Shown here: positions 1 through 64,000 of the stretch, one piece after another
Layout: every line of letters begins with the position of its first letter
Position numbering within the stretch: the first letter of the stretch is position 1
Assembly: GCA_965661285.1 (NCBI GenBank)
Contig: CBFIDD010000002.1
Location: 386,521 to 450,520, forward strand
Direction of reading: 5' to 3'
DNA from: Poseidonia sp.
Lineage (GTDB): Archaea > Thermoplasmatota > Poseidoniia > Poseidoniales > Poseidoniaceae
Length of the DNA stretch: 64,000 nt
Notes under the pieces: model-generated
Told to the model about the DNA's origin: nothing
Databases searched by the model: none
The model's input: the letters and a program-made list of their open reading frames with translations, nothing else
Program-made: the position numbers and the translations under genes

Positions 1-2
1 TC

Positions 3-116
3 TACAACCACCCGAAGAACATCGACGACATGGTGGACTTCATCATCGCACGTATCCTTGACCAACTCGGGTATGAACACGACATCGGACGCCGTTGGAC
101 CGGCGATGAAGTCTGA
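3..116 (+). CDS. ubiX: flavin prenyltransferase UbiX, C-terminal fragment (runs off window start)
   Basis: Manual translation YNHPKNIDDMVDFIIARILDQLGYEHDIGRRWTGDEV*, matching the UbiX C-terminal pattern. Confidence 0.8.
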   Translation, partial: YNHPKNIDDMVDFIIARILDQLGYEHDIGRRWTGDEV

Positions 117-167
117 AAAGACGCCGGACCGCCGACTTCTTGAACAATGGAGTCGAGGGGACCATGA

Positions 168-1922
168 GTGAGTCCCATGGACCTTGAAGGCAAGACCGTC
201 GCCGACCTGAAAGACATGCTCCGAGAACAGGGGCTCCCCGTCAGCGGAAACAAGTCCCAACTCATTGAACGATTGGAGGCCAGCAACCCTACTGACGCGG
301 TGCTCAACCTGGAGGATGACCCGAACGACAATGCGGGTCTGCTTACCGAAGAAAACCTGCCCTGGTGGCGAAGTACGGATGTGCTTACTCCTCAGGCGTT
401 GATGGCGATCGGCGTCGTGGTCTTGATGGTCACCGCCGTCTTTGTGTTCCGACCTACATGGCTTGGATTCACACCCTCCTACGAATACGACCTCATCGAA
501 TACGATGCTGCCCAAACCCGAGCCTTTGCCGAAGACCTCGTGGCGCTTGGCCATCCCGAATGGGAAGGTCGCATGAGCGGCACCGTGGAAGAGGCCAATA
601 CCTCGGCGTACATCGCTGCGCAATTTGAAGCGATGGGCATGACCGCTACCGAGCATTCCTATCAGGTACCGATGCACAGTGTGAATTCCGAACCGAGTCT
701 GCGCATTTGCATTCAGGGCTTTGGCGGCAACAGTCCGTGTGAGGGGCCGCTGGCCATCGGCACGCAGATCATCCAGTTCCAGCACCGCGTGGATTATGTC
801 ATCCAAGGCTTCTCTGGACGCTCGGAATACACCTTCGACCAGAACGTGGCAATGACCGATTTGGGCAACGGCAGCGACGATTCCTTGTGGGCTTCCGCCA
901 GCGGCTCCGTGGGCTATGTCCGCAGCGGCGGCAGCGTCGGCGGCAACACCGATTTGATGTCGCTTGCCGCTGAGAACAACCTCGCAGGCCTCATCCGAGT
1001 CAACAAGGATTACAACTGCGGGAAAATCGAGAACACCGACTGCGTGCCCATCTTCAAGGGCACGGGCATCGACGCCATCACCCAAGCCAACGGTGGAAGC
1101 GTGCCCACCGAACTCCCGTTCATCGCCATGTCCCGAGACGCCGGTGAAATTCTTGAGCAGGCCATCTTCAACGCAACCGGTCCTCCCGGCGTCTTGGAGA
1201 TGATCATCGACGTCACCAATGACCAAGAGCGCACCATCTACGTGCCCTGTGGCGAAATTCGAGGCAAAACTTCCGACGTCGTCATTGTCGGCGGCCACCA
1301 CGACACCGTCTACCACGCCCAGGGCGGGGTGGACGACACCTCGGGAACGGCGAGTGTGATGGAGATGGGGCGGCAACTCAGCGAGATCGTCAACGAAACC
1401 GGAACCCCAGAGCGAACCTTACGCTTCTGTACCTGGGGCGGCGAAGAAGAGGGCTTGTACGGCAGTCGCGCCTATGTTGAGGCCTTCCAAAACAGCCTGA
1501 GGGACAACCTTCGCCTCTACATCAACCTCGACATGAATCACGTGGATGCCGACACGGCCAACCGAGGCAATTCCGTGACCCTCTTTGGGAACAACCAGGA
1601 CGACATGGACCACATCGCCCGAATCACAGCGATGTACAAGAACGACCGCTCGGATGTGGCCGACCGCTACGACATCCGGCTCTCCACCTTGACCGGCGAC
1701 AAAGGCGCCTCGGACGGGATGCCGTACAACTCCGACCACGGACCGTTCGTCTACGATTTGGGTGAAGGGAAGAACGGGCGAGCCGTCGTGTGTTATGGCA
1801 GCGGAAGTTGGGAATACCACACCTACGCCGACACCATGGAGCGCTTCAACGAGGAATCCCTCGGCGTGTCGGTGACCATCTACGGCACCTACATGCGCTT
1901 CTTGGCCTATTCGGATTTCTGA
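168..1922 (+). CDS. membrane-anchored M28 family metallopeptidase with N-terminal SAP-like domain
   Basis: GGHHDT, GGVDDTSG, GGEEEGLYGS, NLDM, SDH and YHT motifs; TM segment near aa 75-95; TATA-like TTGAAC 28 nt upstream. Confidence 0.85.
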   Translation: MSPMDLEGKTVADLKDMLREQGLPVSGNKSQLIERLEASNPTDAVLNLEDDPNDNAGLLTEENLPWWRSTDVLTPQALMAIGVVVLMVTAVFVFRPTWLGFTPSYEYDLIEYDAAQTRAFAEDLVALGHPEWEGRMSGTVEEANTSAYIAAQFEAMGMTATEHSYQVPMHSVNSEPSLRICIQGFGGNSPCEGPLAIGTQIIQFQHRVDYVIQGFSGRSEYTFDQNVAMTDLGNGSDDSLWASASGSVGYVRSGGSVGGNTDLMSLAAENNLAGLIRVNKDYNCGKIENTDCVPIFKGTGIDAITQANGGSVPTELPFIAMSRDAGEILEQAIFNATGPPGVLEMIIDVTNDQERTIYVPCGEIRGKTSDVVIVGGHHDTVYHAQGGVDDTSGTASVMEMGRQLSEIVNETGTPERTLRFCTWGGEEEGLYGSRAYVEAFQNSLRDNLRLYINLDMNHVDADTANRGNSVTLFGNNQDDMDHIARITAMYKNDRSDVADRYDIRLSTLTGDKGASDGMPYNSDHGPFVYDLGEGKNGRAVVCYGSGSWEYHTYADTMERFNEESLGVSVTIYGTYMRFLAYSDF

Positions 1923-1959
1923 GCGTGGGGTTCAAAACACGACGACAGGTGGGCATTTC

Positions 1960-2253
1960 ATGGTCGCACCGAGTGCATGGGCCTCCCACATCCTTGTGGA
2001 TTCTAAGAGCGAAGCCCTTCAGATCAAAGAGAAGGTCGGGAAGCTGAAGGATTTCCAAAAACTGGCACGGAAGAAAAGCACGTGCCCCTCCAGCCAAAAG
2101 GGCGGCGACCTCGGATGGTTTCGCAAAGGCCAGATGGTCGCAGCCTTCCAAGAGGCGGTGTGGTCCACGCCGCTGAAGACCGTATCCTCGCCCGTGAAAA
2201 CCCAGTTTGGCTACCACCTCATTTGGGTTCACGAGCGCGACGAAGACCAGTGA
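1960..2253 (+). CDS. parvulin-type peptidyl-prolyl isomerase (single domain)
   Basis: ASHILV, STCPSSQKGGDLGWF and TQFGYHLI motifs. Confidence 0.9.
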   Translation: MVAPSAWASHILVDSKSEALQIKEKVGKLKDFQKLARKKSTCPSSQKGGDLGWFRKGQMVAAFQEAVWSTPLKTVSSPVKTQFGYHLIWVHERDEDQ

Positions 2254-2262
2254 GGCGAGACC

Positions 2263-2625
2263 GTGCAGTGGCGTGTTGGTCTCGAAGCCTACGAAGTGAA
2301 GGCGGTTCACGGCTACTATGACAGAGAACATGCGGCACCGCAACCCTTCATCTTCACCGTCTGGGCCACCCTTGCGGGGAACGGTCGCATAGAAGCGCTG
2401 GAGGAGACCCTCAACTACGCTGACATTCAAATCGCCATCGACGAGGTGATGCACAACACCCCCCAACCCATTCGGCTCATGGAGGAGATGGCGCAAGCCG
2501 TCGTCGACCGACTCGCTCAACATACGGCCATCGCCAGCCTCAGCGTGCGCATCGAGAAGCCCAACGCACCGCTTCCCCACCCGGGGGGTCTGCCCGCAAT
2601 TGAGGTCCTTTGGCACCGAGATTGA
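2263..2625 (+). CDS. folB: dihydroneopterin aldolase
   Basis: HGYYDREH..QPF, TLNYADI, LMEEMA and VRIEKP FolB-like motifs. Confidence 0.8.
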   Translation: MQWRVGLEAYEVKAVHGYYDREHAAPQPFIFTVWATLAGNGRIEALEETLNYADIQIAIDEVMHNTPQPIRLMEEMAQAVVDRLAQHTAIASLSVRIEKPNAPLPHPGGLPAIEVLWHRD

Positions 2626-2660
2626 GCGATGCTTAAACGCCAGCAGGCCCAGCCGCCTCC

Positions 2661-3146
2661 ATGGTCATGACCGGTCGCGTCTATGTCCCAAGCGCCGTAG
2701 AGAAAGGCGGCGCCGTGGTCGGCATGGGGTGCTTCAGCAGTCAGGAGACGGCCTTGAATGTCCTGCGTTCGTTTCTCAAAAAGTCCCATCAGGTGCCCCT
2801 TGAACGCGCCAGCGTTGCTGCATGGGAAGTGGACGTCGTCGGCGATGACGCCATGACCGTGCTCTCAGAATACGAGTGCAGAACCTGCCCGGTCTGTCAT
2901 CGCACCACGTTTTGGCTTGACATTCAGCGATTCAAAGCCAAATGCTACGGTTCGGCCTGTGGAGCATGGATTGAGGAAAGCGCCGTCGAAGCCGATGTCA
3001 TCGATTGTGGGTGGCCGCCAACACAATTTGCGGAACAGGTCGAATCTATAGATGAGGCCATGCGCTCGTTGCGACGCATTGCAGCCAAAGCAGAGTCAGC
3101 GGGCCTTTCAGCCATTGACGAACGATTTTCCCTGGATGATGTTTGA
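2661..3146 (+). CDS. hypothetical protein with Cys cluster (possible Zn ribbon)
   Basis: CRTCPVC...C....C; TTAAAC 28 nt upstream of the ATG. Confidence 0.65.
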   Translation: MVMTGRVYVPSAVEKGGAVVGMGCFSSQETALNVLRSFLKKSHQVPLERASVAAWEVDVVGDDAMTVLSEYECRTCPVCHRTTFWLDIQRFKAKCYGSACGAWIEESAVEADVIDCGWPPTQFAEQVESIDEAMRSLRRIAAKAESAGLSAIDERFSLDDV

Positions 3147-3178
3147 TTCTTTATGTAGGGTTGACCGGTTGTTCTGCC

Positions 3179-3481
3179 ATGTCAACCCGTTTGCACACCA
3201 TCCCAGGCACGGAGGAAAACCTCAGCCTCGTTCACGACGCCACACCCTTCAATCCGGGGAGGGTCTCGGCTCCCCACGCCGTCCTCGTGGACGGCATTCG
3301 AGGCGTGGCCTCCATCGGCAGCCACGGTGCGTACAGCACGCGAATCGTCATCACGCTCGAGGAAGACCATCCCGAGTTGGGCAGAGAATTCGGGACCAAA
3401 TATTTCCTCATCGACGAGCCGGGCGTGGTCACGTGGGGCCATGAAGGCAAGTCGTTCAACATTGAGAAAATCATTGACTAA
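3179..3481 (+). CDS. hypothetical protein
   Basis: ORF fills the gap between genes; TTTATG 29 nt upstream of ATG 3179. Confidence 0.65.
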   Translation: MSTRLHTIPGTEENLSLVHDATPFNPGRVSAPHAVLVDGIRGVASIGSHGAYSTRIVITLEEDHPELGREFGTKYFLIDEPGVVTWGHEGKSFNIEKIID

Positions 3482-3538
3482 CCTCAACCAGTGAACTGGC
3501 AAACAGTCCTTCAAAACCAAAAGGACCAATCTCACCAC

Positions 3539-4372
3539 ATGCCCGAAGGCCCCGAAATACGTCGTGCGGCCGATAAGATCGGAAAAGCACTGGTCGGGAA
3601 GGTCATTGAGGACGGTGAGTGGCCCTATCCCTCCCTTTCCGGGGCAGAATCGTTCATCCTCGGCCACGAAGTCTTGAGCGTGACCAGCCGAGCCAAAGCC
3701 ATGCTCATCCGATTCAGCAGCGGCTACACCATGTACAGCCACAACCAACTCTACGGGCGCTGGACGGTCCACCTCAAGACCACCGACCCGCGCTCACGCC
3801 GAAGCCTCCGTGCCGCCTTTATAACCGATAAACACGCCGTTCGCCTGTGGTCTGCCACCGACATTTCCCTGTTGCCCACGCCCGAGGAAAACGGCCATCC
3901 CTTCCTCGCCCGGCTTGGTCCTGACGTTCTGGATGAAGACATCACAGGTGACCATCTGCTTACCCATCTCAAATCAAAAAGCATTCACCGAAAAAAGGGC
4001 GCCACGCTGATGCTCGACCAGCGAAGCTTCGCGGGTCTTGGAAACTACCTGCGCTCCGAAATTCTTCACGCTGCGGGCGTGCACCCCGATGACCGCCCGT
4101 GCGACTTGGATGAAGAAACGCTGGCGAGGTGGGCAACCTGCATCAAGTCCGTCACCGTTCAAGCCTACGAGCACGGTGGCGTCACGGTTGACCTTGACGT
4201 GGCACAGGCCAGCAAGACACGTGGCGAGCCTCGCCGAATGTGGCGCCACGCCGTGTTCTGTCGCAACGACCGGCCCTGCCTCTCGTGCGGTGACCTCGTC
4301 GTTCGCCTACGCTATGGAGGCCGTCGTCTGGACTACTGCCCGACATGCCAGCCTTCGCGAAGAGGTTCATAA
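3539..4372 (+). CDS. nei: endonuclease VIII (Fpg/Nei DNA glycosylase)
   Basis: N-terminal MPEGPE, H2TH motif GLGNYLRSE, C-terminal CLSC...CPTC Zn finger. Confidence 0.92.
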   Translation: MPEGPEIRRAADKIGKALVGKVIEDGEWPYPSLSGAESFILGHEVLSVTSRAKAMLIRFSSGYTMYSHNQLYGRWTVHLKTTDPRSRRSLRAAFITDKHAVRLWSATDISLLPTPEENGHPFLARLGPDVLDEDITGDHLLTHLKSKSIHRKKGATLMLDQRSFAGLGNYLRSEILHAAGVHPDDRPCDLDEETLARWATCIKSVTVQAYEHGGVTVDLDVAQASKTRGEPRRMWRHAVFCRNDRPCLSCGDLVVRLRYGGRRLDYCPTCQPSRRGS

Positions 4373-6043
4373 CCACGAACGCAAATCGCCCTCAGGAGGG
4401 CGTATCTCGCTTCCTGCTTGGAGCGTCGTGCGAACGTGTGCAAACGTGCCGGCATCGATGGCTTTCTCCTCGTCTGCACGGCGCATGACGTTCTTGTTGG
4501 CGATCGCCATGCGACGGTTTCCGGTGAAGGCCTCCCGATGACGGTTCAGATAGGCCCAGTACAATCGGGTCATTGGACAGGTTTTCTTGTGGTGAAATTG
4601 GCATGATTTGCAGTGGTCGCTCATGCGGTTGATGTAGGCCGAGCCGGCCACATAGGGTTTGGTCATCATCGCCGTTCCCAGGGCAAAGGTTCCCATTCCC
4701 AGCACGTTGGGCTCCACAACCCAGTCGTACGCATCAATGAACGCAGCATGAAACCAATCGGTCAGCGCCCGCGGATTGACATCCAAAAGATTCGCCACGT
4801 TGCTCAGCACCATCAAGCGAGGGATATGGTGGGTCCACCCGTCCTCCATGACCGAAGCGACCGAGGCATCGAGGCAGCGCAATCCGCTGGTTGCACCCCA
4901 GAAGGCGGGAGGAAGGCCGTCGGTTTGTTCCAGATGGTTTGGATGAGGCTCCTCGTCTGCCTGAACGAAACCCTCCCAACCGGCACCTCGTATCGATGGC
5001 GTTCGTTGCACGTCAAGCGTGCGAAAACCGTCGGTGATGTCGTGGATGTGGTGAACGTATTCGCGCCAGATCATCTGTCGAACAAAGCCCTCTCTGCTGT
5101 TGATGGGGGCGTCGCTGGCAAGGGCAGCCTCGACCACGCGGCTGGGCATCAGTCGGTGCAGATTGACCAGCGTGGCTAAGCGTGAATGAAAGAGACCGCG
5201 ACTCTTTTCGGACATGGCGTCCTCGTAGGTTCCAAAATTGGGCAGACAATCCAAAGCAAAACCAAAGGCAGCCTCAATCTGTTCTCCAGAGGTTGGCTGG
5301 TTTTTCAGGTCCACCGTTCCTGGATGTTCACCGTAGCGCGAACGAATCATGGCCTCCACCTCAAGGTCGATGGCGTCCGTGTCGTAGACCGGTGGTGCAG
5401 GGGCTGGCGGGTCACCCTTCCACGGAAACCGATTTTCTGCATCATAACTGTACTTCCCGCCAACGGGTTTTCCATTCTCCATCATCCATCCGGTTTGCTG
5501 ACGCACTTTTCTATAGAACGCATCCATGCGAAATGGCGGTGTTTCCCCCACACTTTCAACAAACCACTCGGGGGGTGTCAGCCACCCCGGGTGAGCGTGT
5601 TCCACGAGCAGACCCGAAGCGACCAGCGGTTCAACTTCGAGGCGCAATTCTCGCTCGGCGTGGCGGAAACAGTGAACGGGACCGCAGGCACGAGAGACTT
5701 CGCGAAGAGGCGAGGCGTAGTCCGCATCGGTGAGAAGATACAGGACGGGGATGCCTCGGGCTTGGAGCTCGACGGCAAAATGGCGCTGATTGGCCAGCAG
5801 CACGCCCAATTTCTGCTGATGGTACGGACGGCGTTTGGCCTTGGAAGCGGATTCGATGAGCACCACACCGACATCAGCAGTCGGAAGGGCGTCGAGGAAG
5901 GCCACGTTGAGTTGGTCGTAGGCCAACCACACCCACGACGAGACGGTCTCAGGCCCAACAGGAGAGAGCGTGTCCCCCAAGGTGCCTGGACGCCCTGCAG
6001 CCATGACGGTGCCGTTTGTGAACGAAAATTCGCTCGCAGCCAT
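4367..6043 (-). CDS. FeS-BCP cryptochrome/photolyase-related protein (PhrB-like)
   Basis: HQQKL, RMDAFYR, GGKYSYDAENR, HHIPRLM, DAYDWV, TKPY, YINRMSDHCKSC..CP. Confidence 0.88.
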   Translation of the reverse strand: MAASEFSFTNGTVMAAGRPGTLGDTLSPVGPETVSSWVWLAYDQLNVAFLDALPTADVGVVLIESASKAKRRPYHQQKLGVLLANQRHFAVELQARGIPVLYLLTDADYASPLREVSRACGPVHCFRHAERELRLEVEPLVASGLLVEHAHPGWLTPPEWFVESVGETPPFRMDAFYRKVRQQTGWMMENGKPVGGKYSYDAENRFPWKGDPPAPAPPVYDTDAIDLEVEAMIRSRYGEHPGTVDLKNQPTSGEQIEAAFGFALDCLPNFGTYEDAMSEKSRGLFHSRLATLVNLHRLMPSRVVEAALASDAPINSREGFVRQMIWREYVHHIHDITDGFRTLDVQRTPSIRGAGWEGFVQADEEPHPNHLEQTDGLPPAFWGATSGLRCLDASVASVMEDGWTHHIPRLMVLSNVANLLDVNPRALTDWFHAAFIDAYDWVVEPNVLGMGTFALGTAMMTKPYVAGSAYINRMSDHCKSCQFHHKKTCPMTRLYWAYLNRHREAFTGNRRMAIANKNVMRRADEEKAIDAGTFAHVRTTLQAGSEIRPPEGDLRSWL

Positions 6044-6090
6044 GGTCAAAACAGCGAGATTGGCCGCATAAAGGGCTGCTTTTTCCCTGC

Positions 6091-9000
6091 TCAGTAGTGA
6101 ACGGTGAGTTTGCGAGGTTCAAGAACTTCTTCGATGCTCGCACGCATGGCTGCAACCTCCATGGTGGCGCCTCGCATCGTGGTCACGAAGGGGATGTTGA
6201 GTTCCACCGCCAACCTTCGCATCATGTTCCCGTCTCGAACGGCACCGCCCGAAACGGTGGGGACATTCACGATGAAACTGACCTTGCCCTGACGCATGAG
6301 ATCAAGTGCATCGGGGTGCTTGCCCTCAGCAATTCTGTAGACCGTTGTTACGGGTACATCGTGTCGACGAAGCGCATCTGCCGTTCCGCCTGTGGCGTAG
6401 AGCGTGAAGCCAATGTTGACGAGTTCCTTGGCGACGGGCACGAGGTTCTCCTTGTCTTCGTCTCGAACCGTCAGGTAGGCTCCGCCTTCGGTCGCAACCG
6501 GAACTTCCGTGGCCAGTCTCGCCTTGAGGTAGGCCAAATCGGCGCGCTCATCCGAGCCGTAGACTTCGCCCGTGGACTTCATTTCTGGCCCCGGAGCGGG
6601 GTCAAGACCTCGCAATTTGATGAACGGGAAGACCGGGGCCTTCACGCAGACCTGGCCTGAGGTGCGGCGTGGAATCTCCTGGCTGGAAAGCGGCTGGCCG
6701 ATGGTGATGCGAGCCGCAATACGAGCAAGGGGCAGGCCGGAGGCTTTTGCGACAAAGGGAACGGTACGGGAGGACCTCGGATTGACTTCAAGCACGTAGA
6801 GGTCGTCGCCTTGGATGGCAAATTGGATGTTGAAACAGCCCTTGATCTTCAGCCCAATGCCGATGATTTTGGTTTGCTCTGCGATGCGCTCAAGCATGTC
6901 CTCGGGAATGTTCTGTGCGGGAATGAAACAGGTCGAATCGCCGGAGTGAATGCCGGCTTCTTCCAGATGTTCCATGATGGCTCCCACGAGAACATCCTCA
7001 CCGTCAGAGGCGGCATCGACGTCAATTTCCGTAGCGTGGCCGAGGTATTCGTCGACCAGGAGCGGCTTGTCGGGAGCGAGGTACGCCTCTCGCAGGTAGC
7101 CGTCAAGTTGCTGTTGATTGGACAAAATCTCCATGCCGCGTCCACCCAAAACGTAGGAGGGACGGACCAGCACGGGGAAGCCGATTTCCTCAACCGCAGC
7201 TCGCAGATCGTCGGCCGTTGTTCCCGTCGCACCCCGTGGCATCCGCAGACCGTGGCGACTGGCAAAGGCCTCGAAGCGCTCTCGGTCGCTCGCTTCGTCG
7301 ATGGCATCGCACGACGTACCCATGATGGCAAGGTCGAGGCCGCTGGCCGTCAAATCGGGCAGACGCGCCTCGAGTGGGAGCGCCAAATTGATGGCTGTTT
7401 GACCGCCGAATTGAAGCAGAATACCGTGGGCCCGCTCCCGAAGTAAAATTTCACTTACATACTCCAAGGTGAGCGGGTCAAAGTACAATCGGTCGGAGGT
7501 GTCGAAATCCGTTGACACCGTTTCCGGGTTGTTGTTGATGAGGATGGCGTCCTTGCCCGCTTCGCGAATGGCTTTGACGGCGTGAACACAGCCGTAGTCA
7601 AACTCAATGCCCTGGCCGATGCGAATGGGACCGCTTCCGATGGCGACAAGTCGCTCTTTGGTGCGTTCCTCCATGTTGGGCAGCAGGTCGATGCCCGGCA
7701 GGCCGTGCGGCTCGTAGGTGGAGTAGTAGTACGGGGTTTTGGCAGCAAATTCTGCCGCACACGAATCGACCATCCGGTAGACGGGGTGAAGGTTGAGCTG
7801 GTGGCGACGCACCATAACGGACCGCTCGTCCTGACCCGAGGCCAGTGATTTCAGGCCTTCCGGAGGGAAGCCCGCCAGTGCGTCAGCGATGTGCGCATCG
7901 CTAAAGCCGTGGCTCTTCCACAGACGGAGTTCCTCCTCGGTTAACTCAGCGGGAGAGACACCTCGCTCAACGATGCTGCGCTCCATCTGGGCCAGTCGTT
8001 CAAACCCGTAGAGGAACCAGCGGGTGATGCGGGTGATTTCGTGGACTCGCTCAATCGTCCAACCGCGCCTGAACGCTTCGAGGAGGGCGCCCATGCGACG
8101 GTCGGTCGCCACGGCCAGCCATTCGACCAGCGTGTTGTCCGGGAGCGGTTCGTGGGCCCGCTGCGACATGCCTTCACCTTCGGATTCGTCCGCACGCGTC
8201 AAGGGACGGGGGTGGGCGCATCCCTGTTCAAGCGAAGCCCAAGCCTTGAGGAAGGCTTCTTCGAAATTGCGTCCAATGGCCATCACTTCACCCGTGGATT
8301 TCATCGACGTGCCCAAGGTGCGGTCAGCGGTTCGGAATTTGTCAAAGGGCCACCGAGGAATTTTCACCACGCAGTAATCCAACGTGGGTTCAAAAGCAGC
8401 GGTCGTGCCCTCACCGGTGATCGGATTGGGCAATTCATCAAGGGTGTAGCCAACGGCGATTTTGGCCGCCATGCGTGCGATGGGGTACCCGGTGGCTTTG
8501 GAGGCAAGCGCTGAGGAGCGGGAAACCCGGGGGTTGACTTCGATGACGCGAATCTCCCCGGTGAATTGGTTGAAGGCAAACTGCACGTTGCAGCCGCCTT
8601 TGATGTTCAGCGCGCGAATCAAGGCCAAGGCTTGGTTTCGAAGACGCTGATGGTCCGCATCGCTGAAGGATTGGAGCGGGGCGACCACGGTGGATTCGCC
8701 GGTGTGGACACCCATCGGGTCGATGTTTTCCATGGTACACACGATGGTGGCGTTGTCGGCCTCGTCGCGCATCACTTCGTATTCGAGTTCCTGCCATCCC
8801 AAAATGGACTCCTCAATGAGGACCTGAGAGATGCGAGAATTGCGAAGACCGAGTTGTGAAATTTCCACCAGTTCGCCCATGTCTCGGGCCGTACCGCCGC
8901 CCAAACCACCCAGCGTGAAGGCCGGGCGAATCAGGATGGGCCAGCTTCCGATGAGTTCCGCAGCCGCGATGACCTCGTCGATGGAATTGCACGCCACCGC

Positions 9001-9435
9001 TTGACTGATGGGCAGGTTGATGGATTCACAGACCTTGTTGAACAGTTCACGATCCTCTGCCTTGTCGATGGCGTCCAAATCCGAACCGATGAGTTCCACA
9101 CCCAGTCGCTTCAACGTGCCGTTGTGCGAGAGTTCACTGGCGATGTTGAGCGCGGTTTGACCGCCCATGCCCGCCAGCAAGGCGCACGGTCGCTCTTTTT
9201 CGAGAATCTTGGCGATGGTGTCGGGCAGGAGCGGCTCGATGTAGACGATGTCAGCCATCTCAGGGTCGTTTTGAATGGTGGCCGGGTTGGAGTTGACGAG
9301 AATGACCTTGTAGCCGTCTTCTCGCAGCGCACGGACGGCTTGGGAGCCCGAGAAGTCAAACTCCGCTGCTTGGCCGATTTTGATGGGCCCGCTGCCCAAG
9401 ACCATGATCGTCTCAAGGTCGTCCCGGCGTGGCAT
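6091..9435 (-). CDS. carB: carbamoyl-phosphate synthase large subunit
   Basis: MPRR..GSGPIKIGQAAEFDFSG, duplicated ATP-grasp domains, MGS domain. Confidence 0.98.
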   Translation of the reverse strand: MPRRDDLETIMVLGSGPIKIGQAAEFDFSGSQAVRALREDGYKVILVNSNPATIQNDPEMADIVYIEPLLPDTIAKILEKERPCALLAGMGGQTALNIASELSHNGTLKRLGVELIGSDLDAIDKAEDRELFNKVCESINLPISQAVACNSIDEVIAAAELIGSWPILIRPAFTLGGLGGGTARDMGELVEISQLGLRNSRISQVLIEESILGWQELEYEVMRDEADNATIVCTMENIDPMGVHTGESTVVAPLQSFSDADHQRLRNQALALIRALNIKGGCNVQFAFNQFTGEIRVIEVNPRVSRSSALASKATGYPIARMAAKIAVGYTLDELPNPITGEGTTAAFEPTLDYCVVKIPRWPFDKFRTADRTLGTSMKSTGEVMAIGRNFEEAFLKAWASLEQGCAHPRPLTRADESEGEGMSQRAHEPLPDNTLVEWLAVATDRRMGALLEAFRRGWTIERVHEITRITRWFLYGFERLAQMERSIVERGVSPAELTEEELRLWKSHGFSDAHIADALAGFPPEGLKSLASGQDERSVMVRRHQLNLHPVYRMVDSCAAEFAAKTPYYYSTYEPHGLPGIDLLPNMEERTKERLVAIGSGPIRIGQGIEFDYGCVHAVKAIREAGKDAILINNNPETVSTDFDTSDRLYFDPLTLEYVSEILLRERAHGILLQFGGQTAINLALPLEARLPDLTASGLDLAIMGTSCDAIDEASDRERFEAFASRHGLRMPRGATGTTADDLRAAVEEIGFPVLVRPSYVLGGRGMEILSNQQQLDGYLREAYLAPDKPLLVDEYLGHATEIDVDAASDGEDVLVGAIMEHLEEAGIHSGDSTCFIPAQNIPEDMLERIAEQTKIIGIGLKIKGCFNIQFAIQGDDLYVLEVNPRSSRTVPFVAKASGLPLARIAARITIGQPLSSQEIPRRTSGQVCVKAPVFPFIKLRGLDPAPGPEMKSTGEVYGSDERADLAYLKARLATEVPVATEGGAYLTVRDEDKENLVPVAKELVNIGFTLYATGGTADALRRHDVPVTTVYRIAEGKHPDALDLMRQGKVSFIVNVPTVSGGAVRDGNMMRRLAVELNIPFVTTMRGATMEVAAMRASIEEVLEPRKLTVHY

Positions 9436-10742
9436 CAAACATCGCCTCCCAAGTGAGCGTCCACCATGCCACGGAACCGAAGGAAGAGCGGTGCAGCGTC
9501 GTGAGGCCCCGGGCAAGCCTCGGGGTGGAACTGGACCGTGAAGCAGGGTTTACCGATGACATCGAGCCCCTCAACCGTACCGTCGTTGGCGTTCACGTAG
9601 CGCACCTCAACCTCAGAGCCGTGCTGATTGGAGACGGCAGGCGAAGTGGCACCAGTGGGGTGGGCTGCCAGCATACCGTCGCTGGGATGGGCCACGGCAA
9701 ACCCGTGGTTCTGGCTGGTGATGGACACCGTTTGATCCTGTAGATCAACCACCGGTTGGTTTGCGCCTCGGTGGCCGTAGCGCATCTTGTAGGTTTGCAA
9801 ACCGGATGCAAGACCCATGAGTTGGTGGCCAAGACAAATGCCCATGACGGGCAGACCGTCCCGTACTGCACGGGCAAGCGTGTTGCGTGCAGCGGTGGCT
9901 TTTCCTGGATGCGCAGGGTCGCCTGGACCGTTGCTGCAAAACAAGGCATCGATAGCGTATTCGCTCATCAGCCGGTCGTAGTCCATGTCCGGAGGACACC
10001 AAACGACATCGAACACCATGCAGAGATGGCGAAGGATGTTGTGCTTCACACCGCAATCAAGAACGCCGAGCCGAGGCTTACGTGCCCCGAGTTCATCGGT
10101 TGAGCCAGGATTCAACTCAAGGGGTTCATCGATGGAAACCTCGTCCACCAAGTCTTCCAGTTCCGGCGAGGTCAAACCTGCGAGTTGTGTTTTCATCTCC
10201 TCCTCCCGCTCCGCCGGGCCGAACACGCAGAGAACCGTCCCCAATTCTCGCACTCGCCGGGTGATGGCTCGGGTGTCGATGTTGTGAATTCCAGGCACAC
10301 CATGCAGGCGGAGGAATTCGTCCACCGTTCCCACTGCGTGTCGATGGTCGGGCTGGTGCATGGCGTGGCGCACGACGACGCCTTTGGGCCAAACCTTGCC
10401 GGACTCGGAGGCGCCTGCATGGACACCGTAGTTGCCGATGAGCGGGTAGGTGAACGTGAGGACCTGTCCGGCAAAGGAGGGGTCGGTCAACGATTCTTGA
10501 TAGCCCATCATGCCGGTGGTGAACACCAATTCGCCCGACCCGATCGTACGGGCTCCAAACAATTCCCCCAAGTAGCGTCCACCGTCTGCGGTCAACAGCA
10601 CACCAGCACCTGAGGCCCCTTCGGGCAACTCCGCACCGTTGGCCAACCCATCGGCTGCATCAGGAATGTCGAGGGAGGATGGATGGTACAGGCGATGGGT
10701 CGCCGGTAGGGAGCGTGTATTTGCGATGCCGCCCCCTAACAT
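9435..10742 (-). CDS. carA: carbamoyl-phosphate synthase small subunit
   Basis: GELVFTTGMMGYQE, SNGPGDP, GICLGHQ, QFHPEA; TTATGA 29 nt upstream supports the start at 10742. Confidence 0.95.
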   Translation of the reverse strand: MLGGGIANTRSLPATHRLYHPSSLDIPDAADGLANGAELPEGASGAGVLLTADGGRYLGELFGARTIGSGELVFTTGMMGYQESLTDPSFAGQVLTFTYPLIGNYGVHAGASESGKVWPKGVVVRHAMHQPDHRHAVGTVDEFLRLHGVPGIHNIDTRAITRRVRELGTVLCVFGPAEREEEMKTQLAGLTSPELEDLVDEVSIDEPLELNPGSTDELGARKPRLGVLDCGVKHNILRHLCMVFDVVWCPPDMDYDRLMSEYAIDALFCSNGPGDPAHPGKATAARNTLARAVRDGLPVMGICLGHQLMGLASGLQTYKMRYGHRGANQPVVDLQDQTVSITSQNHGFAVAHPSDGMLAAHPTGATSPAVSNQHGSEVEVRYVNANDGTVEGLDVIGKPCFTVQFHPEACPGPHDAAPLFLRFRGMVDAHLGGDV

Positions 10743-10861
10743 TGATTTTTGTCGGAAAAGGCCCCTCATAATGATTGGGTGCGTAGTTCCATGAAACCAA
10801 GTTTGGGGAAAACCCGAACAGTGTGTGAAAAAGAGGGAGCAGAGAACCAAGTAAGAAGAAA

Positions 10862-11431
10862 TTAACTTTCTTTTTTCTTCTCGTGGTCAATGACCGACTT
10901 GCCACGGGCGGAGGGCTCGATGACCAGACGAGCCCCGGGGAAGTGGCGCTCGGTGCCGCCTTGTCCAAACCAGCCCTCCATGAACAGGGCCAAGGCTGCC
11001 ACTTCCGAATGCGGTTGATTGCCCACGGCTACGTTGTATTGGGAATATTCGAAGACATCGCTTGGCACTTTTGCACCGCCGACGACGACCACGACCGGCC
11101 GGTCCCTGCGAATGCGAGGAATGACCTCTCGGTAGGGCTCACCGTACATGGTCAAGTGAACGGCAACCCCTGGTTCTCCATCACCGGCATCGTGCTGCGT
11201 GAATCGGCGTAACCATCCCATGGCTCCCCCGATGTGCTCGCATTCCATGGTGCCCCCAAAGCGGTCGTTCACAGAGGCGACGTTTTCGAAGAGCTCTTTG
11301 TCCTCATCGCCAGCGAGCATGAACTTCGTGGCACCGAGAGCACGAGAAACCAACGCCAGGTGGGTGGTGATGCGAGGGTCCCGTCCCTTGCGGTAGCCCA
11401 ACCTCAAGACGTTGAACGGCGAGGTGCTCAT
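10862..11431 (-). CDS. trm56: tRNA (cytidine(56)-2'-O)-methyltransferase
   Basis: VLRLG.R..RDPRITTH..L..RALGA, VHLTMYG, VGNQPHSEVAALA. Confidence 0.93.
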   Translation of the reverse strand: MSTSPFNVLRLGYRKGRDPRITTHLALVSRALGATKFMLAGDEDKELFENVASVNDRFGGTMECEHIGGAMGWLRRFTQHDAGDGEPGVAVHLTMYGEPYREVIPRIRRDRPVVVVVGGAKVPSDVFEYSQYNVAVGNQPHSEVAALALFMEGWFGQGGTERHFPGARLVIEPSARGKSVIDHEKKKES

Positions 11432-11468
11432 GCCACGGGGAATCCCCTCGCCCTCATGAGGATAGCGT

Positions 11469-12119
11469 TCAATCTTCGGAGACGCCCTTGCCGACACCGG
11501 AACCCGGCGTTTGCTCGTTCCGCTCCGAGAAATCGAAGTCGTTTACGTCCATGAAACGGATGAGCCACTTGAGAAGAAGTGCATTGACGATCAAATTCGA
11601 ACCGTATGTGGTGCCGCCCCAAAGAAGGCCCAATCGGACCGAACGCCAGACGCCGAGCTGAACATCAAGGTCGTAGTTGGCGATAAAGAGGGCCGAAACC
11701 AAGGGTTCGGCGACATAGAGGCCCGCCAAGATGATCATGCCACCAGCAGCGGTTGAAGGCAGAATCTTGCCCATGTCTCGACTGAATTCCGTGAGCAGGG
11801 CCGAAAACAACGAGAGCACCATGACGGCGAGCGCCGCTTGCTCGAAATTGAGGGAAAAGAACACCGAGATACCGTCGGCTAGGTCGTCGTTGTTGCCGCC
11901 GATAAATAACCACCAAATAACGACCATGAGGGTGATGAGCATCCCGCCGTTTTTGGAATCCCTCGCCGCCATGTCGTAGACGTGTTGCGGGGTGCGAGGA
12001 TTCAGGCGCTTCAAAATGCGTTCAGCAAATTCCCAATCTTGGGGCAACTGGCCACCGGCTCCACCGACGTGGGCACCCAAGGAGGCTTCGCCTTCCAGCA
12101 ATGCATCCACCTCGGACAT
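11469..12119 (-). CDS. hypothetical membrane protein (~4 TM)
   Basis: Hydrophobic segments; divergent from folP across a shared TATA-like TTATCAA. Confidence 0.65.
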   Translation of the reverse strand: MSEVDALLEGEASLGAHVGGAGGQLPQDWEFAERILKRLNPRTPQHVYDMAARDSKNGGMLITLMVVIWWLFIGGNNDDLADGISVFFSLNFEQAALAVMVLSLFSALLTEFSRDMGKILPSTAAGGMIILAGLYVAEPLVSALFIANYDLDVQLGVWRSVRLGLLWGGTTYGSNLIVNALLLKWLIRFMDVNDFDFSERNEQTPGSGVGKGVSED

Positions 12120-12171
12120 GCCTACCCGTTCCTCGTAACAACTTATCAAACCTGCCGAACTGGGCAGGGCC

Positions 12172-13029
12172 ATGACCTCGGACTTTGGACACGCACCAAA
12201 CCGCCGAGCACGGATTGCAGAAGCCCTGAAGTTCAATCACGCACCACGAATCATGGGCATCGTCAACGCAACCGAGGACTCATTCTTTGCGGGCAGTCGG
12301 GCTACTGGCCATGATGCCATCCAGCGTGGCGTTGCCATGTGGGACGCCGGTGCCACCTGGATTGATGTCGGTGGTGAATCCACACGACCCGGAGCCGGAC
12401 CCGTCAGCATCATCGCAGAAAAGAAGCGTGTGGTCCCCGTTATCGAAGGCCTGCGGGCCGCCCGTCCGGAGGGTTTGATCTCCGTTGATACGCGCCACGC
12501 AGAAGTGGCCAGGGCGGCCCTCCAAGCAGGTGCTGACATGGTCAATGACGTCTCGGGTTTGCGCGACCCTGCCATGGTTGAACTCGTGGTGGAGACGGGC
12601 TGTGCTGTATGCATCATGCACATGCAGGGCGAGCCCGGTTCCATGCAAGACAACCCTTCCTACGCAGATGTGGTCAGCGAGGTGGGTCAGATGCTTGAGG
12701 ACGTGAAGGCCGAACTCGTGGGACGGGGACATCCAGAAGCGCTGATTTGCATCGACCCGGGCATTGGATTTGGAAAAACGCAAGACCACAACATTGCCCT
12801 CCTCCAAGCCGGTCGCAGCGTGTTGAAATCCAATGGCGCCATCCTTTGGGGCGTTTCGAGAAAAAGTGTCGTGGGACATCTCACCGGGCACGCCAACCCG
12901 GAGGACCGCCTTGCTGGAACCTTGGGTTTGGCGGCCGTGGCCCACCGCATGAACATCGACATCCTTCGGGTACACGATGTGCAGGAGCACGCGGACCTGT
13001 TGGCAGCGTTGGCCATCCACTCAGCCTAA
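12172..13029 (+). CDS. folP: dihydropteroate synthase
   Basis: IMGIVNATEDSF, IDVGGESTRPG, ISVDT, NDVSG, IDPGIGFGK, SRKS, RVHDV. Confidence 0.96.
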   Translation: MTSDFGHAPNRRARIAEALKFNHAPRIMGIVNATEDSFFAGSRATGHDAIQRGVAMWDAGATWIDVGGESTRPGAGPVSIIAEKKRVVPVIEGLRAARPEGLISVDTRHAEVARAALQAGADMVNDVSGLRDPAMVELVVETGCAVCIMHMQGEPGSMQDNPSYADVVSEVGQMLEDVKAELVGRGHPEALICIDPGIGFGKTQDHNIALLQAGRSVLKSNGAILWGVSRKSVVGHLTGHANPEDRLAGTLGLAAVAHRMNIDILRVHDVQEHADLLAALAIHSA

Positions 13030-14181
13030 TCCAAGACCGCCCAAGAGAATCAAGGGAGCCGCCCAAGCACCCAGCATTGAGCCAAGGTTGGTCAGGGCCG
13101 TCACGAGCAGGACCTTTCCCGCGGGGTTTGACCAAAACGAGGACAAGTCATCGAGTTTGAGGAAGTGTTGGAGGTCTTCAGCGGTCGGCTCAGCGAGTCG
13201 GAGTTGGACATACCCGGCAAACCAACCGGCGGCAAGGGCTGGATTCAGTGAGGTGATCGGAGAGGCGAGGGCTGCGGTGAGCACCGCCAGTGGATGCCCG
13301 CGAGCAAGAAGGCAAGCCAACGCGGCAAACACGGCGTTGGCTGCCGTCCAGACGGTGAAGAAGGTCAACCAGTCAATGTCCTGGCTTGTGGAGAGCACCG
13401 CGGCCAAAACCCCGATCATCACGAGGGGAAACGCCCAAGGAAGAAACCTCCGAACGGTCGATGGCGAAGGGAGTTCTTCAAGGGCTTCGGAATCTATAGA
13501 ATCTGGTTCATCGCTCAATTTTTCAGCAACACCGTTGAGGTGACCTGCACCGAGCACCGCCAAGATTCGTTTCTCACCATCGAGCGCATTCAGTTTTGCT
13601 GCGATGTATCCGTCTCGCTCGTCGATGAGGACCTCACCAGCACCGGGCGAGAACCCCTTCAGTTCCTCCATCATGGAGGACAAGAGGTCGCTGTCTTGGA
13701 GTAACTCGTTGACGTCGAGCTCATCCTCGTCCTCTTCCTCTGCCAGCAGGGAGGTCAGGAGACGCCATTTTTCTCGCAGTCGCATGCGTTTCCATGCCCG
13801 GCGCAGCGTGGTCTGAATGTCCCGGTCAACCAAGGCGACTTCACAACCCACTTCGTTGGCAACCTCCACAGCAGCCAAGAGTTCGGCGCCAGGTTGTTGC
13901 CCTTCGTTGATACCAAGTTTCCGCTGCTCTGCAGAGAGCATGGACTGCAACAGCACCATCGGCGCTTTACCTTCTTTGATCACTTTGAGCAGGCCTTCCT
14001 TGTCCAAACGGCGGTCGCTTACCAAGGTATCATGGCGGCTTTGGCACAACTCCACCGCCACAATATCGGGCTGGTATTCGGCGATCTGTTGACGCACCGC
14101 TTCAACCGATGAAGTGGCGATATGCGCTGTCCCGAGCAGTCGGAGGTTTGGTGCGATATCAATCAATGGAGCGGTCGTCAT
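13021..14181 (-). CDS. TraB/PrgY family protein
   Basis: LLGTAHI, VAVELC..R, DRDIQTTL, LIDERD, GAGH, C-terminal TMs. Confidence 0.9.
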   Translation of the reverse strand: MTTAPLIDIAPNLRLLGTAHIATSSVEAVRQQIAEYQPDIVAVELCQSRHDTLVSDRRLDKEGLLKVIKEGKAPMVLLQSMLSAEQRKLGINEGQQPGAELLAAVEVANEVGCEVALVDRDIQTTLRRAWKRMRLREKWRLLTSLLAEEEDEDELDVNELLQDSDLLSSMMEELKGFSPGAGEVLIDERDGYIAAKLNALDGEKRILAVLGAGHLNGVAEKLSDEPDSIDSEALEELPSPSTVRRFLPWAFPLVMIGVLAAVLSTSQDIDWLTFFTVWTAANAVFAALACLLARGHPLAVLTAALASPITSLNPALAAGWFAGYVQLRLAEPTAEDLQHFLKLDDLSSFWSNPAGKVLLVTALTNLGSMLGAWAAPLILLGGLGLG

Positions 14182-14221
14182 GGAGGAACCTCATGCAGGT
14201 AGCTTGAGGAGCCGAACGGTT

Positions 14222-14797
14222 TCAGAACGAAATTTGAACGTTCTCACGAGCGATGCCCTCAACGGACCAGAGTTCTCGGCGAACGGAGCCCTTGATGCCT
14301 GCAACGATGTTGGAGGGGATCATCTGAATGGCCTTGTTGTAGTTGGTCGAAGCTGCGTTGTAGAATTCTCGGCGGTCGGCCAGTTGGTTTTCCAACGAAA
14401 CGAGTTGGTTTTGCAGGTTCAAGAAGTTGGCGTTGGCCTTGAGGTCGGGGTATTGCTCAGCGACCATGTTGATTCGAGGAAGCATGCCAGCAAGCATGCC
14501 TTCTGCAGCAGCAACGCCTGCGACATCGCCTTGAGCGAGGGCGCCCGCAGCGGTTTGGCGAGCTTGGGCGAATTGGTCAAAAATCCCAGCTTCGTGCTCA
14601 GCATATCCCTTGACGATGTTCACCATGTTGGGGATCATGTCGTATCGCTGGTTGAGAATAACGTCGATGTTATTCCACGCGTTTTGGGCATTTTCATCGA
14701 GGTTGATGAGGCGGTTCCAGGTTGAGAAGAACCAGACGATGAGAATCAGCACGAAGACGCCGCCCACGGCGAGGGCAACAATGGTTGTAGTATCCAT
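14222..14797 (-). CDS. lemA: LemA family protein
   Basis: N-terminal TM, AWNNIDV.L.QRYD.IPN, EQYPDLKAN.NF..LQ, RREFYN. Confidence 0.93.
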   Translation of the reverse strand: MDTTTIVALAVGGVFVLILIVWFFSTWNRLINLDENAQNAWNNIDVILNQRYDMIPNMVNIVKGYAEHEAGIFDQFAQARQTAAGALAQGDVAGVAAAEGMLAGMLPRINMVAEQYPDLKANANFLNLQNQLVSLENQLADRREFYNAASTNYNKAIQMIPSNIVAGIKGSVRRELWSVEGIARENVQISF

Positions 14798-14919
14798 AAT
14801 GGCCTGCAGCCGGAGTACCCTAATGAAACCTTCTCCAGAGAACATCCGGTGTGGGACAACATCATGAACGGACCACACACAGGCCGAAATTACACCCGCA
14901 CTTGGGCGGAGGCCTCGTG

Positions 14920-15732
14920 ATGATGGAAACACTCGTGCTGATGGCGGGGGTTGTTTTTGTGGCCTTTGTGTTCGCCCCCGTTGGCCTTGGGGGCGGTATG
15001 CTCTTTGTTCCACTTCTGCACTATGTTGGCGATTGGCCAATCGATGGCACCCTTCTGGCGGTCTCCCTTGTTTTGACCTGGGCGGTGAGCATCGGTAGCG
15101 GGCTCAAGCACCGAAAAGAAGGATTCGTCCACGCTGCAGCGGCCAACTCCGCCCGGTACGGTGCCGTCATGGGGGCTTTGATTGGGGTTGGCATCGTTGT
15201 GGCCCTCGGCGACCGGCTGGACGGCGTGTTCAAAATGCTCTCCATCGTCATGCTGGTTTGGGCTTTGAACAGAACCTGGAAAAAACGGAAGCGAGGAGGC
15301 CCTCTCGAGGAACACGAAGGCCAAACTGGCGACATTCGCCATCTGCAACTCCGCGTCGGCAGCAGCATTGGCGGCGCCCTCTCAGCGGTCTTGGGGATCG
15401 GAGCGGGCGTTATTTACGTCCCCGTGCTGCAACAACAGGTGGGCCTGGGGCCCCGAACCGCCATTGGTTCAAGCCTGTCCGTCATGATGGTGGTGGTTCC
15501 CGTTGCGATCGCCACCCTCCTCATCACGGCACCCGAAGGTTTGGTCGAGGAACTGAGGTCGCAACCGTGGTGGCTCTATCTGTTGCCGTTGTTGGCTGTT
15601 GGAGGCGCAGCAGCAGGTGCAAAATTCGGCATAGAGCGCATCAGCAAGGAGAACATCATGAACATCTTCATGACGCTGATCGCCATCGTGCTGATTCGCT
15701 ATGTCGTGGATGTCGCTACGCTCTTCACTTGA
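14920..15732 (+). CDS. TauE/SafE family permease
   Basis: Duplicated GLGGG/GIGAG..VP motifs, multiple TMs. Confidence 0.85.
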   Translation: MMETLVLMAGVVFVAFVFAPVGLGGGMLFVPLLHYVGDWPIDGTLLAVSLVLTWAVSIGSGLKHRKEGFVHAAAANSARYGAVMGALIGVGIVVALGDRLDGVFKMLSIVMLVWALNRTWKKRKRGGPLEEHEGQTGDIRHLQLRVGSSIGGALSAVLGIGAGVIYVPVLQQQVGLGPRTAIGSSLSVMMVVVPVAIATLLITAPEGLVEELRSQPWWLYLLPLLAVGGAAAGAKFGIERISKENIMNIFMTLIAIVLIRYVVDVATLFT

Positions 15733-16948
15733 GCGTCTCGATAACCATAGCGATGCCTTGCCCGCCACCGATACAGGCAGTCGCCACACCGTAGCGGCCG
15801 CCTGAGCGGTGAAGTTCGTGAGCAAGGGTCAGCACCAATCGTGTGCCGGTCGCGGCGAGCGGATGGCCCAAGCCAACCGCTCCTCCGTTCACGTTGACCT
15901 TCTCGACATCAAGGCCGAGGTCGTTGATGCAGGCAACGGCTTGTCCGGCAAAGGCTTCGTTGATTTCCCAGCGGTCAATATCCTCAACGGTCAATCCAGC
16001 TCGTTCAAGGGCTTGGCGTGAAGAGGGGACGGGCCCGTAGGCCATGATGGCCGGCTCGAGCCCAACGATGCCCCACGAAACGATTCGGGCCAGGGGCTTG
16101 TCGCCGTCGGCTTCGGCTTGGCTGGCGGATTTAATGACCACAGCCGCTGCACCGTCAACAACCCCCGAGGCGTTTCCTGCCGTGACGAAGGATTCGGGCC
16201 CGAAGGCGGTTGGAAGCCCTGAGAGGGATTCTTGGGTTGTGCCTCGAACGACGTGGTCTTCGTCGCTGTGGTTCAGCACCGTTTCACCACGGCGTGATTT
16301 GATGGTGACCGGCACGATTTCCGCCTCAAACACACCGTTGTCGATGGAGGAGGTGGTTCGTGCGTGGGAGAGCGCCGCAAAGGTATCGATTTCTTCTCGC
16401 GTCACGCCCTTTCGTCGGCACAGCTCATCGGAGGTTTGGGCCATGAACAAACCGCAGGTCATGTCTTGAAGGTTGGTCATCATGTAGTCTTCGACCTTGG
16501 GTGAGCGACCAAGTTTCCAGCCGTCCCGTGCTCCTCGAAGAATGTGCGGGGCTTGCGAAAGGTTCTCCATGCCGCCTGAAACCACGGTTTTGGCTTCACC
16601 GAGCATGATCATTTGGGCCCCAGAGACGATGGACTGGATGCCCGAGCCGCAGATTCTGGAGAGGGTGAGCATGGGCACTTCTTGAGGAATCCCGGCCTTC
16701 AGGCCAGCATGGCGAGCACCGTAGATGGACTGCGAACAGGTCTGCAGGGCATAGCCCATGACCACATGGTCCACGGATTCCGCAGCCGTTCCGGTCTTTT
16801 CGAGTGCGCCCTGAATGGCGATGGCACCAAGTTCTTGGGCGCTCACGGTCTTCAGGGCACCGCCCGCTTTTCCGTCGCCGCGCTTTCCACCAACCCATTC
16901 ACAAAACGGTGTTCGAGCACCGCCAACAATGACCACGTCTTCGCTCAT
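15725..16948 (-). CDS. thiolase (acetyl-CoA acetyltransferase)
   Basis: RICGSG, TAGNASG..DGAAA, EINEAFA, GHPLAATG, CIGGGQG. Confidence 0.95.
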   Translation of the reverse strand: MSEDVVIVGGARTPFCEWVGGKRGDGKAGGALKTVSAQELGAIAIQGALEKTGTAAESVDHVVMGYALQTCSQSIYGARHAGLKAGIPQEVPMLTLSRICGSGIQSIVSGAQMIMLGEAKTVVSGGMENLSQAPHILRGARDGWKLGRSPKVEDYMMTNLQDMTCGLFMAQTSDELCRRKGVTREEIDTFAALSHARTTSSIDNGVFEAEIVPVTIKSRRGETVLNHSDEDHVVRGTTQESLSGLPTAFGPESFVTAGNASGVVDGAAAVVIKSASQAEADGDKPLARIVSWGIVGLEPAIMAYGPVPSSRQALERAGLTVEDIDRWEINEAFAGQAVACINDLGLDVEKVNVNGGAVGLGHPLAATGTRLVLTLAHELHRSGGRYGVATACIGGGQGIAMVIETLK

Positions 16949-17012
16949 GATTCGCTGGACCCCAAAGCGGGGTATGAACATCACGCCTCTTGGCGTTTGG
17001 AGGAATCGTGGG

Positions 17013-17657
17013 TCAACCGAACAATTTGCTGTCGTCCAGACCGTTGTTGGACACCATCAACGGGATCGCCACAATCAAGCCACAGATGGCGTTGCAGAAC
17101 AACACCATGACCATGCCAACACCTTGAACGATGCCGCCCACATCTTGGAGGGCGTCGTACTCTTCCTGCGTGATGTCTTGGTCTTCCAACATTTGGTCGT
17201 AGATCTCGTCGACCATGGTAAGTTGTCCCATGCCCACACCAGCGCTCAGAATGATCGCAAGGAGAAGCACCATCACGCCGCGTCGCTGATAATTCATCAA
17301 CATCACACCACCGACAACAGTGGCGACACCAAGACCGATGTTGGCCACGTCAAAGCTGATGAGAGCGGCGTTGTCCATGGATAATGAGCCTAGGAGATTG
17401 AAGACGTTGCCGAGCACGCCAGCGAGTACCCCGTAAATGATGACGAGGATACCGATGACCTTCGCTGCGCCAGACGGCGGTTGAAGATAGATGAGTTGCC
17501 CGGTGGGCATTTGGGTGGTCCCCGTGAGCATCGTGCCCTGGTTCATCGGTGAATAGCCATCCGAGATGGAGACCGGTTGGGGGGCGGTGGACATGGCGTC
17601 GTCTGGTTTGGGTTGGGCTTTTTCAGGGACATCGTCCCACGGTGAATCACCTTGCAT
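17013..17657 (-). CDS. hypothetical membrane protein
   Basis: Pro/Gln-rich N-terminus followed by ~4 TM segments. Confidence 0.65.
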   Translation of the reverse strand: MQGDSPWDDVPEKAQPKPDDAMSTAPQPVSISDGYSPMNQGTMLTGTTQMPTGQLIYLQPPSGAAKVIGILVIIYGVLAGVLGNVFNLLGSLSMDNAALISFDVANIGLGVATVVGGVMLMNYQRRGVMVLLLAIILSAGVGMGQLTMVDEIYDQMLEDQDITQEEYDALQDVGGIVQGVGMVMVLFCNAICGLIVAIPLMVSNNGLDDSKLFG

Positions 17658-17752
17658 GGCGAATGCTAGGCTTGGTGCCCTTTGATAGTTTCTCGTATTC
17701 TACGGAAGGGTCGTGTTCTTGAAGCAGGAACGCTTGGTTTGAGACAGGGGGC

Positions 17753-18637
17753 GTGGAAATGAACATCCTGGTGGTTTTCAAGAAAAACTTCGAGGGCGTC
17801 CACGATGAGGGGCTGATGTCGCTCAAAGAAATCCTGAACCGGGTGGCATCGACGACCCACCATATCGACTACAAGCCTCGGGAACATGTTCGGAGAGCCG
17901 ATTTTATCGCCCGTGATTTGGTGATCGTGTTCGGCGGCGATGGCACCCTCACCTCGCTGTCCCACAACATCGATGCTGCCACGCCGGTCATGGGCGTGAA
18001 TTCCCATCCCCGAACCGAAGACCCCGAGGGAAGTTATGGATTCTACATGGACTCCTCCACCTCAACATTCGAGGAGGATTTCGCCAGCGTGGTCGCCGGA
18101 AGCGCCATCATCAACGAACTGCCCCGTCTTCAAGCCATCATCGACACGACCTCGGGCAACCGATTCACCAGCGACCCTGCCATGAACGATTTGCTCATCG
18201 CCAACACGCACCAATACGCTCCGAGCAAGTACCACCTGCGACGTGGCGACCAGCAAGGCCACCAGCAGAGCAGCGGGTTGTTGTTCTCAACATGGTACGG
18301 ACAGGGCGCCTGGCTTCGAAACGCCATGGGCGACGCCGAATTTTCCGCCCTAAAGCAACGGGCTGGAAACAACCGCTCACCGCACCACTACTTCGTCCTC
18401 GCAAGGGACCTCTCACCCGAACAGCGGCAATTGATGCCGTGGGCGTGGGCCGATTGGACCGACGAAGAAACGACCATCACATCGGACATGCATCGTGGCT
18501 ACGTGGTCCCCGACGGTTGGGACGAGGTGCACTTCAACCGGGGCGCCACCATCACGGTCAATGCCGAGGCCCCAACGCTGACGCTCTTGACGTTCAGGAC
18601 GACCATCGAGGCGAAACTGAGCGCCGCCTTCAACTGA
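17753..18637 (+). CDS. NAD kinase family protein
   Basis: FGGDGTL, PVMGVNS, ND motif, SSGL..ST..G..AW. Confidence 0.8.
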   Translation: MEMNILVVFKKNFEGVHDEGLMSLKEILNRVASTTHHIDYKPREHVRRADFIARDLVIVFGGDGTLTSLSHNIDAATPVMGVNSHPRTEDPEGSYGFYMDSSTSTFEEDFASVVAGSAIINELPRLQAIIDTTSGNRFTSDPAMNDLLIANTHQYAPSKYHLRRGDQQGHQQSSGLLFSTWYGQGAWLRNAMGDAEFSALKQRAGNNRSPHHYFVLARDLSPEQRQLMPWAWADWTDEETTITSDMHRGYVVPDGWDEVHFNRGATITVNAEAPTLTLLTFRTTIEAKLSAAFN

Positions 18638-18690
18638 AACCGATTGGCGCGTTCGCCAAATCGGTGTAAAAAGTAAACTTGGTGATCGAT

Positions 18691-18734
18691 AAAAAAAGGG
18701 TTGGAGACTGGGGTCGCAAGCGACCCCAGCCTCC
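18691..18734 (-). terminator. GC hairpin plus T7 tract immediately downstream of 16S
   Basis: Minus strand GGAGGCTGGGGTCGC-TT-GCGACCCCAGTCTCC followed by AACCC and T7. Confidence 0.65.
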
Positions 18735-18741
18735 GGTTTCT

Positions 18742-20198
<1,457 letters not shown>

Positions 20199-20466
20199 TC
20201 TCTTGTTTCGATCCTTTGGCTACCTGTCGCATTGAATTTGATTTGCTGACCTAAAATTGATTGGCGAGAGAATAATGCACTTGAGCTCTTTGCACAAATA
20301 CGTCATAATCTCGATCACCTACCTGACCCCAAAGCCCGAGTAGGCCTGCTTGGGATCGCAATCGCTTCGGCTTTGCATCAGGGAGGATGGAGACGGTCAT
20401 TGTCCGAAGACTCTGCCCCCAACGCCGTTCCCATACGACGCAAGCAACCAAGCCACATACAACCTG

Positions 20467-20472
20467 TATATG
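20467..20472 (-). promoter_or_regulatory. probable TATA box of the 16S gene
   Basis: CATATA on the minus strand about 270 nt upstream of mature 16S; same motif upstream of rpl3 and rpl41e. Confidence 0.5.
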
Positions 20473-20531
20473 AACATAACCGCCGCCAAAGCGCCTCAAA
20501 AATGAGGCACTGCGAGCCAAACCGAGTCAAA

Positions 20532-20909
20532 TCAAGGGTTCTCAGCGTCATCGAAGGTCCAGAACGAGGCTGCGGGTGCATCGGCCGATTCCACCTCATC
20601 CGCCTTCTCGATACCTGCTGGCTCACCTTTCTGGGTCAACCCGTAGCCCCACACACCGCCCTTATTCTCGCTCATCGGTGCCTCCGAGGGAGAACCAGCG
20701 GGTTCATCATCGGGCACCTCGGTTCGGTCCTCGCCCGTGCTGGCGACCCTCTCCGGCTGGACGAACTCCCCGGGGTATCGCTGGACCAACACATGGTGCA
20801 AGAGTCGCTGGGCATCCTCGGTGGAACGCACGGTGGTCAAGCCAGCCCCTTCGTAGAGCGGACGCCTGTACATCTCCTTGAACGGACGGTCGCCGTATGG
20901 CTCCAGCAT
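20532..20909 (-). CDS. hypothetical protein (start uncertain)
   Basis: ORF between secY and the 16S promoter; acidic C-terminus. Confidence 0.45.
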   Translation of the reverse strand: MLEPYGDRPFKEMYRRPLYEGAGLTTVRSTEDAQRLLHHVLVQRYPGEFVQPERVASTGEDRTEVPDDEPAGSPSEAPMSENKGGVWGYGLTQKGEPAGIEKADEVESADAPAASFWTFDDAENP

Positions 20910-20976
20910 GAATTCAGGGTCATGCCCGGCTCGCCTTCCACCATGAATGATGAACCGTTCTCCTCCAAATGAAGGA

Positions 20977-22908
20977 TTACTCGGCACCGAAGAACTGGCG
21001 TATCATCGGGTGCATTTCCATGGCCTGTTCCTTCTGGATTTGCTCGTAGGTACGTAGAATGATACCGACGGCCAAAAGCAGTCCTGTACCCGTCGCGTTA
21101 CCTACCGTACCCAGCAGGTCTGCACCTGCTGCGAGTAGACCCACAAACGCACCGGAGAAGTAGGTCACCGGCGGAATGTAGTTCTCAAGGATCTTCTCCA
21201 GAACCTTGGGGTTCTTTCGGAACCCGGGAATCTGCATGCCCGTGCGTTCGATTTGCTTGGCGACGTCCTTGGTACCCATGTTGGTGGTGTCAATCCAGAA
21301 CTTCGCGAAGACCATCGAACCGACCGTCATCAACGCCACATAGAACACCACGTGGACCATGATTTGCGTTAAGGAGTGACCAAAGACGTCACCCTGCTGG
21401 TTGAGCAGCGGAATCAGCCAGTCGTTCACGCCGTTCACCATGCTGGCGTACCAGGCAAACCCGCCTGAAGCCGTGGTCTGGCCCGGTTCATACGTACCGA
21501 TGAAGGCTGACGCCGACATCCAACCGTTCTGACCGAGAATCGGTGTTTGACTGAGCGTCGGATGGCTCCAGAACAAGAGCGTGAACATGTTGATGTTGGC
21601 AAGGAGGGCCGCCATCAAAATGACCGGAATGTTCGATGCGTAGACCAAACGAATCGGGTACTTACCACGATGGCCACGAACCTTGCCGTGGGTAAGTGGC
21701 AATTCGAGCTTGCTGGATTCTGCGTAAGCCACGACGAGGAACACAATGATCGACGAGACCAAAGCCGCAACGGGATTGACGTGCGTCAGTAGCATCACTT
21801 CGAACCCGTTTGATTGAATCATTTCGTAGTTGGTTGACTCCCTGAACATGTAGAAAATCATCGGTAGTGTCCCGGAAGGTGGGTTCTGAATGGAGTAGGG
21901 TGCACCGGTGGTGGTGGCGAGTGGCGAGAGCGTTCCCACAAACGTGGATTGTGCCACACCGGCGGCGATAAACAGCGAGATACCGGACCCAATACCCCAC
22001 TTGCTGACGAGTTCGTCAAGCAGGAACACGAGGTAGGAACCGGCGAAGAGTTGCGCCACGATCACGAAGTTGGCCCAACCGAGACCGTAAGCGTCAATGA
22101 GCCACTCGCTGGGGTCGAGGAACCCGTAGGTTTGTGGAATCGATTCGATGGGAATCATGATGAGAACGAGGAGTTTCTGCACACCTTGGTACATGGCCTT
22201 GTCTTCTGAGTTGCTGAGGTCAAGACGGATGATCTTGGCACCGGCGAACAACTGCATGATAATGGAGCCCGTAACGATGGGACCGATACCCAAGTGCATG
22301 ATGGTACCTGAAGCACCGGCCATGATGGAGCGGAACCCACTGAACAAGTCAAGGGCTTGACCAGAGAGACCGAACAACATGACGTTGGTCATGGCGAAGT
22401 AGATGATGAGCACAAAGGTGGTGGTCCACATCTTCTCGTTGAAGCGAACGTGTCGCTCAGGCTTGGTGATGGTCGGGTAAACGTCCACGAAGCGGCTGAG
22501 AGCATAGAGACGGCTGCTTTGGTCGCCGCTCCACATGAAACATGTCAAAATGGCAGCAGCAGCAAAGCCGAGCAAAATGATGCCCACGAGGAAAAAGCCC
22601 ACGCCTTCATCATAACCGCCCCAGGCATCGGGACGGACGTACCACACGGCAATGGAGAGGAAGGCGAGCCAACCCGTCAGTTTACCGTAGCGGCCAACAA
22701 AGGGCATGTCCTTGAGTCCGGGTGGAAGGTCGCGCTGGAAACACAGCATGCAGTAGCCCAGGTAGAACACGGAGAACACCAAGCCGAACACAGCGGCGTC
22801 TCGCGCTTGCCCGGTCCCTGACAGTTCGTCTGACTGCCAGTAGATCAACAGGGCGTAGTACAGGACACCGGTCAGTGCGATGGCCCATGGAATTGGCTTA
22901 TGCTTCAT
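20977..22908 (-). CDS. secY: preprotein translocase SecY with N-terminal membrane extension
   Basis: LGIGPIVTGSIIMQL, DELVSKWGIGSGISLFIAAG, YASNIPVIL, QIPGFR, GTGLLLAV. Confidence 0.96.
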   Translation of the reverse strand: MKHKPIPWAIALTGVLYYALLIYWQSDELSGTGQARDAAVFGLVFSVFYLGYCMLCFQRDLPPGLKDMPFVGRYGKLTGWLAFLSIAVWYVRPDAWGGYDEGVGFFLVGIILLGFAAAAILTCFMWSGDQSSRLYALSRFVDVYPTITKPERHVRFNEKMWTTTFVLIIYFAMTNVMLFGLSGQALDLFSGFRSIMAGASGTIMHLGIGPIVTGSIIMQLFAGAKIIRLDLSNSEDKAMYQGVQKLLVLIMIPIESIPQTYGFLDPSEWLIDAYGLGWANFVIVAQLFAGSYLVFLLDELVSKWGIGSGISLFIAAGVAQSTFVGTLSPLATTTGAPYSIQNPPSGTLPMIFYMFRESTNYEMIQSNGFEVMLLTHVNPVAALVSSIIVFLVVAYAESSKLELPLTHGKVRGHRGKYPIRLVYASNIPVILMAALLANINMFTLLFWSHPTLSQTPILGQNGWMSASAFIGTYEPGQTTASGGFAWYASMVNGVNDWLIPLLNQQGDVFGHSLTQIMVHVVFYVALMTVGSMVFAKFWIDTTNMGTKDVAKQIERTGMQIPGFRKNPKVLEKILENYIPPVTYFSGAFVGLLAAGADLLGTVGNATGTGLLLAVGIILRTYEQIQKEQAMEMHPMIRQFFGAE

Positions 22909-22926
22909 TGAGAATCACCCAGGAAT

Positions 22927-23355
22927 TCACTCTTCTTCCCATTCGTCATCCCAGTCGTCGTCTCCACCGGATTGGACGGTGCCGCCTGCGGCGGCAACCT
23001 TCTCAGCGGCTCGAGCGCTGACTTCGTCAACAATAACGGTCAGGGCGGTGCGGATTTGACCGCTGCCGAGCAACTTGTCAATGCCTTTTTCGGTCAAGTT
23101 CACGGTATCAGCACCGTCGGCCATCTCTTCGAGTTGACTGACATTGGCCGTGACATAGACCGTACGAAGCGTGGGGTGACGGTTGAAACCGTGCATGCCC
23201 CAGTGCTTTGGCATGTACTTGATTCGGGTCATGACGCGGTGTTTGTTCATACCGGCGTTTCCTCGGCCACCACGCTTTCCAGCGCCACGACCGGCTTTCT
23301 TTCCTCGACCGTGGTAGCGGTTGCGTCCACGGTGCTTGTTTGCTTTTGTTCCCAT
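22927..23355 (-). CDS. rpl15: 50S ribosomal protein uL15
   Basis: RGAGKRGGRGNAG, KLLGSG; operon position. Confidence 0.95.
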   Translation of the reverse strand: MGTKANKHRGRNRYHGRGKKAGRGAGKRGGRGNAGMNKHRVMTRIKYMPKHWGMHGFNRHPTLRTVYVTANVSQLEEMADGADTVNLTEKGIDKLLGSGQIRTALTVIVDEVSARAAEKVAAAGGTVQSGGDDDWDDEWEEE

Positions 23356-23365
23356 CTCATTCACC

Positions 23366-23836
23366 TCAAATCATTCGGTCGACAAGGTCGCCGATGGCAT
23401 CTCCACGGGAGCCGAGGGCTCCACCGACGACGAAGCTGCGCTTGATGCCGCCCCAGCCCTTCGTTCCTCGAGGGGGGTGGAGGCGGAAAACACGCTTCAG
23501 TCCTGGAATGTCTTTCACCTGAGCCTCACCAGCGGTGATGGCCTTAGCAAAGTCGCTGATGTTCTTGTAGTCGGTGTGCTCAGCGACGATGTCATCGGTC
23601 AGCGGAGCGTTGCCGGCCATTCGGCCTCGCTCGGCGAGCATGCGCTCGACCAAGGCTTCGTCGGCTTGGCCCCACGTGATGTAGTCTTTGGCCTTCTGAA
23701 GCATGCCACGGTATTGCGGGTTGTCAGGAATGATGACGGCGTGATTGACACGGGTCAGGTTCATGTGACCCATGGTCTCGCGAATCGATCGCTCAACCTT
23801 GACATCGCTTCGTGCTCGTACAACAATAAACGTCAT
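23366..23836 (-). CDS. rpl30: 50S ribosomal protein uL30
   Basis: GMLQKAKDYITWG, FRLHPPRG. Confidence 0.95.
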   Translation of the reverse strand: MTFIVVRARSDVKVERSIRETMGHMNLTRVNHAVIIPDNPQYRGMLQKAKDYITWGQADEALVERMLAERGRMAGNAPLTDDIVAEHTDYKNISDFAKAITAGEAQVKDIPGLKRVFRLHPPRGTKGWGGIKRSFVVGGALGSRGDAIGDLVDRMI

Positions 23837-24600
23837 GCATTCTTCCTCCCGGTGTGGATGTAGAGATTTTCACGCTGGGCGTTGGTGACGCGGGTCGTGT
23901 TGATGTTCTTCAACGCATTGAACGTAGCAGCGGCGTAGTTGATGGTTGTGCGGGTCTGTCCCTTGGTTCGGGAGAGCACGTCCTCGATACCAGCGAGTTG
24001 CAGAACGCTCTTGCCGGTTTGGCCGATGACCAAGCCCTTGCCCTTTGCAGCGGGCATGAGGGTGACACGGGTTGAGGCAGCTCGTCCGTTGACCTTGAAC
24101 GGCACGGTGTTGCCGGGGCCGGGTGTGGATTCCCACGAGCCGTTGCCACGCTGGACAGCGATGAGATTCAACTTGGCGGCGGTGATGGCCTTGCGGATGG
24201 CGGTAGCGACTTCCTTGGCCTTGGCCATCCCAAGTCCGACGTAGCCGTCTCGGTTGCCGACGCAGGCCATGACGTTGAAGCGGACACGTCGACCGCTGTC
24301 GGTCATGCGCTGAACCATGTTGACGTCAATGACTTCGTCTTCGAGGTCGGGGATGAGTGCATCCACGATTTCGACCTCGCGAATAGGGAGACCGGAAGCA
24401 AGCGCTGCCTCGTAGCTGATGATTTTCCCAGCCATCACCGCAGCACCGAGGCGCGTGCGGGGTTCCCACTTGAGCAGGTTCGCAATCGGGTCGTCCTGAT
24501 TGCGACGGCGGCGACGTGGGTCAGGTGCGTCTTCAACTTCTTCGGGGTTGTAGGCCCTGTGGAGACCAGGGGCCATGGTGGTTGTTTCTTCTTCACTCAT
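23833..24600 (-). CDS. rps5: 30S ribosomal protein uS5
   Basis: WEPRTRLG, VQRMTDSGRR, GQTRTTIN. Confidence 0.96.
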   Translation of the reverse strand: MSEEETTTMAPGLHRAYNPEEVEDAPDPRRRRRNQDDPIANLLKWEPRTRLGAAVMAGKIISYEAALASGLPIREVEIVDALIPDLEDEVIDVNMVQRMTDSGRRVRFNVMACVGNRDGYVGLGMAKAKEVATAIRKAITAAKLNLIAVQRGNGSWESTPGPGNTVPFKVNGRAASTRVTLMPAAKGKGLVIGQTGKSVLQLAGIEDVLSRTKGQTRTTINYAAATFNALKNINTTRVTNAQRENLYIHTGRKNA

Positions 24601-25109
24601 CAGTAAGCCCCCTCAATGGTTTTCTTGGTGGTTTCAATATCGCCAGCAACGCTGTCGTCGATGTGGGAACCGTTCAGGCGCTCCTCATCGGGGTAGACAT
24701 CCTCGCTGTGTGGAAGGTCAAGACCTGCATCACTCATGCCCTTGAGGGCGGCGTACACACGGCCACCTCGGGTGCTGGCAGCCAAGCCGATGTCGAGCAC
24801 GGCTTCGCTGGCACCAGAGGCAACGGCGGCTTTGCCCATGGCAAAACCGACGAGGTAGGATGCGGGAACGGATTTGAGCGAGCGGTTGCTTGGCCACCCG
24901 TATTTCTTGACCAGATCAGAGCCCGTAACGGACACCGATACGAGGTCACCATCAGCAGCCCAGTTGACCAACTGACACGTGGTGCGGGTGTTCGACACAC
25001 GGACAACGGCACGAGGCATTTGTCCACGCAGCAACTTGAGACGGCGACGGTAGTCGGTGAGGCCGGACTTTCGTCGGCGGAAGATGGAGCGTCGGTTGTT
25101 GCCTGCCAT
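24600..25109 (-). CDS. rpl18: 50S ribosomal protein uL18
   Basis: RRRKSGLTDYRRRLKLL, LDIGL. Confidence 0.95.
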   Translation of the reverse strand: MAGNNRRSIFRRRKSGLTDYRRRLKLLRGQMPRAVVRVSNTRTTCQLVNWAADGDLVSVSVTGSDLVKKYGWPSNRSLKSVPASYLVGFAMGKAAVASGASEAVLDIGLAASTRGGRVYAALKGMSDAGLDLPHSEDVYPDEERLNGSHIDDSVAGDIETTKKTIEGAY

Positions 25110-25570
25110 CACTCATCCCCTCCTTTGAGTTCAACACCCTCGAGCGCCATCTGAGAGCGCATGTGGGCGATGGAACGGTAGGAACCGCCCTTGGCCTTCA
25201 GGTAGTAGCGGCGATATTGCGACGGTTCGATAGTGCTGTCCTCTCGAAGTTCTTTCAACACACGGCGCTGGCTGCGAATGGTCCGCATCCAGCGGTTCTT
25301 TCGTGGGTTGCGAGCGTTGGACGAACCGGCACGGGTACCTTGTCCCTTGCGGCGTCCTTTTTTCTTCTGAGCCAGTCGAGCACGAGCACGCACACGGGAT
25401 GTCCCCTTGACGGGCTTGGCACGAATCCATCCTTCGTCGATGAACTCGCGGATATCGTCGGTTTGCACGGCCGAAGCCACCTGGTCGACGTAGAGCGGGT
25501 TGATCCACACTCGGTTCTCGCCGCACTTGAGCAGACGAGCTGCGATTCGCTTTTGATTGGTGATTTGCAT
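25109..25570 (-). CDS. rpl19e: 50S ribosomal protein eL19
   Basis: QKRIAARLLKCGENRVWI, WMRTIR, YLKAKGG. Confidence 0.95.
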   Translation of the reverse strand: MQITNQKRIAARLLKCGENRVWINPLYVDQVASAVQTDDIREFIDEGWIRAKPVKGTSRVRARARLAQKKKGRRKGQGTRAGSSNARNPRKNRWMRTIRSQRRVLKELREDSTIEPSQYRRYYLKAKGGSYRSIAHMRSQMALEGVELKGGDE

Positions 25571-26205
25571 CAAACATCCCTCCGTCGGTTCAACACACGA
25601 ACACCGAGTTCATCGGCTCGTGCGTAAATCTGTTCTCGCTTGCGCCCGCCGACCGATGCGCCAACACGGGCGGCTTCGGTCTCGGGGTCAACGGCTTCGA
25701 GGTCGGCGGTGTTGTGCACCATCACTTCACGGAAGCCGGACGGGTGAAGGAATCGGGCAGCGGCGACTTTGCCGTGTCCAATTCGCACGAGTGAACCTCG
25801 GTACTTGTAGTTGCGACGTTGCTTGTTGTCCATACCGTGAGGAGCACGCCATCCGGAGCGTGAGAGACGCTTGTAGCGGAACCATTCGGTTCGTCGGAAG
25901 GATGGTGTCTTCTTTTTCTGCGCAGCTCGCAAGGCGAGGACGGCCTTCATCTCATCGTCAAGAACAGGCTTCTGCTTGACCATGTAGACATCGTCACCTT
26001 CGTCGTCCCAGTCCTCGTCGTCCCATGCATCGTCATCGTCTGCGCCCTCTACTGGAGCGTCCTCTTCAACGATGTCATCGGATTGACCGCCTGCTTCCTG
26101 CAGACGTTCGATGAGGTCGGATTTCTTTCCGGACACAGGGAGACCCTGTTCCTTTAGCAACTCTTTGAGTTGGGCAACGGTCATTGATTCGTAATCTTCA
26201 GCCAT
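25570..26205 (-). CDS. rpl32e: 50S ribosomal protein eL32 with N-terminal SAP-like domain
   Basis: WRAPHG.DNKQR, LHPSGF.EVMVHN; N-terminal TVAQLKELLKEQGLPVSGKKSDLIERL. Confidence 0.94.
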   Translation of the reverse strand: MAEDYESMTVAQLKELLKEQGLPVSGKKSDLIERLQEAGGQSDDIVEEDAPVEGADDDDAWDDEDWDDEGDDVYMVKQKPVLDDEMKAVLALRAAQKKKTPSFRRTEWFRYKRLSRSGWRAPHGMDNKQRRNYKYRGSLVRIGHGKVAAARFLHPSGFREVMVHNTADLEAVDPETEAARVGASVGGRKREQIYARADELGVRVLNRRRDV

Positions 26206-26210
26206 ATCAA

Positions 26211-26753
26211 TCACTCCTTGTTCAGCAGGTAAATACCATCCTGGAAGACACGGCGGTCTCGGTTCTTCACGGTCGTGCAGCGCTCAATGTTCGCTGCGGT
26301 TTGACCAACAGCTTCCTTGTCAATGCCGGAAACGGTGACTTCGGTTTTGTTGGAAACCTTGACGTCAACGTTGTCGAGAATGTGAGCCGTTCGAGGAACT
26401 CGCTCCCCAAAGTAGTTGTTCACTTGGAAGGTGTTGCCGTTCACGGCCAACGTCATCGGGAAGTGAGAGTAGAACGCCTTCAGGTTGTAGGTGAAGCCGT
26501 CGGTCACGCCCTTGACCATGTTGTTGAGATGAGCGTTCCATGTGCCGGCGAGCGCTCGCTGCTTGCGGCGTGGGAGATCCACACGAACGATGAGCCCAGC
26601 ACCGTCTTGGTGGAGTTGGACGACATCGCTTTGGAAGGTGCGGTTCAATGTCCCCCTGGGGCCGGTAATGGTCACGACGCCATCTTCGCTGATGTTGGCA
26701 GTAACGCCTTCAGGGATGGTTACGGTGTGTTCGATTCTGTCGAGTTTTACCAT
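26211..26753 (-). CDS. rpl6: 50S ribosomal protein uL6
   Basis: YSHFPM, VGQTAANIE, DRRVFQDGIY. Confidence 0.96.
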   Translation of the reverse strand: MVKLDRIEHTVTIPEGVTANISEDGVVTITGPRGTLNRTFQSDVVQLHQDGAGLIVRVDLPRRKQRALAGTWNAHLNNMVKGVTDGFTYNLKAFYSHFPMTLAVNGNTFQVNNYFGERVPRTAHILDNVDVKVSNKTEVTVSGIDKEAVGQTAANIERCTTVKNRDRRVFQDGIYLLNKE

Positions 26754-26764
26754 ATTTGTTCACC

Positions 26765-27154
26765 TCAGTACACATAGGCCAGCAGTTTGCCGCCAATTCG
26801 AGCGTCTTTTGCATCGTTGTGATGCATCACGCCGGAGTTGGTCGTCAGGATAAGAAGACCGAAATCTCGGGCAGGGAGGTATCGTGACTCCCACTTCTCG
26901 TATTCTTGACGACGAACGCTGTGTCGGGGTTTGACCGTACCACAGCGATTGATCGTTCCTCGCAGTTCGACGACATAGGCGTCACCACGGCCGTTTTCGA
27001 CACGTTCGATGTCGCCAACATAGCCAGAGGTCTGCATGATGTTCAGCACGTTGCCGAGGAGCTTGGAGGCAGGGGTCAACTCAACGTTGAATTTCCCGGC
27101 CTGCTCGGCATTGTAAATTTTGACAAGAGCGTCATTCAATGGATCCAATTGCAT
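26765..27154 (-). CDS. rps8: 30S ribosomal protein uS8
   Basis: DPLNDAL, YLPARDFG, GGKLLAYVY. Confidence 0.96.
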   Translation of the reverse strand: MQLDPLNDALVKIYNAEQAGKFNVELTPASKLLGNVLNIMQTSGYVGDIERVENGRGDAYVVELRGTINRCGTVKPRHSVRRQEYEKWESRYLPARDFGLLILTTNSGVMHHNDAKDARIGGKLLAYVY

Positions 27155-27166
27155 ACTTTCTCCTCC

Positions 27167-27319
27167 TCAACTCATTTTCTTGAAACCGATTTTCGGTGCA
27201 ACATCGCGGAAGCATTGTCGGCACAGTCGCAGCCCGTGGCGGCGAATCATGCCTCGCTTGCGGCCGCATCGACGACATCCGATGGTTCGTCCAATTCTTT
27301 CTCCGTGATCTCGTGCCAT
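27167..27319 (-). CDS. rps14: 30S ribosomal protein uS14 (not in ORF track)
   Basis: Manual translation [50 protein letters not shown]. Confidence 0.95.
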
Positions 27320-27321
27320 GT

Positions 27322-27849
27322 TCATTCCTCCAGGATATTGATGTTGAAGTTCTCAACGAACCATGCTCGGGATTCTTCTGCCGAGACACGGTGGTTCGTG
27401 CCGACCTTGCTCTTTGCACGTCGGCGGCGACTGACACGGTGGCCGGGGCGTTCGATCACGGCCGTGATGTCCATACCAAAGATACCGATTTCCGGGTCGT
27501 ACTTCTGACCGGGGAAGTCCGTGTAATCACGGACACCAAAGGAGAGGTTGCCCTCGCGGTCAAAGTTCCAAGCGGGGATGGTGTTCTCTCGGCAATCAAA
27601 GGCGCTGGTCAAGAAGGCCTTGATGTCGTCTTGATTTCGCATGGTGGCCTTGCAGCCGATAGGAGCACCCACGCGCACCTTCAGGTCTCGGTTCTGGATG
27701 CGACCGAGGGTTCGCTGTGGCTTGACGCCGGTGACCATCTCGAGAACGCTTTCGGCGTTCACCAAGCGTTCGCCGCCTTCACCGACACCGATGTTGACGC
27801 ACACCTTGGTGATGCGCAGTTGGGTCATGGGGTTGACGGTGGTGCTCAT
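27322..27849 (-). CDS. rpl5: 50S ribosomal protein uL5
   Basis: [26 protein letters not shown]. Confidence 0.96.
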
Positions 27850-28544
27850 TCAGCCACCTCCGTGAGTGGCATGCTGGCGTCGCCAATGGCGAAGACATTG
27901 CGAGCAACCGTGTCGAAGCCGTCAAATTGGACTTCGTTGGGCATGCTGGAGCGCTTCACGACGTATTCCTTGACGTCGGCGGTTGAGCCGACGTGGGCGC
28001 CGCCGATGAGGTAGCATCGAGTACCTTCTCCAAAGCGGATGTGCTCAACGATGTTCTGGTCGGGCAAGCCCAGTTTGAGGGAGTCGCCCGTGTTGTATTC
28101 GGAAGGGTCGTCAACCAGAATGTTGCGACCGTCGTGAAGGTTGAGTTGGGTTCGTCCGCCCTTGATGGTGGTCTTGCCTTCGATGCGGCAAACCTTCCAT
28201 GCAGCTTCTTCGGCGCTGATGGGGCGGTATTGGAGACGGCCGTTGTGATCGAGGACACAGCGGTAGTTGTCCTCACCGAGGGTGAGCACGTCCATCAAGC
28301 CAACACCGCGTCGGGTATCTTTGACAACGCGGCCGTCGATTTTGGCCAGTTCGTTGTGCAGGATAAATCGAACCTCACGAGCGGTTTTGGCGAGACGAAG
28401 CACGTCTCGGACCACGAGGGTGATGGGCATGCAGTGCTCAAGCGTATGGGCACCAGGAGCAGGGCGAGTGACCCAAATGGAGGTCTTTCGTGGCAAGGGC
28501 CAGCTTCGTGGCATGGCCAAGCGCTTCAAGTGATTGCTGCTCAT
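27846..28544 (-). CDS. rps4e: 30S ribosomal protein eS4
   Basis: HLKRLAMPRSW, GLMDV, LHDGRN. Confidence 0.96.
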   Translation of the reverse strand: MSSNHLKRLAMPRSWPLPRKTSIWVTRPAPGAHTLEHCMPITLVVRDVLRLAKTAREVRFILHNELAKIDGRVVKDTRRGVGLMDVLTLGEDNYRCVLDHNGRLQYRPISAEEAAWKVCRIEGKTTIKGGRTQLNLHDGRNILVDDPSEYNTGDSLKLGLPDQNIVEHIRFGEGTRCYLIGGAHVGSTADVKEYVVKRSSMPNEVQFDGFDTVARNVFAIGDASMPLTEVAE

Positions 28545-28549
28545 CTTCT

Positions 28550-28957
28550 TCAACTCCTGTCACCAGTCAATTTTGCGATGCGGAGGCGGTCCGACTCGTC
28601 GAGTTGGGTTACCACCACATTCGAGACGTGCACTGGAACCGCCTCTTCCTTGTTGTCGGCCTTGCTGGCCTTGACACCTTCAATGTACAATCGACCCTTC
28701 TCAGCGTCGATACGCAACACAGCACCGGTGAGGGGCTCGTTGTTTCGCTTGCCACCGTGGCGCTTGCCGCCGTGGGCTTGGTCGCCTCGGGTGACCTGAA
28801 CCATATCGCCCACACGGACGGTCACGGTTCGCACACCGGCGAAGCGAGCATCGGGCTTAGCGAGCTGCAGACGGGCTGCGACGCGCTTGCGCTTCTGGTG
28901 CATGGGCGCATTGAAGTGCGCCTTGCGTTGTTTGCCTGGTTTCATACTCTTGACCAT
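28550..28957 (-). CDS. rpl24: 50S ribosomal protein uL24
   Basis: PGKQRKAHFNAP, VRVGD.V.V.RG. Confidence 0.95.
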   Translation of the reverse strand: MVKSMKPGKQRKAHFNAPMHQKRKRVAARLQLAKPDARFAGVRTVTVRVGDMVQVTRGDQAHGGKRHGGKRNNEPLTGAVLRIDAEKGRLYIEGVKASKADNKEEAVPVHVSNVVVTQLDESDRLRIAKLTGDRS

Positions 28958-28966
28958 TTCAATCCC

Positions 28967-29365
28967 TCACACAATTTGCTTTGCATTGGCAGCAATTCGA
29001 GGCCAGCGTTCAGCAGCCTCACGGGCAACTGGTCCCTTGATGTCGGAACCGGTGACGTCGCCCTTCTCATTGACGATGACACACGCGTTGTCTTCGAATT
29101 GGACCCACGTACCGTCAACACGACGGAAGGGGCGGCGCTGGCGGATGATGACAGCGTTGAACATTTGTCGGCGGGTGTCTGGCGTTCCCTTCTTGACGGA
29201 AACCTTGGCCATATCGCCCACACCGGCGGCGGGGTATCGACGCATGGTACCGCCGAGCTTCAGCACGTTGAGAATCTGAACGACCTTAGCGCCCGTGTTG
29301 TCGGCAACGTGCAGACGGGCTGCAGTGGGCAAACCGCGGGTTTGCTTACCGGCGATGCCCTTCAT
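28967..29365 (-). CDS. rpl14: 50S ribosomal protein uL14
   Basis: ADNTGAK, FEDNA, GPVAREAAERWP. Confidence 0.97.
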   Translation of the reverse strand: MKGIAGKQTRGLPTAARLHVADNTGAKVVQILNVLKLGGTMRRYPAAGVGDMAKVSVKKGTPDTRRQMFNAVIIRQRRPFRRVDGTWVQFEDNACVIVNEKGDVTGSDIKGPVAREAAERWPRIAANAKQIV

Positions 29366-29700
29366 CAAGCAACACCTCCTGAGTTCTCAATGACACAGAA
29401 CGAAACGGTCTTGGAAAGCGGTCGGCATTCCATGACCTTCACGTTGTCACCGATGCTGACCTCGCCGATGCACGAAGGAAGATGAGCGGAGACAACGCTG
29501 GTTCGCTTCTCGAATCGCTCGTACTTCTTCATGTAGCGAACGTTGTGTCGCTCAATGGTGATCGTCTTCTGCATGCCGACACTGGAGACGGTTCCCTCGA
29601 GGACTTGTCCTCGGAGGCGCAAACTGCCGTAAAACGGACAGTTCACATCACCATCCCACTCGCCGGTGGGGTTCTTCACGTCAACGCCAATGTCTCGCAT
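29365..29700 (-). CDS. rps17: 30S ribosomal protein uS17
   Basis: CPFYGSL.LRG, KYERFEKR, ECRPLSKT. Confidence 0.96.
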   Translation of the reverse strand: MRDIGVDVKNPTGEWDGDVNCPFYGSLRLRGQVLEGTVSSVGMQKTITIERHNVRYMKKYERFEKRTSVVSAHLPSCIGEVSIGDNVKVMECRPLSKTVSFCVIENSGGVA

Positions 29701-29704
29701 CGTA

Positions 29705-29962
29705 TCATGCCTTCCTGTATCTTCGGTGGATCCTGTCTTCGGGGCGCTGACCCACCATGGCCCCTTGGATGACGACATCGCTGTCGTCAACGGTGAATGT
29801 GATGCTGGCCTTGTTGAGGACCAGTTGGTGGTCGCCTTCGAGGAGGGCGACGGTGTTTCGGGTTTCGTCCACGACGATACCCTGGCGACCGACGAGCGTC
29901 GGGTCGGTGGAGGAGGTAACGGTCATGGAGCGACCGATCCAGGATTCGTTGTACATATCCAT
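29705..29962 (-). CDS. rnp1: ribonuclease P protein component 1 (Rpp29)
   Basis: IG..V..S.DP...G..G.VVDETRNT, RPEDR; operon position. Confidence 0.9.
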   Translation of the reverse strand: MDMYNESWIGRSMTVTSSTDPTLVGRQGIVVDETRNTVALLEGDHQLVLNKASITFTVDDSDVVIQGAMVGQRPEDRIHRRYRKA

Positions 29963-29963
29963 A

Positions 29964-30263
29964 TCATCGCACCTCCACATTGAATCCGTTATTCTTGAGC
30001 ACTTCTGCAGCTTTTTTCTTATGGTCTCCTTGAAGTTCAATCAATCGTCCTTTGACCGTTCCGCCTGCTGCGCATTTGTTCTTCAGGAGTTTGGCAAGTT
30101 GATTGATGTCAATTGCTGCGTCGTCAATGCCCTCCACTTTTGTTACGATTTTTCCATAGCGTCTTCGGTCGGTTGAGAGAATGGCTTTTTGTTGCTCCTT
30201 TGCAATTTCTTGGCAGATGCACAGTTCATCGGGTAGTCCGCAAACATTGCAAATAGCCGCCAT
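29964..30263 (-). CDS. translation initiation factor aIF1 (SUI1)
   Basis: CNVCGLPDELCIC, GGTVK, IELQGDH. Confidence 0.95.
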   Translation of the reverse strand: MAAICNVCGLPDELCICQEIAKEQQKAILSTDRRRYGKIVTKVEGIDDAAIDINQLAKLLKNKCAAGGTVKGRLIELQGDHKKKAAEVLKNNGFNVEVR

Positions 30264-30285
30264 TGTTCTCCATCACCTCGTGTGT

Positions 30286-30483
30286 TCACTGTTCGTTGTT
30301 CATGTGCGTCTTCAGACGCGCAATGCTTCGGCGAGTTGCCTTGTAAGCACCCATGTTTGAGGGGGTACCACCAAGGGCTTTCTCGGCGCGAAGTTGAAGC
30401 AATTCTTCCTGCAACTCAAGCAGACGGGCTTCTCGAGCCTCGGCGCTCATGGAAGCGATTTCTCGGTTGGAGACGTAGCTCAC
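30286..30483 (-). CDS. rpl29: 50S ribosomal protein uL29
   Basis: RRSIARLKT; operon position. Confidence 0.92.
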   Translation of the reverse strand: MSYVSNREIASMSAEAREARLLELQEELLQLRAEKALGGTPSNMGAYKATRRSIARLKTHMNNEQ

Positions 30484-31139
30484 TTGGAACCCTCCTCATC
30501 GGCGGCCTCTTGGGCGGCTTGGATTTTCAGTTCCTCTTCAGAGAAGATGCTGATTTCGTGTGGCAGACGGGTGCCAGGTCGCATGATTTCAACCGTAACA
30601 CCGATCGTTCCCAACTTCTTGACTGCGACGGAGTAGCCCTTGTCCATGTGCTGGAGAGCGGTCTCACCGCAATACTTGACGTAGCCTCGAATGTACTTCT
30701 CGGTACGGTTTCGGGAACCGGTCAACTTTCCTGCCACAGTGACGATGACGCCACGTGCACCTGCATCCATGATGTTCTGTGCTGCGCTGTGACACGAGCG
30801 GCGGTGGTACCATCCTCGCTCAAGCGAAGAGGCGATTTTCTCAGCCATCACTTGGGCGTTCAGGGTTGGGTTCTTGACTTCTTCAACCTTGAGTTTGGGG
30901 TTGGTCAGTTTGAATTCTTGGTCGAGACGGTTCTGAAGGTCGTTGATGATCTTCCCCTTTCGTCCGATGACCATACCGGGTCGCTCGGCGTGGACCGTGA
31001 CTTCGGTACCGCCTGGTGTTCGGCGGATGTCGAGGCCACCAAATCCGGACTTGGAGGTGTTCTTCATGAGGAACTCGCGGACGAGCAGACGCTCGACGTT
31101 GCGGTCAACGATGGTTCGTAGAATGCTTTGCTTACTCAT
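30480..31139 (-). CDS. rps3: 30S ribosomal protein uS3
   Basis: ERPGMVIGRKG KH motif, KLGTIGV. Confidence 0.96.
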   Translation of the reverse strand: MSKQSILRTIVDRNVERLLVREFLMKNTSKSGFGGLDIRRTPGGTEVTVHAERPGMVIGRKGKIINDLQNRLDQEFKLTNPKLKVEEVKNPTLNAQVMAEKIASSLERGWYHRRSCHSAAQNIMDAGARGVIVTVAGKLTGSRNRTEKYIRGYVKYCGETALQHMDKGYSVAVKKLGTIGVTVEIMRPGTRLPHEISIFSEEELKIQAAQEAADEEGSK

Positions 31140-31149
31140 GATGTTCACC

Positions 31150-31746
31150 TCAGAAGTCGTCCTCCAACTCGTCGTCGATCGCGTTCATGTCTTCCAAGAA
31201 GACTTCCAAGTTCACGCGGTAGTGATTGCTTGGCGTTGCACGGCCACGGGCACGAGGAATCCATCCCTTGCGGATGGGGCCTCGGTGGGCGGCGATGTGC
31301 GTGATGACCATTTCTTCAGCATCGATGTCTTCGTACTGGAAGCGGGCATTCTCCATCGCACTCTCGATGAGTTTGATGATGGCGCGAGAGGCCTTGACGG
31401 GGTAGCGTCCAGGACCAACACCGCCTTTTCGGTGTCCAACCATGGAGGGGCCGGATCGTCGCTTGCGCTTGTTGCCGCTGCCGAGACGGAAAGGAACAGC
31501 AGCAGCCTTGCGGCGGACATCTGCTCGGTCCGAATCAACACGCAGAACCTCGTTGAGGTAAGCGACGGCTTCCCCTGCGGTCTTGTTCTTGACGGCACGG
31601 CACACTTCGAAGCAGTGTTTTACGTGCATGTCAACATTGGTCGCACGCGCGGTTGCGAGGCGGTTGCCCTGCAAGAGCTGGGTGTAACCGCGTTGTGGGA
31701 GTTGATGTCGACGACTTCGTCGATCCATTTGATTTCGCTTTGCCAT
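31150..31746 (-). CDS. rpl22: 50S ribosomal protein uL22
   Basis: GRYPVKA, PRARGRATP. Confidence 0.95.
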   Translation of the reverse strand: MAKRNQMDRRSRRHQLPQRGYTQLLQGNRLATARATNVDMHVKHCFEVCRAVKNKTAGEAVAYLNEVLRVDSDRADVRRKAAAVPFRLGSGNKRKRRSGPSMVGHRKGGVGPGRYPVKASRAIIKLIESAMENARFQYEDIDAEEMVITHIAAHRGPIRKGWIPRARGRATPSNHYRVNLEVFLEDMNAIDDELEDDF

Positions 31747-31756
31747 CTGTTTCACC

Positions 31757-32245
31757 TCACTTCAACGGAACGTGCTTGGACGAACGGGTAGCACCTACAC
31801 CCGGACCGCTGTGGGTCACGCCTCGTCGGGTCACGGCAAATTCACCGAGATAGTGGCCGATCATCTCTGGTTTGATCTCGACCTCAACGAAATGTTGACC
31901 GTTGTGAATGGCGATGCGTCGACCGACGAACTGGGGCAGAATGGGCATGTCTCGACGGTGGGTTCGAATGGTTCGGGTGTTCGAACGAGCCACACGGTCA
32001 ATGAAGTGCTCATTTTCGACGGACAGCCCACGGCCGAGGGTTCGACGGGCTCTGGAAGGGAGAAGACCAACGACGTATTCCTGGTCTTCGTTCTCAGGCC
32101 ACATGGGCATCTCGTTCAACTGTTCCATGGTGTAGCCACGGTACGTGAATTCCTTCTTCACGCGAGCCGAGGTCGTCGAAAGGCGCTTACGTGCCTTACG
32201 TCGGCTGGCTTTGGGGGTCATAAAGGACTTCTTTTTCTTCGCCAT
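31757..32245 (-). CDS. rps19: 30S ribosomal protein uS19
   Basis: FTYRGY, RTHRRDM, MIGHYLGEF. Confidence 0.96.
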   Translation of the reverse strand: MAKKKKSFMTPKASRRKARKRLSTTSARVKKEFTYRGYTMEQLNEMPMWPENEDQEYVVGLLPSRARRTLGRGLSVENEHFIDRVARSNTRTIRTHRRDMPILPQFVGRRIAIHNGQHFVEVEIKPEMIGHYLGEFAVTRRGVTHSGPGVGATRSSKHVPLK

Positions 32246-32256
32246 GCATCATCACC

Positions 32257-32973
32257 TCAAATCTTCTTACCTCGTCCACGACCGGTTCGTCGTGGTGCAA
32301 TCAAACCAACCTTGGCGCCCGGTGGGGTACCACGAGCAACGGAGTTGGGTCCGTGAACGGCTTGGTGGTTTCCACCACCGTGTGGGTGGTCAACAGGGTT
32401 CATGGCCACACCTGAAACATGCGGGTAGAGTTTACCGCGGGCCTTGGCCTTGTAGTAAGCAGCACCGGCTGTTCGCATTGGCATCTCGTCTCGGCCGTGG
32501 CCGGCGAGCACACCGATGGTGGCTCGGCAGTTTGCGGGGAGTTCCTTCACAGACCCGGAGGGCATGCGAACACGAACCATGTCGCCGATGCGAGACTCGA
32601 CCTGGCAGGAGTTACCCGCAGAGCGTGCAACCTTGCCGCCGTCGCCGGGGCGGAGTTCGAGATTGTTGATGGCGGTTCCTTCAGGGATGTTGCCCAGTTC
32701 GGTGATGTTGCCGGGTCGAAGGGCCACGTTGTCGCCGATGGCGACCTTGCTTCCGATGGAGATGCCTTCGGTAGCAGCGACCAACGTCGTGTCGCCGTCA
32801 GGCGTCTTGATGCGAGCGAGCGGGGCGCTGTGAACGGGGCTGTGAAGCAGTTCGGTGACCTCGCAAACCACATCTTTCTCGCGTGGCATGCGGTTCTTTC
32901 CGGGGAAGCGGTGGCTGGCCACACGATAGCGTGGCGACGAACCTTTGCGTTGTGCACGAATTCTCTTACCCAT
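32257..32973 (-). CDS. rpl2: 50S ribosomal protein uL2
   Basis: MGKRIRAQRKG, AMNPVDHPHGGG, RRTG. Confidence 0.97.
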   Translation of the reverse strand: MGKRIRAQRKGSSPRYRVASHRFPGKNRMPREKDVVCEVTELLHSPVHSAPLARIKTPDGDTTLVAATEGISIGSKVAIGDNVALRPGNITELGNIPEGTAINNLELRPGDGGKVARSAGNSCQVESRIGDMVRVRMPSGSVKELPANCRATIGVLAGHGRDEMPMRTAGAAYYKAKARGKLYPHVSGVAMNPVDHPHGGGNHQAVHGPNSVARGTPPGAKVGLIAPRRTGRGRGKKI

Positions 32974-32984
32974 GATAAATCACC

Positions 32985-33242
32985 TCAGAATGCTCCCAGA
33001 CGCATAGCAGCGTCTTCTGCGTCGTAGCCTTCAGCAAGCTTCACGGAGGCGTGCTTGCCGTGCTTGGAGTTTCGAACGTTGACCTTGGCCACTTCGACGT
33101 CGAAGATGGTCTCGACGGCTCGAGCGATTTGGGCCTTCGTAGCGCTTCGGCGGACCAAGAATTCCAATCGCTGCTCGGTGGTACGAGCCTCCATGGATTT
33201 CTCAGTGAGCCAGGGTTGAATGATGATGTCGTATGCGTTCAT
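32985..33242 (-). CDS. rpl23: 50S ribosomal protein uL23
   Basis: P.LTEK, ATK.QI..AVE; operon position. Confidence 0.94.
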   Translation of the reverse strand: MNAYDIIIQPWLTEKSMEARTTEQRLEFLVRRSATKAQIARAVETIFDVEVAKVNVRNSKHGKHASVKLAEGYDAEDAAMRLGAF

Positions 33243-33251
33243 GATCTCACC

Positions 33252-34133
33252 TCAGTTCATGGCCTCCAACGCCGCCTTCGTAAAGACGGTCAGGCGACCA
33301 ACGTCGCCACCGGGAGCAAGGTCTTCTGCAGACAAGTCCTTGGCGGCGACAACGTCGACACCAGGGAGATTGCGGGCAGCTTGGGCCAGTCCGGCCTTTT
33401 CCTTGACCACCAAGAGGATGGACTTGGGCGTCTTGTGGACGCGTCCACGCATGGTGGCCTTACCGGCTCGAATCTTGCGGCCGTTGCGGGCTCGGTCCAG
33501 GTCGGGGCCGAGACCAAGGCTGGCAAAGATGGCAGCGGCTTTGCGGGTGGCAGAGCCGTGGTTGAAGGTTTCAATGTCGTACTCGGTGGACTTGCCGTCA
33601 ACCACTTCGGTGTACGAACCGAGGACGATGGGCAGGTGCTCGACGGAGTCGTCAAAGCGGTGTCCACGAGCGGCGACGGTTTCCATTGAGACAGTAGCAG
33701 CGAGTGCAGCGTTGCGGGCAGCATGGCGTTGCTTTGCGTTGAGTTTGCGGGACCAGTCCTTCTCGACCTTTGGACCGTGTGCTCGGCGACCACCAAGGGT
33801 GTGGGGGTTCTGGGCACCACGGCGTGAACCGGTTCGTCGAAGGATGCGGGAAACACCACGACCCTTACCCCACCACTCAACGGAGTGCTTCATACCCGCC
33901 ATGGGGCGTCGCTTTCCGACGTGTGCACGGGAACCGTAGGCTTGGCGGCGGTTGGCTCTGCTTGAAGCCACGGCCAACTTGACAAGATCTTCACGAACTT
34001 CAGATTCAAAGGCTGCGGGGAGGCTGACTTTGGAGCCGTCCGAGACGTCCACATCAAAGCGAGCGGACAGCTTGCCGGCGTCCATTTCGGTCTGGGTGAC
34101 CTTGTTGACGATGTCCTTGGTTGCGACCTTCAT
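33252..34133 (-). CDS. rpl4: 50S ribosomal protein uL4
   Basis: WGKGRGVSR, GGRRAH, LAPGG..GRL. Confidence 0.96.
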   Translation of the reverse strand: MKVATKDIVNKVTQTEMDAGKLSARFDVDVSDGSKVSLPAAFESEVREDLVKLAVASSRANRRQAYGSRAHVGKRRPMAGMKHSVEWWGKGRGVSRILRRTGSRRGAQNPHTLGGRRAHGPKVEKDWSRKLNAKQRHAARNAALAATVSMETVAARGHRFDDSVEHLPIVLGSYTEVVDGKSTEYDIETFNHGSATRKAAAIFASLGLGPDLDRARNGRKIRAGKATMRGRVHKTPKSILLVVKEKAGLAQAARNLPGVDVVAAKDLSAEDLAPGGDVGRLTVFTKAALEAMN

Positions 34134-34135
34134 CT

Positions 34136-35155
34136 TCAGGCCCCCTGCTTGGATGCGGTACTCACGTACGTGATCTCATAGTCGTGGAGTGTCTTGTCCG
34201 AAGCACGGGTGGCATCGCGGAAGCGAATCAATCGCTTGGCGGGGCCGGGAACACTTCCCTTGACCAAAATGTAGTCGGATTTGATTTCGCCATAGTGGAG
34301 GAAGCCACCAGCTGGCGTGATGGAGTGGTCCTCTGGGTTGGCGACACGCAGGATGCGCTTGTTGTACTCCGTGCGCTGATGGTAGCCGGTTTGTCCGCCT
34401 TGTCGGATGGTTTTACGGACGTATCCATCACCGAATGCACCCATGTTTCCGTGCTGTCGGCGCTTCTTGGAGTTCTTGTGCGATTGGAGTTTACCACCAA
34501 ATCGCTTGATGACACCCTGCCAGCCGTATCCCTTGGTGATGGCGACGATGTCGGTCATCGTGCCCTCCTCAAAGGCGTCGGCGAAGGAGTATTCCTCGCC
34601 AAGGCGTTCGTTGGCCCAGTTGAGTTGGTCATCCATGCTGCCCCCGGTCAAGCCCATCTCCATCACGTCAGGAACCTTGGTTGGGACGCTCGAGAGTGTG
34701 TGGGGTTGGGTGGCAACGATGAGACGAACTTCGCATAGGTCAGCCTTCTGGAGGTTTTCCATGTGCTTCGAAGCGTCGTGTTCCTTGCGTTCTGGGACAC
34801 GGTTGAAGAGTTCCTTGAAGGCTTCTCGAATGGTTTTGGCATCTGCCCATACTTCACCACGGGCTTGCATGCCGTAAGGTGTCATTTCGTAGCCACGCAC
34901 GCCAAGAATTCGCATCTTCGGGCATTCGACGACGGTGACAGGAACTCGAATTTCCTGACCGGCCGAGGTGCTACGGGGGTTCAAATCACGGGCCAAAATG
35001 TGGGTCATGCCGGCTTTCCAGCCTGCAAAACCTTGCACTCGGACTTCGCTCGCATCGGTTGTGGGCCACGACTTGACGTGACCAAACGGGCGGTTCGCTC
35101 GCTTGCGCGGGCTGAACGCCATTGATCCACGACGTGGGTGGTTTCGCTTTGCCAT
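34136..35155 (-). CDS. rpl3: 50S ribosomal protein uL3
   Basis: PRRGSMAFSPRKRA, GWKAGMTH, GQTGYHQRTEYNK. Confidence 0.97.
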   Translation of the reverse strand: MAKRNHPRRGSMAFSPRKRANRPFGHVKSWPTTDASEVRVQGFAGWKAGMTHILARDLNPRSTSAGQEIRVPVTVVECPKMRILGVRGYEMTPYGMQARGEVWADAKTIREAFKELFNRVPERKEHDASKHMENLQKADLCEVRLIVATQPHTLSSVPTKVPDVMEMGLTGGSMDDQLNWANERLGEEYSFADAFEEGTMTDIVAITKGYGWQGVIKRFGGKLQSHKNSKKRRQHGNMGAFGDGYVRKTIRQGGQTGYHQRTEYNKRILRVANPEDHSITPAGGFLHYGEIKSDYILVKGSVPGPAKRLIRFRDATRASDKTLHDYEITYVSTASKQGA

Positions 35156-35355
35156 CTTGGATTCCTCCAGGGTATTCTACAACGCAGTGGCCCCACCGTT
35201 GGGGGGCGTACGAGGGCCCATACAGCGTCGAAGCCGTGACACGGAGCCACATTCCCACGAGCGGGGAATGTGCCAGTTGGGGTCCTCGGGGGATGGCCCA
35301 GTGTGTCTGGCTACTCACCTTTGAGCAACCCTCCGACTTACATCCCGTATATATG
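35156..35355 (-). promoter_or_regulatory. promoter and structured ~170-nt 5' leader of the ribosomal protein operon
   Basis: CATATATA at 35348-35355; hairpin CACATTCCC-N7-GGGAATGTG; GGAGG SD before rpl3. Confidence 0.55.
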
Positions 35356-35504
35356 CGGTTCGGTGTAGCCCGACACGGTGTTGCGTGCAACGCCATGGAG
35401 ATTGAGGGCCTTCAAACATTTCTCCGATTCTTCGAATGTTTTGTTTAACCTCGCCGTCGACCCTCCGCATCATCCTTTTGAACCCTAGCCGTGAAGTCGC
35501 TTTC

Positions 35505-38114
35505 ATGCCTCACATGGTTCATCCTCTTCTGAGCGATGACGTGGAAGCCAGGGGCTACCAACTGCGTTCCCTCGAACGCATTCTTTCCTTTTCGAGCCTC
35601 ATGGTCATGCCTACAGGGTTCGGCAAAACAGCCGTCGAATGGATGGCGATGGCTGAGTTTCTGAGGAAAGGGGCGACAAAAATCGTCCTTATCGCCCCCA
35701 CCACAGGATTGGTGGACCAACAACGCACCATGGCCGTTGAACGCCTTGCGTTGGACGAAGGCCAGATCGTGGCCTATACCGGCGATACCGGACCCGATAA
35801 ACGCGGCGCCCTGTGGGAGCGGGCCACGGTGGTGATGGCGACACCCCAGGTCATCCGAAACGATGCGATGAACGGCATCATTGACCTGACCGAGGTTGAC
35901 CTGCTCATCATGGACGAAGCCCATCACGCCACGGGGAATCACGCCTACGCACAGGTGGGGCAGTTGTACCTGCGCACCAATCCCAGCGGTCGCGTACTCG
36001 CCGCCACGGCAAGCCCGGGCTCGACCCTTCGCAACATCAACGAAGTGCGCACCAACCTCAACGCCCACAATCTCGATTTGTGCAAACGAGACGAACCGCT
36101 CCTGAAAGCCTACGACGTGGACATGAATATTCACACCCACACCGTGGACCTGCCCCGTGCTTTGGAGGTGCTGATCGCCCCCCTTCGCACGCATTTCAAA
36201 GATGAGGTGACCCATCTTCAGCGGCTCGGATTTATGCCAACCAAAGAATACATTGGCACCAATGATATTGAGCGAGCCCAGCAAAGTGCGAGTCGAGCCA
36301 TCCAACAACGGGATGTACGGGGATACGATGCAGCTCGCCGTGTTGCTGATTTACGGCGAATTCATATTCTCATCAACCTGCTTCAAACCCAGGGGACAAA
36401 CGTGGCAAGAGCTTTTCTCAACCGGGCCGAAGAGGAGGGGCGCAACGGTCGAAAGACGAATCGCATGTTGGCCTTGCCGGTCGTCCATCAACTTCGACTT
36501 GCCCTCAACGACATGGACGAACTGCATCCAAAATCCTCCATCGTCGAGACACTCGTAAGACAGGAGATTGCGACCAAGCCAGACGGGAAGGTATTGATTT
36601 TTACAGAGTACAGGGATTCCGTTGAACAGATCGTTGAACTCCTCAAGAAACACGAGAACCTGAAGCCGGATGCCTTCATTGGCCAATCCTCTCGAGGCTC
36701 TCAGAAAGGAATGACACAGAAACAACAACTCGCCCAACTCAAACGCTTTCGCAGTGGTGAAATCAACATCCTCGTCGCCACATCCGTCGGAGAGGAAGGC
36801 CTGGACGTTCCTGCAGCAGACCTTGTCGTGCTCTACGAACCCGTGCCCAGTGCGGTACGAGCCATTCAACGTCGAGGGCGCACCGCGCGACAGCGTGCGG
36901 GTTCAGTCCATGTCCTGATTGCGAAAAACACCCGAGACGCCTATGTTCACCGCGCATCCGAACGCCAAGAGGAAAACATGCATCGTCTGATGACGCGTCT
37001 TGTTCGCCAAAAACAGCTCAACGAAACCTACGTGGTGAGCGATGATGCCCTCGAAGCGTTCCGTGTCAAAACCGAGACAAAAACCGTGCCAGCCAAGGTG
37101 TTCCTCGAAGAGGAACTGAAGCGCCTTGCACCTCAGGAGACGCCCGAACGAAAATCTATAGAAAAAACACCAGCGGCTTCGAGACGGAACGATAATGTTG
37201 CCCCTCGCCTCCGACCCGACCAAATCCGACCGCAATCGCAAGCCAGTCTCTTTCACTATGACCAGCAGACCCCAACACCGGTTGAATCGAGCGCCATCCG
37301 GGAGGGTATGGAGGTTGTGCTCAACGCCGCAGAAGAGGAAATCAAGTCCCTCAGCGATGTTCGAGGAGACGGCGAAGTGGTGCTCATCGATCATCGTGAA
37401 TCACGGTCAACGCTGCCTGGATACCTCAACGGTCTCGGTTTCAAGACCACGTTTACCCAACTTCCGTGCGGCGACCTGCGGCTTTCCGAGCGGGTGCTCA
37501 TCGAACGTAAATCCGCCCGAGATTTGCTCGAATCCGTCAAGTCCGGTCGCCTGCTCAGCCAGTGCCGCAGCCTTGCGGCCAGCGCCCAACGTCCGCTCCT
37601 TCTCGTGGAAACTGGAGGGGAAGCACAGTACAGTGTCCATCCAAACGCCGTCCTCGGGGCGCTGGCGCACATCACGCTCGAACTGGGTCTCCCCGTGGTC
37701 ATGGTCAAAGGGCCGCTGGAGGCAGCCCATTTTGTTGCGGTCGCCGTCCGCCAAGAACACGAAGCACTGGAGCGACTGCATCAATTCGCTGCATCTTCAA
37801 GTGAGGACCATCCCGGTGTCCGACAGGCCATCGCCCGGGCACGGAGCGAACTTGACCTTCTTGAGGAGAGCCCCGACGATGAGCATCCTTGGTTCGATGA
37901 TCGCATTCAGCACCTTGAGCGATGTTTTGAGCACACGATGAGCCCGCTGCTGAACAAGGCACCTCACCTTTCCAACATCGTCATGAAGTTCTCACCGGAC
38001 ATTGGCCGCTTGTTCTCGACGACTGCAGAGAACATCGCCAAAGAAACGGGGTGTCGGGAGGAGGAAGCCAACGAGGTCCTGTCCTTGCTGCACGGAACGC
38101 TCACGAACCGATAA
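35505..38114 (+). CDS. hef: Hef helicase-nuclease (SF2 DEAH + ERCC4/XPF)
   Basis: PTGFGKT, DEAHH, TAS, ATSVGEEGLD, QRRGRTAR; ERKS..D nuclease motif. Confidence 0.94.
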   Translation: MPHMVHPLLSDDVEARGYQLRSLERILSFSSLMVMPTGFGKTAVEWMAMAEFLRKGATKIVLIAPTTGLVDQQRTMAVERLALDEGQIVAYTGDTGPDKRGALWERATVVMATPQVIRNDAMNGIIDLTEVDLLIMDEAHHATGNHAYAQVGQLYLRTNPSGRVLAATASPGSTLRNINEVRTNLNAHNLDLCKRDEPLLKAYDVDMNIHTHTVDLPRALEVLIAPLRTHFKDEVTHLQRLGFMPTKEYIGTNDIERAQQSASRAIQQRDVRGYDAARRVADLRRIHILINLLQTQGTNVARAFLNRAEEEGRNGRKTNRMLALPVVHQLRLALNDMDELHPKSSIVETLVRQEIATKPDGKVLIFTEYRDSVEQIVELLKKHENLKPDAFIGQSSRGSQKGMTQKQQLAQLKRFRSGEINILVATSVGEEGLDVPAADLVVLYEPVPSAVRAIQRRGRTARQRAGSVHVLIAKNTRDAYVHRASERQEENMHRLMTRLVRQKQLNETYVVSDDALEAFRVKTETKTVPAKVFLEEELKRLAPQETPERKSIEKTPAASRRNDNVAPRLRPDQIRPQSQASLFHYDQQTPTPVESSAIREGMEVVLNAAEEEIKSLSDVRGDGEVVLIDHRESRSTLPGYLNGLGFKTTFTQLPCGDLRLSERVLIERKSARDLLESVKSGRLLSQCRSLAASAQRPLLLVETGGEAQYSVHPNAVLGALAHITLELGLPVVMVKGPLEAAHFVAVAVRQEHEALERLHQFAASSSEDHPGVRQAIARARSELDLLEESPDDEHPWFDDRIQHLERCFEHTMSPLLNKAPHLSNIVMKFSPDIGRLFSTTAENIAKETGCREEEANEVLSLLHGTLTNR

Positions 38115-38958
38115 GGCGGACACGGGTTCGCAATTGAGCGAGACGGTCGGGATAGAAACCCAAAGCGAAAGCGACGATTTCTGAGAGGTGGCACACAGGG
38201 ACGGTGGTGTTCTTTCCGCTGACACGACCTGCTTTTGACTGATAGGAGTCGAGGTTGATGTGCGACATGGTGCAAGCACTGACCACGAGTTCAGCACCGG
38301 ACTGAATAGCATCGGAGAGCACCGCCGCAGTCATAGCGAGGGAGGAATCTTCCAGGGTGAGCATGGACGTTGAGCCGACGCTCTGGCATTTGGAGTCGTA
38401 GTCAACGGGGGTGCCGCCAAGCGCCTCGATGAGCTGCTCCATGTACGTGGGCAGGAAGGGGTCGTCGCCGGCACAGGCGCCCTCGCGCTGCATGTCGGGG
38501 CCGTAATAGGCGGCGATGTTCATCTTCAACGGATTCTTGACCGCATCTCGGACCTTATCGAGTCCTACTTCCTCAACGAGGTAGTGAAGCAGGTGCCACG
38601 ATTGCGTTTCTCCCGTGTATTCGACCTTCGAGGAGCGAGCCACAAGGTTGTTCACCGTGCTGGCATAAACAGGGTCTCGGGCCATGTCCTGAGCCGTGTT
38701 ACACATGATGGCGTGGCTGGTTGCACAGGTGGTCATCACGTCAAGGCCCTTGGCTTCGGCCAGTGCGAGATTGCGTGCGACCAGAGCGTCCTGGAGTTTG
38801 GGAGTGGCCTGCTTAATGACGTTGCCACCGTCGCTGCTGGCCCGTGGGATTTCAACGAGTTGAATGTTCAAGGCCTTGCAAAGCGGTTGGATGGTGTCCT
38901 CAATTTCCGCAGCACCTGCACGGGCCACGTTGCCGGGGTAGTATGCGATTTTTGCCAT
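38101..38958 (-). CDS. HdrB/SdhE-like CCG-domain protein, Cys motifs degenerate
   Basis: YYPG, ARNLALAE, AAYYG, P..ME.L..ALG.TPVDY and H.NLD.YQ scaffold; no CCG motif. Confidence 0.8.
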   Translation of the reverse strand: MAKIAYYPGNVARAGAAEIEDTIQPLCKALNIQLVEIPRASSDGGNVIKQATPKLQDALVARNLALAEAKGLDVMTTCATSHAIMCNTAQDMARDPVYASTVNNLVARSSKVEYTGETQSWHLLHYLVEEVGLDKVRDAVKNPLKMNIAAYYGPDMQREGACAGDDPFLPTYMEQLIEALGGTPVDYDSKCQSVGSTSMLTLEDSSLAMTAAVLSDAIQSGAELVVSACTMSHINLDSYQSKAGRVSGKNTTVPVCHLSEIVAFALGFYPDRLAQLRTRVRLIGS

Positions 38959-38967
38959 CCAATCACC

Positions 38968-40932
38968 TCAGAACCTTTGGTCGATTTCGTTGAACAGGCT
39001 CACGACTTCGTGGTAGTTTTGCACGCGGCCATTAAACATCTTGGGAATTCGACCCAAGCCGGCAGGCGGAACGAGCAAGGCCTGCAAGCCTCGAATTGGT
39101 GGGCCACCGTTGCGAGTAAACGCCAGCGCCATTCGTGCTGAGACGCCACTGAACACGTTGCTCACCAGTCCGAGCGGACCGAGAACTTGGCGGTAGAGGG
39201 TGGTCTCGTTGACGTTGCCCGACCACTTCACGCTGCGGCCATACCACTTGACGAGTCGACCGGATTTTCCGGCGTAGCGGTTCTGGTTCAGCAGAGCGCC
39301 GCGTGCTTCGTTAAGGGCACGTGCCGCTAAGCGACCGTCTTCACCGTAGCGAATCAAGCTGGCGTGGTCGGCTTCGGACCAGACACCGTCCTTTTGCTGA
39401 AGGGAGGTCATGATGGAACGGCGTTGCTTCTCGGAGGTTCGTGGGTCAAGGGCTCGGAGCCATTGTTGGAAGTGCACACCTGGACCCTCGTAGTGCGGGT
39501 CGTGAGGAAGGGTGTCGGACATGGCTTGGATGAGTTGGAACGAAAGAACATCTCCGGCTTGATGCAGGGCTGTGGCTGAGGCCGAGTCCATGGTGCCCAT
39601 CGGCATGCCGGAGGGAAGGGTTTCGCCTTCTCGAGGGTCAGTACGCATCCAAGGTTCTGCACGGCTGCGGTGGCTCTCATAGCGAGAGGTGTCGACGATC
39701 AGGTCTCGGATCACGGGATGACCGGGAAGGGGTTCAATACGAACCCGTCCACCGTCCTGGGCCACCGTTCCAATTTGGGTGCAGTCGGACAACACAATGC
39801 GCCCGTTCACACGAACACCGGTCGTCGGCGTGCCAGCAGCACCGCCTCGGCGGAACGCAAGGCTTCCATCGACCTCTCGTTGCATGGTGATGAGGAGGTC
39901 TTGGACCGTGGCGTGGCCGGGAACGGCACAGGTCAAGGTGTCCCATCCCGATTCGGCAGCCTGTGGGCAATAACGGAAAATCTCCAGCGTGATGGTCAAT
40001 TCGTCCTTCTCGATGATGCCCGGTGCAAAGTCGCCCTCGATAACATCGTCATCATCGCCAGCACCGTAGGCCTTCATCTCTTCAAGGAGCTCAACTTGGA
40101 GCGTGCCAGATTCGTCAACGCAGGCAAGGAGCGGCAGCGCCTCTTCAACCCAAATCTTCCAGGGAGGTTCAAAGTCAACGTCGCATTCCTGGATTGGGAA
40201 GGCTTCGGTACCGCCCAAGGCAGCGAGTTTGTTGTTCCAGTCATGACCTGCCTTGCAGTATTCATCGTACGAGGTGTCGCCGATGGCGCAGACGGAGTAG
40301 TGCACACCGCCCAAAGCAGGGCCGTTGGCGTTGATGGCGTTCCACATGGCGTCGGCGTTGTCGGGCATCTCGCCTTCACCCCAGGTGGAGGTGATGATCA
40401 TCACGCGCTTCATGGTGGCCAGACGAGCGGGGTCAAAGCCGTCCATGTCGACGATGTTGGGTTCCAAGCCGTAGTTGGCGGCCATTTTCGCCGTCTTTTC
40501 TGCAAGTCCGGCAGCGTTGCCTGTTTGGGAGCCGAACAGAATGTTCAGCGAGCGATCACCGGCAAAGACGGCGTTGAGGGCATCGGAGACACCGGCTGCG
40601 GGGGCCACAGCGGCCGCAGGTGCAGCGGCTTCAACGGCTGCAGGTGCAGCCTCAACCACCTCTTCAGCGGCACCGTCGCCAACCAATTCAAACTTGATGA
40701 CTTCCACAGGGCAGGCTTCCGCTGCCTCGATGATGATGTCGCCGAGTTCCGTTCCCAGGTCGCCAACCAACGGCGCCCCTCCGACGTTCCGGTCGAAGTT
40801 TCCGTCCGTACGGACGGCCGCCAGAATCATCGACGAATCGTCGGTGACCTCGAAGACTTCGGGACAGATATCCTGACAGGCGTCACAGGTGATACAATCT
40901 TCGTCAATCCACACTTTTGCAACGACTGCCAT
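38968..40932 (-). CDS. ferredoxin-flavodoxin-SdhB-like fusion protein
   Basis: CITCDACQDICP...EACP; ILFGSQTGNA, STWGEGEMPDNA, GDTSY; DGSLAFRR, IEPLPGHPVIRDLIVD, GVW. Confidence 0.85.
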   Translation of the reverse strand: MAVVAKVWIDEDCITCDACQDICPEVFEVTDDSSMILAAVRTDGNFDRNVGGAPLVGDLGTELGDIIIEAAEACPVEVIKFELVGDGAAEEVVEAAPAAVEAAAPAAAVAPAAGVSDALNAVFAGDRSLNILFGSQTGNAAGLAEKTAKMAANYGLEPNIVDMDGFDPARLATMKRVMIITSTWGEGEMPDNADAMWNAINANGPALGGVHYSVCAIGDTSYDEYCKAGHDWNNKLAALGGTEAFPIQECDVDFEPPWKIWVEEALPLLACVDESGTLQVELLEEMKAYGAGDDDDVIEGDFAPGIIEKDELTITLEIFRYCPQAAESGWDTLTCAVPGHATVQDLLITMQREVDGSLAFRRGGAAGTPTTGVRVNGRIVLSDCTQIGTVAQDGGRVRIEPLPGHPVIRDLIVDTSRYESHRSRAEPWMRTDPREGETLPSGMPMGTMDSASATALHQAGDVLSFQLIQAMSDTLPHDPHYEGPGVHFQQWLRALDPRTSEKQRRSIMTSLQQKDGVWSEADHASLIRYGEDGRLAARALNEARGALLNQNRYAGKSGRLVKWYGRSVKWSGNVNETTLYRQVLGPLGLVSNVFSGVSARMALAFTRNGGPPIRGLQALLVPPAGLGRIPKMFNGRVQNYHEVVSLFNEIDQRF

Positions 40933-41070
40933 GAGATGACCTCTTGCTCACGCTCTGTGAGTATTCTTTGCCAGCCTTCAGTGGCCTTTGAAGGTTATTA
41001 TCAAACCACAGGGAAAAAGGCTCCCCGTGGTTCGTTTTTCCTTCCAAAATTTAGCAATGATGAACCGACA

Positions 41071-42693
41071 TCACATGTGGAAATCGCCCATGTCGCCCAT
41101 GCCTTCGTCCATGGGCACACCCTTCGAGGAGATGACGTCGTCGATGCGGAGGATCATGATGGCGGTTTCCGTAGCGGATTGTATGGCTTGTTCGACCACG
41201 CGCAGCGGTTCGACGACGTTGGCGTCCTTCATGTCCACCACACCGCCTTCGTAGACGTTGATACCAGCGTGAGACTGCCCGTCTGCGTGGGCCTTGCGCA
41301 GTTCAATCAGCGTGGTCACCGGGTCGAGGCCAGCGTTTTCTGCGAGGGTGCGAGGGATGATTTCAAGGGCTGAGGCAAAGGCTTCAATCGCCATTTGTTC
41401 ACGTCCGCCAACCGTCTCGGCATAGGTTCGCAAATCACGAGACAAGGCGGCGAGTACGCTTCCTCCGCCGGTAAGAACAGCACCGTCTTCCCATGCGACC
41501 GAGACCACACCGACAGCGTCGTCAAAGGCTCGGCGAATTTCGTCAACGACATGCTCGGTTCCACCGCGCAGCAAGACAGAGACCGACTTGGCTTCAGGGC
41601 ACCCGGTGATGAACGTCATGTCCGAATCGCCGATTTTCTTTTCTTCAACGCGAGAGGCTACGCCAAGGTCAGCGCCGCTCATGTCCTCGAGGTTGGTGAT
41701 GATGGTCCCGCCCGTGGCCTTTGCCAGCGCCTCCATGTCGGATTTCTTAGCTCGCCGGATGGCGAAGATGCCCTTCTTGGAGAGGTAATGTTGAGCCAGT
41801 TCATCGATGCCCTTCTGGCAGACCAACACATTGGCCCCTGCGTTTTCAATGGTGTTGACGAGGTTGCGGATGTAATTCTCTTCTTCCTCAAGGAACAACG
41901 CCAGTTGGTTTGGGTCGGTGATCTGAATCTTCGCATCAACTTCGGTTTTCTTCACTTCGATAGCAGAGTTGACCAGGGCGATTTTTGCCTTGCTGACACT
42001 TCGTGGCATGCCAGCATGCACCCGTTCCTTGTCGAGGAGAATCCCGTCGATGAGCGTGGAATCCTTGATCGAACCGCCTTGTCGCTTCTCAACCTTGATG
42101 TCGGAGAGGTCCACGAGGCGCTCGCCGTCCTCAACGACGCCCACTGCGTTCACGGCGCGAACACAAATATCGGCCATGAAGGATTTGACCGCTCCGGCAG
42201 ATTTTCCGGTCAAAGCGGTTTTCGCAACCTCTTGGAGCACGCTGTCTTCGTTTTCCGTGGAGATGCCGTGACCTTCCATCAACCCGATGGCGCGCTCAGC
42301 AGCCAGTCGGAAGCCTTCGCAAATCACCGTTGGGTGGACGTTTTGCTCGATCAGGTCTTCACTACGCTTGAGCAGTTCACCGGACAAAATGACGGCGGAT
42401 GTGGTGCCGTCAAAGCAGTGCTGCTCTTGGGTTTTCGCCACTTCGATGATCATCTTGGCAGCCGGGTGTTCAATGTCCATTTCCTTCAGAATGGTCGCAC
42501 CGTCATTGGTGATGACGACGTCCCCCATGGAATCAACGAGCATCTTGTCCATGCCCTTTGGGCCAAGGGTGGAGCGAACAGCATCCGCCACGGCTTTGGC
42601 TGCGGCGATGTTGTTGGATTGGGCCGTGCGGCCTCGGGTTCGTTGTGTACCGTCTTTGAGAATGAAGATGGGTGCTTGTCCGTTTCCATACAT
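41071..42693 (-). CDS. ths: thermosome subunit (group II chaperonin)
   Basis: [30 protein letters not shown]; GGAGGG SD before 42693. Confidence 0.97.
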
Positions 42694-42773
42694 GTGCTTG
42701 CCCTCCGGCATTCATGGCGAGGTTGCCTGCGACTTGAACCCTACGCTTCCACCGTGTGGTGAATTTTGCGCGC

Positions 42774-45700
42774 TCACTGTTGGTTTTGGTCCAACCATTG
42801 CTGACCGTAGTGCTTCCATTGCTCCATCGTCCAGCCCGCGGGAAGGCCACCGTCTGGAAGGGGTGGCGTCGAGTCTTGAGTGACCGGAGCGGCTGGAGCT
42901 GGTGCTGCGGCTGGAGCGGGGGTCGGCATGGAGGCAGGAATGGAAGGGGCGGCAGCTACAGCACCGTATGTGGCCGAAAGACTGTCTTCGTAGCCTTCCT
43001 CTCCCCAGTTGGCGTATTCATCCTCTTCCTCTTCCGTACGGAGAATGGAAAGGAGCACGACAACGCCACCGACGATGATGAGAAGGAAGACGCCCCACAT
43101 GGCAACGGCTTCAACCGGGAAGCCGGCGTCAGCATCTTCGCCACCGTTGGCGCTGGCTGTATCCATGCGCACCAAGGTGACCTCCAGCATGGCGTTAGCT
43201 GCGTCGCTGACCGTTTCAGAGCGAGCCCACACCGTTACGTTGACCGTCAACGTGTCATCGTTGAGGTTCTTGAGGGTCGTTTCGGAGACGTCGACGGTGA
43301 GGGTGATTTCTTTGGTTTCTCCCGTGGCCAAGGTGAAGTCCTTGTCCAAACGAGCGATGGAGGTCTGGAACCATGCGTTGGACTCGCTGGCGTCGAGGTC
43401 CATGACCACTCGCTGTCCGGTGGTGTATTGGTTGACGATACGGACGTTCACATCGTAATCGCCTTCTTCAGAGATTTCCAGCGGTTGGATGGCAAAGATT
43501 CGCAACCAATCTTGTGAGCCGACGAGGTACGTGGCCTGACCCGTTGCACTGATGCTGCTGTCGGCCAGACTGGTAGCGATGACCTTCAAATTGAGGCTGC
43601 CTTCTGTACCCTCGATGAACGAAAATTCAACCGAAACGTTGTAGCTCGCACCGGTTTCAATTTCGGGCGTGTTTCCATCGATGAGGTTGGTGAACGCGGC
43701 GTTCATGCCCAGCGGAATGTTGAGCGCCATTGAGAAACTGTCCGGGTTGTTCCCGTCGTTGCGAACTTCAAAGGACATGGTTTGGGGCAGGTCGCCGGGG
43801 ATGTAGGATTGACCGGTCTCCTCATCAGACACGAACACGGCTGCCGTCTCCTGAATCTCGATGATCAGTTCCACCGAGTCGAACACAGAAGCGTCGTCGA
43901 CGCTGGTTGCGGTGATGGTGACCGAGTAGTAGCCCGGGCTCAAGCCGATGGGCATGGCCAGTTGGACAACAACGGTTGATTCTCCATCCCAGGCGTCGAG
44001 GACCGGCGATTGGTCGGCCGCCAACGAGGCTTGCAAACGCCAGTTGCTCTGGCCGAGGTTGAGGTTGTACTGTTCGTCATCGTTGCCGAGATTGTACAGG
44101 TTGAGGTACATGGATTTCGAGATACCGTTGGCGGCGCCGCTGAAGGTGTTCTCTTCAGCCACCAAGTCTACTTCGCGAAGCACAGGAACCTCAACGTTTC
44201 GAACCAGTACGTCGGTTCCAAACAAGGCGGTGCTGCAGGAGGGACATGTGGCACGAAGGTTCCAACTGACGTATGGGTTTGCCTCGGTTCCCAACGCTGG
44301 CGAGGCGTCGTCGGGGGCGGTGATGTTCAGAACAAGGTCAACACGCTCGCCTTTGAGGAGTGTGATTGGGTTTTGTTTGATCGTACCGACTTCGTCTTCC
44401 ACAAGCGCACTCCAGCCAGTGTTTTCTGAAAACGACGTGGCGAGGTTAAATGCTGCATCCTTGTTTCCTGTGTTTTGCAAGCGGAAATTGACCTGACCAG
44501 ATTCGCTAGGCGTGATCGAAGCGGAAATCAATGGCACGGTTGATGTCAAGGCGACGCTAAATTGCTCGCTGACAGCGAGGTCCATGCCGAGCCTCGCCTT
44601 CTCACCGAGTTGAGCGCTGCTTGCGTCGGTGAGCCAAAGGTTCCAATTCTGCTGCTGAACATCAGCGCCAGCTGGAACCGTCAAATTGGCCCAGAACTCG
44701 ATGGTCTTACCAGCACCCAGCGGCGGGATGATGACGTTCGTGCCGTGGTTGTTGCTGCCTTCAATGTCCATTCGGATGACGGGGAAGGGCGCCATCCAGG
44801 AATCGTTGGTGACGTTCGTTTGAAGACGAATGGTCGCAGGGGCATAGCCGTTGTTGGTCAAAGTACAGTAGAGCGTCACGAGTTGGTTTGGGGCCGCAGT
44901 ATAACCGTTCAGCGGGTTATCGCATGCCATGTCAACGGTATAGTCGGTGACTCGACTGACGCCAAAGTGCACGAAGTCATCCACATGGAATCCTTCGCTG
45001 GCGACACTGCTGTCTGAGGTGAAGAGTATGCTGAAGGTGTATGAACTGCCGCCGAGGAAAACATCAGGGTTTGCGAGATCCGGTATTTGTTCCCAGGTGT
45101 CTTGTGGATCCCATGAGAGGTTGGTCCACTGGCCCGGTGCGGCACTCGGGTTGCCTTGGGAAATATCCCACGAGATGGATTCAAACGCATCGTTGAGGTT
45201 TCCCGAGCCGCGCCAGAGTTCCATTGAAACGGAGTCGCCAGCAGCCATGCTGCCCCATGCCTGAAGGTGGAACTGGCTGGAGACAAACTCGTTGGAGTAA
45301 AAGAGCATGCGGCAAATGTACACGCCGTAGACGTTCTGCGTCAAACCGGTGTCGGGTGCGTCGGTGCCGCAAGAGTTGCCGGTCATTTGCCGACCGTAAA
45401 CCAAGCGAGTTGCTTCTGCATTCGACGGGTAATTGCTGCCAGGAGCGGAATGACGCCAGTGGACGTTACCCGCTGCACTCGAGGTCGAATCGGTTTCCCA
45501 AGAACCGGCAGTGGTGGCGTCACCGCCATCAGCGGGGTACTTTCCGGTGAAGAATTGAGGACTTGCTCCCGCAACGGTGGCTTCCATGGCGTTGGCCGCA
45601 ACAGCGACGGGGACGACCTTCTCAAGCTCATCATTTCCGTTGCGATCGTCATCTGCAAAATTCACCGTAGCCCGGACGATGAGGCCGCCTGAGAGGTCGT

Positions 45701-46133
45701 TGGTCGACGTGCTAAGGATGGAGTGTGCCGCAGTTGGCGTCCACTGTATGATTTGGTTGTAGGATTGACCACCCGTGAGCGGGGTCGTTGTAAAATCAAA
45801 GGATTCCATGACAAACCCGATCGGGTGGACGATGTCGACCGAAACAGGTGTCTCATCGCCAATTCCAGATGCGCCGAATCGCTGAACTGTAATTGTGACA
45901 TCGATGGCTTGATCCATGAAGATGTAATCGATAACGCTGCCATCGGACTGAACCCACTGATCAGCAGGGACGGTGGCGTTGCCCAAAACGACGGTCTTGA
46001 CCGCAAAGTCGTCGTTGGTTCCGCCCCGTCCTGAGGCGGCTTGCGCAGGAACGACGAAGTTCATGGCGAGGGTTTGCATCAAGAGCAGCACAACAATGGT
46101 GAAGGGCATCATTCGGCGCATGGACATCAGCAC
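42774..46133 (-). CDS. large secreted/cell-surface protein with repeated Ig-like domains, C-terminal TM and PPLP..GWTMEQW tail
   Basis: Signal peptide; repeated N.GN..D...L motifs; TM near the C-terminus. Confidence 0.8.
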
Positions 46134-46198
46134 TCTCGCCCAACACGATGGAGCATAAGAAGGTCGCCTTTTGATGGGCTACCAAAACCGAACAGTGG

Positions 46199-47446
46199 TC
46201 AGCCCTCATCGTCGTTGTCGAGGTCAAATCCGCGAATGACCGGTTGATCGTATGAGGGTGCGGGAGGCTGTTGCGGTTTGCTATCGCTTGCCAGTCGCCT
46301 CGCAACAGCATCAAAGTCCAGGTCATCAACATCGGACGCATCCGGAGCGGGAGATCGGTCGGGCTGCGGCAGAGACGCCACAGGGACGACCACCTGCTGG
46401 ACGACAGCGGGCGTGTAGGTGGTCGGCGAAGACTGCAAGGTGGACTGGTTCACATCCGCTGCAAGTTGGTCGAGGCCTGCTGAGAGCATGTCAAGTTGTT
46501 CTTGGGTATCGTCGGCCGAGGTGTGGCGGCCCGGAAACATCCATGATGGGGGCGCCCCGGCGCCGCCACCGAGAACGGCCAGCGTGGTAAACGCCGCCAT
46601 CGGCATGACGGCCAGCGCCGTGAGAAGGTTGAGAAACGATGTCTCGGGCGAAGAACCCGCCGAAATGAGGGATTCAAACACCTGCTTCTCTACGGCGATG
46701 TTGAGGGCGATGTCCTCTCCCAGCACCCGCTGAACAATGTAGGACGACAATTGGCCCATGGACCACAACAAAAAGACGGGAAAGGCCCATGAGATACGCA
46801 ACGTGTTCCCGAGAAATTTCCTTCCCAACGAGGCCAGCATGATGTAGCGGCGAGCAAAAGCAGGGAACATGCGGATCGACAGATAGAGGCACATGCCGTA
46901 CAACAACAGGGCCAGTTCTAGCTGGCGGTTTTGATGCACGACCCCTTTGGGAAACATCAACACCAACGAGAGGGGAATCGTGGCCAACATCACCTGAAAC
47001 GGAATGGCAAGGAGGACCAAGGAGCCCCGAATGGTCCACAGGGCATGACCTGCCTCAAACCGTTCATGAACCAAGAGCGAAAGGCGTCCATGTGCAGAAG
47101 CAGCATACTTCTGTCTGGCAGCAAAGCGATGAGGGGAACTGCCTTGATGGCGTGTTAGCCCGAGGGCCAACCGCCACCCACCGGATTCAATCACCCGAAG
47201 CGGGGTAAACCCGCCCATGCCAAGCGCCAACAACAAGGCCAGCATCCCGTAAAACAGCGAGGCCAAGCCAATCCACGGAATCATTTCAATCTCGATGCTG
47301 AGGCGAAAATCACCACCCTCGGCCGTGAACACCAGCAAGTAGGTCAGCGCAAAGGCCGCCATGGGTGTGAGGAAAATTTGGCCCAGCAACTGCCCGGTCA
47401 AACCGACACGGGCAATCAACGAACCTACCGCTTGGCGGGTTTCCAT
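46199..47446 (-). CDS. hypothetical multi-pass membrane protein
   Basis: Multiple hydrophobic segments; Pro/acidic tail. Confidence 0.7.
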   Translation of the reverse strand: METRQAVGSLIARVGLTGQLLGQIFLTPMAAFALTYLLVFTAEGGDFRLSIEIEMIPWIGLASLFYGMLALLLALGMGGFTPLRVIESGGWRLALGLTRHQGSSPHRFAARQKYAASAHGRLSLLVHERFEAGHALWTIRGSLVLLAIPFQVMLATIPLSLVLMFPKGVVHQNRQLELALLLYGMCLYLSIRMFPAFARRYIMLASLGRKFLGNTLRISWAFPVFLLWSMGQLSSYIVQRVLGEDIALNIAVEKQVFESLISAGSSPETSFLNLLTALAVMPMAAFTTLAVLGGGAGAPPSWMFPGRHTSADDTQEQLDMLSAGLDQLAADVNQSTLQSSPTTYTPAVVQQVVVPVASLPQPDRSPAPDASDVDDLDFDAVARRLASDSKPQQPPAPSYDQPVIRGFDLDNDDEG

Positions 47447-47504
47447 AACGTGGAGCCATCACGGCCTTTTCTCAAAGGTTGCCCCTGTCAAGGAGCGAAC
47501 AGCG

Positions 47505-48110
47505 CTATTCTTCCTCTCTTGCAACCTCGCGGAGCGGTGAAGCGATGGGATAGCCGTCGGTGATGAGGAGACGAAGCATGCCGCCAATTCGACCGTCTGA
47601 ACGTGGTCGACCAAGATCGGGTCGTGCGGTTCGAGAAAGCACAGCCCCACAGGTAGAGCAAGCGATGCATTGCACCTCCCATGCGGGCGTGGGCGTGGAA
47701 CAGCAGCGTTGCAAGCGGCTTTGGTTCATGACGGTCTGCAATTCAACCGCAAGCGCCTGCGACCAAGGTGCGGGACGTCCAGCCAGCCTTGCCTGGAGGC
47801 GTGAAAGCATCATCCATGAGGAGGCGACCCACAAACCGAAACCAAACGGTGCAGAACCCCACTTCAAACTCGCAGCACCAAAGGCCAACACCAAAGCGCC
47901 GAGAACAAAACTGAGCCAGTAGAACACTCGCATGTGAAGCACACGTTGCGTCAGATAGGGAGAGAGCGGAACCGGATGAGGATGGGAGGGGAAGCGCGTG
48001 TTGAACCCCTTCGCTCGCGTCATCCATAGCGTGGGAAGTCGCGGCCCTGCATGGCCGATGCTCGCCCCGAGGAGGAACAACCCAAGGGTGCCTGCGACCG
48101 TCACAACCAT
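47505..48110 (-). CDS. hypothetical membrane protein with C-terminal Cys cluster
   Basis: 3 TMs; CC...CIACSTCG. Confidence 0.65.
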   Translation of the reverse strand: MVVTVAGTLGLFLLGASIGHAGPRLPTLWMTRAKGFNTRFPSHPHPVPLSPYLTQRVLHMRVFYWLSFVLGALVLAFGAASLKWGSAPFGFGLWVASSWMMLSRLQARLAGRPAPWSQALAVELQTVMNQSRLQRCCSTPTPAWEVQCIACSTCGAVLSRTARPDLGRPRSDGRIGGMLRLLITDGYPIASPLREVAREEE

Positions 48111-48114
48111 CGCC

Positions 48115-49263
48115 TCAGGAGTGCTGCAGTCGATTCAAGGTGGCCTCGACCTTGTCCATGCCTCGGGAAATATCCTCTTGACTGATGGTGTAGGCGAAGC
48201 GCAGATGCCCTTCGCCTGACGGACCGAAGGCACTTCCCGGTGAGCACAGCACACCGTCTTTGAGGAGTTCCAACGCCACCTCTTCTGAGGACATACCGGG
48301 AACGTCAACCTTGGGGAAGACGTAAATGGCCCCTTTTGGCCTGTGACACTGGACGCCGGGCATGGCGTTGAGCCGGTCGACGATGAGGTTGCATCGTTGC
48401 TGGAATTCAGCGGCCATCACCGACGGGTAGTCATTGGCCTGTTCCATGGCTTCAAGCACGGCATATTGCATGGCATCGTTCGAGCAGGCGGCAATGTAAT
48501 ACTGGATTTTGATCACCTGTTTCATCGCCTCAAGATTGGTTGAGATGATGTAGCCGATACGCCACCCGGTCATGGCGAAGGTCTTGGAAAACGAGTTGAC
48601 CACCATCACCTTGTCGTAACCTGTCCCCATGAAGGAGACGTGGTCGTCGTCGAACACGATGCGGTCGTAGACTTCGTCGGAGATCAGCCACAGGTCGTGC
48701 TTCTGGGCAAAGGCGAGCAGTTCGTCCCGTTGTCGTTCGTCCAGCGTGCCCCCGGTGGGGTTGCTGGGGAAGTTGTAGAGAATGGCCACCGTGTTTTCAT
48801 CAACCAGGGCTTCCAAATCGGCGACCTGCGGAATAAATTCGTTCTCGAACAGGCAGGGATAGTACTTGGCTTCCCCGCCCACGAGGGTGGCATCCGGCCC
48901 GTACAGCGGGAAGTAGGGCTCCGGCAGCAGGATGTTTTGACCGGGATTGATGAAGGTCATGAAGAGGTTGAGAAGAGCGTTGGTTCCTGACATCGTCATG
49001 CAGACGTTCTGCTCGTCCATGCCCGTTTGGTAGGCGGACCACGACTCGGCAATTTTCTTGCGTAGGGCGGGAAGGCCTGCGGTGGTTGTGTACTTGTTGC
49101 GCCCGTCAAGCATGGCCTGATGAAACGCCTCGATGGCGACCGCGGGAGGCTGAAAGTCGGGCTCGCCCAAGCCAAAGGAAATGACATCGTCGCCAGCCAG
49201 GTCAAACATCTTGCGAACGCCGGTCGGCTGAATCGCAAGGGCTCGGTCGCTGAAGTGGCCCAT
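48115..49263 (-). CDS. class I/II PLP-dependent aminotransferase
   Basis: GEPDF, NFPSNPTG, SDEVY, SFSKTFAMTGWRIG, LRFAY. Confidence 0.95.
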   Translation of the reverse strand: MGHFSDRALAIQPTGVRKMFDLAGDDVISFGLGEPDFQPPAVAIEAFHQAMLDGRNKYTTTAGLPALRKKIAESWSAYQTGMDEQNVCMTMSGTNALLNLFMTFINPGQNILLPEPYFPLYGPDATLVGGEAKYYPCLFENEFIPQVADLEALVDENTVAILYNFPSNPTGGTLDERQRDELLAFAQKHDLWLISDEVYDRIVFDDDHVSFMGTGYDKVMVVNSFSKTFAMTGWRIGYIISTNLEAMKQVIKIQYYIAACSNDAMQYAVLEAMEQANDYPSVMAAEFQQRCNLIVDRLNAMPGVQCHRPKGAIYVFPKVDVPGMSSEEVALELLKDGVLCSPGSAFGPSGEGHLRFAYTISQEDISRGMDKVEATLNRLQHS

Positions 49264-49297
49264 GAAGACCCGACGCCCGTCCTCCATTTGAAGGCAA

Positions 49298-51481
49298 TCA
49301 CGATTTCTTGTTTTTCTTCTCGCCCTTGGCTTCGGTTTCCGGTTGGCTCGTTTCGTCAAGCAGAACCGCATCTTCAACCGAGACTAAGGCACGGGCATCG
49401 AGGGTGCTGGGTTCATCGATACGGAGACCTTGCACAAGAAGACCGAGCAGAATCAAAAGAATGAGAACGCCGCTCAGTGTGACGAGGTCGACGCCCAAAC
49501 CGGCACCGCTGTCATCACCAATCCCCGACCCCATGACGGTGGTGAACACCGGCAAGGAGGGAGCGCCTTGGTCGTTCAGGCCTCGAATCTCAACGCTTTG
49601 GTTTCCTGCCTCAAGTTGTGCCGGGTCAAGCGCCACAACCCATTCGAATCGCTCCAGGGCAGCAAGGCCACCCTCCACGGTTTCGTAGGTGGCTTCCATC
49701 CATGCTCCGCCGTTGATGCGGAATTCAACACTCGCCACCGCTCCCGACTGGCCCCATGCAAGGCCACGGATTTCGTGAAGGCCAGTGGATTCGTTCATCG
49801 ATGCATTGCTGATGTGAACTTGGGTGTTCACGTCAACGCTCCCGGTCAAATTTTGCTCTGCGAGATACACGGAGAGTTTGACCGCTTCATACGCATCGAC
49901 CATACCCCAACCGAAATCTCGGTTCCAGAACGGGTCGACCTCAGGAGCAGAGGCCTCGCCGCGGCGTTCTGCCGTGAGTTTGAGAATCTCCTTCATCTCC
50001 GCTGTGGTCAAGTCAGGATTGGCTTCAATCATCATGGCCAGAATACCAGAGACGGCTGGCGTAGCGTAGGACGTACCCGAGCCCCGCCCGGTGTAGCCGT
50101 TGTCTTCTGCAGAGCCACCGGCGAGGTTGACACACCCTCCTGAGGTCACGCAGCCTTCGGCCTGAACGATGTTGGTGCCGGGTGCAGAAACTTCGGGCTT
50201 CAATTCGTTGAGTGGATTGCCGTCGCCGTTGTCCCTGCGCTCACCACGGGATGAGTAAGACGCCACCGTGTCGTCGCCGCGGTCGATGGTGTTCTTGTCG
50301 TCGGTTGCACCGACGGTGATGGAGAGACTTGAGGAGCCCATGCCGGACAAGCCGTCGTTATCGGGCCCGTCATTTCCGGCTGCAGCGCTGACCACCACGC
50401 CGGCTTCCATCGCTTCGTTGAGAATACGGCTGTGCATGTCCTCGCCGTCCGACCCTCCACCCTCGTGTGAGGTGATGCCCCATGACAAGGAGATGATGTC
50501 AATACCGTAGCTCTCTTCATCCGCACCCTGCCAGGCCGTGTCCTTGTTGTCGATAATCCACTGGAGGCCATTCATGGCCGACTCGTAGAATTCTTGTTCA
50601 ATCACGTAATTTTCAAACGGACCAGCGCCTAAATCCGTGCCGATACGAACGTCGACGAGGTCGGCATCGGGAGCAGAACCGTAGAAATCGGTCTGAGCGC
50701 CGCTGGCATCAACACCGGTCGCAGCCGCCATGCCCATGCAGGCGGTGCCGTGCTGGTTACCGTCGTCCGGGTCGTAGGTGCCGTCGGTTTCTCGGGCCCC
50801 ACCAGCGGTGCACAGCGGGTCGGTGTGAACATAGCACACGGCATCGTAGCCCGCGATGAACTTCTCATTCAGTCCAGGGTGTTCGTTATCCACGCCCGTA
50901 TCCACCATCGCGATGTTGACGTTGGCACCGGTGAAACCGAGGTCCCATGCACCCATGGGGTAGAAACTGGAGTTTCGTGCTTTAACTGCAGGCGTTTGAA
51001 TGTCGCCATAGAACACGATGTTACCGTAGCGCTCGACCATGACCACATCGTCAAGGGCTGCGAGTTGGAAGGCCAGCGAGGCATCAAGTTGGCCAAGCAG
51101 GACCGCATCCACGGATTCAATGACATCCACGACGGTCAGGTTCAGGCCTTCAAGTTCAGCAAGGTGAACATCGCTGACCTCAACACCGTAGGACAATCCG
51201 ATACCGGTTGTGCCCTCAAAGGTCTCCAAACTGTCGTGGATGCTGTTTCGGTTTTGGTCAAGCGCCGTGCGTTCCCACCAAGGGGTGTTATCGTTCAACC
51301 ACGCTGCTTCGGCCTGTTGCGGCACTTCAAGACTGTAGCCAGCGGGCATCCACTGCACGCCTTGTGCGTCCACAGCCTGCCAACCGAGCGGCTCGGATTT
51401 GACCACCAAGGAACCGGTGACCGGCCCCATCAACAACGCAAGCACCAGCACCGCAAGCATTCGACGCATGTTCTTCCCCAT
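49298..51481 (-). CDS. S8 subtilisin-like serine peptidase, secreted and C-terminally anchored
   Basis: VDTG, HGTAC, AAAGN, SGTSYATP; signal peptide and C-terminal TM. Confidence 0.93.
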   Translation of the reverse strand: MGKNMRRMLAVLVLALLMGPVTGSLVVKSEPLGWQAVDAQGVQWMPAGYSLEVPQQAEAAWLNDNTPWWERTALDQNRNSIHDSLETFEGTTGIGLSYGVEVSDVHLAELEGLNLTVVDVIESVDAVLLGQLDASLAFQLAALDDVVMVERYGNIVFYGDIQTPAVKARNSSFYPMGAWDLGFTGANVNIAMVDTGVDNEHPGLNEKFIAGYDAVCYVHTDPLCTAGGARETDGTYDPDDGNQHGTACMGMAAATGVDASGAQTDFYGSAPDADLVDVRIGTDLGAGPFENYVIEQEFYESAMNGLQWIIDNKDTAWQGADEESYGIDIISLSWGITSHEGGGSDGEDMHSRILNEAMEAGVVVSAAAGNDGPDNDGLSGMGSSSLSITVGATDDKNTIDRGDDTVASYSSRGERRDNGDGNPLNELKPEVSAPGTNIVQAEGCVTSGGCVNLAGGSAEDNGYTGRGSGTSYATPAVSGILAMMIEANPDLTTAEMKEILKLTAERRGEASAPEVDPFWNRDFGWGMVDAYEAVKLSVYLAEQNLTGSVDVNTQVHISNASMNESTGLHEIRGLAWGQSGAVASVEFRINGGAWMEATYETVEGGLAALERFEWVVALDPAQLEAGNQSVEIRGLNDQGAPSLPVFTTVMGSGIGDDSGAGLGVDLVTLSGVLILLILLGLLVQGLRIDEPSTLDARALVSVEDAVLLDETSQPETEAKGEKKNKKS

Positions 51482-51531
51482 GCAAGGCGAACCTCGTGTT
51501 TGGCATCAACCTAACGCTGGGATGTGTTGTC

Positions 51532-51960
51532 TCATCGCTCGTCATCCACGAGGGAGGACGCTTGCATCATGACGCCCAGAGCGTTCACTGGTTTAGTGAT
51601 GAAATGCAACGCAACCCAACAGACTGCAAACATGCCGACCCAGTTTCCTGCATCCTCCAAGGGCCCCTCCGTTGTTTCAAGACCCAAAGTCAACGAGACC
51701 GTCATCAAGATGAGAACCACGAGGATGCCGAGGCTTCGACTCAAGGGACTCTCCCGGAGATTAACGCCCCAAATCGGGATGAAAAACAAGCCAATGCCCA
51801 AGCCACAACAGAAGCTGAACCAGCCATGTTAAGCAAAACCCGAGGAAGGGCCATCGCCCGATATCGTGGTCAGTATACCCCAGACTGAGCCGACAACAAT
51901 GGCAAAGATCACCCACCGGGCCACAAGCCAGTGCTCAATAACCCAATCGAGGAAGGTCAT
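51532..51960 (-). pseudogene. membrane protein gene interrupted by an in-frame TAA at 51829-51831
   Basis: Two track ORFs share one frame: ...SSGFA*HGWFSFCCGLGIGLFF... Confidence 0.6.
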
Positions 51961-52024
51961 GGTAGAGACTGTCCGTGGTGCCAATTCAAGATTTTGGCAA
52001 CGGTCGCCCTGTGCAGTCAAGAAT

Positions 52025-52207
52025 TGGTGGGAGCAGAGGGATTTGAACCCCCCCCAGCGGATTTCTTCTGAAACTGCGCATCAAATGGGCAGTCTGCAGG
52101 ATTGCAACGGGTCGGCGCTCCAGTTGGTCATCAACTTCAGCAAACCCACTCGTCGTCATTCCCGTGCAACTGGAGCCCGCGATACTACCAAGCTATACTA
52201 TACTCCC
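52025..52207 (-). tRNA. tRNA-Trp(CCA) with 107-nt intron (52063-52169), CCA encoded
   Basis: Exons GGGAGTA...GCGGGCTCCAG and ATCCGC...GGTTCAAATCC...TGCTCCCACCA give a 76-nt cloverleaf. Confidence 0.93.
52063..52169 (-). ncRNA. intron-encoded box C/D guide RNA
   Basis: Boxes ATGACGA (C), CTGA (D'), TTGATGA (C'), CCGA (D); guides CAACTGGAGC and GTGGGTTT complementary to the pre-tRNA anticodon arm. Confidence 0.85.
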
Positions 52208-52225
52208 GTGTTGTTACCCTTCGCA

Positions 52226-52333
52226 TCAGTTCTTGGCCTGTCGGCGTGCACGCTTTCGGCGTCGCAACTTCTTCTTGCGCCACTTCCAACGTTGGTTGCC
52301 GGTTTTCTTCCAAGCACGTGAACCTCGCTTCAT
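52226..52333 (-). CDS. rpl41e: ribosomal protein eL41 (not in ORF track)
   Basis: MKRGSRAWKKTGNQRWKWRKKKLRRRKRARRQAKN; CATATA upstream. Confidence 0.88.
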   Translation of the reverse strand: MKRGSRAWKKTGNQRWKWRKKKLRRRKRARRQAKN

Positions 52334-52434
52334 GGTGAACAGGCATCCCACTTGCCTTCCCTATATGAGAGCATCGTCTGCAGAATACACCACGTGGAAA
52401 CCAAGATTATACACCCGTCCATCAACCCCTACGC

Positions 52435-52746
52435 ATGGACCTCCCATCCCTGCTCGCAGAGAACATCACCCAAGGTGTCATCATCGGTTTTCTCGTCGGC
52501 ATGGCCGTACAGGTCGCTTCCAAAACCGTGCGCAACATGTTGATTCTCCAGTTCATCCTGTTGAAATTTCTTGAATCCCGAAACATCCTGATCGTCGATT
52601 GGCATCGCCTCACGGGCGGCCTGTTGGGCTCGCAAGAAGTGGTGGTTGGTCGCGCCCAGGAACTCATTGACACCGTGGTGGAAATGGGTGTTTTTGGTGG
52701 AGCGTTGGCCGCAGGTTTCTTGCTCGCTCGACGGGTGTTCAATTGA
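52435..52746 (+). CDS. FUN14-like small membrane protein
   Basis: G.IIGF..G....V..K, I.VDW..L, G...GF pattern; TTATAC 28 nt upstream. Confidence 0.7.
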   Translation: MDLPSLLAENITQGVIIGFLVGMAVQVASKTVRNMLILQFILLKFLESRNILIVDWHRLTGGLLGSQEVVVGRAQELIDTVVEMGVFGGALAAGFLLARRVFN

Positions 52747-52799
52747 GGACACAGGTGGGGCTGTGGCCCTTGGTCTGCGAGCCAGTTACAACGTAGCGC

Positions 52800-53036
52800 C
52801 TAAATGACGTCGATTCGAACCGGTGCAACCGTTTCGGGTGTTTCGTTGATCTTCTTCTGGGCGTTGAAAAGCAACACGCAGAAGACGGCGCACACGAGCG
52901 GTGGTAACAGAAGCGGCAGGAAGACGGCAAGGGATTGCTGAATAAAGATGGCAACCACTCCGAATATTCCAAACACGAATCCGAGACCGTTGGCGAGTGG
53001 CACAGCGGCGGCGTTGTCCATTTTATCTTGCGACAT
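52800..53036 (-). CDS. small hypothetical membrane protein
   Basis: Two TM segments. Confidence 0.55.
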   Translation of the reverse strand: MSQDKMDNAAAVPLANGLGFVFGIFGVVAIFIQQSLAVFLPLLLPPLVCAVFCVLLFNAQKKINETPETVAPVRIDVI

Positions 53037-53135
53037 GGTTCAACATAACATTGCGGGGTTTATATCGCTGTGTTTTTTTTGCCGCGCGCCAACCGTTCTT
53101 GGTCAACCAAGAACCCCACGTGGGTTGATGTATCG

Positions 53136-54080
53136 TCACGGGAGGCTAAACTGAGACATAAAGTCCCAGAGGATGGCAGATGACGGGGTGTTGGTGGGAT
53201 TACCGGAGAGGTATGGATTATGGCCAGAAGAAAACAAACTCATCAGCCTCACCTCGGCGTTCGCTGAACAATCTGAGTAGCCTCGGATATCGTAGTCAGC
53301 GGTGACCGTGATGACTTCAGGAAAGTCGCCACTGCAACCGTTGATATCGGACCAATACTCGAGATTCTGCATCGCACCTTTGTTGAATCCAACCGTGTTT
53401 TGGAACCAATACATGGTCATCCACGTGTTGTCGGCATAACTCACCGTTGTGTCCAGCACACCGTGGACCTCCATGAACGGGACGGGAGCGATGTATGAGG
53501 ACGGGGCATCTGTCATCAAGTATCCCGCCATGCAGCCAATGGAAGCCACAACACCTTGTGTCTCAACGGCAAAACGCTGTGTCATTTTGCATCCGTTGGA
53601 CCAACCCGTCATGTGAATCCTTGCTTCATCAACGGGATAGGCATTGGAGACCGATTCAATCACGGCTGTCAAAAACCCGACATCGTCGAGGTCATTTTCA
53701 ATGCCATCAAATCCCAATCCCCAAAATGAATCATAACCTTGGGGGTAGGCCACAAGAAAGCGTTCTTCAACCGCCAAGGCGGCAAACGAAGAGATGTTCA
53801 TTTGCGAAGCGCTGGTGTGCCCGTACCCGTGGAGGTCAAGGAGCAAAGGCACGGGTTCCTCGGGAGAGAGCCCTGCGGGCACCAAAAGCATCCAACAGCG
53901 CTCCACGCCTCGAAACTCGATGCATTCCGTGGAAAGGTTGCTGGCCTCGGAAGGTGGAGGCTCTTGCTCATTGACCTCAGTTGCAGGAACGGCTGCCTCC
54001 GGAAAGATGCAACCCGATACCGGGCAAAGCATCAACAGAAGCACGGACATCAACGCCGCTCGTCCCCGGGAATCACTCAT
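53136..54080 (-). CDS. PHB-depolymerase/LpqC-like alpha/beta-hydrolase lipoprotein
   Basis: LHGYG, VAYPQG, DDVGF, GWSNG nucleophile elbow, HG..D, GH; lipobox VSGC; GAGGTG SD. Confidence 0.82.
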   Translation of the reverse strand: MSDSRGRAALMSVLLLMLCPVSGCIFPEAAVPATEVNEQEPPPSEASNLSTECIEFRGVERCWMLLVPAGLSPEEPVPLLLDLHGYGHTSASQMNISSFAALAVEERFLVAYPQGYDSFWGLGFDGIENDLDDVGFLTAVIESVSNAYPVDEARIHMTGWSNGCKMTQRFAVETQGVVASIGCMAGYLMTDAPSSYIAPVPFMEVHGVLDTTVSYADNTWMTMYWFQNTVGFNKGAMQNLEYWSDINGCSGDFPEVITVTADYDIRGYSDCSANAEVRLMSLFSSGHNPYLSGNPTNTPSSAILWDFMSQFSLP

Positions 54081-54115
54081 GACCAGCACCTCAATCATCT
54101 CCTTGTAAAATGCGC

Positions 54116-54814
54116 TCATTTGGAGGTCGCTTCAACCGATACATCAAAGAACACAGCATCCCACGAGACCTCCACTTGCTCATCCGTATCAGAAACAGTG
54201 GGGATTCCCGAGGTAGCGGGTTCGTTGACGATGACCTCAATGTCCAACTCAAACGTCCCTTGCCCGTACGAATCATCAGACCATTCATCGCTCCAGTGAG
54301 ACGCATCCATTCCGGTGACGTTTTTTGATTGACCATCGTACCCTGGATAGACATAGAGGGTGAGGAGAATGGTTTCGCAATCCGATGAGACTCCGCTCAG
54401 TTCGTTGTTGCCGTTACTCCAATCTGCGGGGACGTCGGTGAGTGTGAGGTCGGCAGAAACGGTATCACACGGGTCAGCGAATTCTCCCGAGGTCTCTGCA
54501 TAGGAGATGGCGATGATGAGGCGCCCGAACCCGCTGTTGGCGTTGAAGAGTTCATCGGGTGCCGTGAAGGTCAACGTTTCCTTTTCACCGTCCTCAATCG
54601 TCCTTGCATCCGAAAAAGATTCGGAGGATTCCTCGAACACAATGGTGTAGCTCATTTCATCATCCTTCGCTTGAATCTCCTCGCCCATGATGAACCAAAA
54701 CACACTCGCATGGTAGAGCAAACCCACGGCCAGGACGGTGAGGTAGACGGTGAGGTTTCTCCGTGAACCATCATGTGAGAAGAGATCGGACAGGACGTTC
54801 TCACTCTGCGTCAT
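54116..54814 (-). CDS. hypothetical membrane-anchored acidic protein
   Basis: One N-terminal TM; start abuts the upstream stop codon. Confidence 0.7.
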   Translation of the reverse strand: MTQSENVLSDLFSHDGSRRNLTVYLTVLAVGLLYHASVFWFIMGEEIQAKDDEMSYTIVFEESSESFSDARTIEDGEKETLTFTAPDELFNANSGFGRLIIAISYAETSGEFADPCDTVSADLTLTDVPADWSNGNNELSGVSSDCETILLTLYVYPGYDGQSKNVTGMDASHWSDEWSDDSYGQGTFELDIEVIVNEPATSGIPTVSDTDEQVEVSWDAVFFDVSVEATSK

Positions 54815-54815
54815 G

Positions 54816-56120
54816 TTAGCCACCTCGCGTAAGTTGCAGTCCGATGATGACATCGAATTCCCATACATAATACGAGATGAGCAAGCTCACCAAGCTGTAA
54901 AGCAAACAGGCAATTTCGATTCTGCCGATGCTTCGTCGAGGAATATCAAGTTCCGGGAACCATCTGTTATCGACATTTTCTCGAAGTTGTGCCGTATTTG
55001 AAACGACGCTTTGGAACGATTTTTCTTCCCACCCCAACCCCAGAGCAATGATGATGCCGAGAAGCGCTGCCGTGATCATCTGATTGATGGGAATGATGGA
55101 TTGAACCAACTCAAGAATGGCGGATGTTGCGACCACAATCAAAATAATTGACATCGTTTTTGCCTGCGGTTTTGTTTCATCGTTGATTTCAATCAGCCCA
55201 AATCTGAGCAGGACGTACATGGCAATCAACGGTCGAATGATGGTAAAATGCATGCTCGTCGTGAAGGTCGCCCACAACTGGACGGCTCCATCTGTTTCAT
55301 TTTGCACGCCGAAGCCTGATGCGGTCCCTTGAGAATAGATCAAAAATCCAACGATACCCAACACGAAATAAGGCGCAATGATGTACAACAGCGTGTTCAT
55401 GTTGCCTTTCATGGCCTGGTAGATTTCCACGACGAGGATGGCGAGACCTGCTGCAATTCCAACAGCGTATCCTGCAACCCAGATGTAATTGGTAACATTG
55501 GAACTCAACATACCAAACGGGTCAAGGAAGTAAAAGTATTCTGATTGGAGAAGAAAACCAGGCCACCACATCCAAACATGTCCAAGAACGAGGGTCGTGA
55601 ACAAGCCAGCAACCAGCGCAATGTTTTGTGTGGAAGGGTTCGAGTCCTCAAGAGGAATCAATCGAAATTTGACGTAAACCGAACCCCATACGAGTGCGAC
55701 AAAGTAGTAAAACACGCCAGGGAGTCCGATGATGGTGAAATTCAAACCAATGACATCGAGAACAAGTCGGAACAAGGCAAGACCCGCAACGAGCCCCAAA
55801 CCGATTTTCATTTGCTTTATGTTCCTTAACAACGGAACCGGATAGAGCAAAGCGATGGCCATGATGCTTGATTCAAAGATGTAATCCATGGAGGCGGCGA
55901 TTTGGAACCAGAACTGCCACACATCCCCGATTGAATCTGAGTTCACATAACCGAATGCAGCGTTTTGAACGCCCTTGGTCACGAACATGAGGCAAAGGAT
56001 GTGGGCAGCCATGGCCTCGTTCCAAGGAAGGTTGACGTTCTTTCGAACGAGGCGGAGTGAGAGACCCCCCAAAGCAATGCTGAGGATTGCCCCAATAAAC
56101 AGGAGGTTTTCCTCGTCCAC
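54816..56120 (-). CDS. hypothetical polytopic membrane protein (about 10-11 TM)
   Basis: 434-aa highly hydrophobic ORF with GTG start. Confidence 0.75.
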   Translation of the reverse strand: MDEENLLFIGAILSIALGGLSLRLVRKNVNLPWNEAMAAHILCLMFVTKGVQNAAFGYVNSDSIGDVWQFWFQIAASMDYIFESSIMAIALLYPVPLLRNIKQMKIGLGLVAGLALFRLVLDVIGLNFTIIGLPGVFYYFVALVWGSVYVKFRLIPLEDSNPSTQNIALVAGLFTTLVLGHVWMWWPGFLLQSEYFYFLDPFGMLSSNVTNYIWVAGYAVGIAAGLAILVVEIYQAMKGNMNTLLYIIAPYFVLGIVGFLIYSQGTASGFGVQNETDGAVQLWATFTTSMHFTIIRPLIAMYVLLRFGLIEINDETKPQAKTMSIILIVVATSAILELVQSIIPINQMITAALLGIIIALGLGWEEKSFQSVVSNTAQLRENVDNRWFPELDIPRRSIGRIEIACLLYSLVSLLISYYVWEFDVIIGLQLTRGG

Positions 56121-56329
56121 GATTGATACACATCACGAATAAAAAAGAAGTTTTTGTTGAATCACTCCGTTATCGAATCAACGAATCCCCAGACAGATGA
56201 CGAGGAAACGGACGTACCAGTCTCCGCTCCCCAAACCCAAGTGGCTCAACTTGAAGCAACCATTCGGTCAGCTCACGCCTTGCTTCTAACAGGACTCATA
56301 GACGAGGCAACCAGCCTCCTCGCAGCCTT

Positions 56330-56406
56330 TTCAACCGGAGTTCAACCGAAGATTGACCGAGCGTTGACCGAAGTTCGGTCGAAGGTTGACCAAACATTGC
56401 CCAATG
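56330..56406. repeat. degenerate 11-bp tandem repeat x7
   Basis: TTCAACCGGAG TTCAACCGAAG ATTGACCGAGC GTTGACCGAAG TTCGGTCGAAG GTTGACCAAAC ATTGCCCAATG. Confidence 0.75.
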
Positions 56407-56424
56407 CAGAGAGGTGGTGATGTT

Positions 56425-57150
56425 TTGGTCAAGTTCGCATCGCTTCAAATCACCACGAACGCCAGCAAAGTGACGGTCAAATCGGGGAAATTTCGCCGTA
56501 GTATGCACGTTGCGGAATGGTCCGCCATGGTCAGTCAATCCATGGCCACCATGGTCCCACTAAATCCAAAGCCGAAACGCCCTTCTTCGCAGATTTACCT
56601 CGTTCGTGGACTCGGATTTCGACTGAAGGCTTGGGAAGGAATGCCGGATTGTTTGTTGCTGATTCAGCAACCACAACCACTTCCTGCACCAGTCGTTCCG
56701 GCAACCCTACCACCTCCTCCAATGTCGCTGAATTTAGGGAATGTACGGTTTGACCAGGTGTTGCATGCCGTCGAACAAAGCGTTCTCAGGGATGAGGGTG
56801 ACGAAGTAAGTATCATCGCCAAAGCAGGTGAAGAGGCTTACTTGACGGCGATGCGATTCGTCCAGCGCAACATCCTCCACCAAGAGATTTCGAGGCACAT
56901 TCCACAGGATGTGAAGATTGCCGTAGCCTTGCGAGATCGGGGGCGCTGCACCCACATCGACAACTTCAGGCAACGATGCACGGCAACGACGAGGTTGCAG
57001 TACGACCACCGTTTCATTCCCTTCTCTTTGGGTGGGCCGCAACGCATTTGGAACCTCACGCTGTATTGCGAAACCCACAATCAGGCGAAAAGCGACCAAG
57101 TGGATTTCGCCAAAGCACTGGTTGAATTCTTTGGAGGCTTGCTACCATGA
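56425..57150 (+). CDS. HNH endonuclease domain protein
   Basis: RHIP..VK..V..RD.GRC...C....LQYDH.IPFSLGG....NL.L.C..HN..KSD; TTG start after GGTGGTGA (alternative ATG 56404). Confidence 0.85.
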   Translation: MVKFASLQITTNASKVTVKSGKFRRSMHVAEWSAMVSQSMATMVPLNPKPKRPSSQIYLVRGLGFRLKAWEGMPDCLLLIQQPQPLPAPVVPATLPPPPMSLNLGNVRFDQVLHAVEQSVLRDEGDEVSIIAKAGEEAYLTAMRFVQRNILHQEISRHIPQDVKIAVALRDRGRCTHIDNFRQRCTATTRLQYDHRFIPFSLGGPQRIWNLTLYCETHNQAKSDQVDFAKALVEFFGGLLP

Positions 57151-57602
57151 GCAGAAACGCAAACGACGAACTTCCCGATGATTTGCTTGACAAGCTGAGG
57201 CTCCTTAACGAGCAACCCGATGACTATGATGCTGATACACGTCCACTGGTCTCGTTGAACGAGGACGACATCGGCACATTCCGCCCACCTGAACCAGCAT
57301 TGAGAGTTGGCGTTCGAGATTCTTCATACCTCAACTATCGTGCCTGGGGATACATCAGCGAAGATGAGCGTATTTTGCTTTCAGATGAAGGCGAGGTCTA
57401 CCTCAAAATGGATGAAGAAACATTCGGATCGAATGATGCATTGAGGATGATGTTTGAATTTGCATCAGATAGTGGAACTAGTGCGGCAAAAAAAATGATA
57501 AACATCAAGATTGGATTAAGGAAACTCATCTCTCGCCCCATACACAAAAGTGTCATAGAAAGAGTTTCAATCTGGCTGAAGAATGGGAGATTCGGCAAAT
57601 GA
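57147..57602 (+). CDS. hypothetical protein coupled to the HNH gene
   Basis: ATGA start/stop overlap; AT-richer than core genes. Confidence 0.7.
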   Translation: MSRNANDELPDDLLDKLRLLNEQPDDYDADTRPLVSLNEDDIGTFRPPEPALRVGVRDSSYLNYRAWGYISEDERILLSDEGEVYLKMDEETFGSNDALRMMFEFASDSGTSAAKKMINIKIGLRKLISRPIHKSVIERVSIWLKNGRFGK

Positions 57603-57694
57603 TGCTCATCGGCATTGAGGAAAATCATCGTGCGAAGGGGGTTCAAACACTTCCTCCCAATAACCTACTATATACCACGTCCATCGTTTAGGTC

Positions 57695-58798
57695 ATGCTT
57701 GGAGAAACCCCCGCATACAAAACAAGCCTGCTCAGTTGGGCAATCGCAGCGCTCCTGGTGGTCGTGGCCGCCAGTGGAACTGCGCTTGTTCTGAACAACA
57801 CCAATGGAATGCTTTCCGCTTCCGGAAATGATTCCGGCACCGATCCCGTTGAATCGGACAGCACCCTCTCACAAGATTCCGTCGAAGATGAAACCACACC
57901 CACTACTGGTGAGGAAGAAGAGGCATCCACTTCACTCACTGTTTCGGACGTGTCATTCGCGTTCGAATCCCTCAACTTTAGCGGTTCAGAGGATTTCTCA
58001 TTTACCCTTGAAGACGAAGAGGGGACGGTTTACGAAATCGCAGGTGACCAAGCAACCCAAGAGGTCACCGTCACCGCAACGTCTGATGACGGCACCGTTG
58101 AAACCGAGCGCATGGGCATGGAAGAATTCATGATCATGATGGAAGAGGAAGAAGACCCGTGTGCTGAAGAAGATGAAGATGATTGGTCTGATGAAGACGA
58201 AGACGACTGGTCCGATGAGGACGAGGACGAAGGCTCTGACGAAGACGACTGGTCCGATGAGGACGAAGACGAAGGTGCTGACGAAGACGAGGAGGACTGG
58301 TCCGATGAGGACGAGGACGAAGGTGCTGATGAAGATGAGGAAGTCCTCAGCATCACCATGAACTTCGAGACCGAAGAGGTCACCATCACCTACGTTGATG
58401 AGAACGGAGATGAGCAAACCGAAACGATGGGCCTGGAAGAATTCATGGCCGAGATGGAAGATGAAGATGATCCGTGTGCTGACGAGGACGAAGAAAACTG
58501 GTTCGACGAGGACGAGGACGAAGGCTCGGACGAAGATGAAGACGACTGGTCCGATGAGGACGAGGATGAAGGCTCGGGCCAAGACGAGGAAGTTCTCAGC
58601 ATCACGATGAATTTTGAAACCGAAGAGGTCACCATCACCTACGTTGATGAGAACGGAGACGAGCAGACAGAAACCGTTGACGCAGACGATTTCCATTCAA
58701 TCCTTGAAGAGTGGTTCGAAGAGGACGAAGAATCTGAAGACAAGGAAGATGAAGCTGCTCGGGACAACGAGTCAGCGGACTCCGAGGATGAACGCTGA
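57695..58798 (+). CDS. exported Asp/Glu-rich repeat protein
   Basis: N-terminal hydrophobic segment; DEDEDDWS repeats; 249-nt internal duplication; TATATA upstream. Confidence 0.8.
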   Translation: MLGETPAYKTSLLSWAIAALLVVVAASGTALVLNNTNGMLSASGNDSGTDPVESDSTLSQDSVEDETTPTTGEEEEASTSLTVSDVSFAFESLNFSGSEDFSFTLEDEEGTVYEIAGDQATQEVTVTATSDDGTVETERMGMEEFMIMMEEEEDPCAEEDEDDWSDEDEDDWSDEDEDEGSDEDDWSDEDEDEGADEDEEDWSDEDEDEGADEDEEVLSITMNFETEEVTITYVDENGDEQTETMGLEEFMAEMEDEDDPCADEDEENWFDEDEDEGSDEDEDDWSDEDEDEGSGQDEEVLSITMNFETEEVTITYVDENGDEQTETVDADDFHSILEEWFEEDEESEDKEDEAARDNESADSEDER

Positions 58799-58820
58799 GA
58801 GAAACCATTGAAGTGAAGCA

Positions 58821-60470
58821 ATGAGCGACCAGCGAATTGGGATTGGCATGAAAACGACACGGTACGGCACCCTTGCGATTCTCATCGCCGTGTTGTTGAT
58901 TCCGTGCCTGAGCGCTGTCACCGCATCATCCAATTCAGATCATCCTTCAATGGAGGATGAAACGGTGTTCTTGACCGATTGTGAGGTTGATGGGGCAGCG
59001 AAGTACAGCTTGCTTCACAATGTACCGCCAGAGTGGGTCAACATCCCTGAAGATTCCCTTTGGGATGAACATGAAGAGCTCATCTTCGCCTTTTCACCAA
59101 CCAACGTCAATCTCATTGATGTCGAATGGTACGATGATGAAACTCGAATGTCGGAACAATGGACGGTCGAGTGGCAACACCCACTGGCACCGGATGGAAT
59201 CGAAAACGCCACCGTCTTTTGCGAACCCGTGTACAGGACCAACGAAAGTCAGTTTGAAATCGTCGATGATGAACCGTTGTTGATCTTGAACAACTCCAAC
59301 AGCCGCAACCGTTTGCTCGCTGCATACCTCATGGCCGAAGACGAGGATGTCTTCTTCATGCAAGCAGAGGACGATGAATTCCAAGAATGGAAAGGGCAGA
59401 ATGCAGACTTGTATTGGCTTGATGATGAGGAGTATGTGTTGGTGGAGGAGGGGGATTTTGCCCAAATTGAAGCTCTCGTACTCACCCCAACCGCCGATGA
59501 ATTCCAAGTCGTTGACACCAATGATGGTCTCAACGTGACCACTTGGTTGAACACGACGAGCACCCATGCCTTGGTCTACGTGCTGAACGTCTACGACAAC
59601 GAGGATGGGGAGTTCTTTACCGTTCTCGGCTTAACGCCACAATATCAGCCCGTGAACAAGACGGACGAGCCGTTGGAAAACACAACCGATCGCAGCAGCG
59701 AGGACGAAGTTCAGCCAGAATCAACGTTTCAACCGGTTGAATCGGAAAGAACTGGAAGTGCTGGAGAATGGGTCGCCACCTATGGGCCAGCAGTGGCCGC
59801 GACGACCTCCGTATCCCTGGTAGCATTGACGTTTGCAAGTTCGGAATCGCTCCGCTATCCAATCTCTCGACGCTGGTGGGCGTTGCTTGGGCTTGTGCTG
59901 GCCACGAAACGGAAAACGCAAGACGGTGATTACCAGCGTGGAAAGATCGTTGGTGTCCTCTCGGTGAACCAAGGCATCCATTACTCGGCATTGGTTCAAC
60001 TGCTTGGCATGGGCAACAATCAAGCGGCCCACCATTTGAGAATCCTTGAGAGTGAAGGGCTCATTTGGCAACGTTCGGATGGTCGCTTCGTTCGATTCTA
60101 CACCGCCGACATTCCTCATCACTTGGCTCCCGAAGAGCTTCCTACGCCTGAAATCTCACTGGTCGAGGATTCCATCCCCCATCGCATTCTCATGCGACTG
60201 GCAGAGATGAGCGAACAACCGAGCAAGACGGTATCCGGACGATGGCTGTCGAAATCGCTGCGAATCTCGCAGCAATTGGTGTCCTACCACGTCAGGGTTC
60301 TGGTTAAGCATGAACTGGTGACCAAGCAACGTCAGGGCCTTGGCAATCATCTCGCTATTACAGCAAAGGGGCTTGGCATGTTGGCGGGCAACGATTTCCA
60401 TTCCGAGAGTTCAACAGAACCGATGCTGGCTCAATTTGCCGACCAGACGGCATCGTCTTCGGATTTCTGA
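58821..60470 (+). CDS. membrane-anchored winged-HTH regulator with large extracellular domain
   Basis: Signal peptide, acidic domain, TM, then RGKI...GIHYSAL...HHLRILE and QQLVSYHVRVL...IT.KG wHTH motifs. Confidence 0.8.
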   Translation: MSDQRIGIGMKTTRYGTLAILIAVLLIPCLSAVTASSNSDHPSMEDETVFLTDCEVDGAAKYSLLHNVPPEWVNIPEDSLWDEHEELIFAFSPTNVNLIDVEWYDDETRMSEQWTVEWQHPLAPDGIENATVFCEPVYRTNESQFEIVDDEPLLILNNSNSRNRLLAAYLMAEDEDVFFMQAEDDEFQEWKGQNADLYWLDDEEYVLVEEGDFAQIEALVLTPTADEFQVVDTNDGLNVTTWLNTTSTHALVYVLNVYDNEDGEFFTVLGLTPQYQPVNKTDEPLENTTDRSSEDEVQPESTFQPVESERTGSAGEWVATYGPAVAATTSVSLVALTFASSESLRYPISRRWWALLGLVLATKRKTQDGDYQRGKIVGVLSVNQGIHYSALVQLLGMGNNQAAHHLRILESEGLIWQRSDGRFVRFYTADIPHHLAPEELPTPEISLVEDSIPHRILMRLAEMSEQPSKTVSGRWLSKSLRISQQLVSYHVRVLVKHELVTKQRQGLGNHLAITAKGLGMLAGNDFHSESSTEPMLAQFADQTASSSDF

Positions 60471-60656
60471 GAAACAACAGAGGATGAGTTGAAATGAAAC
60501 TGAAACCGTGGATGGTCTCTGTACTTTGCCTCATCATCGCCTTACCGTTGGTGGCCAACAGCGCCTTCTCGGCACCCATTACCACCGCTGATCTCGGATT
60601 CTCACCTTCTTTCAGAAGGGCATGGGAAAACGCACATACCCGTTCCAAAATGAAAA

Positions 60657-60764
60657 CAACTGAAGGGACGGCGCAACCAGAGTGGCTGGACCGGTTCAGA
60701 AAGGTTCGGACTCCAAATCAACGAAGGGACGGCCTACACGCTTCGCGGGGTACGGACTTCAAAT
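60657..60764. repeat. imperfect direct repeats downstream of tRNA-Arg
   Basis: GAAGGGACGGC at 60662 and 60723; GGTWCGGACTYCAAAT at 60703 and 60749. Confidence 0.65.
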
Positions 60765-60770
60765 GGGGAG

Positions 60771-60844
60771 CGGACGTACCAGGATTCGAACCCGGGTTTT
60801 CGGCTTAGAAGGCCGAAGTGATATCCAGACTACACTATACGTCC
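60771..60844 (-). tRNA. tRNA-Arg(TCT), CCA not encoded
   Basis: GGACGTA...TTCGGC CT TCT AA GCCGAA...GGTTCGAATCC...TACGTCCG cloverleaf. Confidence 0.95.
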
Positions 60845-60887
60845 AGTCTTCGGGCTGAGCCGACCATACTTGAAGGGTGTGCCATCT

Positions 60888-61442
60888 TTACCAGGGGCGT
60901 GCGCACTTCAAACAGCGTGTCGGGCGGCGAACCGTCGTCCGTTTCCACGAGAATCCACACACCTTGCACGTCCACTGTTGCACTTTCAGATTATCCAAGA
61001 CGGCCGAGCGCATCTTCTGAAGCAGCGGTGAATCCTTCATCGCTGGCGAGGGTGCTACTTCGTTGGTCAATCGGTCGTGAAGGTCGGTGTGGAGCATAAG
61101 CCCCGCAGCATGGAAAAGTTCGTGCGCAAACGTGTGGCGGTACAGCGCATCATCTTCGAGCAAGGCAGGATGCAAGCCGATGGTGACTTCTCCGGGGTCG
61201 AGGCGAAGGCGACGACGACGGATAAGTTCGTTGCTGCCCTCTTCAAACCGAGTCATGCCCAAGCGGTCATCGTTCACGTCCAACCATTCAACAACAAAGC
61301 GGTCGGCAATCCACGGCAAGAACACGGCTTCAACATGACCGGAAAGGGCCGCAAGCACAGCATCCACCACGTCTTCGGGGACGCTGGGTGAATCGGTGGG
61401 TACCGGCGTGTCGGCGAGTGGCCCACGCTTTTCCTCGCCCAT
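60888..61442 (-). CDS. SprT-like zinc metalloprotease with C-terminal Zn ribbon
   Basis: HELFH..G..H; CKVC...CLKC. Confidence 0.75.
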   Translation of the reverse strand: MGEEKRGPLADTPVPTDSPSVPEDVVDAVLAALSGHVEAVFLPWIADRFVVEWLDVNDDRLGMTRFEEGSNELIRRRRLRLDPGEVTIGLHPALLEDDALYRHTFAHELFHAAGLMLHTDLHDRLTNEVAPSPAMKDSPLLQKMRSAVLDNLKVQQWTCKVCGFSWKRTTVRRPTRCLKCARPW

Positions 61443-61579
61443 GCTTAGGCCACGAAGCACCCCCTTCAAGAGGCTTGACGCTCACCTCCTCTGCGTTCTA
61501 TGCCATTGGGTCAGCGGGATGAAAGTCGGGAATCCTTATCATGGCGGGGCCGGTCGGCGGGTTGCGAAAGCACCCACAT

Positions 61580-61652
61580 GGGCGTGTAGATCAGTTGGAA
61601 GATCGCTACCTTGGCATGGTAGAGGCCCCGAGTTCAAATCTCGGCACGTCCA
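61580..61652 (+). tRNA. tRNA-Ala(GGC)
   Basis: Cloverleaf with G3:U70 pair; anticodon arm CTACC TT GGC AT GGTAG. Confidence 0.96.
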
Positions 61653-61758
61653 CTTCTTCTTTTGTTGATTTATATCAACGAAGTGGACCGTGCTGCCAAA
61701 ACCGATTCACTGCTCACCACCTCGGTTTTTGGCTCGGCACGTCCGCCACTCTATAGAA

Positions 61759-61935
61759 TCACTCAGCCTTCTTTTTTCGGCACGACCAACACATGGCCCG
61801 ATCTGATCCATTCGGAGTACGGAGGCCATAGGACGAGCGATTACAGATTTCACAGCGACGACTGCGCTGGGTAGAGTTACAACGGTGGCATCGACTTCCC
61901 ATCAATGGCATTCTGCATCGGTCGCACGTTCGCAT
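61759..61935 (-). CDS. 58-aa four-CxxC (double Zn-ribbon-like) microprotein (not in ORF track)
   Basis: MRTCDRCRMPLMGSRCHRCNSTQRSRRCEICNRSSYGLRTPNGSDRAMCWSCRKKKAE; TTTATG 29 nt upstream. Confidence 0.75.
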   Translation of the reverse strand: MRTCDRCRMPLMGSRCHRCNSTQRSRRCEICNRSSYGLRTPNGSDRAMCWSCRKKKAE

Positions 61936-61982
61936 GCTCTAAAGCGCCTCTGAGGCCTCATAAACATTGGATGTGGAGTGGT

Positions 61983-63788
61983 TTAATTCCGCCGTTGTCT
62001 AAGGAAAAGCAAGCCCAAAACCAGCATCCACATCATGGCCACCGGCGAGAATACAGGGGCAGAGACAAGCGAAACTTCGGAAACTTGTCCGCCTTGGCCA
62101 CCGCCGCCGCCGCCCTCACAACCGGGAGGAGGTGGCCCTATTCCTGGACCCCATGTTTCTCCAAATCCAGAGCAGTCCACGCCGCTTCCTCCTTCATCGA
62201 GGAAGGTCTCGCCGTGGTAGCACAGCAGGAAGTACGGGAAGCCCATGTCGCCCTCCCCGTTCATCATGGTGGAATGGTAGTGGTAGATGCCATCAGGGAA
62301 TTCAGGGGTTGGCCCGAAATGCCCGTTGCACACATCAAGATGGCCGAGTCCTTGAACGTAGACATAATCGTCAATCCCGTTGTAGCCCGTTTCGCCCTCC
62401 TTGAGTTTGTACGAGCTTTTCATCTCAACGACATTCATCTGGTCGTCATAGCCCCAAAGTCCGTAGATGGGGTAGCCGTCCATTGCAACACCAATCACTG
62501 CTGAATGTGTTCCATTAGCGGTATTCTGTGCTACGGCAGCAGGGGTGCTGATATCGTAGTCGAACATGTCCTCACCTTCTTCAGGGTGCCAGTGAAGGCA
62601 ATTGGCGTCAGCATGGTAATGGAAGGTACCTCCTTGGCCGTTGTGAGCATGGCACACGCCGAGTTCAATCGGCTGTCGGTCTTCCTCGTAGGCGCCATGC
62701 TGACTTGCTACGGCATCACCACCAGGCCCGTCTTCGGGGCCGTAGAACGGAACACCGTTGATGGCAATCGCCACTTCGCCGAGAGCCGCGGCGCACTCGT
62801 AATCGCCATTCGCTTCCGGACAATTCGTGGCATCGTGACCTGCCGTCGTGTCGTTGACCGGCGAGCGTGGAATGGTCCATTCGTAGTTCTGCGCACGGGT
62901 GCAATCGTTGCCCTGAGAGCACGCCAATGTCGATTCAAAATCGTGGTCGGGCAAACCGTTGGCTGCAATGGTGATGTGGGTCGAGTTCATCGTGATGCTG
63001 ACCGAACACTCGTGCGTTTCCACTGCTGTGGTCGTTAAATCATCAACCTGTGTGATGTTCTGACCAGATTGACAGCGGAACACATCAAGCCAAAACTGGC
63101 CCATATCGGTAGGATCATAGGTGGGTTGAGTGGGTCCCGGCGGGTCATCGGTGCCGTTGTCCGTTTCGTTTCCAGTGCTATTTCCGGTGCTGTTTCCGTT
63201 GTTTTCATTCGTCCCGTTGTTGGTGTTGTTGCCCGTTTCGTTTCCGCTGTTGTTATCGGTCCCGTCATCGGTCCCGCTGTCATTTTCGTCGGCTTGATTG
63301 GTTTCGTTTTCGGAAGTTGTTCGGTTGATTTCGATGAACGTGGTGTTTGAGATTGTCTCCTCCAAATCGTGGGTGGCCGTGATGTTGAGGTAAATCTGTT
63401 CGGCACTGCTTTGCACAAAAAGAGACCAGGCGCCGTCCATGTTGGGTTGTGTGGAGATGGAAACATCCTCCTCTACGCTCAATGTGACATTGATTTCATC
63501 GGGATGGAGGTGGTCGACATCGCCAAGGATGGCGATGGTGGAACCGTTGTCAATCACATTGCTGACCGACAACACGGGGGCAGGATGCGTGTGAAACATG
63601 GCATGCGGGTCCAGAGGTACACAATCAAAACCGTTCGCCGCTGAGGCATTGAGCACTTTTTGTGTGCCCACCAAACACGTGCTTTCTTCGACGGTTTCTT
63701 CCTCGGTCTCGTCTTCAGGCACCATCGTCACCAGCAGGCTGGCACCGAGAATCATGACCAAGACCAGCCAAATGGCATCGCGACCCAT
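61983..63788 (-). CDS. YHYH-domain cell-surface protein
   Basis: NGLPDH, AINGVPFY, FHYH, DGYPIYG, LDVCNGH, YHYH; N-terminal TM/signal; C-terminal TM followed by RQRRN. Confidence 0.88.
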   Translation of the reverse strand: MGRDAIWLVLVMILGASLLVTMVPEDETEEETVEESTCLVGTQKVLNASAANGFDCVPLDPHAMFHTHPAPVLSVSNVIDNGSTIAILGDVDHLHPDEINVTLSVEEDVSISTQPNMDGAWSLFVQSSAEQIYLNITATHDLEETISNTTFIEINRTTSENETNQADENDSGTDDGTDNNSGNETGNNTNNGTNENNGNSTGNSTGNETDNGTDDPPGPTQPTYDPTDMGQFWLDVFRCQSGQNITQVDDLTTTAVETHECSVSITMNSTHITIAANGLPDHDFESTLACSQGNDCTRAQNYEWTIPRSPVNDTTAGHDATNCPEANGDYECAAALGEVAIAINGVPFYGPEDGPGGDAVASQHGAYEEDRQPIELGVCHAHNGQGGTFHYHADANCLHWHPEEGEDMFDYDISTPAAVAQNTANGTHSAVIGVAMDGYPIYGLWGYDDQMNVVEMKSSYKLKEGETGYNGIDDYVYVQGLGHLDVCNGHFGPTPEFPDGIYHYHSTMMNGEGDMGFPYFLLCYHGETFLDEGGSGVDCSGFGETWGPGIGPPPPGCEGGGGGGQGGQVSEVSLVSAPVFSPVAMMWMLVLGLLFLRQRRN

Positions 63789-63892
63789 GAGCGACATGAA
63801 GGCAGGGACGCTTAAGGTGGTTTTGAACGATTGACTGCGGAAGCTCAAAGCCTGAATCAAACCTTCAAAAGCCATGTCGTGTTGCTCCCACC

Positions 63893-64000
63893 ATGGAACG
63901 CATGATCGTTGGCGGAGGTTGCTTCTGGTGCGTGGAAGGCGCTTACAAACAAATCCATGGCGTTGATTCTGCGCTCCCCGCTTACGCCGGCGGTCACGAC
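63893..64000 (+). CDS. msrA: peptide methionine sulfoxide reductase A, N-terminal fragment
   Basis: MERMIVGGGCFWCVEG...YAGG; TTCAAAA 29 nt upstream. Confidence 0.9.
   Translation, partial: MERMIVGGGCFWCVEGAYKQIHGVDSALPAYAGGHD

Follow-up and report, generated by a model that had tools for sequence, protein, structure and literature searches.

An SdhB-like protein without the canonical cysteine ligands, and its HdrB/SdhE-like neighbour, in the archaeal order Poseidoniales

Described relatives and the Poseidoniales locus

SdhB is among the most conserved iron-sulfur proteins in biology, and its eleven or twelve cysteine ligands are normally deemed defining. The described system closest to the locus presented here is the SdhB-SdhE pair of type-E SQR and methylmenaquinol:fumarate reductase (MFR), which is represented by the NCBIfam models NF042952 (MFR_FeS_SdhB) and NF042965 (MFR_anch_SdhE). 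In the window, by which the whole 64,000-nucleotide stretch of Poseidonia sp. DNA that was analysed is meant, an SdhB-like gene is likewise followed directly by an HdrB/SdhE-like gene; the first product contains both SdhB domains and the C-terminal extension of long SdhBs, and the second is homologous to its counterpart over the full length. Unlike the type-E and MFR pairs, however, the two proteins possess none of the SdhB cluster ligands and two of the ten CCG cysteines, no sdhA gene is adjacent, a ferredoxin and a flavodoxin are fused to the N-terminus of the SdhB-like protein, which also contains a family-specific insert, and the scores lie far under the NCBIfam cut-offs.

The cysteines of HdrB bind non-cubane clusters, and HdrC lies on HdrB with its helical domain. 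The downstream protein of the window matches the HdrB chains of solved HdrB-HdrC complexes (5odc, 8rvu, 7bkb and others) over nearly the full length, and the predicted heterodimer would similarly set the helical two-cluster-like domain and the tail of the SdhB-like protein on the HdrB-like protein; however, the HdrB cluster cysteines are mostly replaced in the window partner. The thiol:fumarate reductase subunit TfrB (NF004898) combines SdhB and HdrB-like parts in one chain and thus has the same blocks in the same order, but in the window these blocks are distributed over two genes, the clusters are gone and there is no adjacent TfrA-like gene. The NF004898 model gives a weak match at residues 334-434 (E 3.9e-8, 32 bits, cut-off 385).

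The flavodoxin domain is related to short flavodoxins and to the FMN domain of CysJ-type diflavin reductases, which is its best NCBIfam match: residues 126-270 correspond to CysJ (TIGR01931) positions 58-203 of 597, and the FMN loops are intact. However, the match reaches 118.1 bits compared to a cut-off of 668, and the protein lacks the FAD/NADPH-binding reductase domain, so that the name 'CysJ' or 'sulfite reductase' is wrong. Database labels of the 654-aa gene are 'flavodoxin domain-containing protein' and 'sulfite reductase NADPH flavoprotein alpha', and in the available parts of Pereira et al. 2019 the pair is listed under such automatic names in a synteny figure, with no analysis (PMC6741140). 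In the available literature on Poseidoniales/Marine Group II and on SdhB pseudoenzymes, supplements aside, a description of the family was not found and automatic names are all that is given; the available portions of PMC11237513, PMC6336850 and PMC13096325 likewise yielded no description of it. The host group is uncultured and its energy metabolism is known from annotation alone, and databases mislabel the pair as flavodoxin, CysJ/sulfite reductase, succinate dehydrogenase subunit or HdrB, names by which reconstructions of Marine Group II metabolism can be distorted.

The main gene is a single open frame of 654 aa, which starts with ATG and contains no internal stops. The features of the gene and its partner are:

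38968..40932, minus strand: whole gene, comprising ferredoxin, linker, flavodoxin, linker, cluster-less SdhB-like domain and C-terminal extension (ORF, Pfam, NCBIfam)
40681..40932, minus strand: ferredoxin domain, residues 1-84 (Fer4_13, invariant columns, pLDDT 76-88)
40585..40680, minus strand: Ala/Pro/Glu/Val-rich linker, residues ~85-116 (pLDDT, composition)
40063..40584, minus strand: flavodoxin (FMN) domain and subsequent helix, residues 117-290 (Flavodoxin_1, invariant columns, pLDDT 80-93)
40003..40062, minus strand: second linker, acidic, residues ~291-310 (pLDDT <50 at residues 293-308)
39679..40002, minus strand: SdhB N-terminal (beta-grasp, 2Fe-2S-type) domain without the four Cys ligands, residues 311-418 (Fer2_3)
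39277..39678, minus strand: SdhB C-terminal helical (two-cluster ferredoxin-like) domain without the eight Cys ligands, residues 419-552 (NCBIfam, Foldseek, column table)
38971..39276, minus strand: C-terminal extension, residues 553-654 (alignments, BLASTP, predicted interface)
38959..38967, minus strand: intergenic spacer, 9 nt (coordinates of both genes)
38101..38958, minus strand: HdrB/SdhE-like partner gene, 285 aa, two degenerate CCG domains (TIGR03288, NF042965, profile against solved HdrB)

Profile matches and structure models together show a protein with a predicted beads-on-a-string organisation, in which a ferredoxin and an FMN flavodoxin are tethered to an SdhB-fold domain without ligands. 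The preferred reading, to which an even chance is given, is that the pair forms a heterodimeric scaffold without iron-sulfur clusters, which derives from the type-E SdhB/SdhE pair and whose redox cofactors reside on the tethered carriers alone.

The SdhB-like domain and its tethered carriers

The SdhB-like part is recognised by the Pfam model of the SdhB N-terminal domain, Fer2_3, at residues 315-418 (47.1 bits, cut-off 27), and by the NCBIfam SdhB models PRK05950 (E 1.2e-18) and TIGR00384 (E 8.2e-16), which span residues 313-518. Both NCBIfam models stay under their cut-offs (67.1 bits versus 228 for PRK05950 and 58.1 bits versus 88 for TIGR00384); the canonical SdhB of the same genome is given beside these scores with 151 bits. 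The AlphaFold2 model of residues 300-654 has a mean pLDDT of 62.7, with values of about 85-90 in the N-domain. Among the matches listed by Foldseek for the PDB, the first 32 are SdhB/FrdB chains (E 3e-13 to 3e-8), which are covered as whole SdhB chains over approximately 250 aligned columns with a TM by target of 0.62-0.79. A likeness of the C-terminal half to HdrC was also considered and rejected, as a profile of the SdhB-like part found classical SdhB/FrdB chains exclusively among solved structures, and no HdrC chain at E 0.01 or better.

The cysteine ligands were followed in an alignment of 21 orthologues and four canonical SdhBs, which contains the 12 canonical Cys-ligand columns. Cysteine occupies 3 of 252 cells at these columns in the orthologues, compared to 47 of 48 in the canonical SdhBs. 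At the [2Fe-2S] ligand columns, which hold G364, T368, T371 and D383 in the window, cysteine is found in 2 of 84 cells of the 21 orthologues; at the eight C-terminal columns of the [4Fe-4S] and [3Fe-4S]/[4Fe-4S] clusters, which hold V462, F465, I468, S472, E520, H523, L526 and G530, it is found in 1 of 168, and Ser472 and Glu520 are invariant replacements. As judged from this alignment, the loss of cysteines is far beyond chance and local decay is ruled out. The loops of the former 2Fe-2S ligands vary in length and sequence among orthologues and are modelled with lower confidence. The C-terminal extension is the best-conserved part of the gene in the orthologue alignments. It is common to long canonical SdhBs of about 320-330 aa, contains the family-specific insert GFTRxGG...PPAGxGKxP, and reaches a pLDDT of <50 when folded alone; in a BLASTP comparison with a relative's long SdhB, residues 15-337 of the 355-residue query are aligned.

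At the N-terminus, Fer4_13 matches residues 9-80 (40.2 bits, cut-off 24.5), and the CxxCxxC...CP ligands Cys13, Cys16, Cys19 and Cys74 are invariant in 16 sequences of the ferredoxin-flavodoxin type, which is consistent with one predicted [4Fe-4S] or [3Fe-4S] cluster. Flavodoxin_1 (PF00258) matches residues 131-253 (93 bits, cut-off 25), and there is no variation in the FMN loops, namely the phosphate loop GSQTGN and the two isoalloxazine loops STWGEGE and GD..Y, with G134, S135, Q136, G138, N139, S182-E188, G218, D219 and Y222 unchanged in the 16 sequences. The cofactor motifs of both domains are thus shown to be intact at the level of the translated protein. For each of the two Pfam models, the sole match of the whole genome sits in the 654-aa gene. 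Since this protein carries the only flavodoxin domain found in the genome, it is probably a node of low-potential electron flow; the tethered ferredoxin is not the sole carrier of its kind, because small free ferredoxin-like frames were found elsewhere in the genome. The first linker has a pLDDT of <50 at residues 85-114, flanked on either side by confident domains, contains 18 alanines among the 47 residues 82-128 and differs in sequence and length among orthologues. Both linkers are predicted to be disordered, thereby tethering ferredoxin and flavodoxin to the SdhB-like domain.

Going beyond the earlier note, it was observed that the carrier modules vary between lineages. The 21 orthologues carry ferredoxin-flavodoxin (12), flavodoxin-flavodoxin (4), a single flavodoxin (3), a single ferredoxin (1) or ferredoxin-ferredoxin (1), and the variation is likewise present among library representatives. 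As the lineages differ in this way, the carrier seems generic and the scaffold constant and selected.

A non-catalytic relic with a structural or regulatory role is very improbable; such a protein would belong to a larger complex as an accessory subunit, or would sense redox conditions, with the state of ferredoxin or flavodoxin controlling scaffold binding. Respiratory complexes elsewhere do contain dead enzymes as accessory subunits, and all of the ancestor's catalytic wiring is gone here, yet the surface-forming C-terminal extension is the best-conserved part. However, the cofactor-binding motifs of the carriers are invariant, and each of the 21 orthologues contains at least one ferredoxin or flavodoxin domain, which points to real electron transfer.

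The earlier note, which was based on the sequence of the window, had described an intact ferredoxin, an Ala/Pro linker and an intact flavodoxin, followed by a domain that retains SdhB landmarks and in which the Fe-S motifs are replaced. All motifs quoted there are present in the translation, both carrier domains exceed their Pfam cut-offs, and the few remaining cysteines at ligand columns agree with the replacement. The structural alignment of the C-terminal half to SdhB, which had been named as a check, is borne out by the AlphaFold2 model and its Foldseek matches, and the Cys motifs are absent in orthologues from three families of the order. The proposal that an SdhB-fold scaffold now docks a ferredoxin/flavodoxin module stands as far as the kept fold and the lost ligands are concerned; the carriers, however, are fused via linkers that are predicted to be disordered and are therefore tethered. 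Overall, the reading of the earlier note is supported.

The HdrB/SdhE-like partner and the predicted heterodimer

A second observation beyond the earlier note concerns the downstream HdrB/SdhE-like gene, which encodes a degenerate partner. The protein matches TIGR03288 (HdrB) over residues 3-275 with an E of 1.7e-37 (129.3 bits versus a cut-off of 345) and NF042965 (MFR SdhE) with an E of 1.4e-32 (113.4 bits versus a cut-off of 500); it reaches 21.2 bits with the Pfam CCG model (PF02754, cut-off 20.6), which no single stretch passes alone. A profile of 21 partner orthologues aligns with solved HdrB over approximately 270 residues, i.e. nearly the full length, at E 1.4e-50 to 7.4e-35. Two of the ten canonical CCG cysteines, Cys78 and Cys229, are left in the window. 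All 21 orthologues have a degenerate second CCG motif; of the first motif, 2 have an intact and 12 a partial copy, and 7 have lost it.

On the grounds of sequence comparison, the ancestor of the pair was very probably a 'type E' pair composed of a long SdhB and an SdhE. Pairs of this type, in which no cysteine is missing, persist in sdhA-sdhB-sdhE operons of other Thermoplasmatota, and the genomes G210, G173 and G296 contain operons with sdhA, a long sdhB with all cysteines and an sdhE with all 10 CCG cysteines. BLASTP comparisons of the window proteins with these genomes give 71-80 bits for the SdhB part and 150-160 bits for the HdrB-like protein, which is 34% identical to SdhE. In the tree of the HdrB-like proteins, the earliest branches are the two sequences whose first CCG domain is intact (supports 100/100 and 97/85). 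The iron-sulfur wire probably went stepwise, a conclusion that is well supported: the SdhB clusters and the second CCG site would have been lost before the radiation of the order, and the first CCG site later. The HdrB/SdhE-like partner is thus seen at three stages of ligand loss and forms part of a natural series of how an iron-sulfur electron wire can be dismantled with fold and interface kept; it also raises the question whether a fixed wire can be substituted by mobile flavodoxin or ferredoxin domains.

Structure prediction for both proteins together gave an ipSAE of 0.87 in three runs, compared to 0.01 for the best control, and this result may pass through likeness to solved HdrB-HdrC, thereby showing the likeness rather than the binding of this copy. 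The ipSAE mark is attained by 116 out of 157 solved complexes, compared to 2 out of 215 mismatched pairs. The three runs share at least 75% of their contacts, and the partner has a pLDDT of at least 87. The predicted interface holds residues 473-481 and 518-530 of the SdhB-like chain and much of the C-terminal extension. The two proteins probably form a heterodimer, and in the models the extension and the former cluster-2 and cluster-3 sites would pack on the former CCG sites of the partner, an arrangement that is likewise well supported. In both proteins, a transmembrane helix was not found in 19-residue windows (Kyte-Doolittle mean <1.6): the maxima are 1.39 and 1.27, compared to 1.95 in the membrane protein beside the canonical sdhA. 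Membrane association of the pair, if any, is possibly peripheral.

Across the 21 HdrB-like orthologues, 58 columns are invariant, including those of the two former ligand cysteines and a neighbouring His. Cys78, Cys229, His233, His122 and His125 of the partner could, together with Glu520 and Asp522 of the SdhB-like chain, all of which are invariant, form a metal, thiol or substrate site of its own, and hence the core may be more than a mere scaffold. This bears on the rather unlikely alternative that the core is still an enzyme. The old HdrB/SdhE pocket (Cys78, Cys229, His233, His122/125, Tyr239, Gln240, Lys242) would then bind a substrate, e.g. a quinone, a disulfide or another small molecule, which is reduced directly by the FMN or the ferredoxin cluster, making the complex a ferredoxin/flavodoxin-dependent reductase. 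Apart from the invariant columns with their cysteines and adjacent His, it fits this alternative that CysJ-type FMN domains pass electrons directly to partner sites and that the two early-branching lineages with a complete first CCG motif probably keep the pocket cluster, which suggests that the pocket served as electron sink at the time of carrier acquisition. However, the first His of HLLH, YQ.KA and LD.YQ are also conserved in canonical SdhE and may be structural, and the gene context suggests no substrate.

Distribution, selection and possible roles

Returning to the scaffold with tethered carriers, its distribution is order-wide. Of 151 genomes assigned to Poseidoniales (Marine Group II), 150 contain the 654-aa gene, among them 58 of 58 high-quality genomes, and it occurs in 22 of 22 genera, nearly always as a single match per genome (two matches in two fragmented assemblies). 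Among 201 genomes sampled across the phylum, the 36 that belong to the order all score at least 245 bits; the family was not found outside Poseidoniales in this sample, where 10 outside matches of up to 62 bits are at the level of canonical SdhB. By these counts, the gene pair is shown to be a single-copy core pair of the order. This single-copy core distribution beside canonical SdhB is a further observation that the earlier note did not contain.

In 20 of 21 loci, 6-15 nt lie between the two genes or the genes overlap by 1-4 nt, the exception (L030) being an over-called ORF start. The gene upstream encodes a thermosome subunit, here and in 20 of 20 further loci, and the order S-layer-like gene, thermosome, pair, Hef and ribosomal proteins L3/L4/L2/S19/L22 is conserved in 20 of 20 loci. 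Gene context was therefore rejected as a functional clue: the whole region of housekeeping genes is syntenic across the order, and the neighbours are thus uninformative on function. In the loci examined, neither HdrA nor Mvh genes were found near the pair.

Comparison with 11 congeners gave a dN/dS of about 0.01-0.12 in three SdhB-like segments, with dS >1 and saturated, and both genes are shown to be under purifying selection as far as such estimates reach. The conserved loss of cysteines might suggest a decaying pseudogene or an assembly or annotation artefact; nothing else than the missing cysteines speaks for this explanation, whose probability is practically nil. It is refuted by the presence of the gene in 150 of 151 genomes and a dN/dS far below 1; the frame is without internal stops in every order-wide match among the matches listed, and a single contig of a DNA run spans the whole stretch, with 14 differences. 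Thus, a whole order of very abundant ocean archaea keeps a ligand-less SdhB copy under strong selection. The purifying selection for which the earlier note had proposed a check is thereby found, and so is the canonical sdhA-sdhB that it had suggested looking for: it is located on another contig of the same genome and has all cysteines.

Canonical SdhB is also kept in 147 of 151 genomes of the order, and the four genomes without a match are 81-86% complete. A search for a second SdhA in the genome gave, beside the canonical SdhA, NadB (TIGR00551 above cut-off) and a divergent SdhA-family protein, whose gene lies in a cluster with those of an uncharacterised ~500-aa protein with a hydrophobic N-terminus, a HIT protein and an acyltransferase. 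The iron-sparing idea, which the earlier note had raised, would make the protein a low-iron substitute for SdhB that docks on canonical SdhA or the divergent SdhA-like protein, with flavodoxin or ferredoxin replacing the three-cluster wire between flavin and acceptor under iron scarcity; this is quite unlikely. In its favour, conservation of the N-terminal SdhB domain is good and its fold is modelled with confidence, the organisms come from seawater by their labels and names, the modules include iron-free forms with flavodoxin only, and every one of the 36 genomes sampled from the order contains the divergent SdhA-family flavoprotein (E 1e-40 or better). Nevertheless, nothing has been replaced at the gene level, as 147 of 151 genomes have canonical SdhB as well, and the former 2Fe-2S ligand loops, which adjoin the flavoprotein in known complexes, vary in length and sequence and are less confident. 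Furthermore, low-potential ferredoxin and flavodoxin carriers fit succinate oxidation poorly, and neither the covalent-FAD His nor the TEGxRGEGG loop nor the NRL Arg is present in the divergent SdhA-like gene, which lies in its own conserved cluster with the HIT protein and the acyltransferase.

According to the preferred reading of a scaffold with tethered carriers, the heterodimer core would no longer conduct electrons and would act as a scaffold or docking platform, and the tethered ferredoxin and flavodoxin domains would be swinging one-electron carriers and the sole redox workers. These might take low-potential electrons, for instance from a 2-oxoacid:ferredoxin oxidoreductase, and would pass them on to a scaffold-bound partner or substrate, with a membrane complex, a quinone and the old HdrB/SdhE pocket as candidates. 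In the forms with one or two flavodoxins only, the whole module would hold zero iron-sulfur clusters. Profile searches of the genome gave a POR_N match and a NuoD match and no match for NuoF. A further-reaching and unlikely version holds that the pair is a surviving complex-II-like core, rebuilt with swinging flavodoxin or ferredoxin instead of a fixed cluster chain. Low-potential electrons, e.g. those of 2-oxoacid:ferredoxin oxidoreductases, would thereby reach the old SdhE/HdrB pocket or a membrane partner, for which the NuoF-less complex I is an example; in lineages with flavodoxin only, the module would be free of iron-sulfur clusters and adapted in this way to surface seawater poor in iron. 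Less likely still is a bolder extension, in which the divergent SdhA-like protein found throughout the order joins the remodelled complex as its third subunit; this candidate was set aside since its catalytic residues are gone and it belongs to a separate cluster of its own.

An RNA library with 5% of the sampled words, in which DNA carry-over is possible and which is therefore not counted as a sign of expression, contains one 218-nt contig inside the 654-aa gene (39144-39361, 5 differences) and another contig at the thermosome end.

The fusion protein and its former cluster sites

The target gene and its downstream partner form an undescribed, order-wide gene pair under strong selection, derived from the SdhB/SdhE (HdrC/HdrB-like) pair; its iron-sulfur ligands have disappeared, and tethered ferredoxin and flavodoxin modules have been added. 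The two genes and the domains of the target are as follows:

38968-40932, minus strand: target gene, a single uninterrupted open reading frame of 654 amino acids
Target residues 9-80: Fer4_13 (Pfam, 40.2 bits, above cut-off)
Target residues 131-253: Flavodoxin_1 (Pfam, 93 bits, above cut-off)
Target residues 315-418: Fer2_3, the SdhB N-terminal domain (Pfam, 47.1 bits, above cut-off)
38101-38958, minus strand: partner gene, HdrB/SdhE-like, 285 amino acids, same strand as the target and nine bases downstream

All motifs quoted in the earlier note, which had described a ferredoxin-flavodoxin fused to a cysteine-less SdhB/FrdB fold, are present in the translation, and this observation is confirmed. 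Residues 313-518 align with the NCBIfam SdhB models (E 1.2e-18 and 8.2e-16, both far under the cut-offs), and E. coli SdhB is matched at E 1.5e-11 in a phmmer search against solved structures. On the flavodoxin side, the best NCBIfam match is to CysJ and is confined to its FMN part (profile positions 58-203 of 597). Among 16 sequences of the ferredoxin-flavodoxin type, Cys13, Cys16, Cys19 and Cys74 of the ferredoxin and all three FMN loops of the flavodoxin are invariant. The first linker has 18 alanines among 47 residues.

The C-terminal half does align structurally to SdhB. An AlphaFold2 model of residues 300-654, built from 23 aligned family members without any canonical SdhB, has a mean pLDDT of 62.7 (about 85-90 in the N-terminal domain, 60-84 in the helical domain and below 50 in the last 100 residues). 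SdhB/FrdB chains occupy the first 32 matches listed by Foldseek against the PDB (E 3e-13 to 3e-8; TM by target 0.62-0.79 over around 250 aligned columns), and the absence of a structural alignment, which the earlier note had named as a refutation, is therefore not what was found. The next match is 3kwl, a hypothetical protein of Helicobacter pylori with 498 residues, at E 2e-5. In a full-length model based on 16 sequences, the ferredoxin (residues 1-84) and flavodoxin (117-290) domains are confident, and the stretches separating the confident domains, residues 85-114 and 293-308, have a pLDDT below 50.

The cluster ligands were compared by aligning 21 orthologues, drawn from three families of the order, with four canonical SdhBs: the genome's own and three long ones of related archaea. 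Ligand columns were defined as the 12 in which three or more of these canonical sequences have cysteine. Cysteine occupies 3 of the 252 cells in the orthologues, and Ser472 and Glu520 are invariant replacements at former ligand columns. Representatives drawn from 1.84 billion library proteins follow the same pattern. The loss is ancient and fixed, which excludes local decay. Purifying selection acts on the SdhB-like domain: dN/dS is 0.01-0.12 in its three segments (Nei-Gojobori, window against 11 congeners; dS exceeds 1 and is hence saturated, which leaves the direction of the result unchanged), as low as for the ferredoxin and flavodoxin domains. The N-terminal modules vary; classed by motif patterns rather than by profile searches of each sequence, they are ferredoxin-flavodoxin in 12 of the 21 orthologues, flavodoxin-flavodoxin in four, flavodoxin alone in three, and ferredoxin alone and ferredoxin-ferredoxin in one each. 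Both the first and the second type occur within one genus (g2), and these five carrier types recur among the representatives from the protein library.

The HdrB/SdhE-like partner

Over its full length the partner matches HdrB (TIGR03288, E 1.7e-37) and, at E 1.4e-32, the SdhE anchor of methylmenaquinol:fumarate reductase, in both cases under the cut-off; a profile of 21 partner orthologues also recovers solved HdrB chains (E 1.4e-50 to 7.4e-35). In related archaea, canonical SdhE possesses two C...CCG...CxxC motifs with 10 cysteines, whereas the partner in the window retains only two of these (Cys78 and Cys229). The second CCG motif is degenerate in all 21 orthologues (YYGP / SVG / SAC..SH). 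The first is complete in two (G001 of family f2 and G117 of genus g19), partial in 12 (the other genomes of family f3) and gone in seven (family f1, window included). In a maximum likelihood tree of the partner, with three canonical SdhE as outgroup and rooted at the midpoint, the earliest branches are those of the two complete forms (supports 100/100 and 97/85), although shared cysteine columns (5 of 286) could draw them slightly toward the outgroup. CCG domains scoring 61 and 55 bits lie on two other frames of this genome, of 941 and 699 amino acids (G000:C2:328464-329030 and G000:C1:200560-201189); the genome therefore retains cysteine-bearing CCG proteins beside the degenerate partner. A gene for a Hef-type helicase/ERCC4 nuclease (35436-38114, plus strand) converges on the partner gene, so that the 3' ends of both reading frames share 14 nt.

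The target is coupled to its partner: the genes are 6-15 nt apart or overlap by 1-4 nt in 20 of 21 loci, which independently supports binding of the two proteins. For target residues 300-654 and the partner, each entered as a family alignment, complex prediction gave an ipSAE of 0.87 in all three runs (best control 0.01), with at least 75% contact agreement and a partner pLDDT of at least 87; of 157 solved complexes 116 pass the mark applied, as do 2 of 215 mismatched pairs. Since HdrB-HdrC complexes have already been solved, this pass may stem from likeness to them, and it demonstrates that likeness rather than binding by this copy. To the predicted interface the SdhB-like chain contributes residues 473-481 (full-length numbering) at the former cluster-2 end, residues 518-530 of the former cluster-3 motif and the greater part of its C-terminal extension; the partner contributes both former CCG regions (38-55, 153-159 and 191-209).

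Distribution, canonical complex II and descent

By the names of near-identical database proteins, the window belongs to Poseidonia in the order Poseidoniales (Marine Group II). Searched with target residues 300-654 (E 1e-20 or better), the SdhB-like family is found in 150 of 151 genomes of the order, including 58/58 high-quality genomes, 22/22 genera and 74/74, 2/2 and 73/74 genomes of the three families; the sole genome without a match is 85% complete. Almost every genome has a single match; two fragmented assemblies have two. In a phylum sample of 201 genomes, all 36 members of the order score at least 245 bits; outside the order only 10 genomes match, at no more than 62 bits, the level of canonical SdhB, and the two genomes of another order in the same class have no match.

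Canonical SdhB (TIGR00384, above cut-off) is still present in 147 of the 151 genomes, the four misses being 81-86% complete. The window's genome likewise carries a canonical pair on another contig, sdhA (618 amino acids) and sdhB (256 amino acids, all cysteine motifs), located behind a membrane protein:

L008:5710-6528 on contig C1 of the window's genome, plus strand: hydrophobic protein of 272 amino acids (Kyte-Doolittle 19-residue maximum 1.95), directly before sdhA-sdhB

This protein has zero Pfam matches and no classical SdhC or SdhD was seen beside the pair; it may be an unrecognised anchor of canonical complex II. The idea that the target literally replaces SdhB is weakened by the persistence of the canonical protein and by the variability of the loops that once faced the flavoprotein.

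In three genomes from another family of the phylum (G210, G173 and G296), sdhA, a long sdhB (327-332 amino acids, all cysteines) and sdhE (all 10 cysteines) are consecutive. The long SdhBs of these genomes align with residues 15-337 of the 355 in the SdhB-like part of the target, extension included (71-80 bits), and their SdhE with the partner at 34% identity (150-160 bits). Judged from these alignments, the most likely ancestor of the target and its partner is therefore a type-E-like sdhB-sdhE pair.

Redox context and candidate function

The window's genome contains a 2-oxoacid:ferredoxin oxidoreductase signature and a match to the complex-I core subunit NuoD; NuoF (Complex1_51K) has no match in this 93% complete assembly, and the electron-input module of complex I is therefore not evident. 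Apart from the target, the genome has no Flavodoxin_1 or Fer4_13 match, although small Fer4_7 and Fer2 frames exist. We infer a heterodimeric core unable to pass electrons internally, to which one or two mobile carriers of low potential are attached. Mechanistically, we favour a tethered-carrier device, in which the scaffold would set the place, and perhaps the acceptor too, and the ferredoxin and flavodoxin arms would collect and hand over single electrons. The structural part of this reading is very probable; the mechanistic part is tentative and somewhat doubtful. The chief alternative is that catalysis still takes place in the old HdrB pocket, in which Cys, His and other residues are invariant, with FMN or the ferredoxin cluster feeding it directly. 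The interpretation in the earlier note, an SdhB-like scaffold that has kept its fold, lost its iron and is joined to a ferredoxin/flavodoxin module, is supported. Iron sparing, put forward there as a possibility, is a conjecture that would suit the marine habitat and the flavodoxin-only forms.

The genome encodes a third protein of the SdhA family:

L049:1498-3246 (G000:C4:84102-85847, outside the window), minus strand: SdhA/NadB-family flavoprotein, reading frame of 582 amino acids, likely start Met44

This fast-evolving protein is found in 36/36 sampled genomes of the order (E 1e-40 or better) and scores 244-855 bits against its orthologues versus 109 and 77 bits against the genome's own SdhA and NadB. 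It lacks the covalent-FAD histidine, the TEGxRGEGG catalytic loop, part of the capping region and the NRL arginine. In 15 other loci, many of which end early, its neighbours include an uncharacterised protein of around 500 amino acids, hydrophobic at its N-terminus (13 loci), and genes for a HIT protein (14 loci) and an acyltransferase (11 loci); these recurring neighbours of its own speak against a third degenerate subunit of the target-partner complex. It may be a second 'dead' part of complex II or an enzyme of lipid metabolism.

A search of full-text articles yielded neither an account of an SdhB lacking its clusters nor one of a ferredoxin/flavodoxin-SdhB-like fusion. The portions of Tully 2019 (PMC6336850) considered here mention only canonical complex II, and the synteny comparison in Pereira et al. 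2019 (PMC6741140) lists the target and partner genes beside the thermosome. Also in the window (42774-46133, minus strand) lies the gene for a Thr/Ser/Asn-rich protein of 1119 amino acids with a hydrophobic stretch near its C-terminus and a weak Ig-like match as its only Pfam hit. It is syntenic yet fast-diverging (26-56% identity across the order versus 74-91% for the neighbouring thermosome) and may be a surface (S-layer-like) protein.

Follow-up and report, generated by a model that had tools for sequence, protein, structure and literature searches.

A tRNA-Arg-bounded interval in a Poseidonia genome that is very probably the non-autonomous remnant of a tyrosine-integrase element

The DNA analyzed here (hereafter the window) is a stretch of 64,000 nucleotides from the assembly of a Poseidonia sp. 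(GCA_965661285.1, contig CBFIDD010000002.1), and the interval of interest, 56209-60782, runs up to and into the 3' end of a tRNA-Arg(TCT) gene. All open reading frames of the interval lie on the plus strand, and its features are as follows.

56209..56220, plus: attL core, identical to the 3'-terminal 12 nt of tRNA-Arg(TCT)
56220..56420, plus: frame of 66 codons, conserved in relatives; read across the core, it shares the phase of the integrase tail
56223..56233, plus: inverted-repeat left arm and C' half-site of core type (repeat match)
56386..57150, plus: protein of 254 aa whose C-terminus has an HNH-like nuclease motif (PHROG), conserved left module
57147..57602, plus: 151-aa protein, conserved left module (position in relatives)
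57639..60595, plus: 2,957-bp replacement segment (homology breakpoints)
57695-58798, plus: acidic repeat protein in the replacement segment (ORF)
58821-60470, plus: membrane and double winged-helix protein in the replacement segment (HTH domains, Pfam)
60494-60595, plus: signal-peptide-like stub of 34 codons in the replacement segment (ORF)
60590..60770, plus: integrase remnant, the last ~60 codons (alignment to genomes G025 and G008)
60703..60718, plus: 16-nt direct repeat copy 1 (GGTTCGGACTCCAAAT), candidate arm-type (accessory) Int binding site
60749..60764, plus: 16-nt direct repeat copy 2 (GGTACGGACTTCAAAT), candidate arm-type Int binding site
60764..60774, minus: inverted-repeat right arm and C half-site of core type, overlapping the acceptor end and discriminator of the tRNA
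60770..60844, minus: tRNA-Arg(TCT), intact (ARAGORN, Rfam), the integration target (attB)
60771..60782, plus: attR core, inside the tRNA gene

The two ends of the interval are marked by a 12-nt direct repeat, CGGACGTACCAG, which is exact at 56209-56220 and 60771-60782, and by an 11-nt sequence, TCCGCTCCCCA, which at 56223-56233 is the exact reverse complement of 60764-60774. Each is found twice in the window vs. an expectation of 0.01 for the 12-mer and 0.08 for the 11-mer, and in both cases 0 of 100 shuffles reach two matches, which bears out the preliminary description of a non-random direct and inverted repeat at these ends. Throughout the 1.98-Mb assembly the 11-mer is confined to its two sites in the window, while the 12-mer has one additional occurrence (on contig C1). 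Element-specific DNA starts at 56221, and 16 junction contexts of other genomes have TCTCCGCTCCCCAAACCC after the core, altered by a few substitutions at most. The perfect 11/11 inverted repeat is a property of the TGGGGAG sub-lineage, seen in 4 of 15 tRNA-Arg contexts (G000, G284, G008, and G260, in the last of which this half-site version adjoins an intact integrase), and the remaining tail-bearing contexts carry a TTGGTGG version that pairs at 8/11 positions. Since the exact repeat is restricted to one sub-lineage, its exactness may be incidental. The 16-nt repeat (two matches vs. 0 expected) has its copies in different reading frames, with copy 1 kept at −79 from the T-arm and copy 2 at −33 in all six tRNA-Arg elements (6/6), and a motif resembling copy 2 is present in tRNA-Ala elements; we consider both copies candidate accessory sites for Int binding.

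The left part of the interval is a conserved module. The 254-aa protein matches PHROG HNH families with E values of 1e-4 to 2e-3 (Pfam gave nothing for it), and its gene is found at 72-95% DNA identity in other genomes. The 151-aa gene follows it in G043, G025, G260, G077, G198, and the metagenome contig L141, and its product has no match in Pfam, PHROG, or PADLOC. Upstream of both, the 66-codon frame reaches one common stop in all 11 full-length copies that were compared, with a further 3 listed copies diverging earlier and 3 running off their contigs. Its variable columns are biased toward the third codon position (18/13/29 by codon position) and 54 pairs of the 11 copies give a median dN/dS of 0.31. 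The frame could be a small gene of its own, or else extend the C-terminus of Int when the element is excised; a natural read-through ORF into it occurs in G043:C21, behind a truncated integrase, and the extension is carried by 0 of 12 fetched homologous proteins.

The middle of the interval is of a different origin. DNA homology to other elements ends near 57455 and restarts at 60590, breaks in metagenome contigs fall at 57638/57639 and 60595, and the replacement segment so delimited occupies the place that is taken in complete elements by the stretch from a CHAT gene through the integrase. Among 249 genomes of the family, 223 encode proteins of 840-960 aa related to the C-terminal half of the segment's membrane and winged-helix protein, and a scan of the genome contigs with the 549-aa protein gave no match. 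A search of the segment for terminal repeats found none beyond a GGRTTC microhomology noticed by eye. The segment also has its own, unexplained joint in the metagenome data, at which the sequence goes back by 2957.

At the right end, the integrase remnant lies downstream of the catalytic-tyrosine motif and is fused to the stub, giving a chimeric ORF at 60494-60808. A tblastn search with full-length Int matches the window at residues 308-380 only, and the tail is 96% identical to that of G284, where a catalytic domain precedes it. No intact integrase or transposase is found among the five ORFs of the interval (Pfam, PHROGs); the earlier claim that neither lies between the repeats therefore holds for intact genes and fails for fragments, because 60590-60770 is the 3' tail of a tyrosine integrase. 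A further integrase of this family was not found in the assembly, and one may be hidden in the missing part since the assembly is 93% complete.

The same arrangement, with an intact integrase, recurs elsewhere in the order. In a sample of 401 genomes of Poseidoniales, element matches are found in 33 and a match to the Int C-terminus in 25. Eleven of the listed element matches start exactly at window position 56209 and end near 57455, at 72-95% identity, so the breakpoint that was to be looked for in relatives falls exactly where the preliminary description had placed it. The flanks of the elements are merely 73-82% identical, even within the genus, and the left module is 94-95% identical across genera. 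In G025, which belongs to another family, the same left end stands behind 16 nt of that genome's tRNA-Arg(GCG) and the same integrase tail adjoins this tRNA, such that the core follows the target. Core repeats at attL measure 12, 13, 15, 15, 15, 16, 17, 18, and 19 nt in the genomes. Full-length integrases of 380 aa with a PF00589 domain (E 2e-10) are encoded at the same tRNA-Arg/tRNA-Ala(GGC) locus in G043, G260, and L141, and a Pfam scan of the G043 protein (E up to 0.1) gave PF00589 and two weak HTH families, with no PF16795. The integrated int genes of these relatives are whole, including the box II motif and the catalytic Tyr, and stay open across the repeat into the tRNA. At all eight loci examined (three Arg-TCT, five Ala-TGC), int and tRNA overlap at their 3' ends, and 9 of 12 fetched homologous proteins end in tRNA-coded residues (GFEP...).

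The complete relative L141 is 10.8 kb long and encodes the tyrosine integrase together with an Argonaute and other defense-like genes; four other ORFs gave CHAT, radical SAM/B12, and PIWI matches, one further ORF is matchless, and its two left-module ORFs were judged via their homologues in the window. L141 and G043:C21 are tandems with a new element inserted at the tRNA-proximal att site. No copy of the element was seen to carry a conjugation module, no viral genes were seen in these archaeal elements, and IMG/VR searches with the full integrase, the HNH-like protein, the 151-aa protein, and the attP pattern returned zero hits, apart from one unrelated contig that shares the HNH domain. The preliminary description of a discrete mobile unit at the 3' end of tRNA-Arg, devoid of a working integrase, is supported; its suggestion of a new class of tRNA-targeting element is not, as relatives have a PF00589 integrase beside the tRNA and the window keeps the tail of one.

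We conclude that 56209-60782 is very probably an integrated tyrosine-integrase element at tRNA-Arg that has lost its integrase except for the tail, and is thus a non-autonomous remnant. In the history that we propose, a family of elements of Poseidoniales (marine group II) would enter tRNA 3' ends by site-specific recombination with a tyrosine integrase. The attP of the excised form would read integrase tail, TGGGGAGCGGA, CGTACCAGTC, TCCGCTCCCCA, left end, with two inverted core-type half-sites around a spacer holding the crossover region, and cleavage is predicted to occur within CGTACCAG. Recombination with the identical 12 nt of tRNA-Arg(TCT), with strand exchange expected within the identity segment at 56209..56220, would place one half-site and a core at attL (56209-56233) and leave the other half-site and a core at attR (60764-60782). 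The direct repeat is thus the att core, and the inverted repeat is the pair of attP half-sites, split between attL and attR by integration. As attP would lie inside the integrase gene, close to its 3' end, integration leaves the frame with tRNA-coded residues at its end, and excision would let it continue into the left-end frame of 66 codons. The copy in the window would later have lost everything after the 151-aa ORF up to the catalytic-tyrosine codon of the integrase, with 2,957 bp of unrelated DNA taking its place, and would presumably depend for any movement on a related integrase acting in trans.

Joints in genomes and metagenomes bear on this scheme, and the stretch itself is present in 13 studies. 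Junctions in which tail, core, and left end are contiguous occur in G043:C21, G198, G077, and G045, in 31 of 43 metagenome junctions, and in both reads and contigs of runs X4 and X23. Those that could be judged are tandem junctions behind truncated integrases, and of the 22 metagenome junctions that have 1.2 kb or more upstream, none shows a full-length integrase reading through. Unoccupied tRNA-Arg genes, lacking both element and tail, exist in five genomes (G015, G003, G011, G019, and G232). The empty site proposed earlier for comparison, tRNA-Arg joined directly to the left flank of the window, is absent in exact form from the 59 other genomes of the genus. That flank is found in 5 of the 59, never at tRNA-Arg without intervening DNA, and in other genomes of the genus it adjoins tRNA-Ala(TGC). 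In G011, 3.6 kb without counterpart in the window's genome separates flank and tRNA.

The repeats could also be read in other ways. That they are coincidental or an assembly artifact, and the interval ordinary chromosome, has nothing more than their shortness in its favor, and is close to inconceivable given the shuffle statistics, the recurrence of the window junction in independent metagenome contigs of two studies (X2 and X4), and the breakpoints at 56209 in many genomes. A non-autonomous transposon or casposon-like element with 11-bp TIRs and an 8-12-bp TSD would account for a perfect 11-nt inverted repeat beside a direct repeat, as well as for a repeated sequence that tracks the target tRNA in G025. 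However, the duplication is of variable length (12-19 nt) and in every case taken from the tRNA 3' end, the right "TIR" shares bases with the repeat, consists largely of tRNA sequence, and falls to 8/11 in the TTGGTGG version, the left arm is offset by 2 nt, and the complete relatives have a tyrosine integrase with no transposase seen among the domain matches of the L141 ORFs, so that we regard this reading as highly improbable. Between the two options that the preliminary description had offered, the 12-bp att core was essentially right, while the TIR/TSD model gives way to the variable repeat and the PF00589 integrases. A third candidate, a Charybdis proelement, was set aside on gene orientation and the content of complete relatives.

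A reading closer to our own takes the element as an actively trans-mobilized cassette, one of several units accreted at tRNA genes and moved by co-resident or incoming integrases between genomes and tRNA sites. In its favor are the identical cores and intact half-sites, the retention of the tail with its two 16-nt repeats, and the 94-95% identity of the left module across genera. Tandem arrays point the same way, among them L135, where a 2,142-bp integrase-less cassette lies between two junctions, as does the neighboring segment 53136-56188, which four other genomes carry at tRNA-Ala(TGC). Coverage of the element interior (57341-60505) in run X8 has a depth of ~20 with 0-1 mismatches, and that of the window's left flank is 0. 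Yet joints of the whole element that would betray excision, a circle, or an empty site are absent from four metagenome runs, an absence that we treat as uninformative, given that three runs consist of contigs, in which rare forms are lost, and the one of raw reads has little coverage of the strain. The incomplete assembly shows no integrase of the family, and simple decay after serial integration equally predicts arrays and remnants. Active trans-mobilization thus seems to us possible but rather unlikely. A broader conjecture, which we hold as slightly less likely still, is that tRNA-Arg and tRNA-Ala genes of Poseidoniales are gene-capture platforms bearing arrays of att-bounded cassettes, many of them integrase-less and some with defense genes (Argonaute), swapped between tRNA sites and genera and mobilized in trans by an integrase that exchanges its own C-terminus at each integration and excision, with the element of the window as a live cassette. 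If this were true, the C-terminus exchange could set directionality without a separate excisionase, and the insert of 2,957 bp might in turn be a small unit, circular or tandem.

The integrated, decayed element that we favor has a close structural parallel in cis-mobilizable elements of the CIME type, which have lost integration and transfer genes and kept attL and attR (PMC5704250). The element in the window matches a CIME by structure, with identical cores, both half-sites, and Int reduced to a tail. As with CIMEs and the tandem accretion of ICESt1/ICESt3 in streptococci, integration genes are lost while attL and attR remain at the 3' end of the target gene, and the Poseidoniales relatives show integration, decay, and new tRNA-proximal integration into tandems; this accretion is seen in relatives, and the window is without an accreted partner. 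The parallel differs in the archaeal host, the lack of a conjugation module, integrase families that differ by name, and mobilization, which here is hypothetical.

The integration target of myxophage Mx8 is a tRNA gene. Its attP lies within int near the 3' end, and integration gives the protein (IntP to IntX) a new 3' end with the catalytic part whole (PMC6070905). The probable likeness to our elements, attP in the 3' part of int, is one of arrangement. Mx8 is a bacterial tailed phage, and the excised long form in Poseidoniales is deduced from tandem junctions only. The "suicidal" integrases of SSV1, pTN3, and pT26-2 carry PF16795 and are split such that the catalytic domain is left in an Int(C) pseudogene (PMC8371274; PMC7253208). 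These are likewise archaeal tyrosine integrases with att inside their own gene and a tRNA target, but here the split falls ~70 codons after the catalytic tyrosine and the integrated gene is whole (380 aa, PF00589). In the same host order, clade P of Charybdis comprises integrase-bearing elements of ~4.6 kb integrated beside tRNAs in Poseidoniales, with 24 integrated copies listed; Charybdis genes form two opposed modules, and one product, Gp3, is a double Greek-key protein of ~230 aa (bioRxiv 10.1101/2025.08.03.668216). The tRNA-adjacent integration with an integrase is shared, and the match to ~4.6 kb is happenstance; by description the two are set apart, in that our ORFs lie on one strand and our complete relatives are 10.8 kb with defense-type cargo.

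For marine group II archaea, an abundant and uncultured group, hardly anything has been published on integrative elements: our literature search on this subject found the Charybdis preprint alone, and a 2021 review of archaeal tyrosine recombinases makes no mention of marine group II (PMC8371274). The element in the window is itself an ordinary decayed copy of an ordinary integrase-driven kind of element. Together with its relatives, the locus nevertheless provides a worked att-site anatomy (core, half-sites, candidate arm sites, and target tRNAs) that is testable in vitro, and points to a family that carries defense genes between genera.

The 12-nt direct repeat and the 11-nt inverted repeat that the preliminary description placed around an integrase-less element at tRNA-Arg (window positions 56209-60782) are exact and are not expected by chance. 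The features discussed here are as follows.

Features of the element at tRNA-Arg(TCT), in window coordinates
56209-56220: CGGACGTACCAG (+ strand reading), left copy of the 12-nt direct repeat
56223-56233: TCCGCTCCCCA, reverse complement of 60764-60774
Conserved left module: 66-codon frame, then 254-aa HNH-like protein, then 151-aa protein
57639-60595: replacement segment with an acidic repeat protein, a double-winged-helix membrane protein, and a stub
60703-60718: GGTTCGGACTCCAAAT, 16-nt direct repeat in the tail (0 expected by chance)
60749-60764: GGTACGGACTTCAAAT, the other copy of this 16-nt repeat
60770-60844, - strand: tRNA-Arg(TCT), from tRNA predictions
60771-60782: CGGACGTACCAG (+ strand reading), last 12 nt of tRNA-Arg(TCT)

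The 12-mer has 2 copies in the window with 0.01 expected, the 11-mer and its complement 2 copies with 0.08 expected, and neither reached at least 2 copies in any of 100 shuffles. Across the 1.98-Mb assembly the 11-mer is confined to these two places and the 12-mer has one further copy. The left end is a genuine breakpoint, as had been supposed: a search of the order's genomes with 56150-60770 gave matches in 33 of 401, and among the matches listed 11 start exactly at 56209 and extend to ~57455 (72-95% identity). These left-module matches reach other genera and another family, while the chromosomal flanks are just 73-82% identical even within the genus. The 254-aa protein of the module has an HNH-like C-terminus (PHROG E 1e-4) with no match in a Pfam scan, and the 151-aa protein that follows as the third feature has no assigned function.

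The preliminary description left two readings of these repeats, an att core or a transposon-like unit with terminal inverted repeats and a target-site duplication, and the junctions in other genomes bear on the choice. In G025, a genome of another family, the same left end lies directly after CTGGCGGACCTGCGGG, 16 nt from the 3' terminus of its own tRNA-Arg(GCG); a homologue of window 60590-60769 stands in front of this tRNA gene, which is on a different contig from the left end. In all 16 junction contexts the element-internal DNA starts TCTCC(G/A)CT(C/T)CCC directly after the same tRNA position, and the tRNA-derived repeat upstream of the junction measures 12, 13, 15, 15, 15, 16, 17, 18 or 19 nt. 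A repeat with one fixed end point, always the target tRNA's own end and variable in length, is an att core and not a target-site duplication. At tRNA-Ala(TGC) in two further genomes (loci L098 and L101, on G407:C2 and G018:C97), a ~100-nt insert adjoining the tRNA is flanked by TGGACGCTGGGG, a 12-nt direct repeat of the tRNA 3' end; such an insert is a similar att-bounded scar in minimal form.

Rebuilt on paper from attR and attL, attP would read tail, TGGGGAGCGGA, CGTACCAGTC, TCCGCTCCCCA, left end. In such a site a 10-nt spacer separates two inverted half-sites of 11 nt, and the first 8 nt of the spacer belong to the 12 nt shared with the tRNA. Inverted half-sites around a spacer are the standard core layout of tyrosine recombinases, and on this layout the supposed terminal inverted repeats correspond to C and C' half-sites and the supposed duplication to the overlap region. 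The att core and the mobile unit of the preliminary description thus stand, and the transposon and the new class of element do not. The genome G260, with an intact integrase, has the same TGGGGAG version of the half-site, whereas the G043 and G077 elements have a TTGGTGG version (8/11 match), so that the perfection of the inverted repeat is a sub-lineage trait. Both 16-nt tail repeats are conserved, each at a set distance from the T-arm, in 6 of 6 tRNA-Arg elements. The two copies are read in different frames, which points to a role at the level of the DNA; we propose them as candidate accessory Int-binding sites.

The integrase to which these sites would belong is found in relatives. The DNA upstream of the G025 tRNA encodes a tyrosine recombinase box II region (RH..A and HY motifs) in a frame that extends ~70 codons further, into the tRNA, and full-length integrases of 380 aa (PF00589 E 2e-10; PHROG integrase families E 1.5e-17) occur in G043 and G260 at the very same tRNA-Arg(TCT)/tRNA-Ala(GGC) locus. 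The 3' end of the integrase gene overlaps the tRNA 3' end in all 8 loci examined (3 at Arg-TCT, 5 at Ala-TGC). Among 12 homologous proteins from a large protein collection, 9 end in GFEP, the translation of the T-arm, and the remaining 3 in other short strings. The C-terminus was matched in 25 of 401 genomes of the order, and a scan with the family alignment over one genome per prokaryotic species gave 17 loci, all in Poseidoniales/marine group II MAGs or unclassified euryarchaeote MAGs. The window's genome keeps residues 308-380 alone (60587-60805); its sole PF00589 gene, elsewhere on its contig C1, we take to be a putative chromosomal Xer-type recombinase, and no cognate integrase was found in the assembly (8 contigs, 93% complete).

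From the integrase tail the reading frame passes through the core and leads, in phase, into the 66-codon frame of the left end. Eleven full-length copies of this 66-codon frame were compared, and all stay open as far as a shared stop; among the other copies listed, 3 diverge sooner and 3 are cut short by the end of their contig. The variable columns of the frame number 18/13/29 at the three codon positions, and the median dN/dS is 0.31 (54 usable pairs of the 11 copies). With such a conserved continuation the excised-form integrase would be ~66 residues longer than the integrated form, and the tail would be exchanged at integration and excision. The end of G043:C21 holds a natural ORF reading through tail, core and left end. 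The longer C-terminus was absent from all 12 fetched homologous proteins, no intact long form was found, and a whole integrase stood in front of 0 of the 22 metagenome junctions that had 1.2 kb or more of upstream sequence, so that these are tandem junctions behind decayed elements. In phage Mx8 the int coding sequence contains attP, and the gene acquires a new 3' end on integration (PMC6070905); here the att site would likewise be inside the 3'-terminal part of the integrase gene, and the catalytic part is not cut off, unlike in the SSV-type "suicidal" integrases (PMC8371274).

The complete relative, metagenome contig L141 (11,034 bp), holds a 10.8-kb element with all genes on one strand, in the order (flipped) older tail remnant, core, 66-codon frame, HNH-like, 150-aa, CHAT (1,210 aa, Pfam E 2.9e-15), 206-aa, radical-SAM/B12 (PADLOC PDC-M51A, E 8e-149), Argonaute/PIWI (814 aa, PADLOC PprPIWI, E 7e-77), 380-aa integrase and tRNA-Arg(TCT). 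Defence-type cargo is carried by the complete or longer relatives L141, G260:C125, G077:C2 and G198:C24, in which a CHAT-domain protein of 1,140-1,210 aa directly follows the HNH-like and 150-aa genes; this trio may be an undescribed defence system. On G043:C21 (locus L082), 6962-15388, between left module and tail remnant, encodes two giant surface-type proteins (1,142 and 1,526 aa), a cargo different from that of the other genomes, so the same att-bounded frame holds very different cargo.

The window matches the L141 element from 56209 to ~57455 and again from ~60590, and metagenome contigs leave its sequence at 57638/57639 and at 60595 (run X2), so that the 2,957 bp of 57639-60595 stand in place of the CHAT gene through the catalytic-tyrosine codon. 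This replacement segment is a discrete unit. Relatives of the C-terminal half of its double-winged-helix membrane protein occur in 223 of 249 host-family genomes, and its 34-codon signal-peptide-like stub is fused to the integrase tail as a chimeric ORF (60494-60808). G284 has a tail 96% identical to the window's, in front of which the catalytic domain is present, and in G008 the remnant of the tail breaks off at almost the same point. GGRTTC microhomology occurs at both borders of the segment. A contig of metagenome run X8 leads from 60595 straight to 57639, a step back of 2,957 (depth 9.8), and the interior 57341-60505 has depth ~20 (0-1 mismatches) against depth 0 for the window's left flank; it follows that either the segment or the entire integrase-less element is present in another context or as a tandem or circular form. 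An empty site or circle joint of the whole element was not seen in the metagenome runs, where rare events could escape detection. Two independent studies (X2, X4) have contigs with the attL junction in unaltered form, and the stretch is nearly unchanged in runs from 13 studies, mostly marine or plankton metagenomes where the organism was recorded.

The cores, half-sites and tail repeats of the window's element are all intact and its integration genes are lost, so it fits the definition of a cis-mobilizable element (CIME), given for bacteria as loss of the integration genes with attL and attR kept (PMC5704250). As in CIMEs, accretion is seen in its relatives (L141, G043:C21 and a 2,142-bp cassette in metagenome contig L135). 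In L135 (2,450 bp), two junctions of the tail-core-left-end type, 2,142 bp apart, bound this cassette, which is very small, lacks an integrase and adjoins a further element in tandem.

In four other congeneric genomes the left flank from 53136 to ~56188 (an esterase-like protein of 327 aa, a 250-aa protein and a 434-aa membrane protein) lies 3' of tRNA-Ala(TGC), adjoining an integrase-tail remnant; in the window's genome and G011 this segment is at tRNA-Arg(TCT) instead, and therefore island segments seem to move between tRNA att sites. The window genome's own tRNA-Ala(TGC) (C1:49814-49889) keeps the remnant, and the segment is absent there. Further left, the 350 bp of 52027-52376 show 96-99% identity across several genomes of the genus, against 72-82% for the neighbouring DNA; Rfam at gathering threshold gave two tRNAs and nothing else in 50000-64000, hence no match there.

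The literature on Poseidoniales/marine group II and integrases gave one relevant work, the Charybdis preprint (bioRxiv 10.1101/2025.08.03.668216), which describes 4.6-kb circles with two opposed modules and a Gp3 hallmark. The interval 56209-60782 is set apart from that description by having all its ORFs on the + strand and, probably, no Gp3, and the Charybdis integrase could be of the same family as the window's. Neither name of the group occurs in a 2021 review of archaeal tyrosine recombinases (PMC8371274). The element itself is an ordinary, decayed copy within an integrase-driven family. That family is undescribed for this host, and the 3'-terminal att-in-gene layout that it probably has is known from Mx8.
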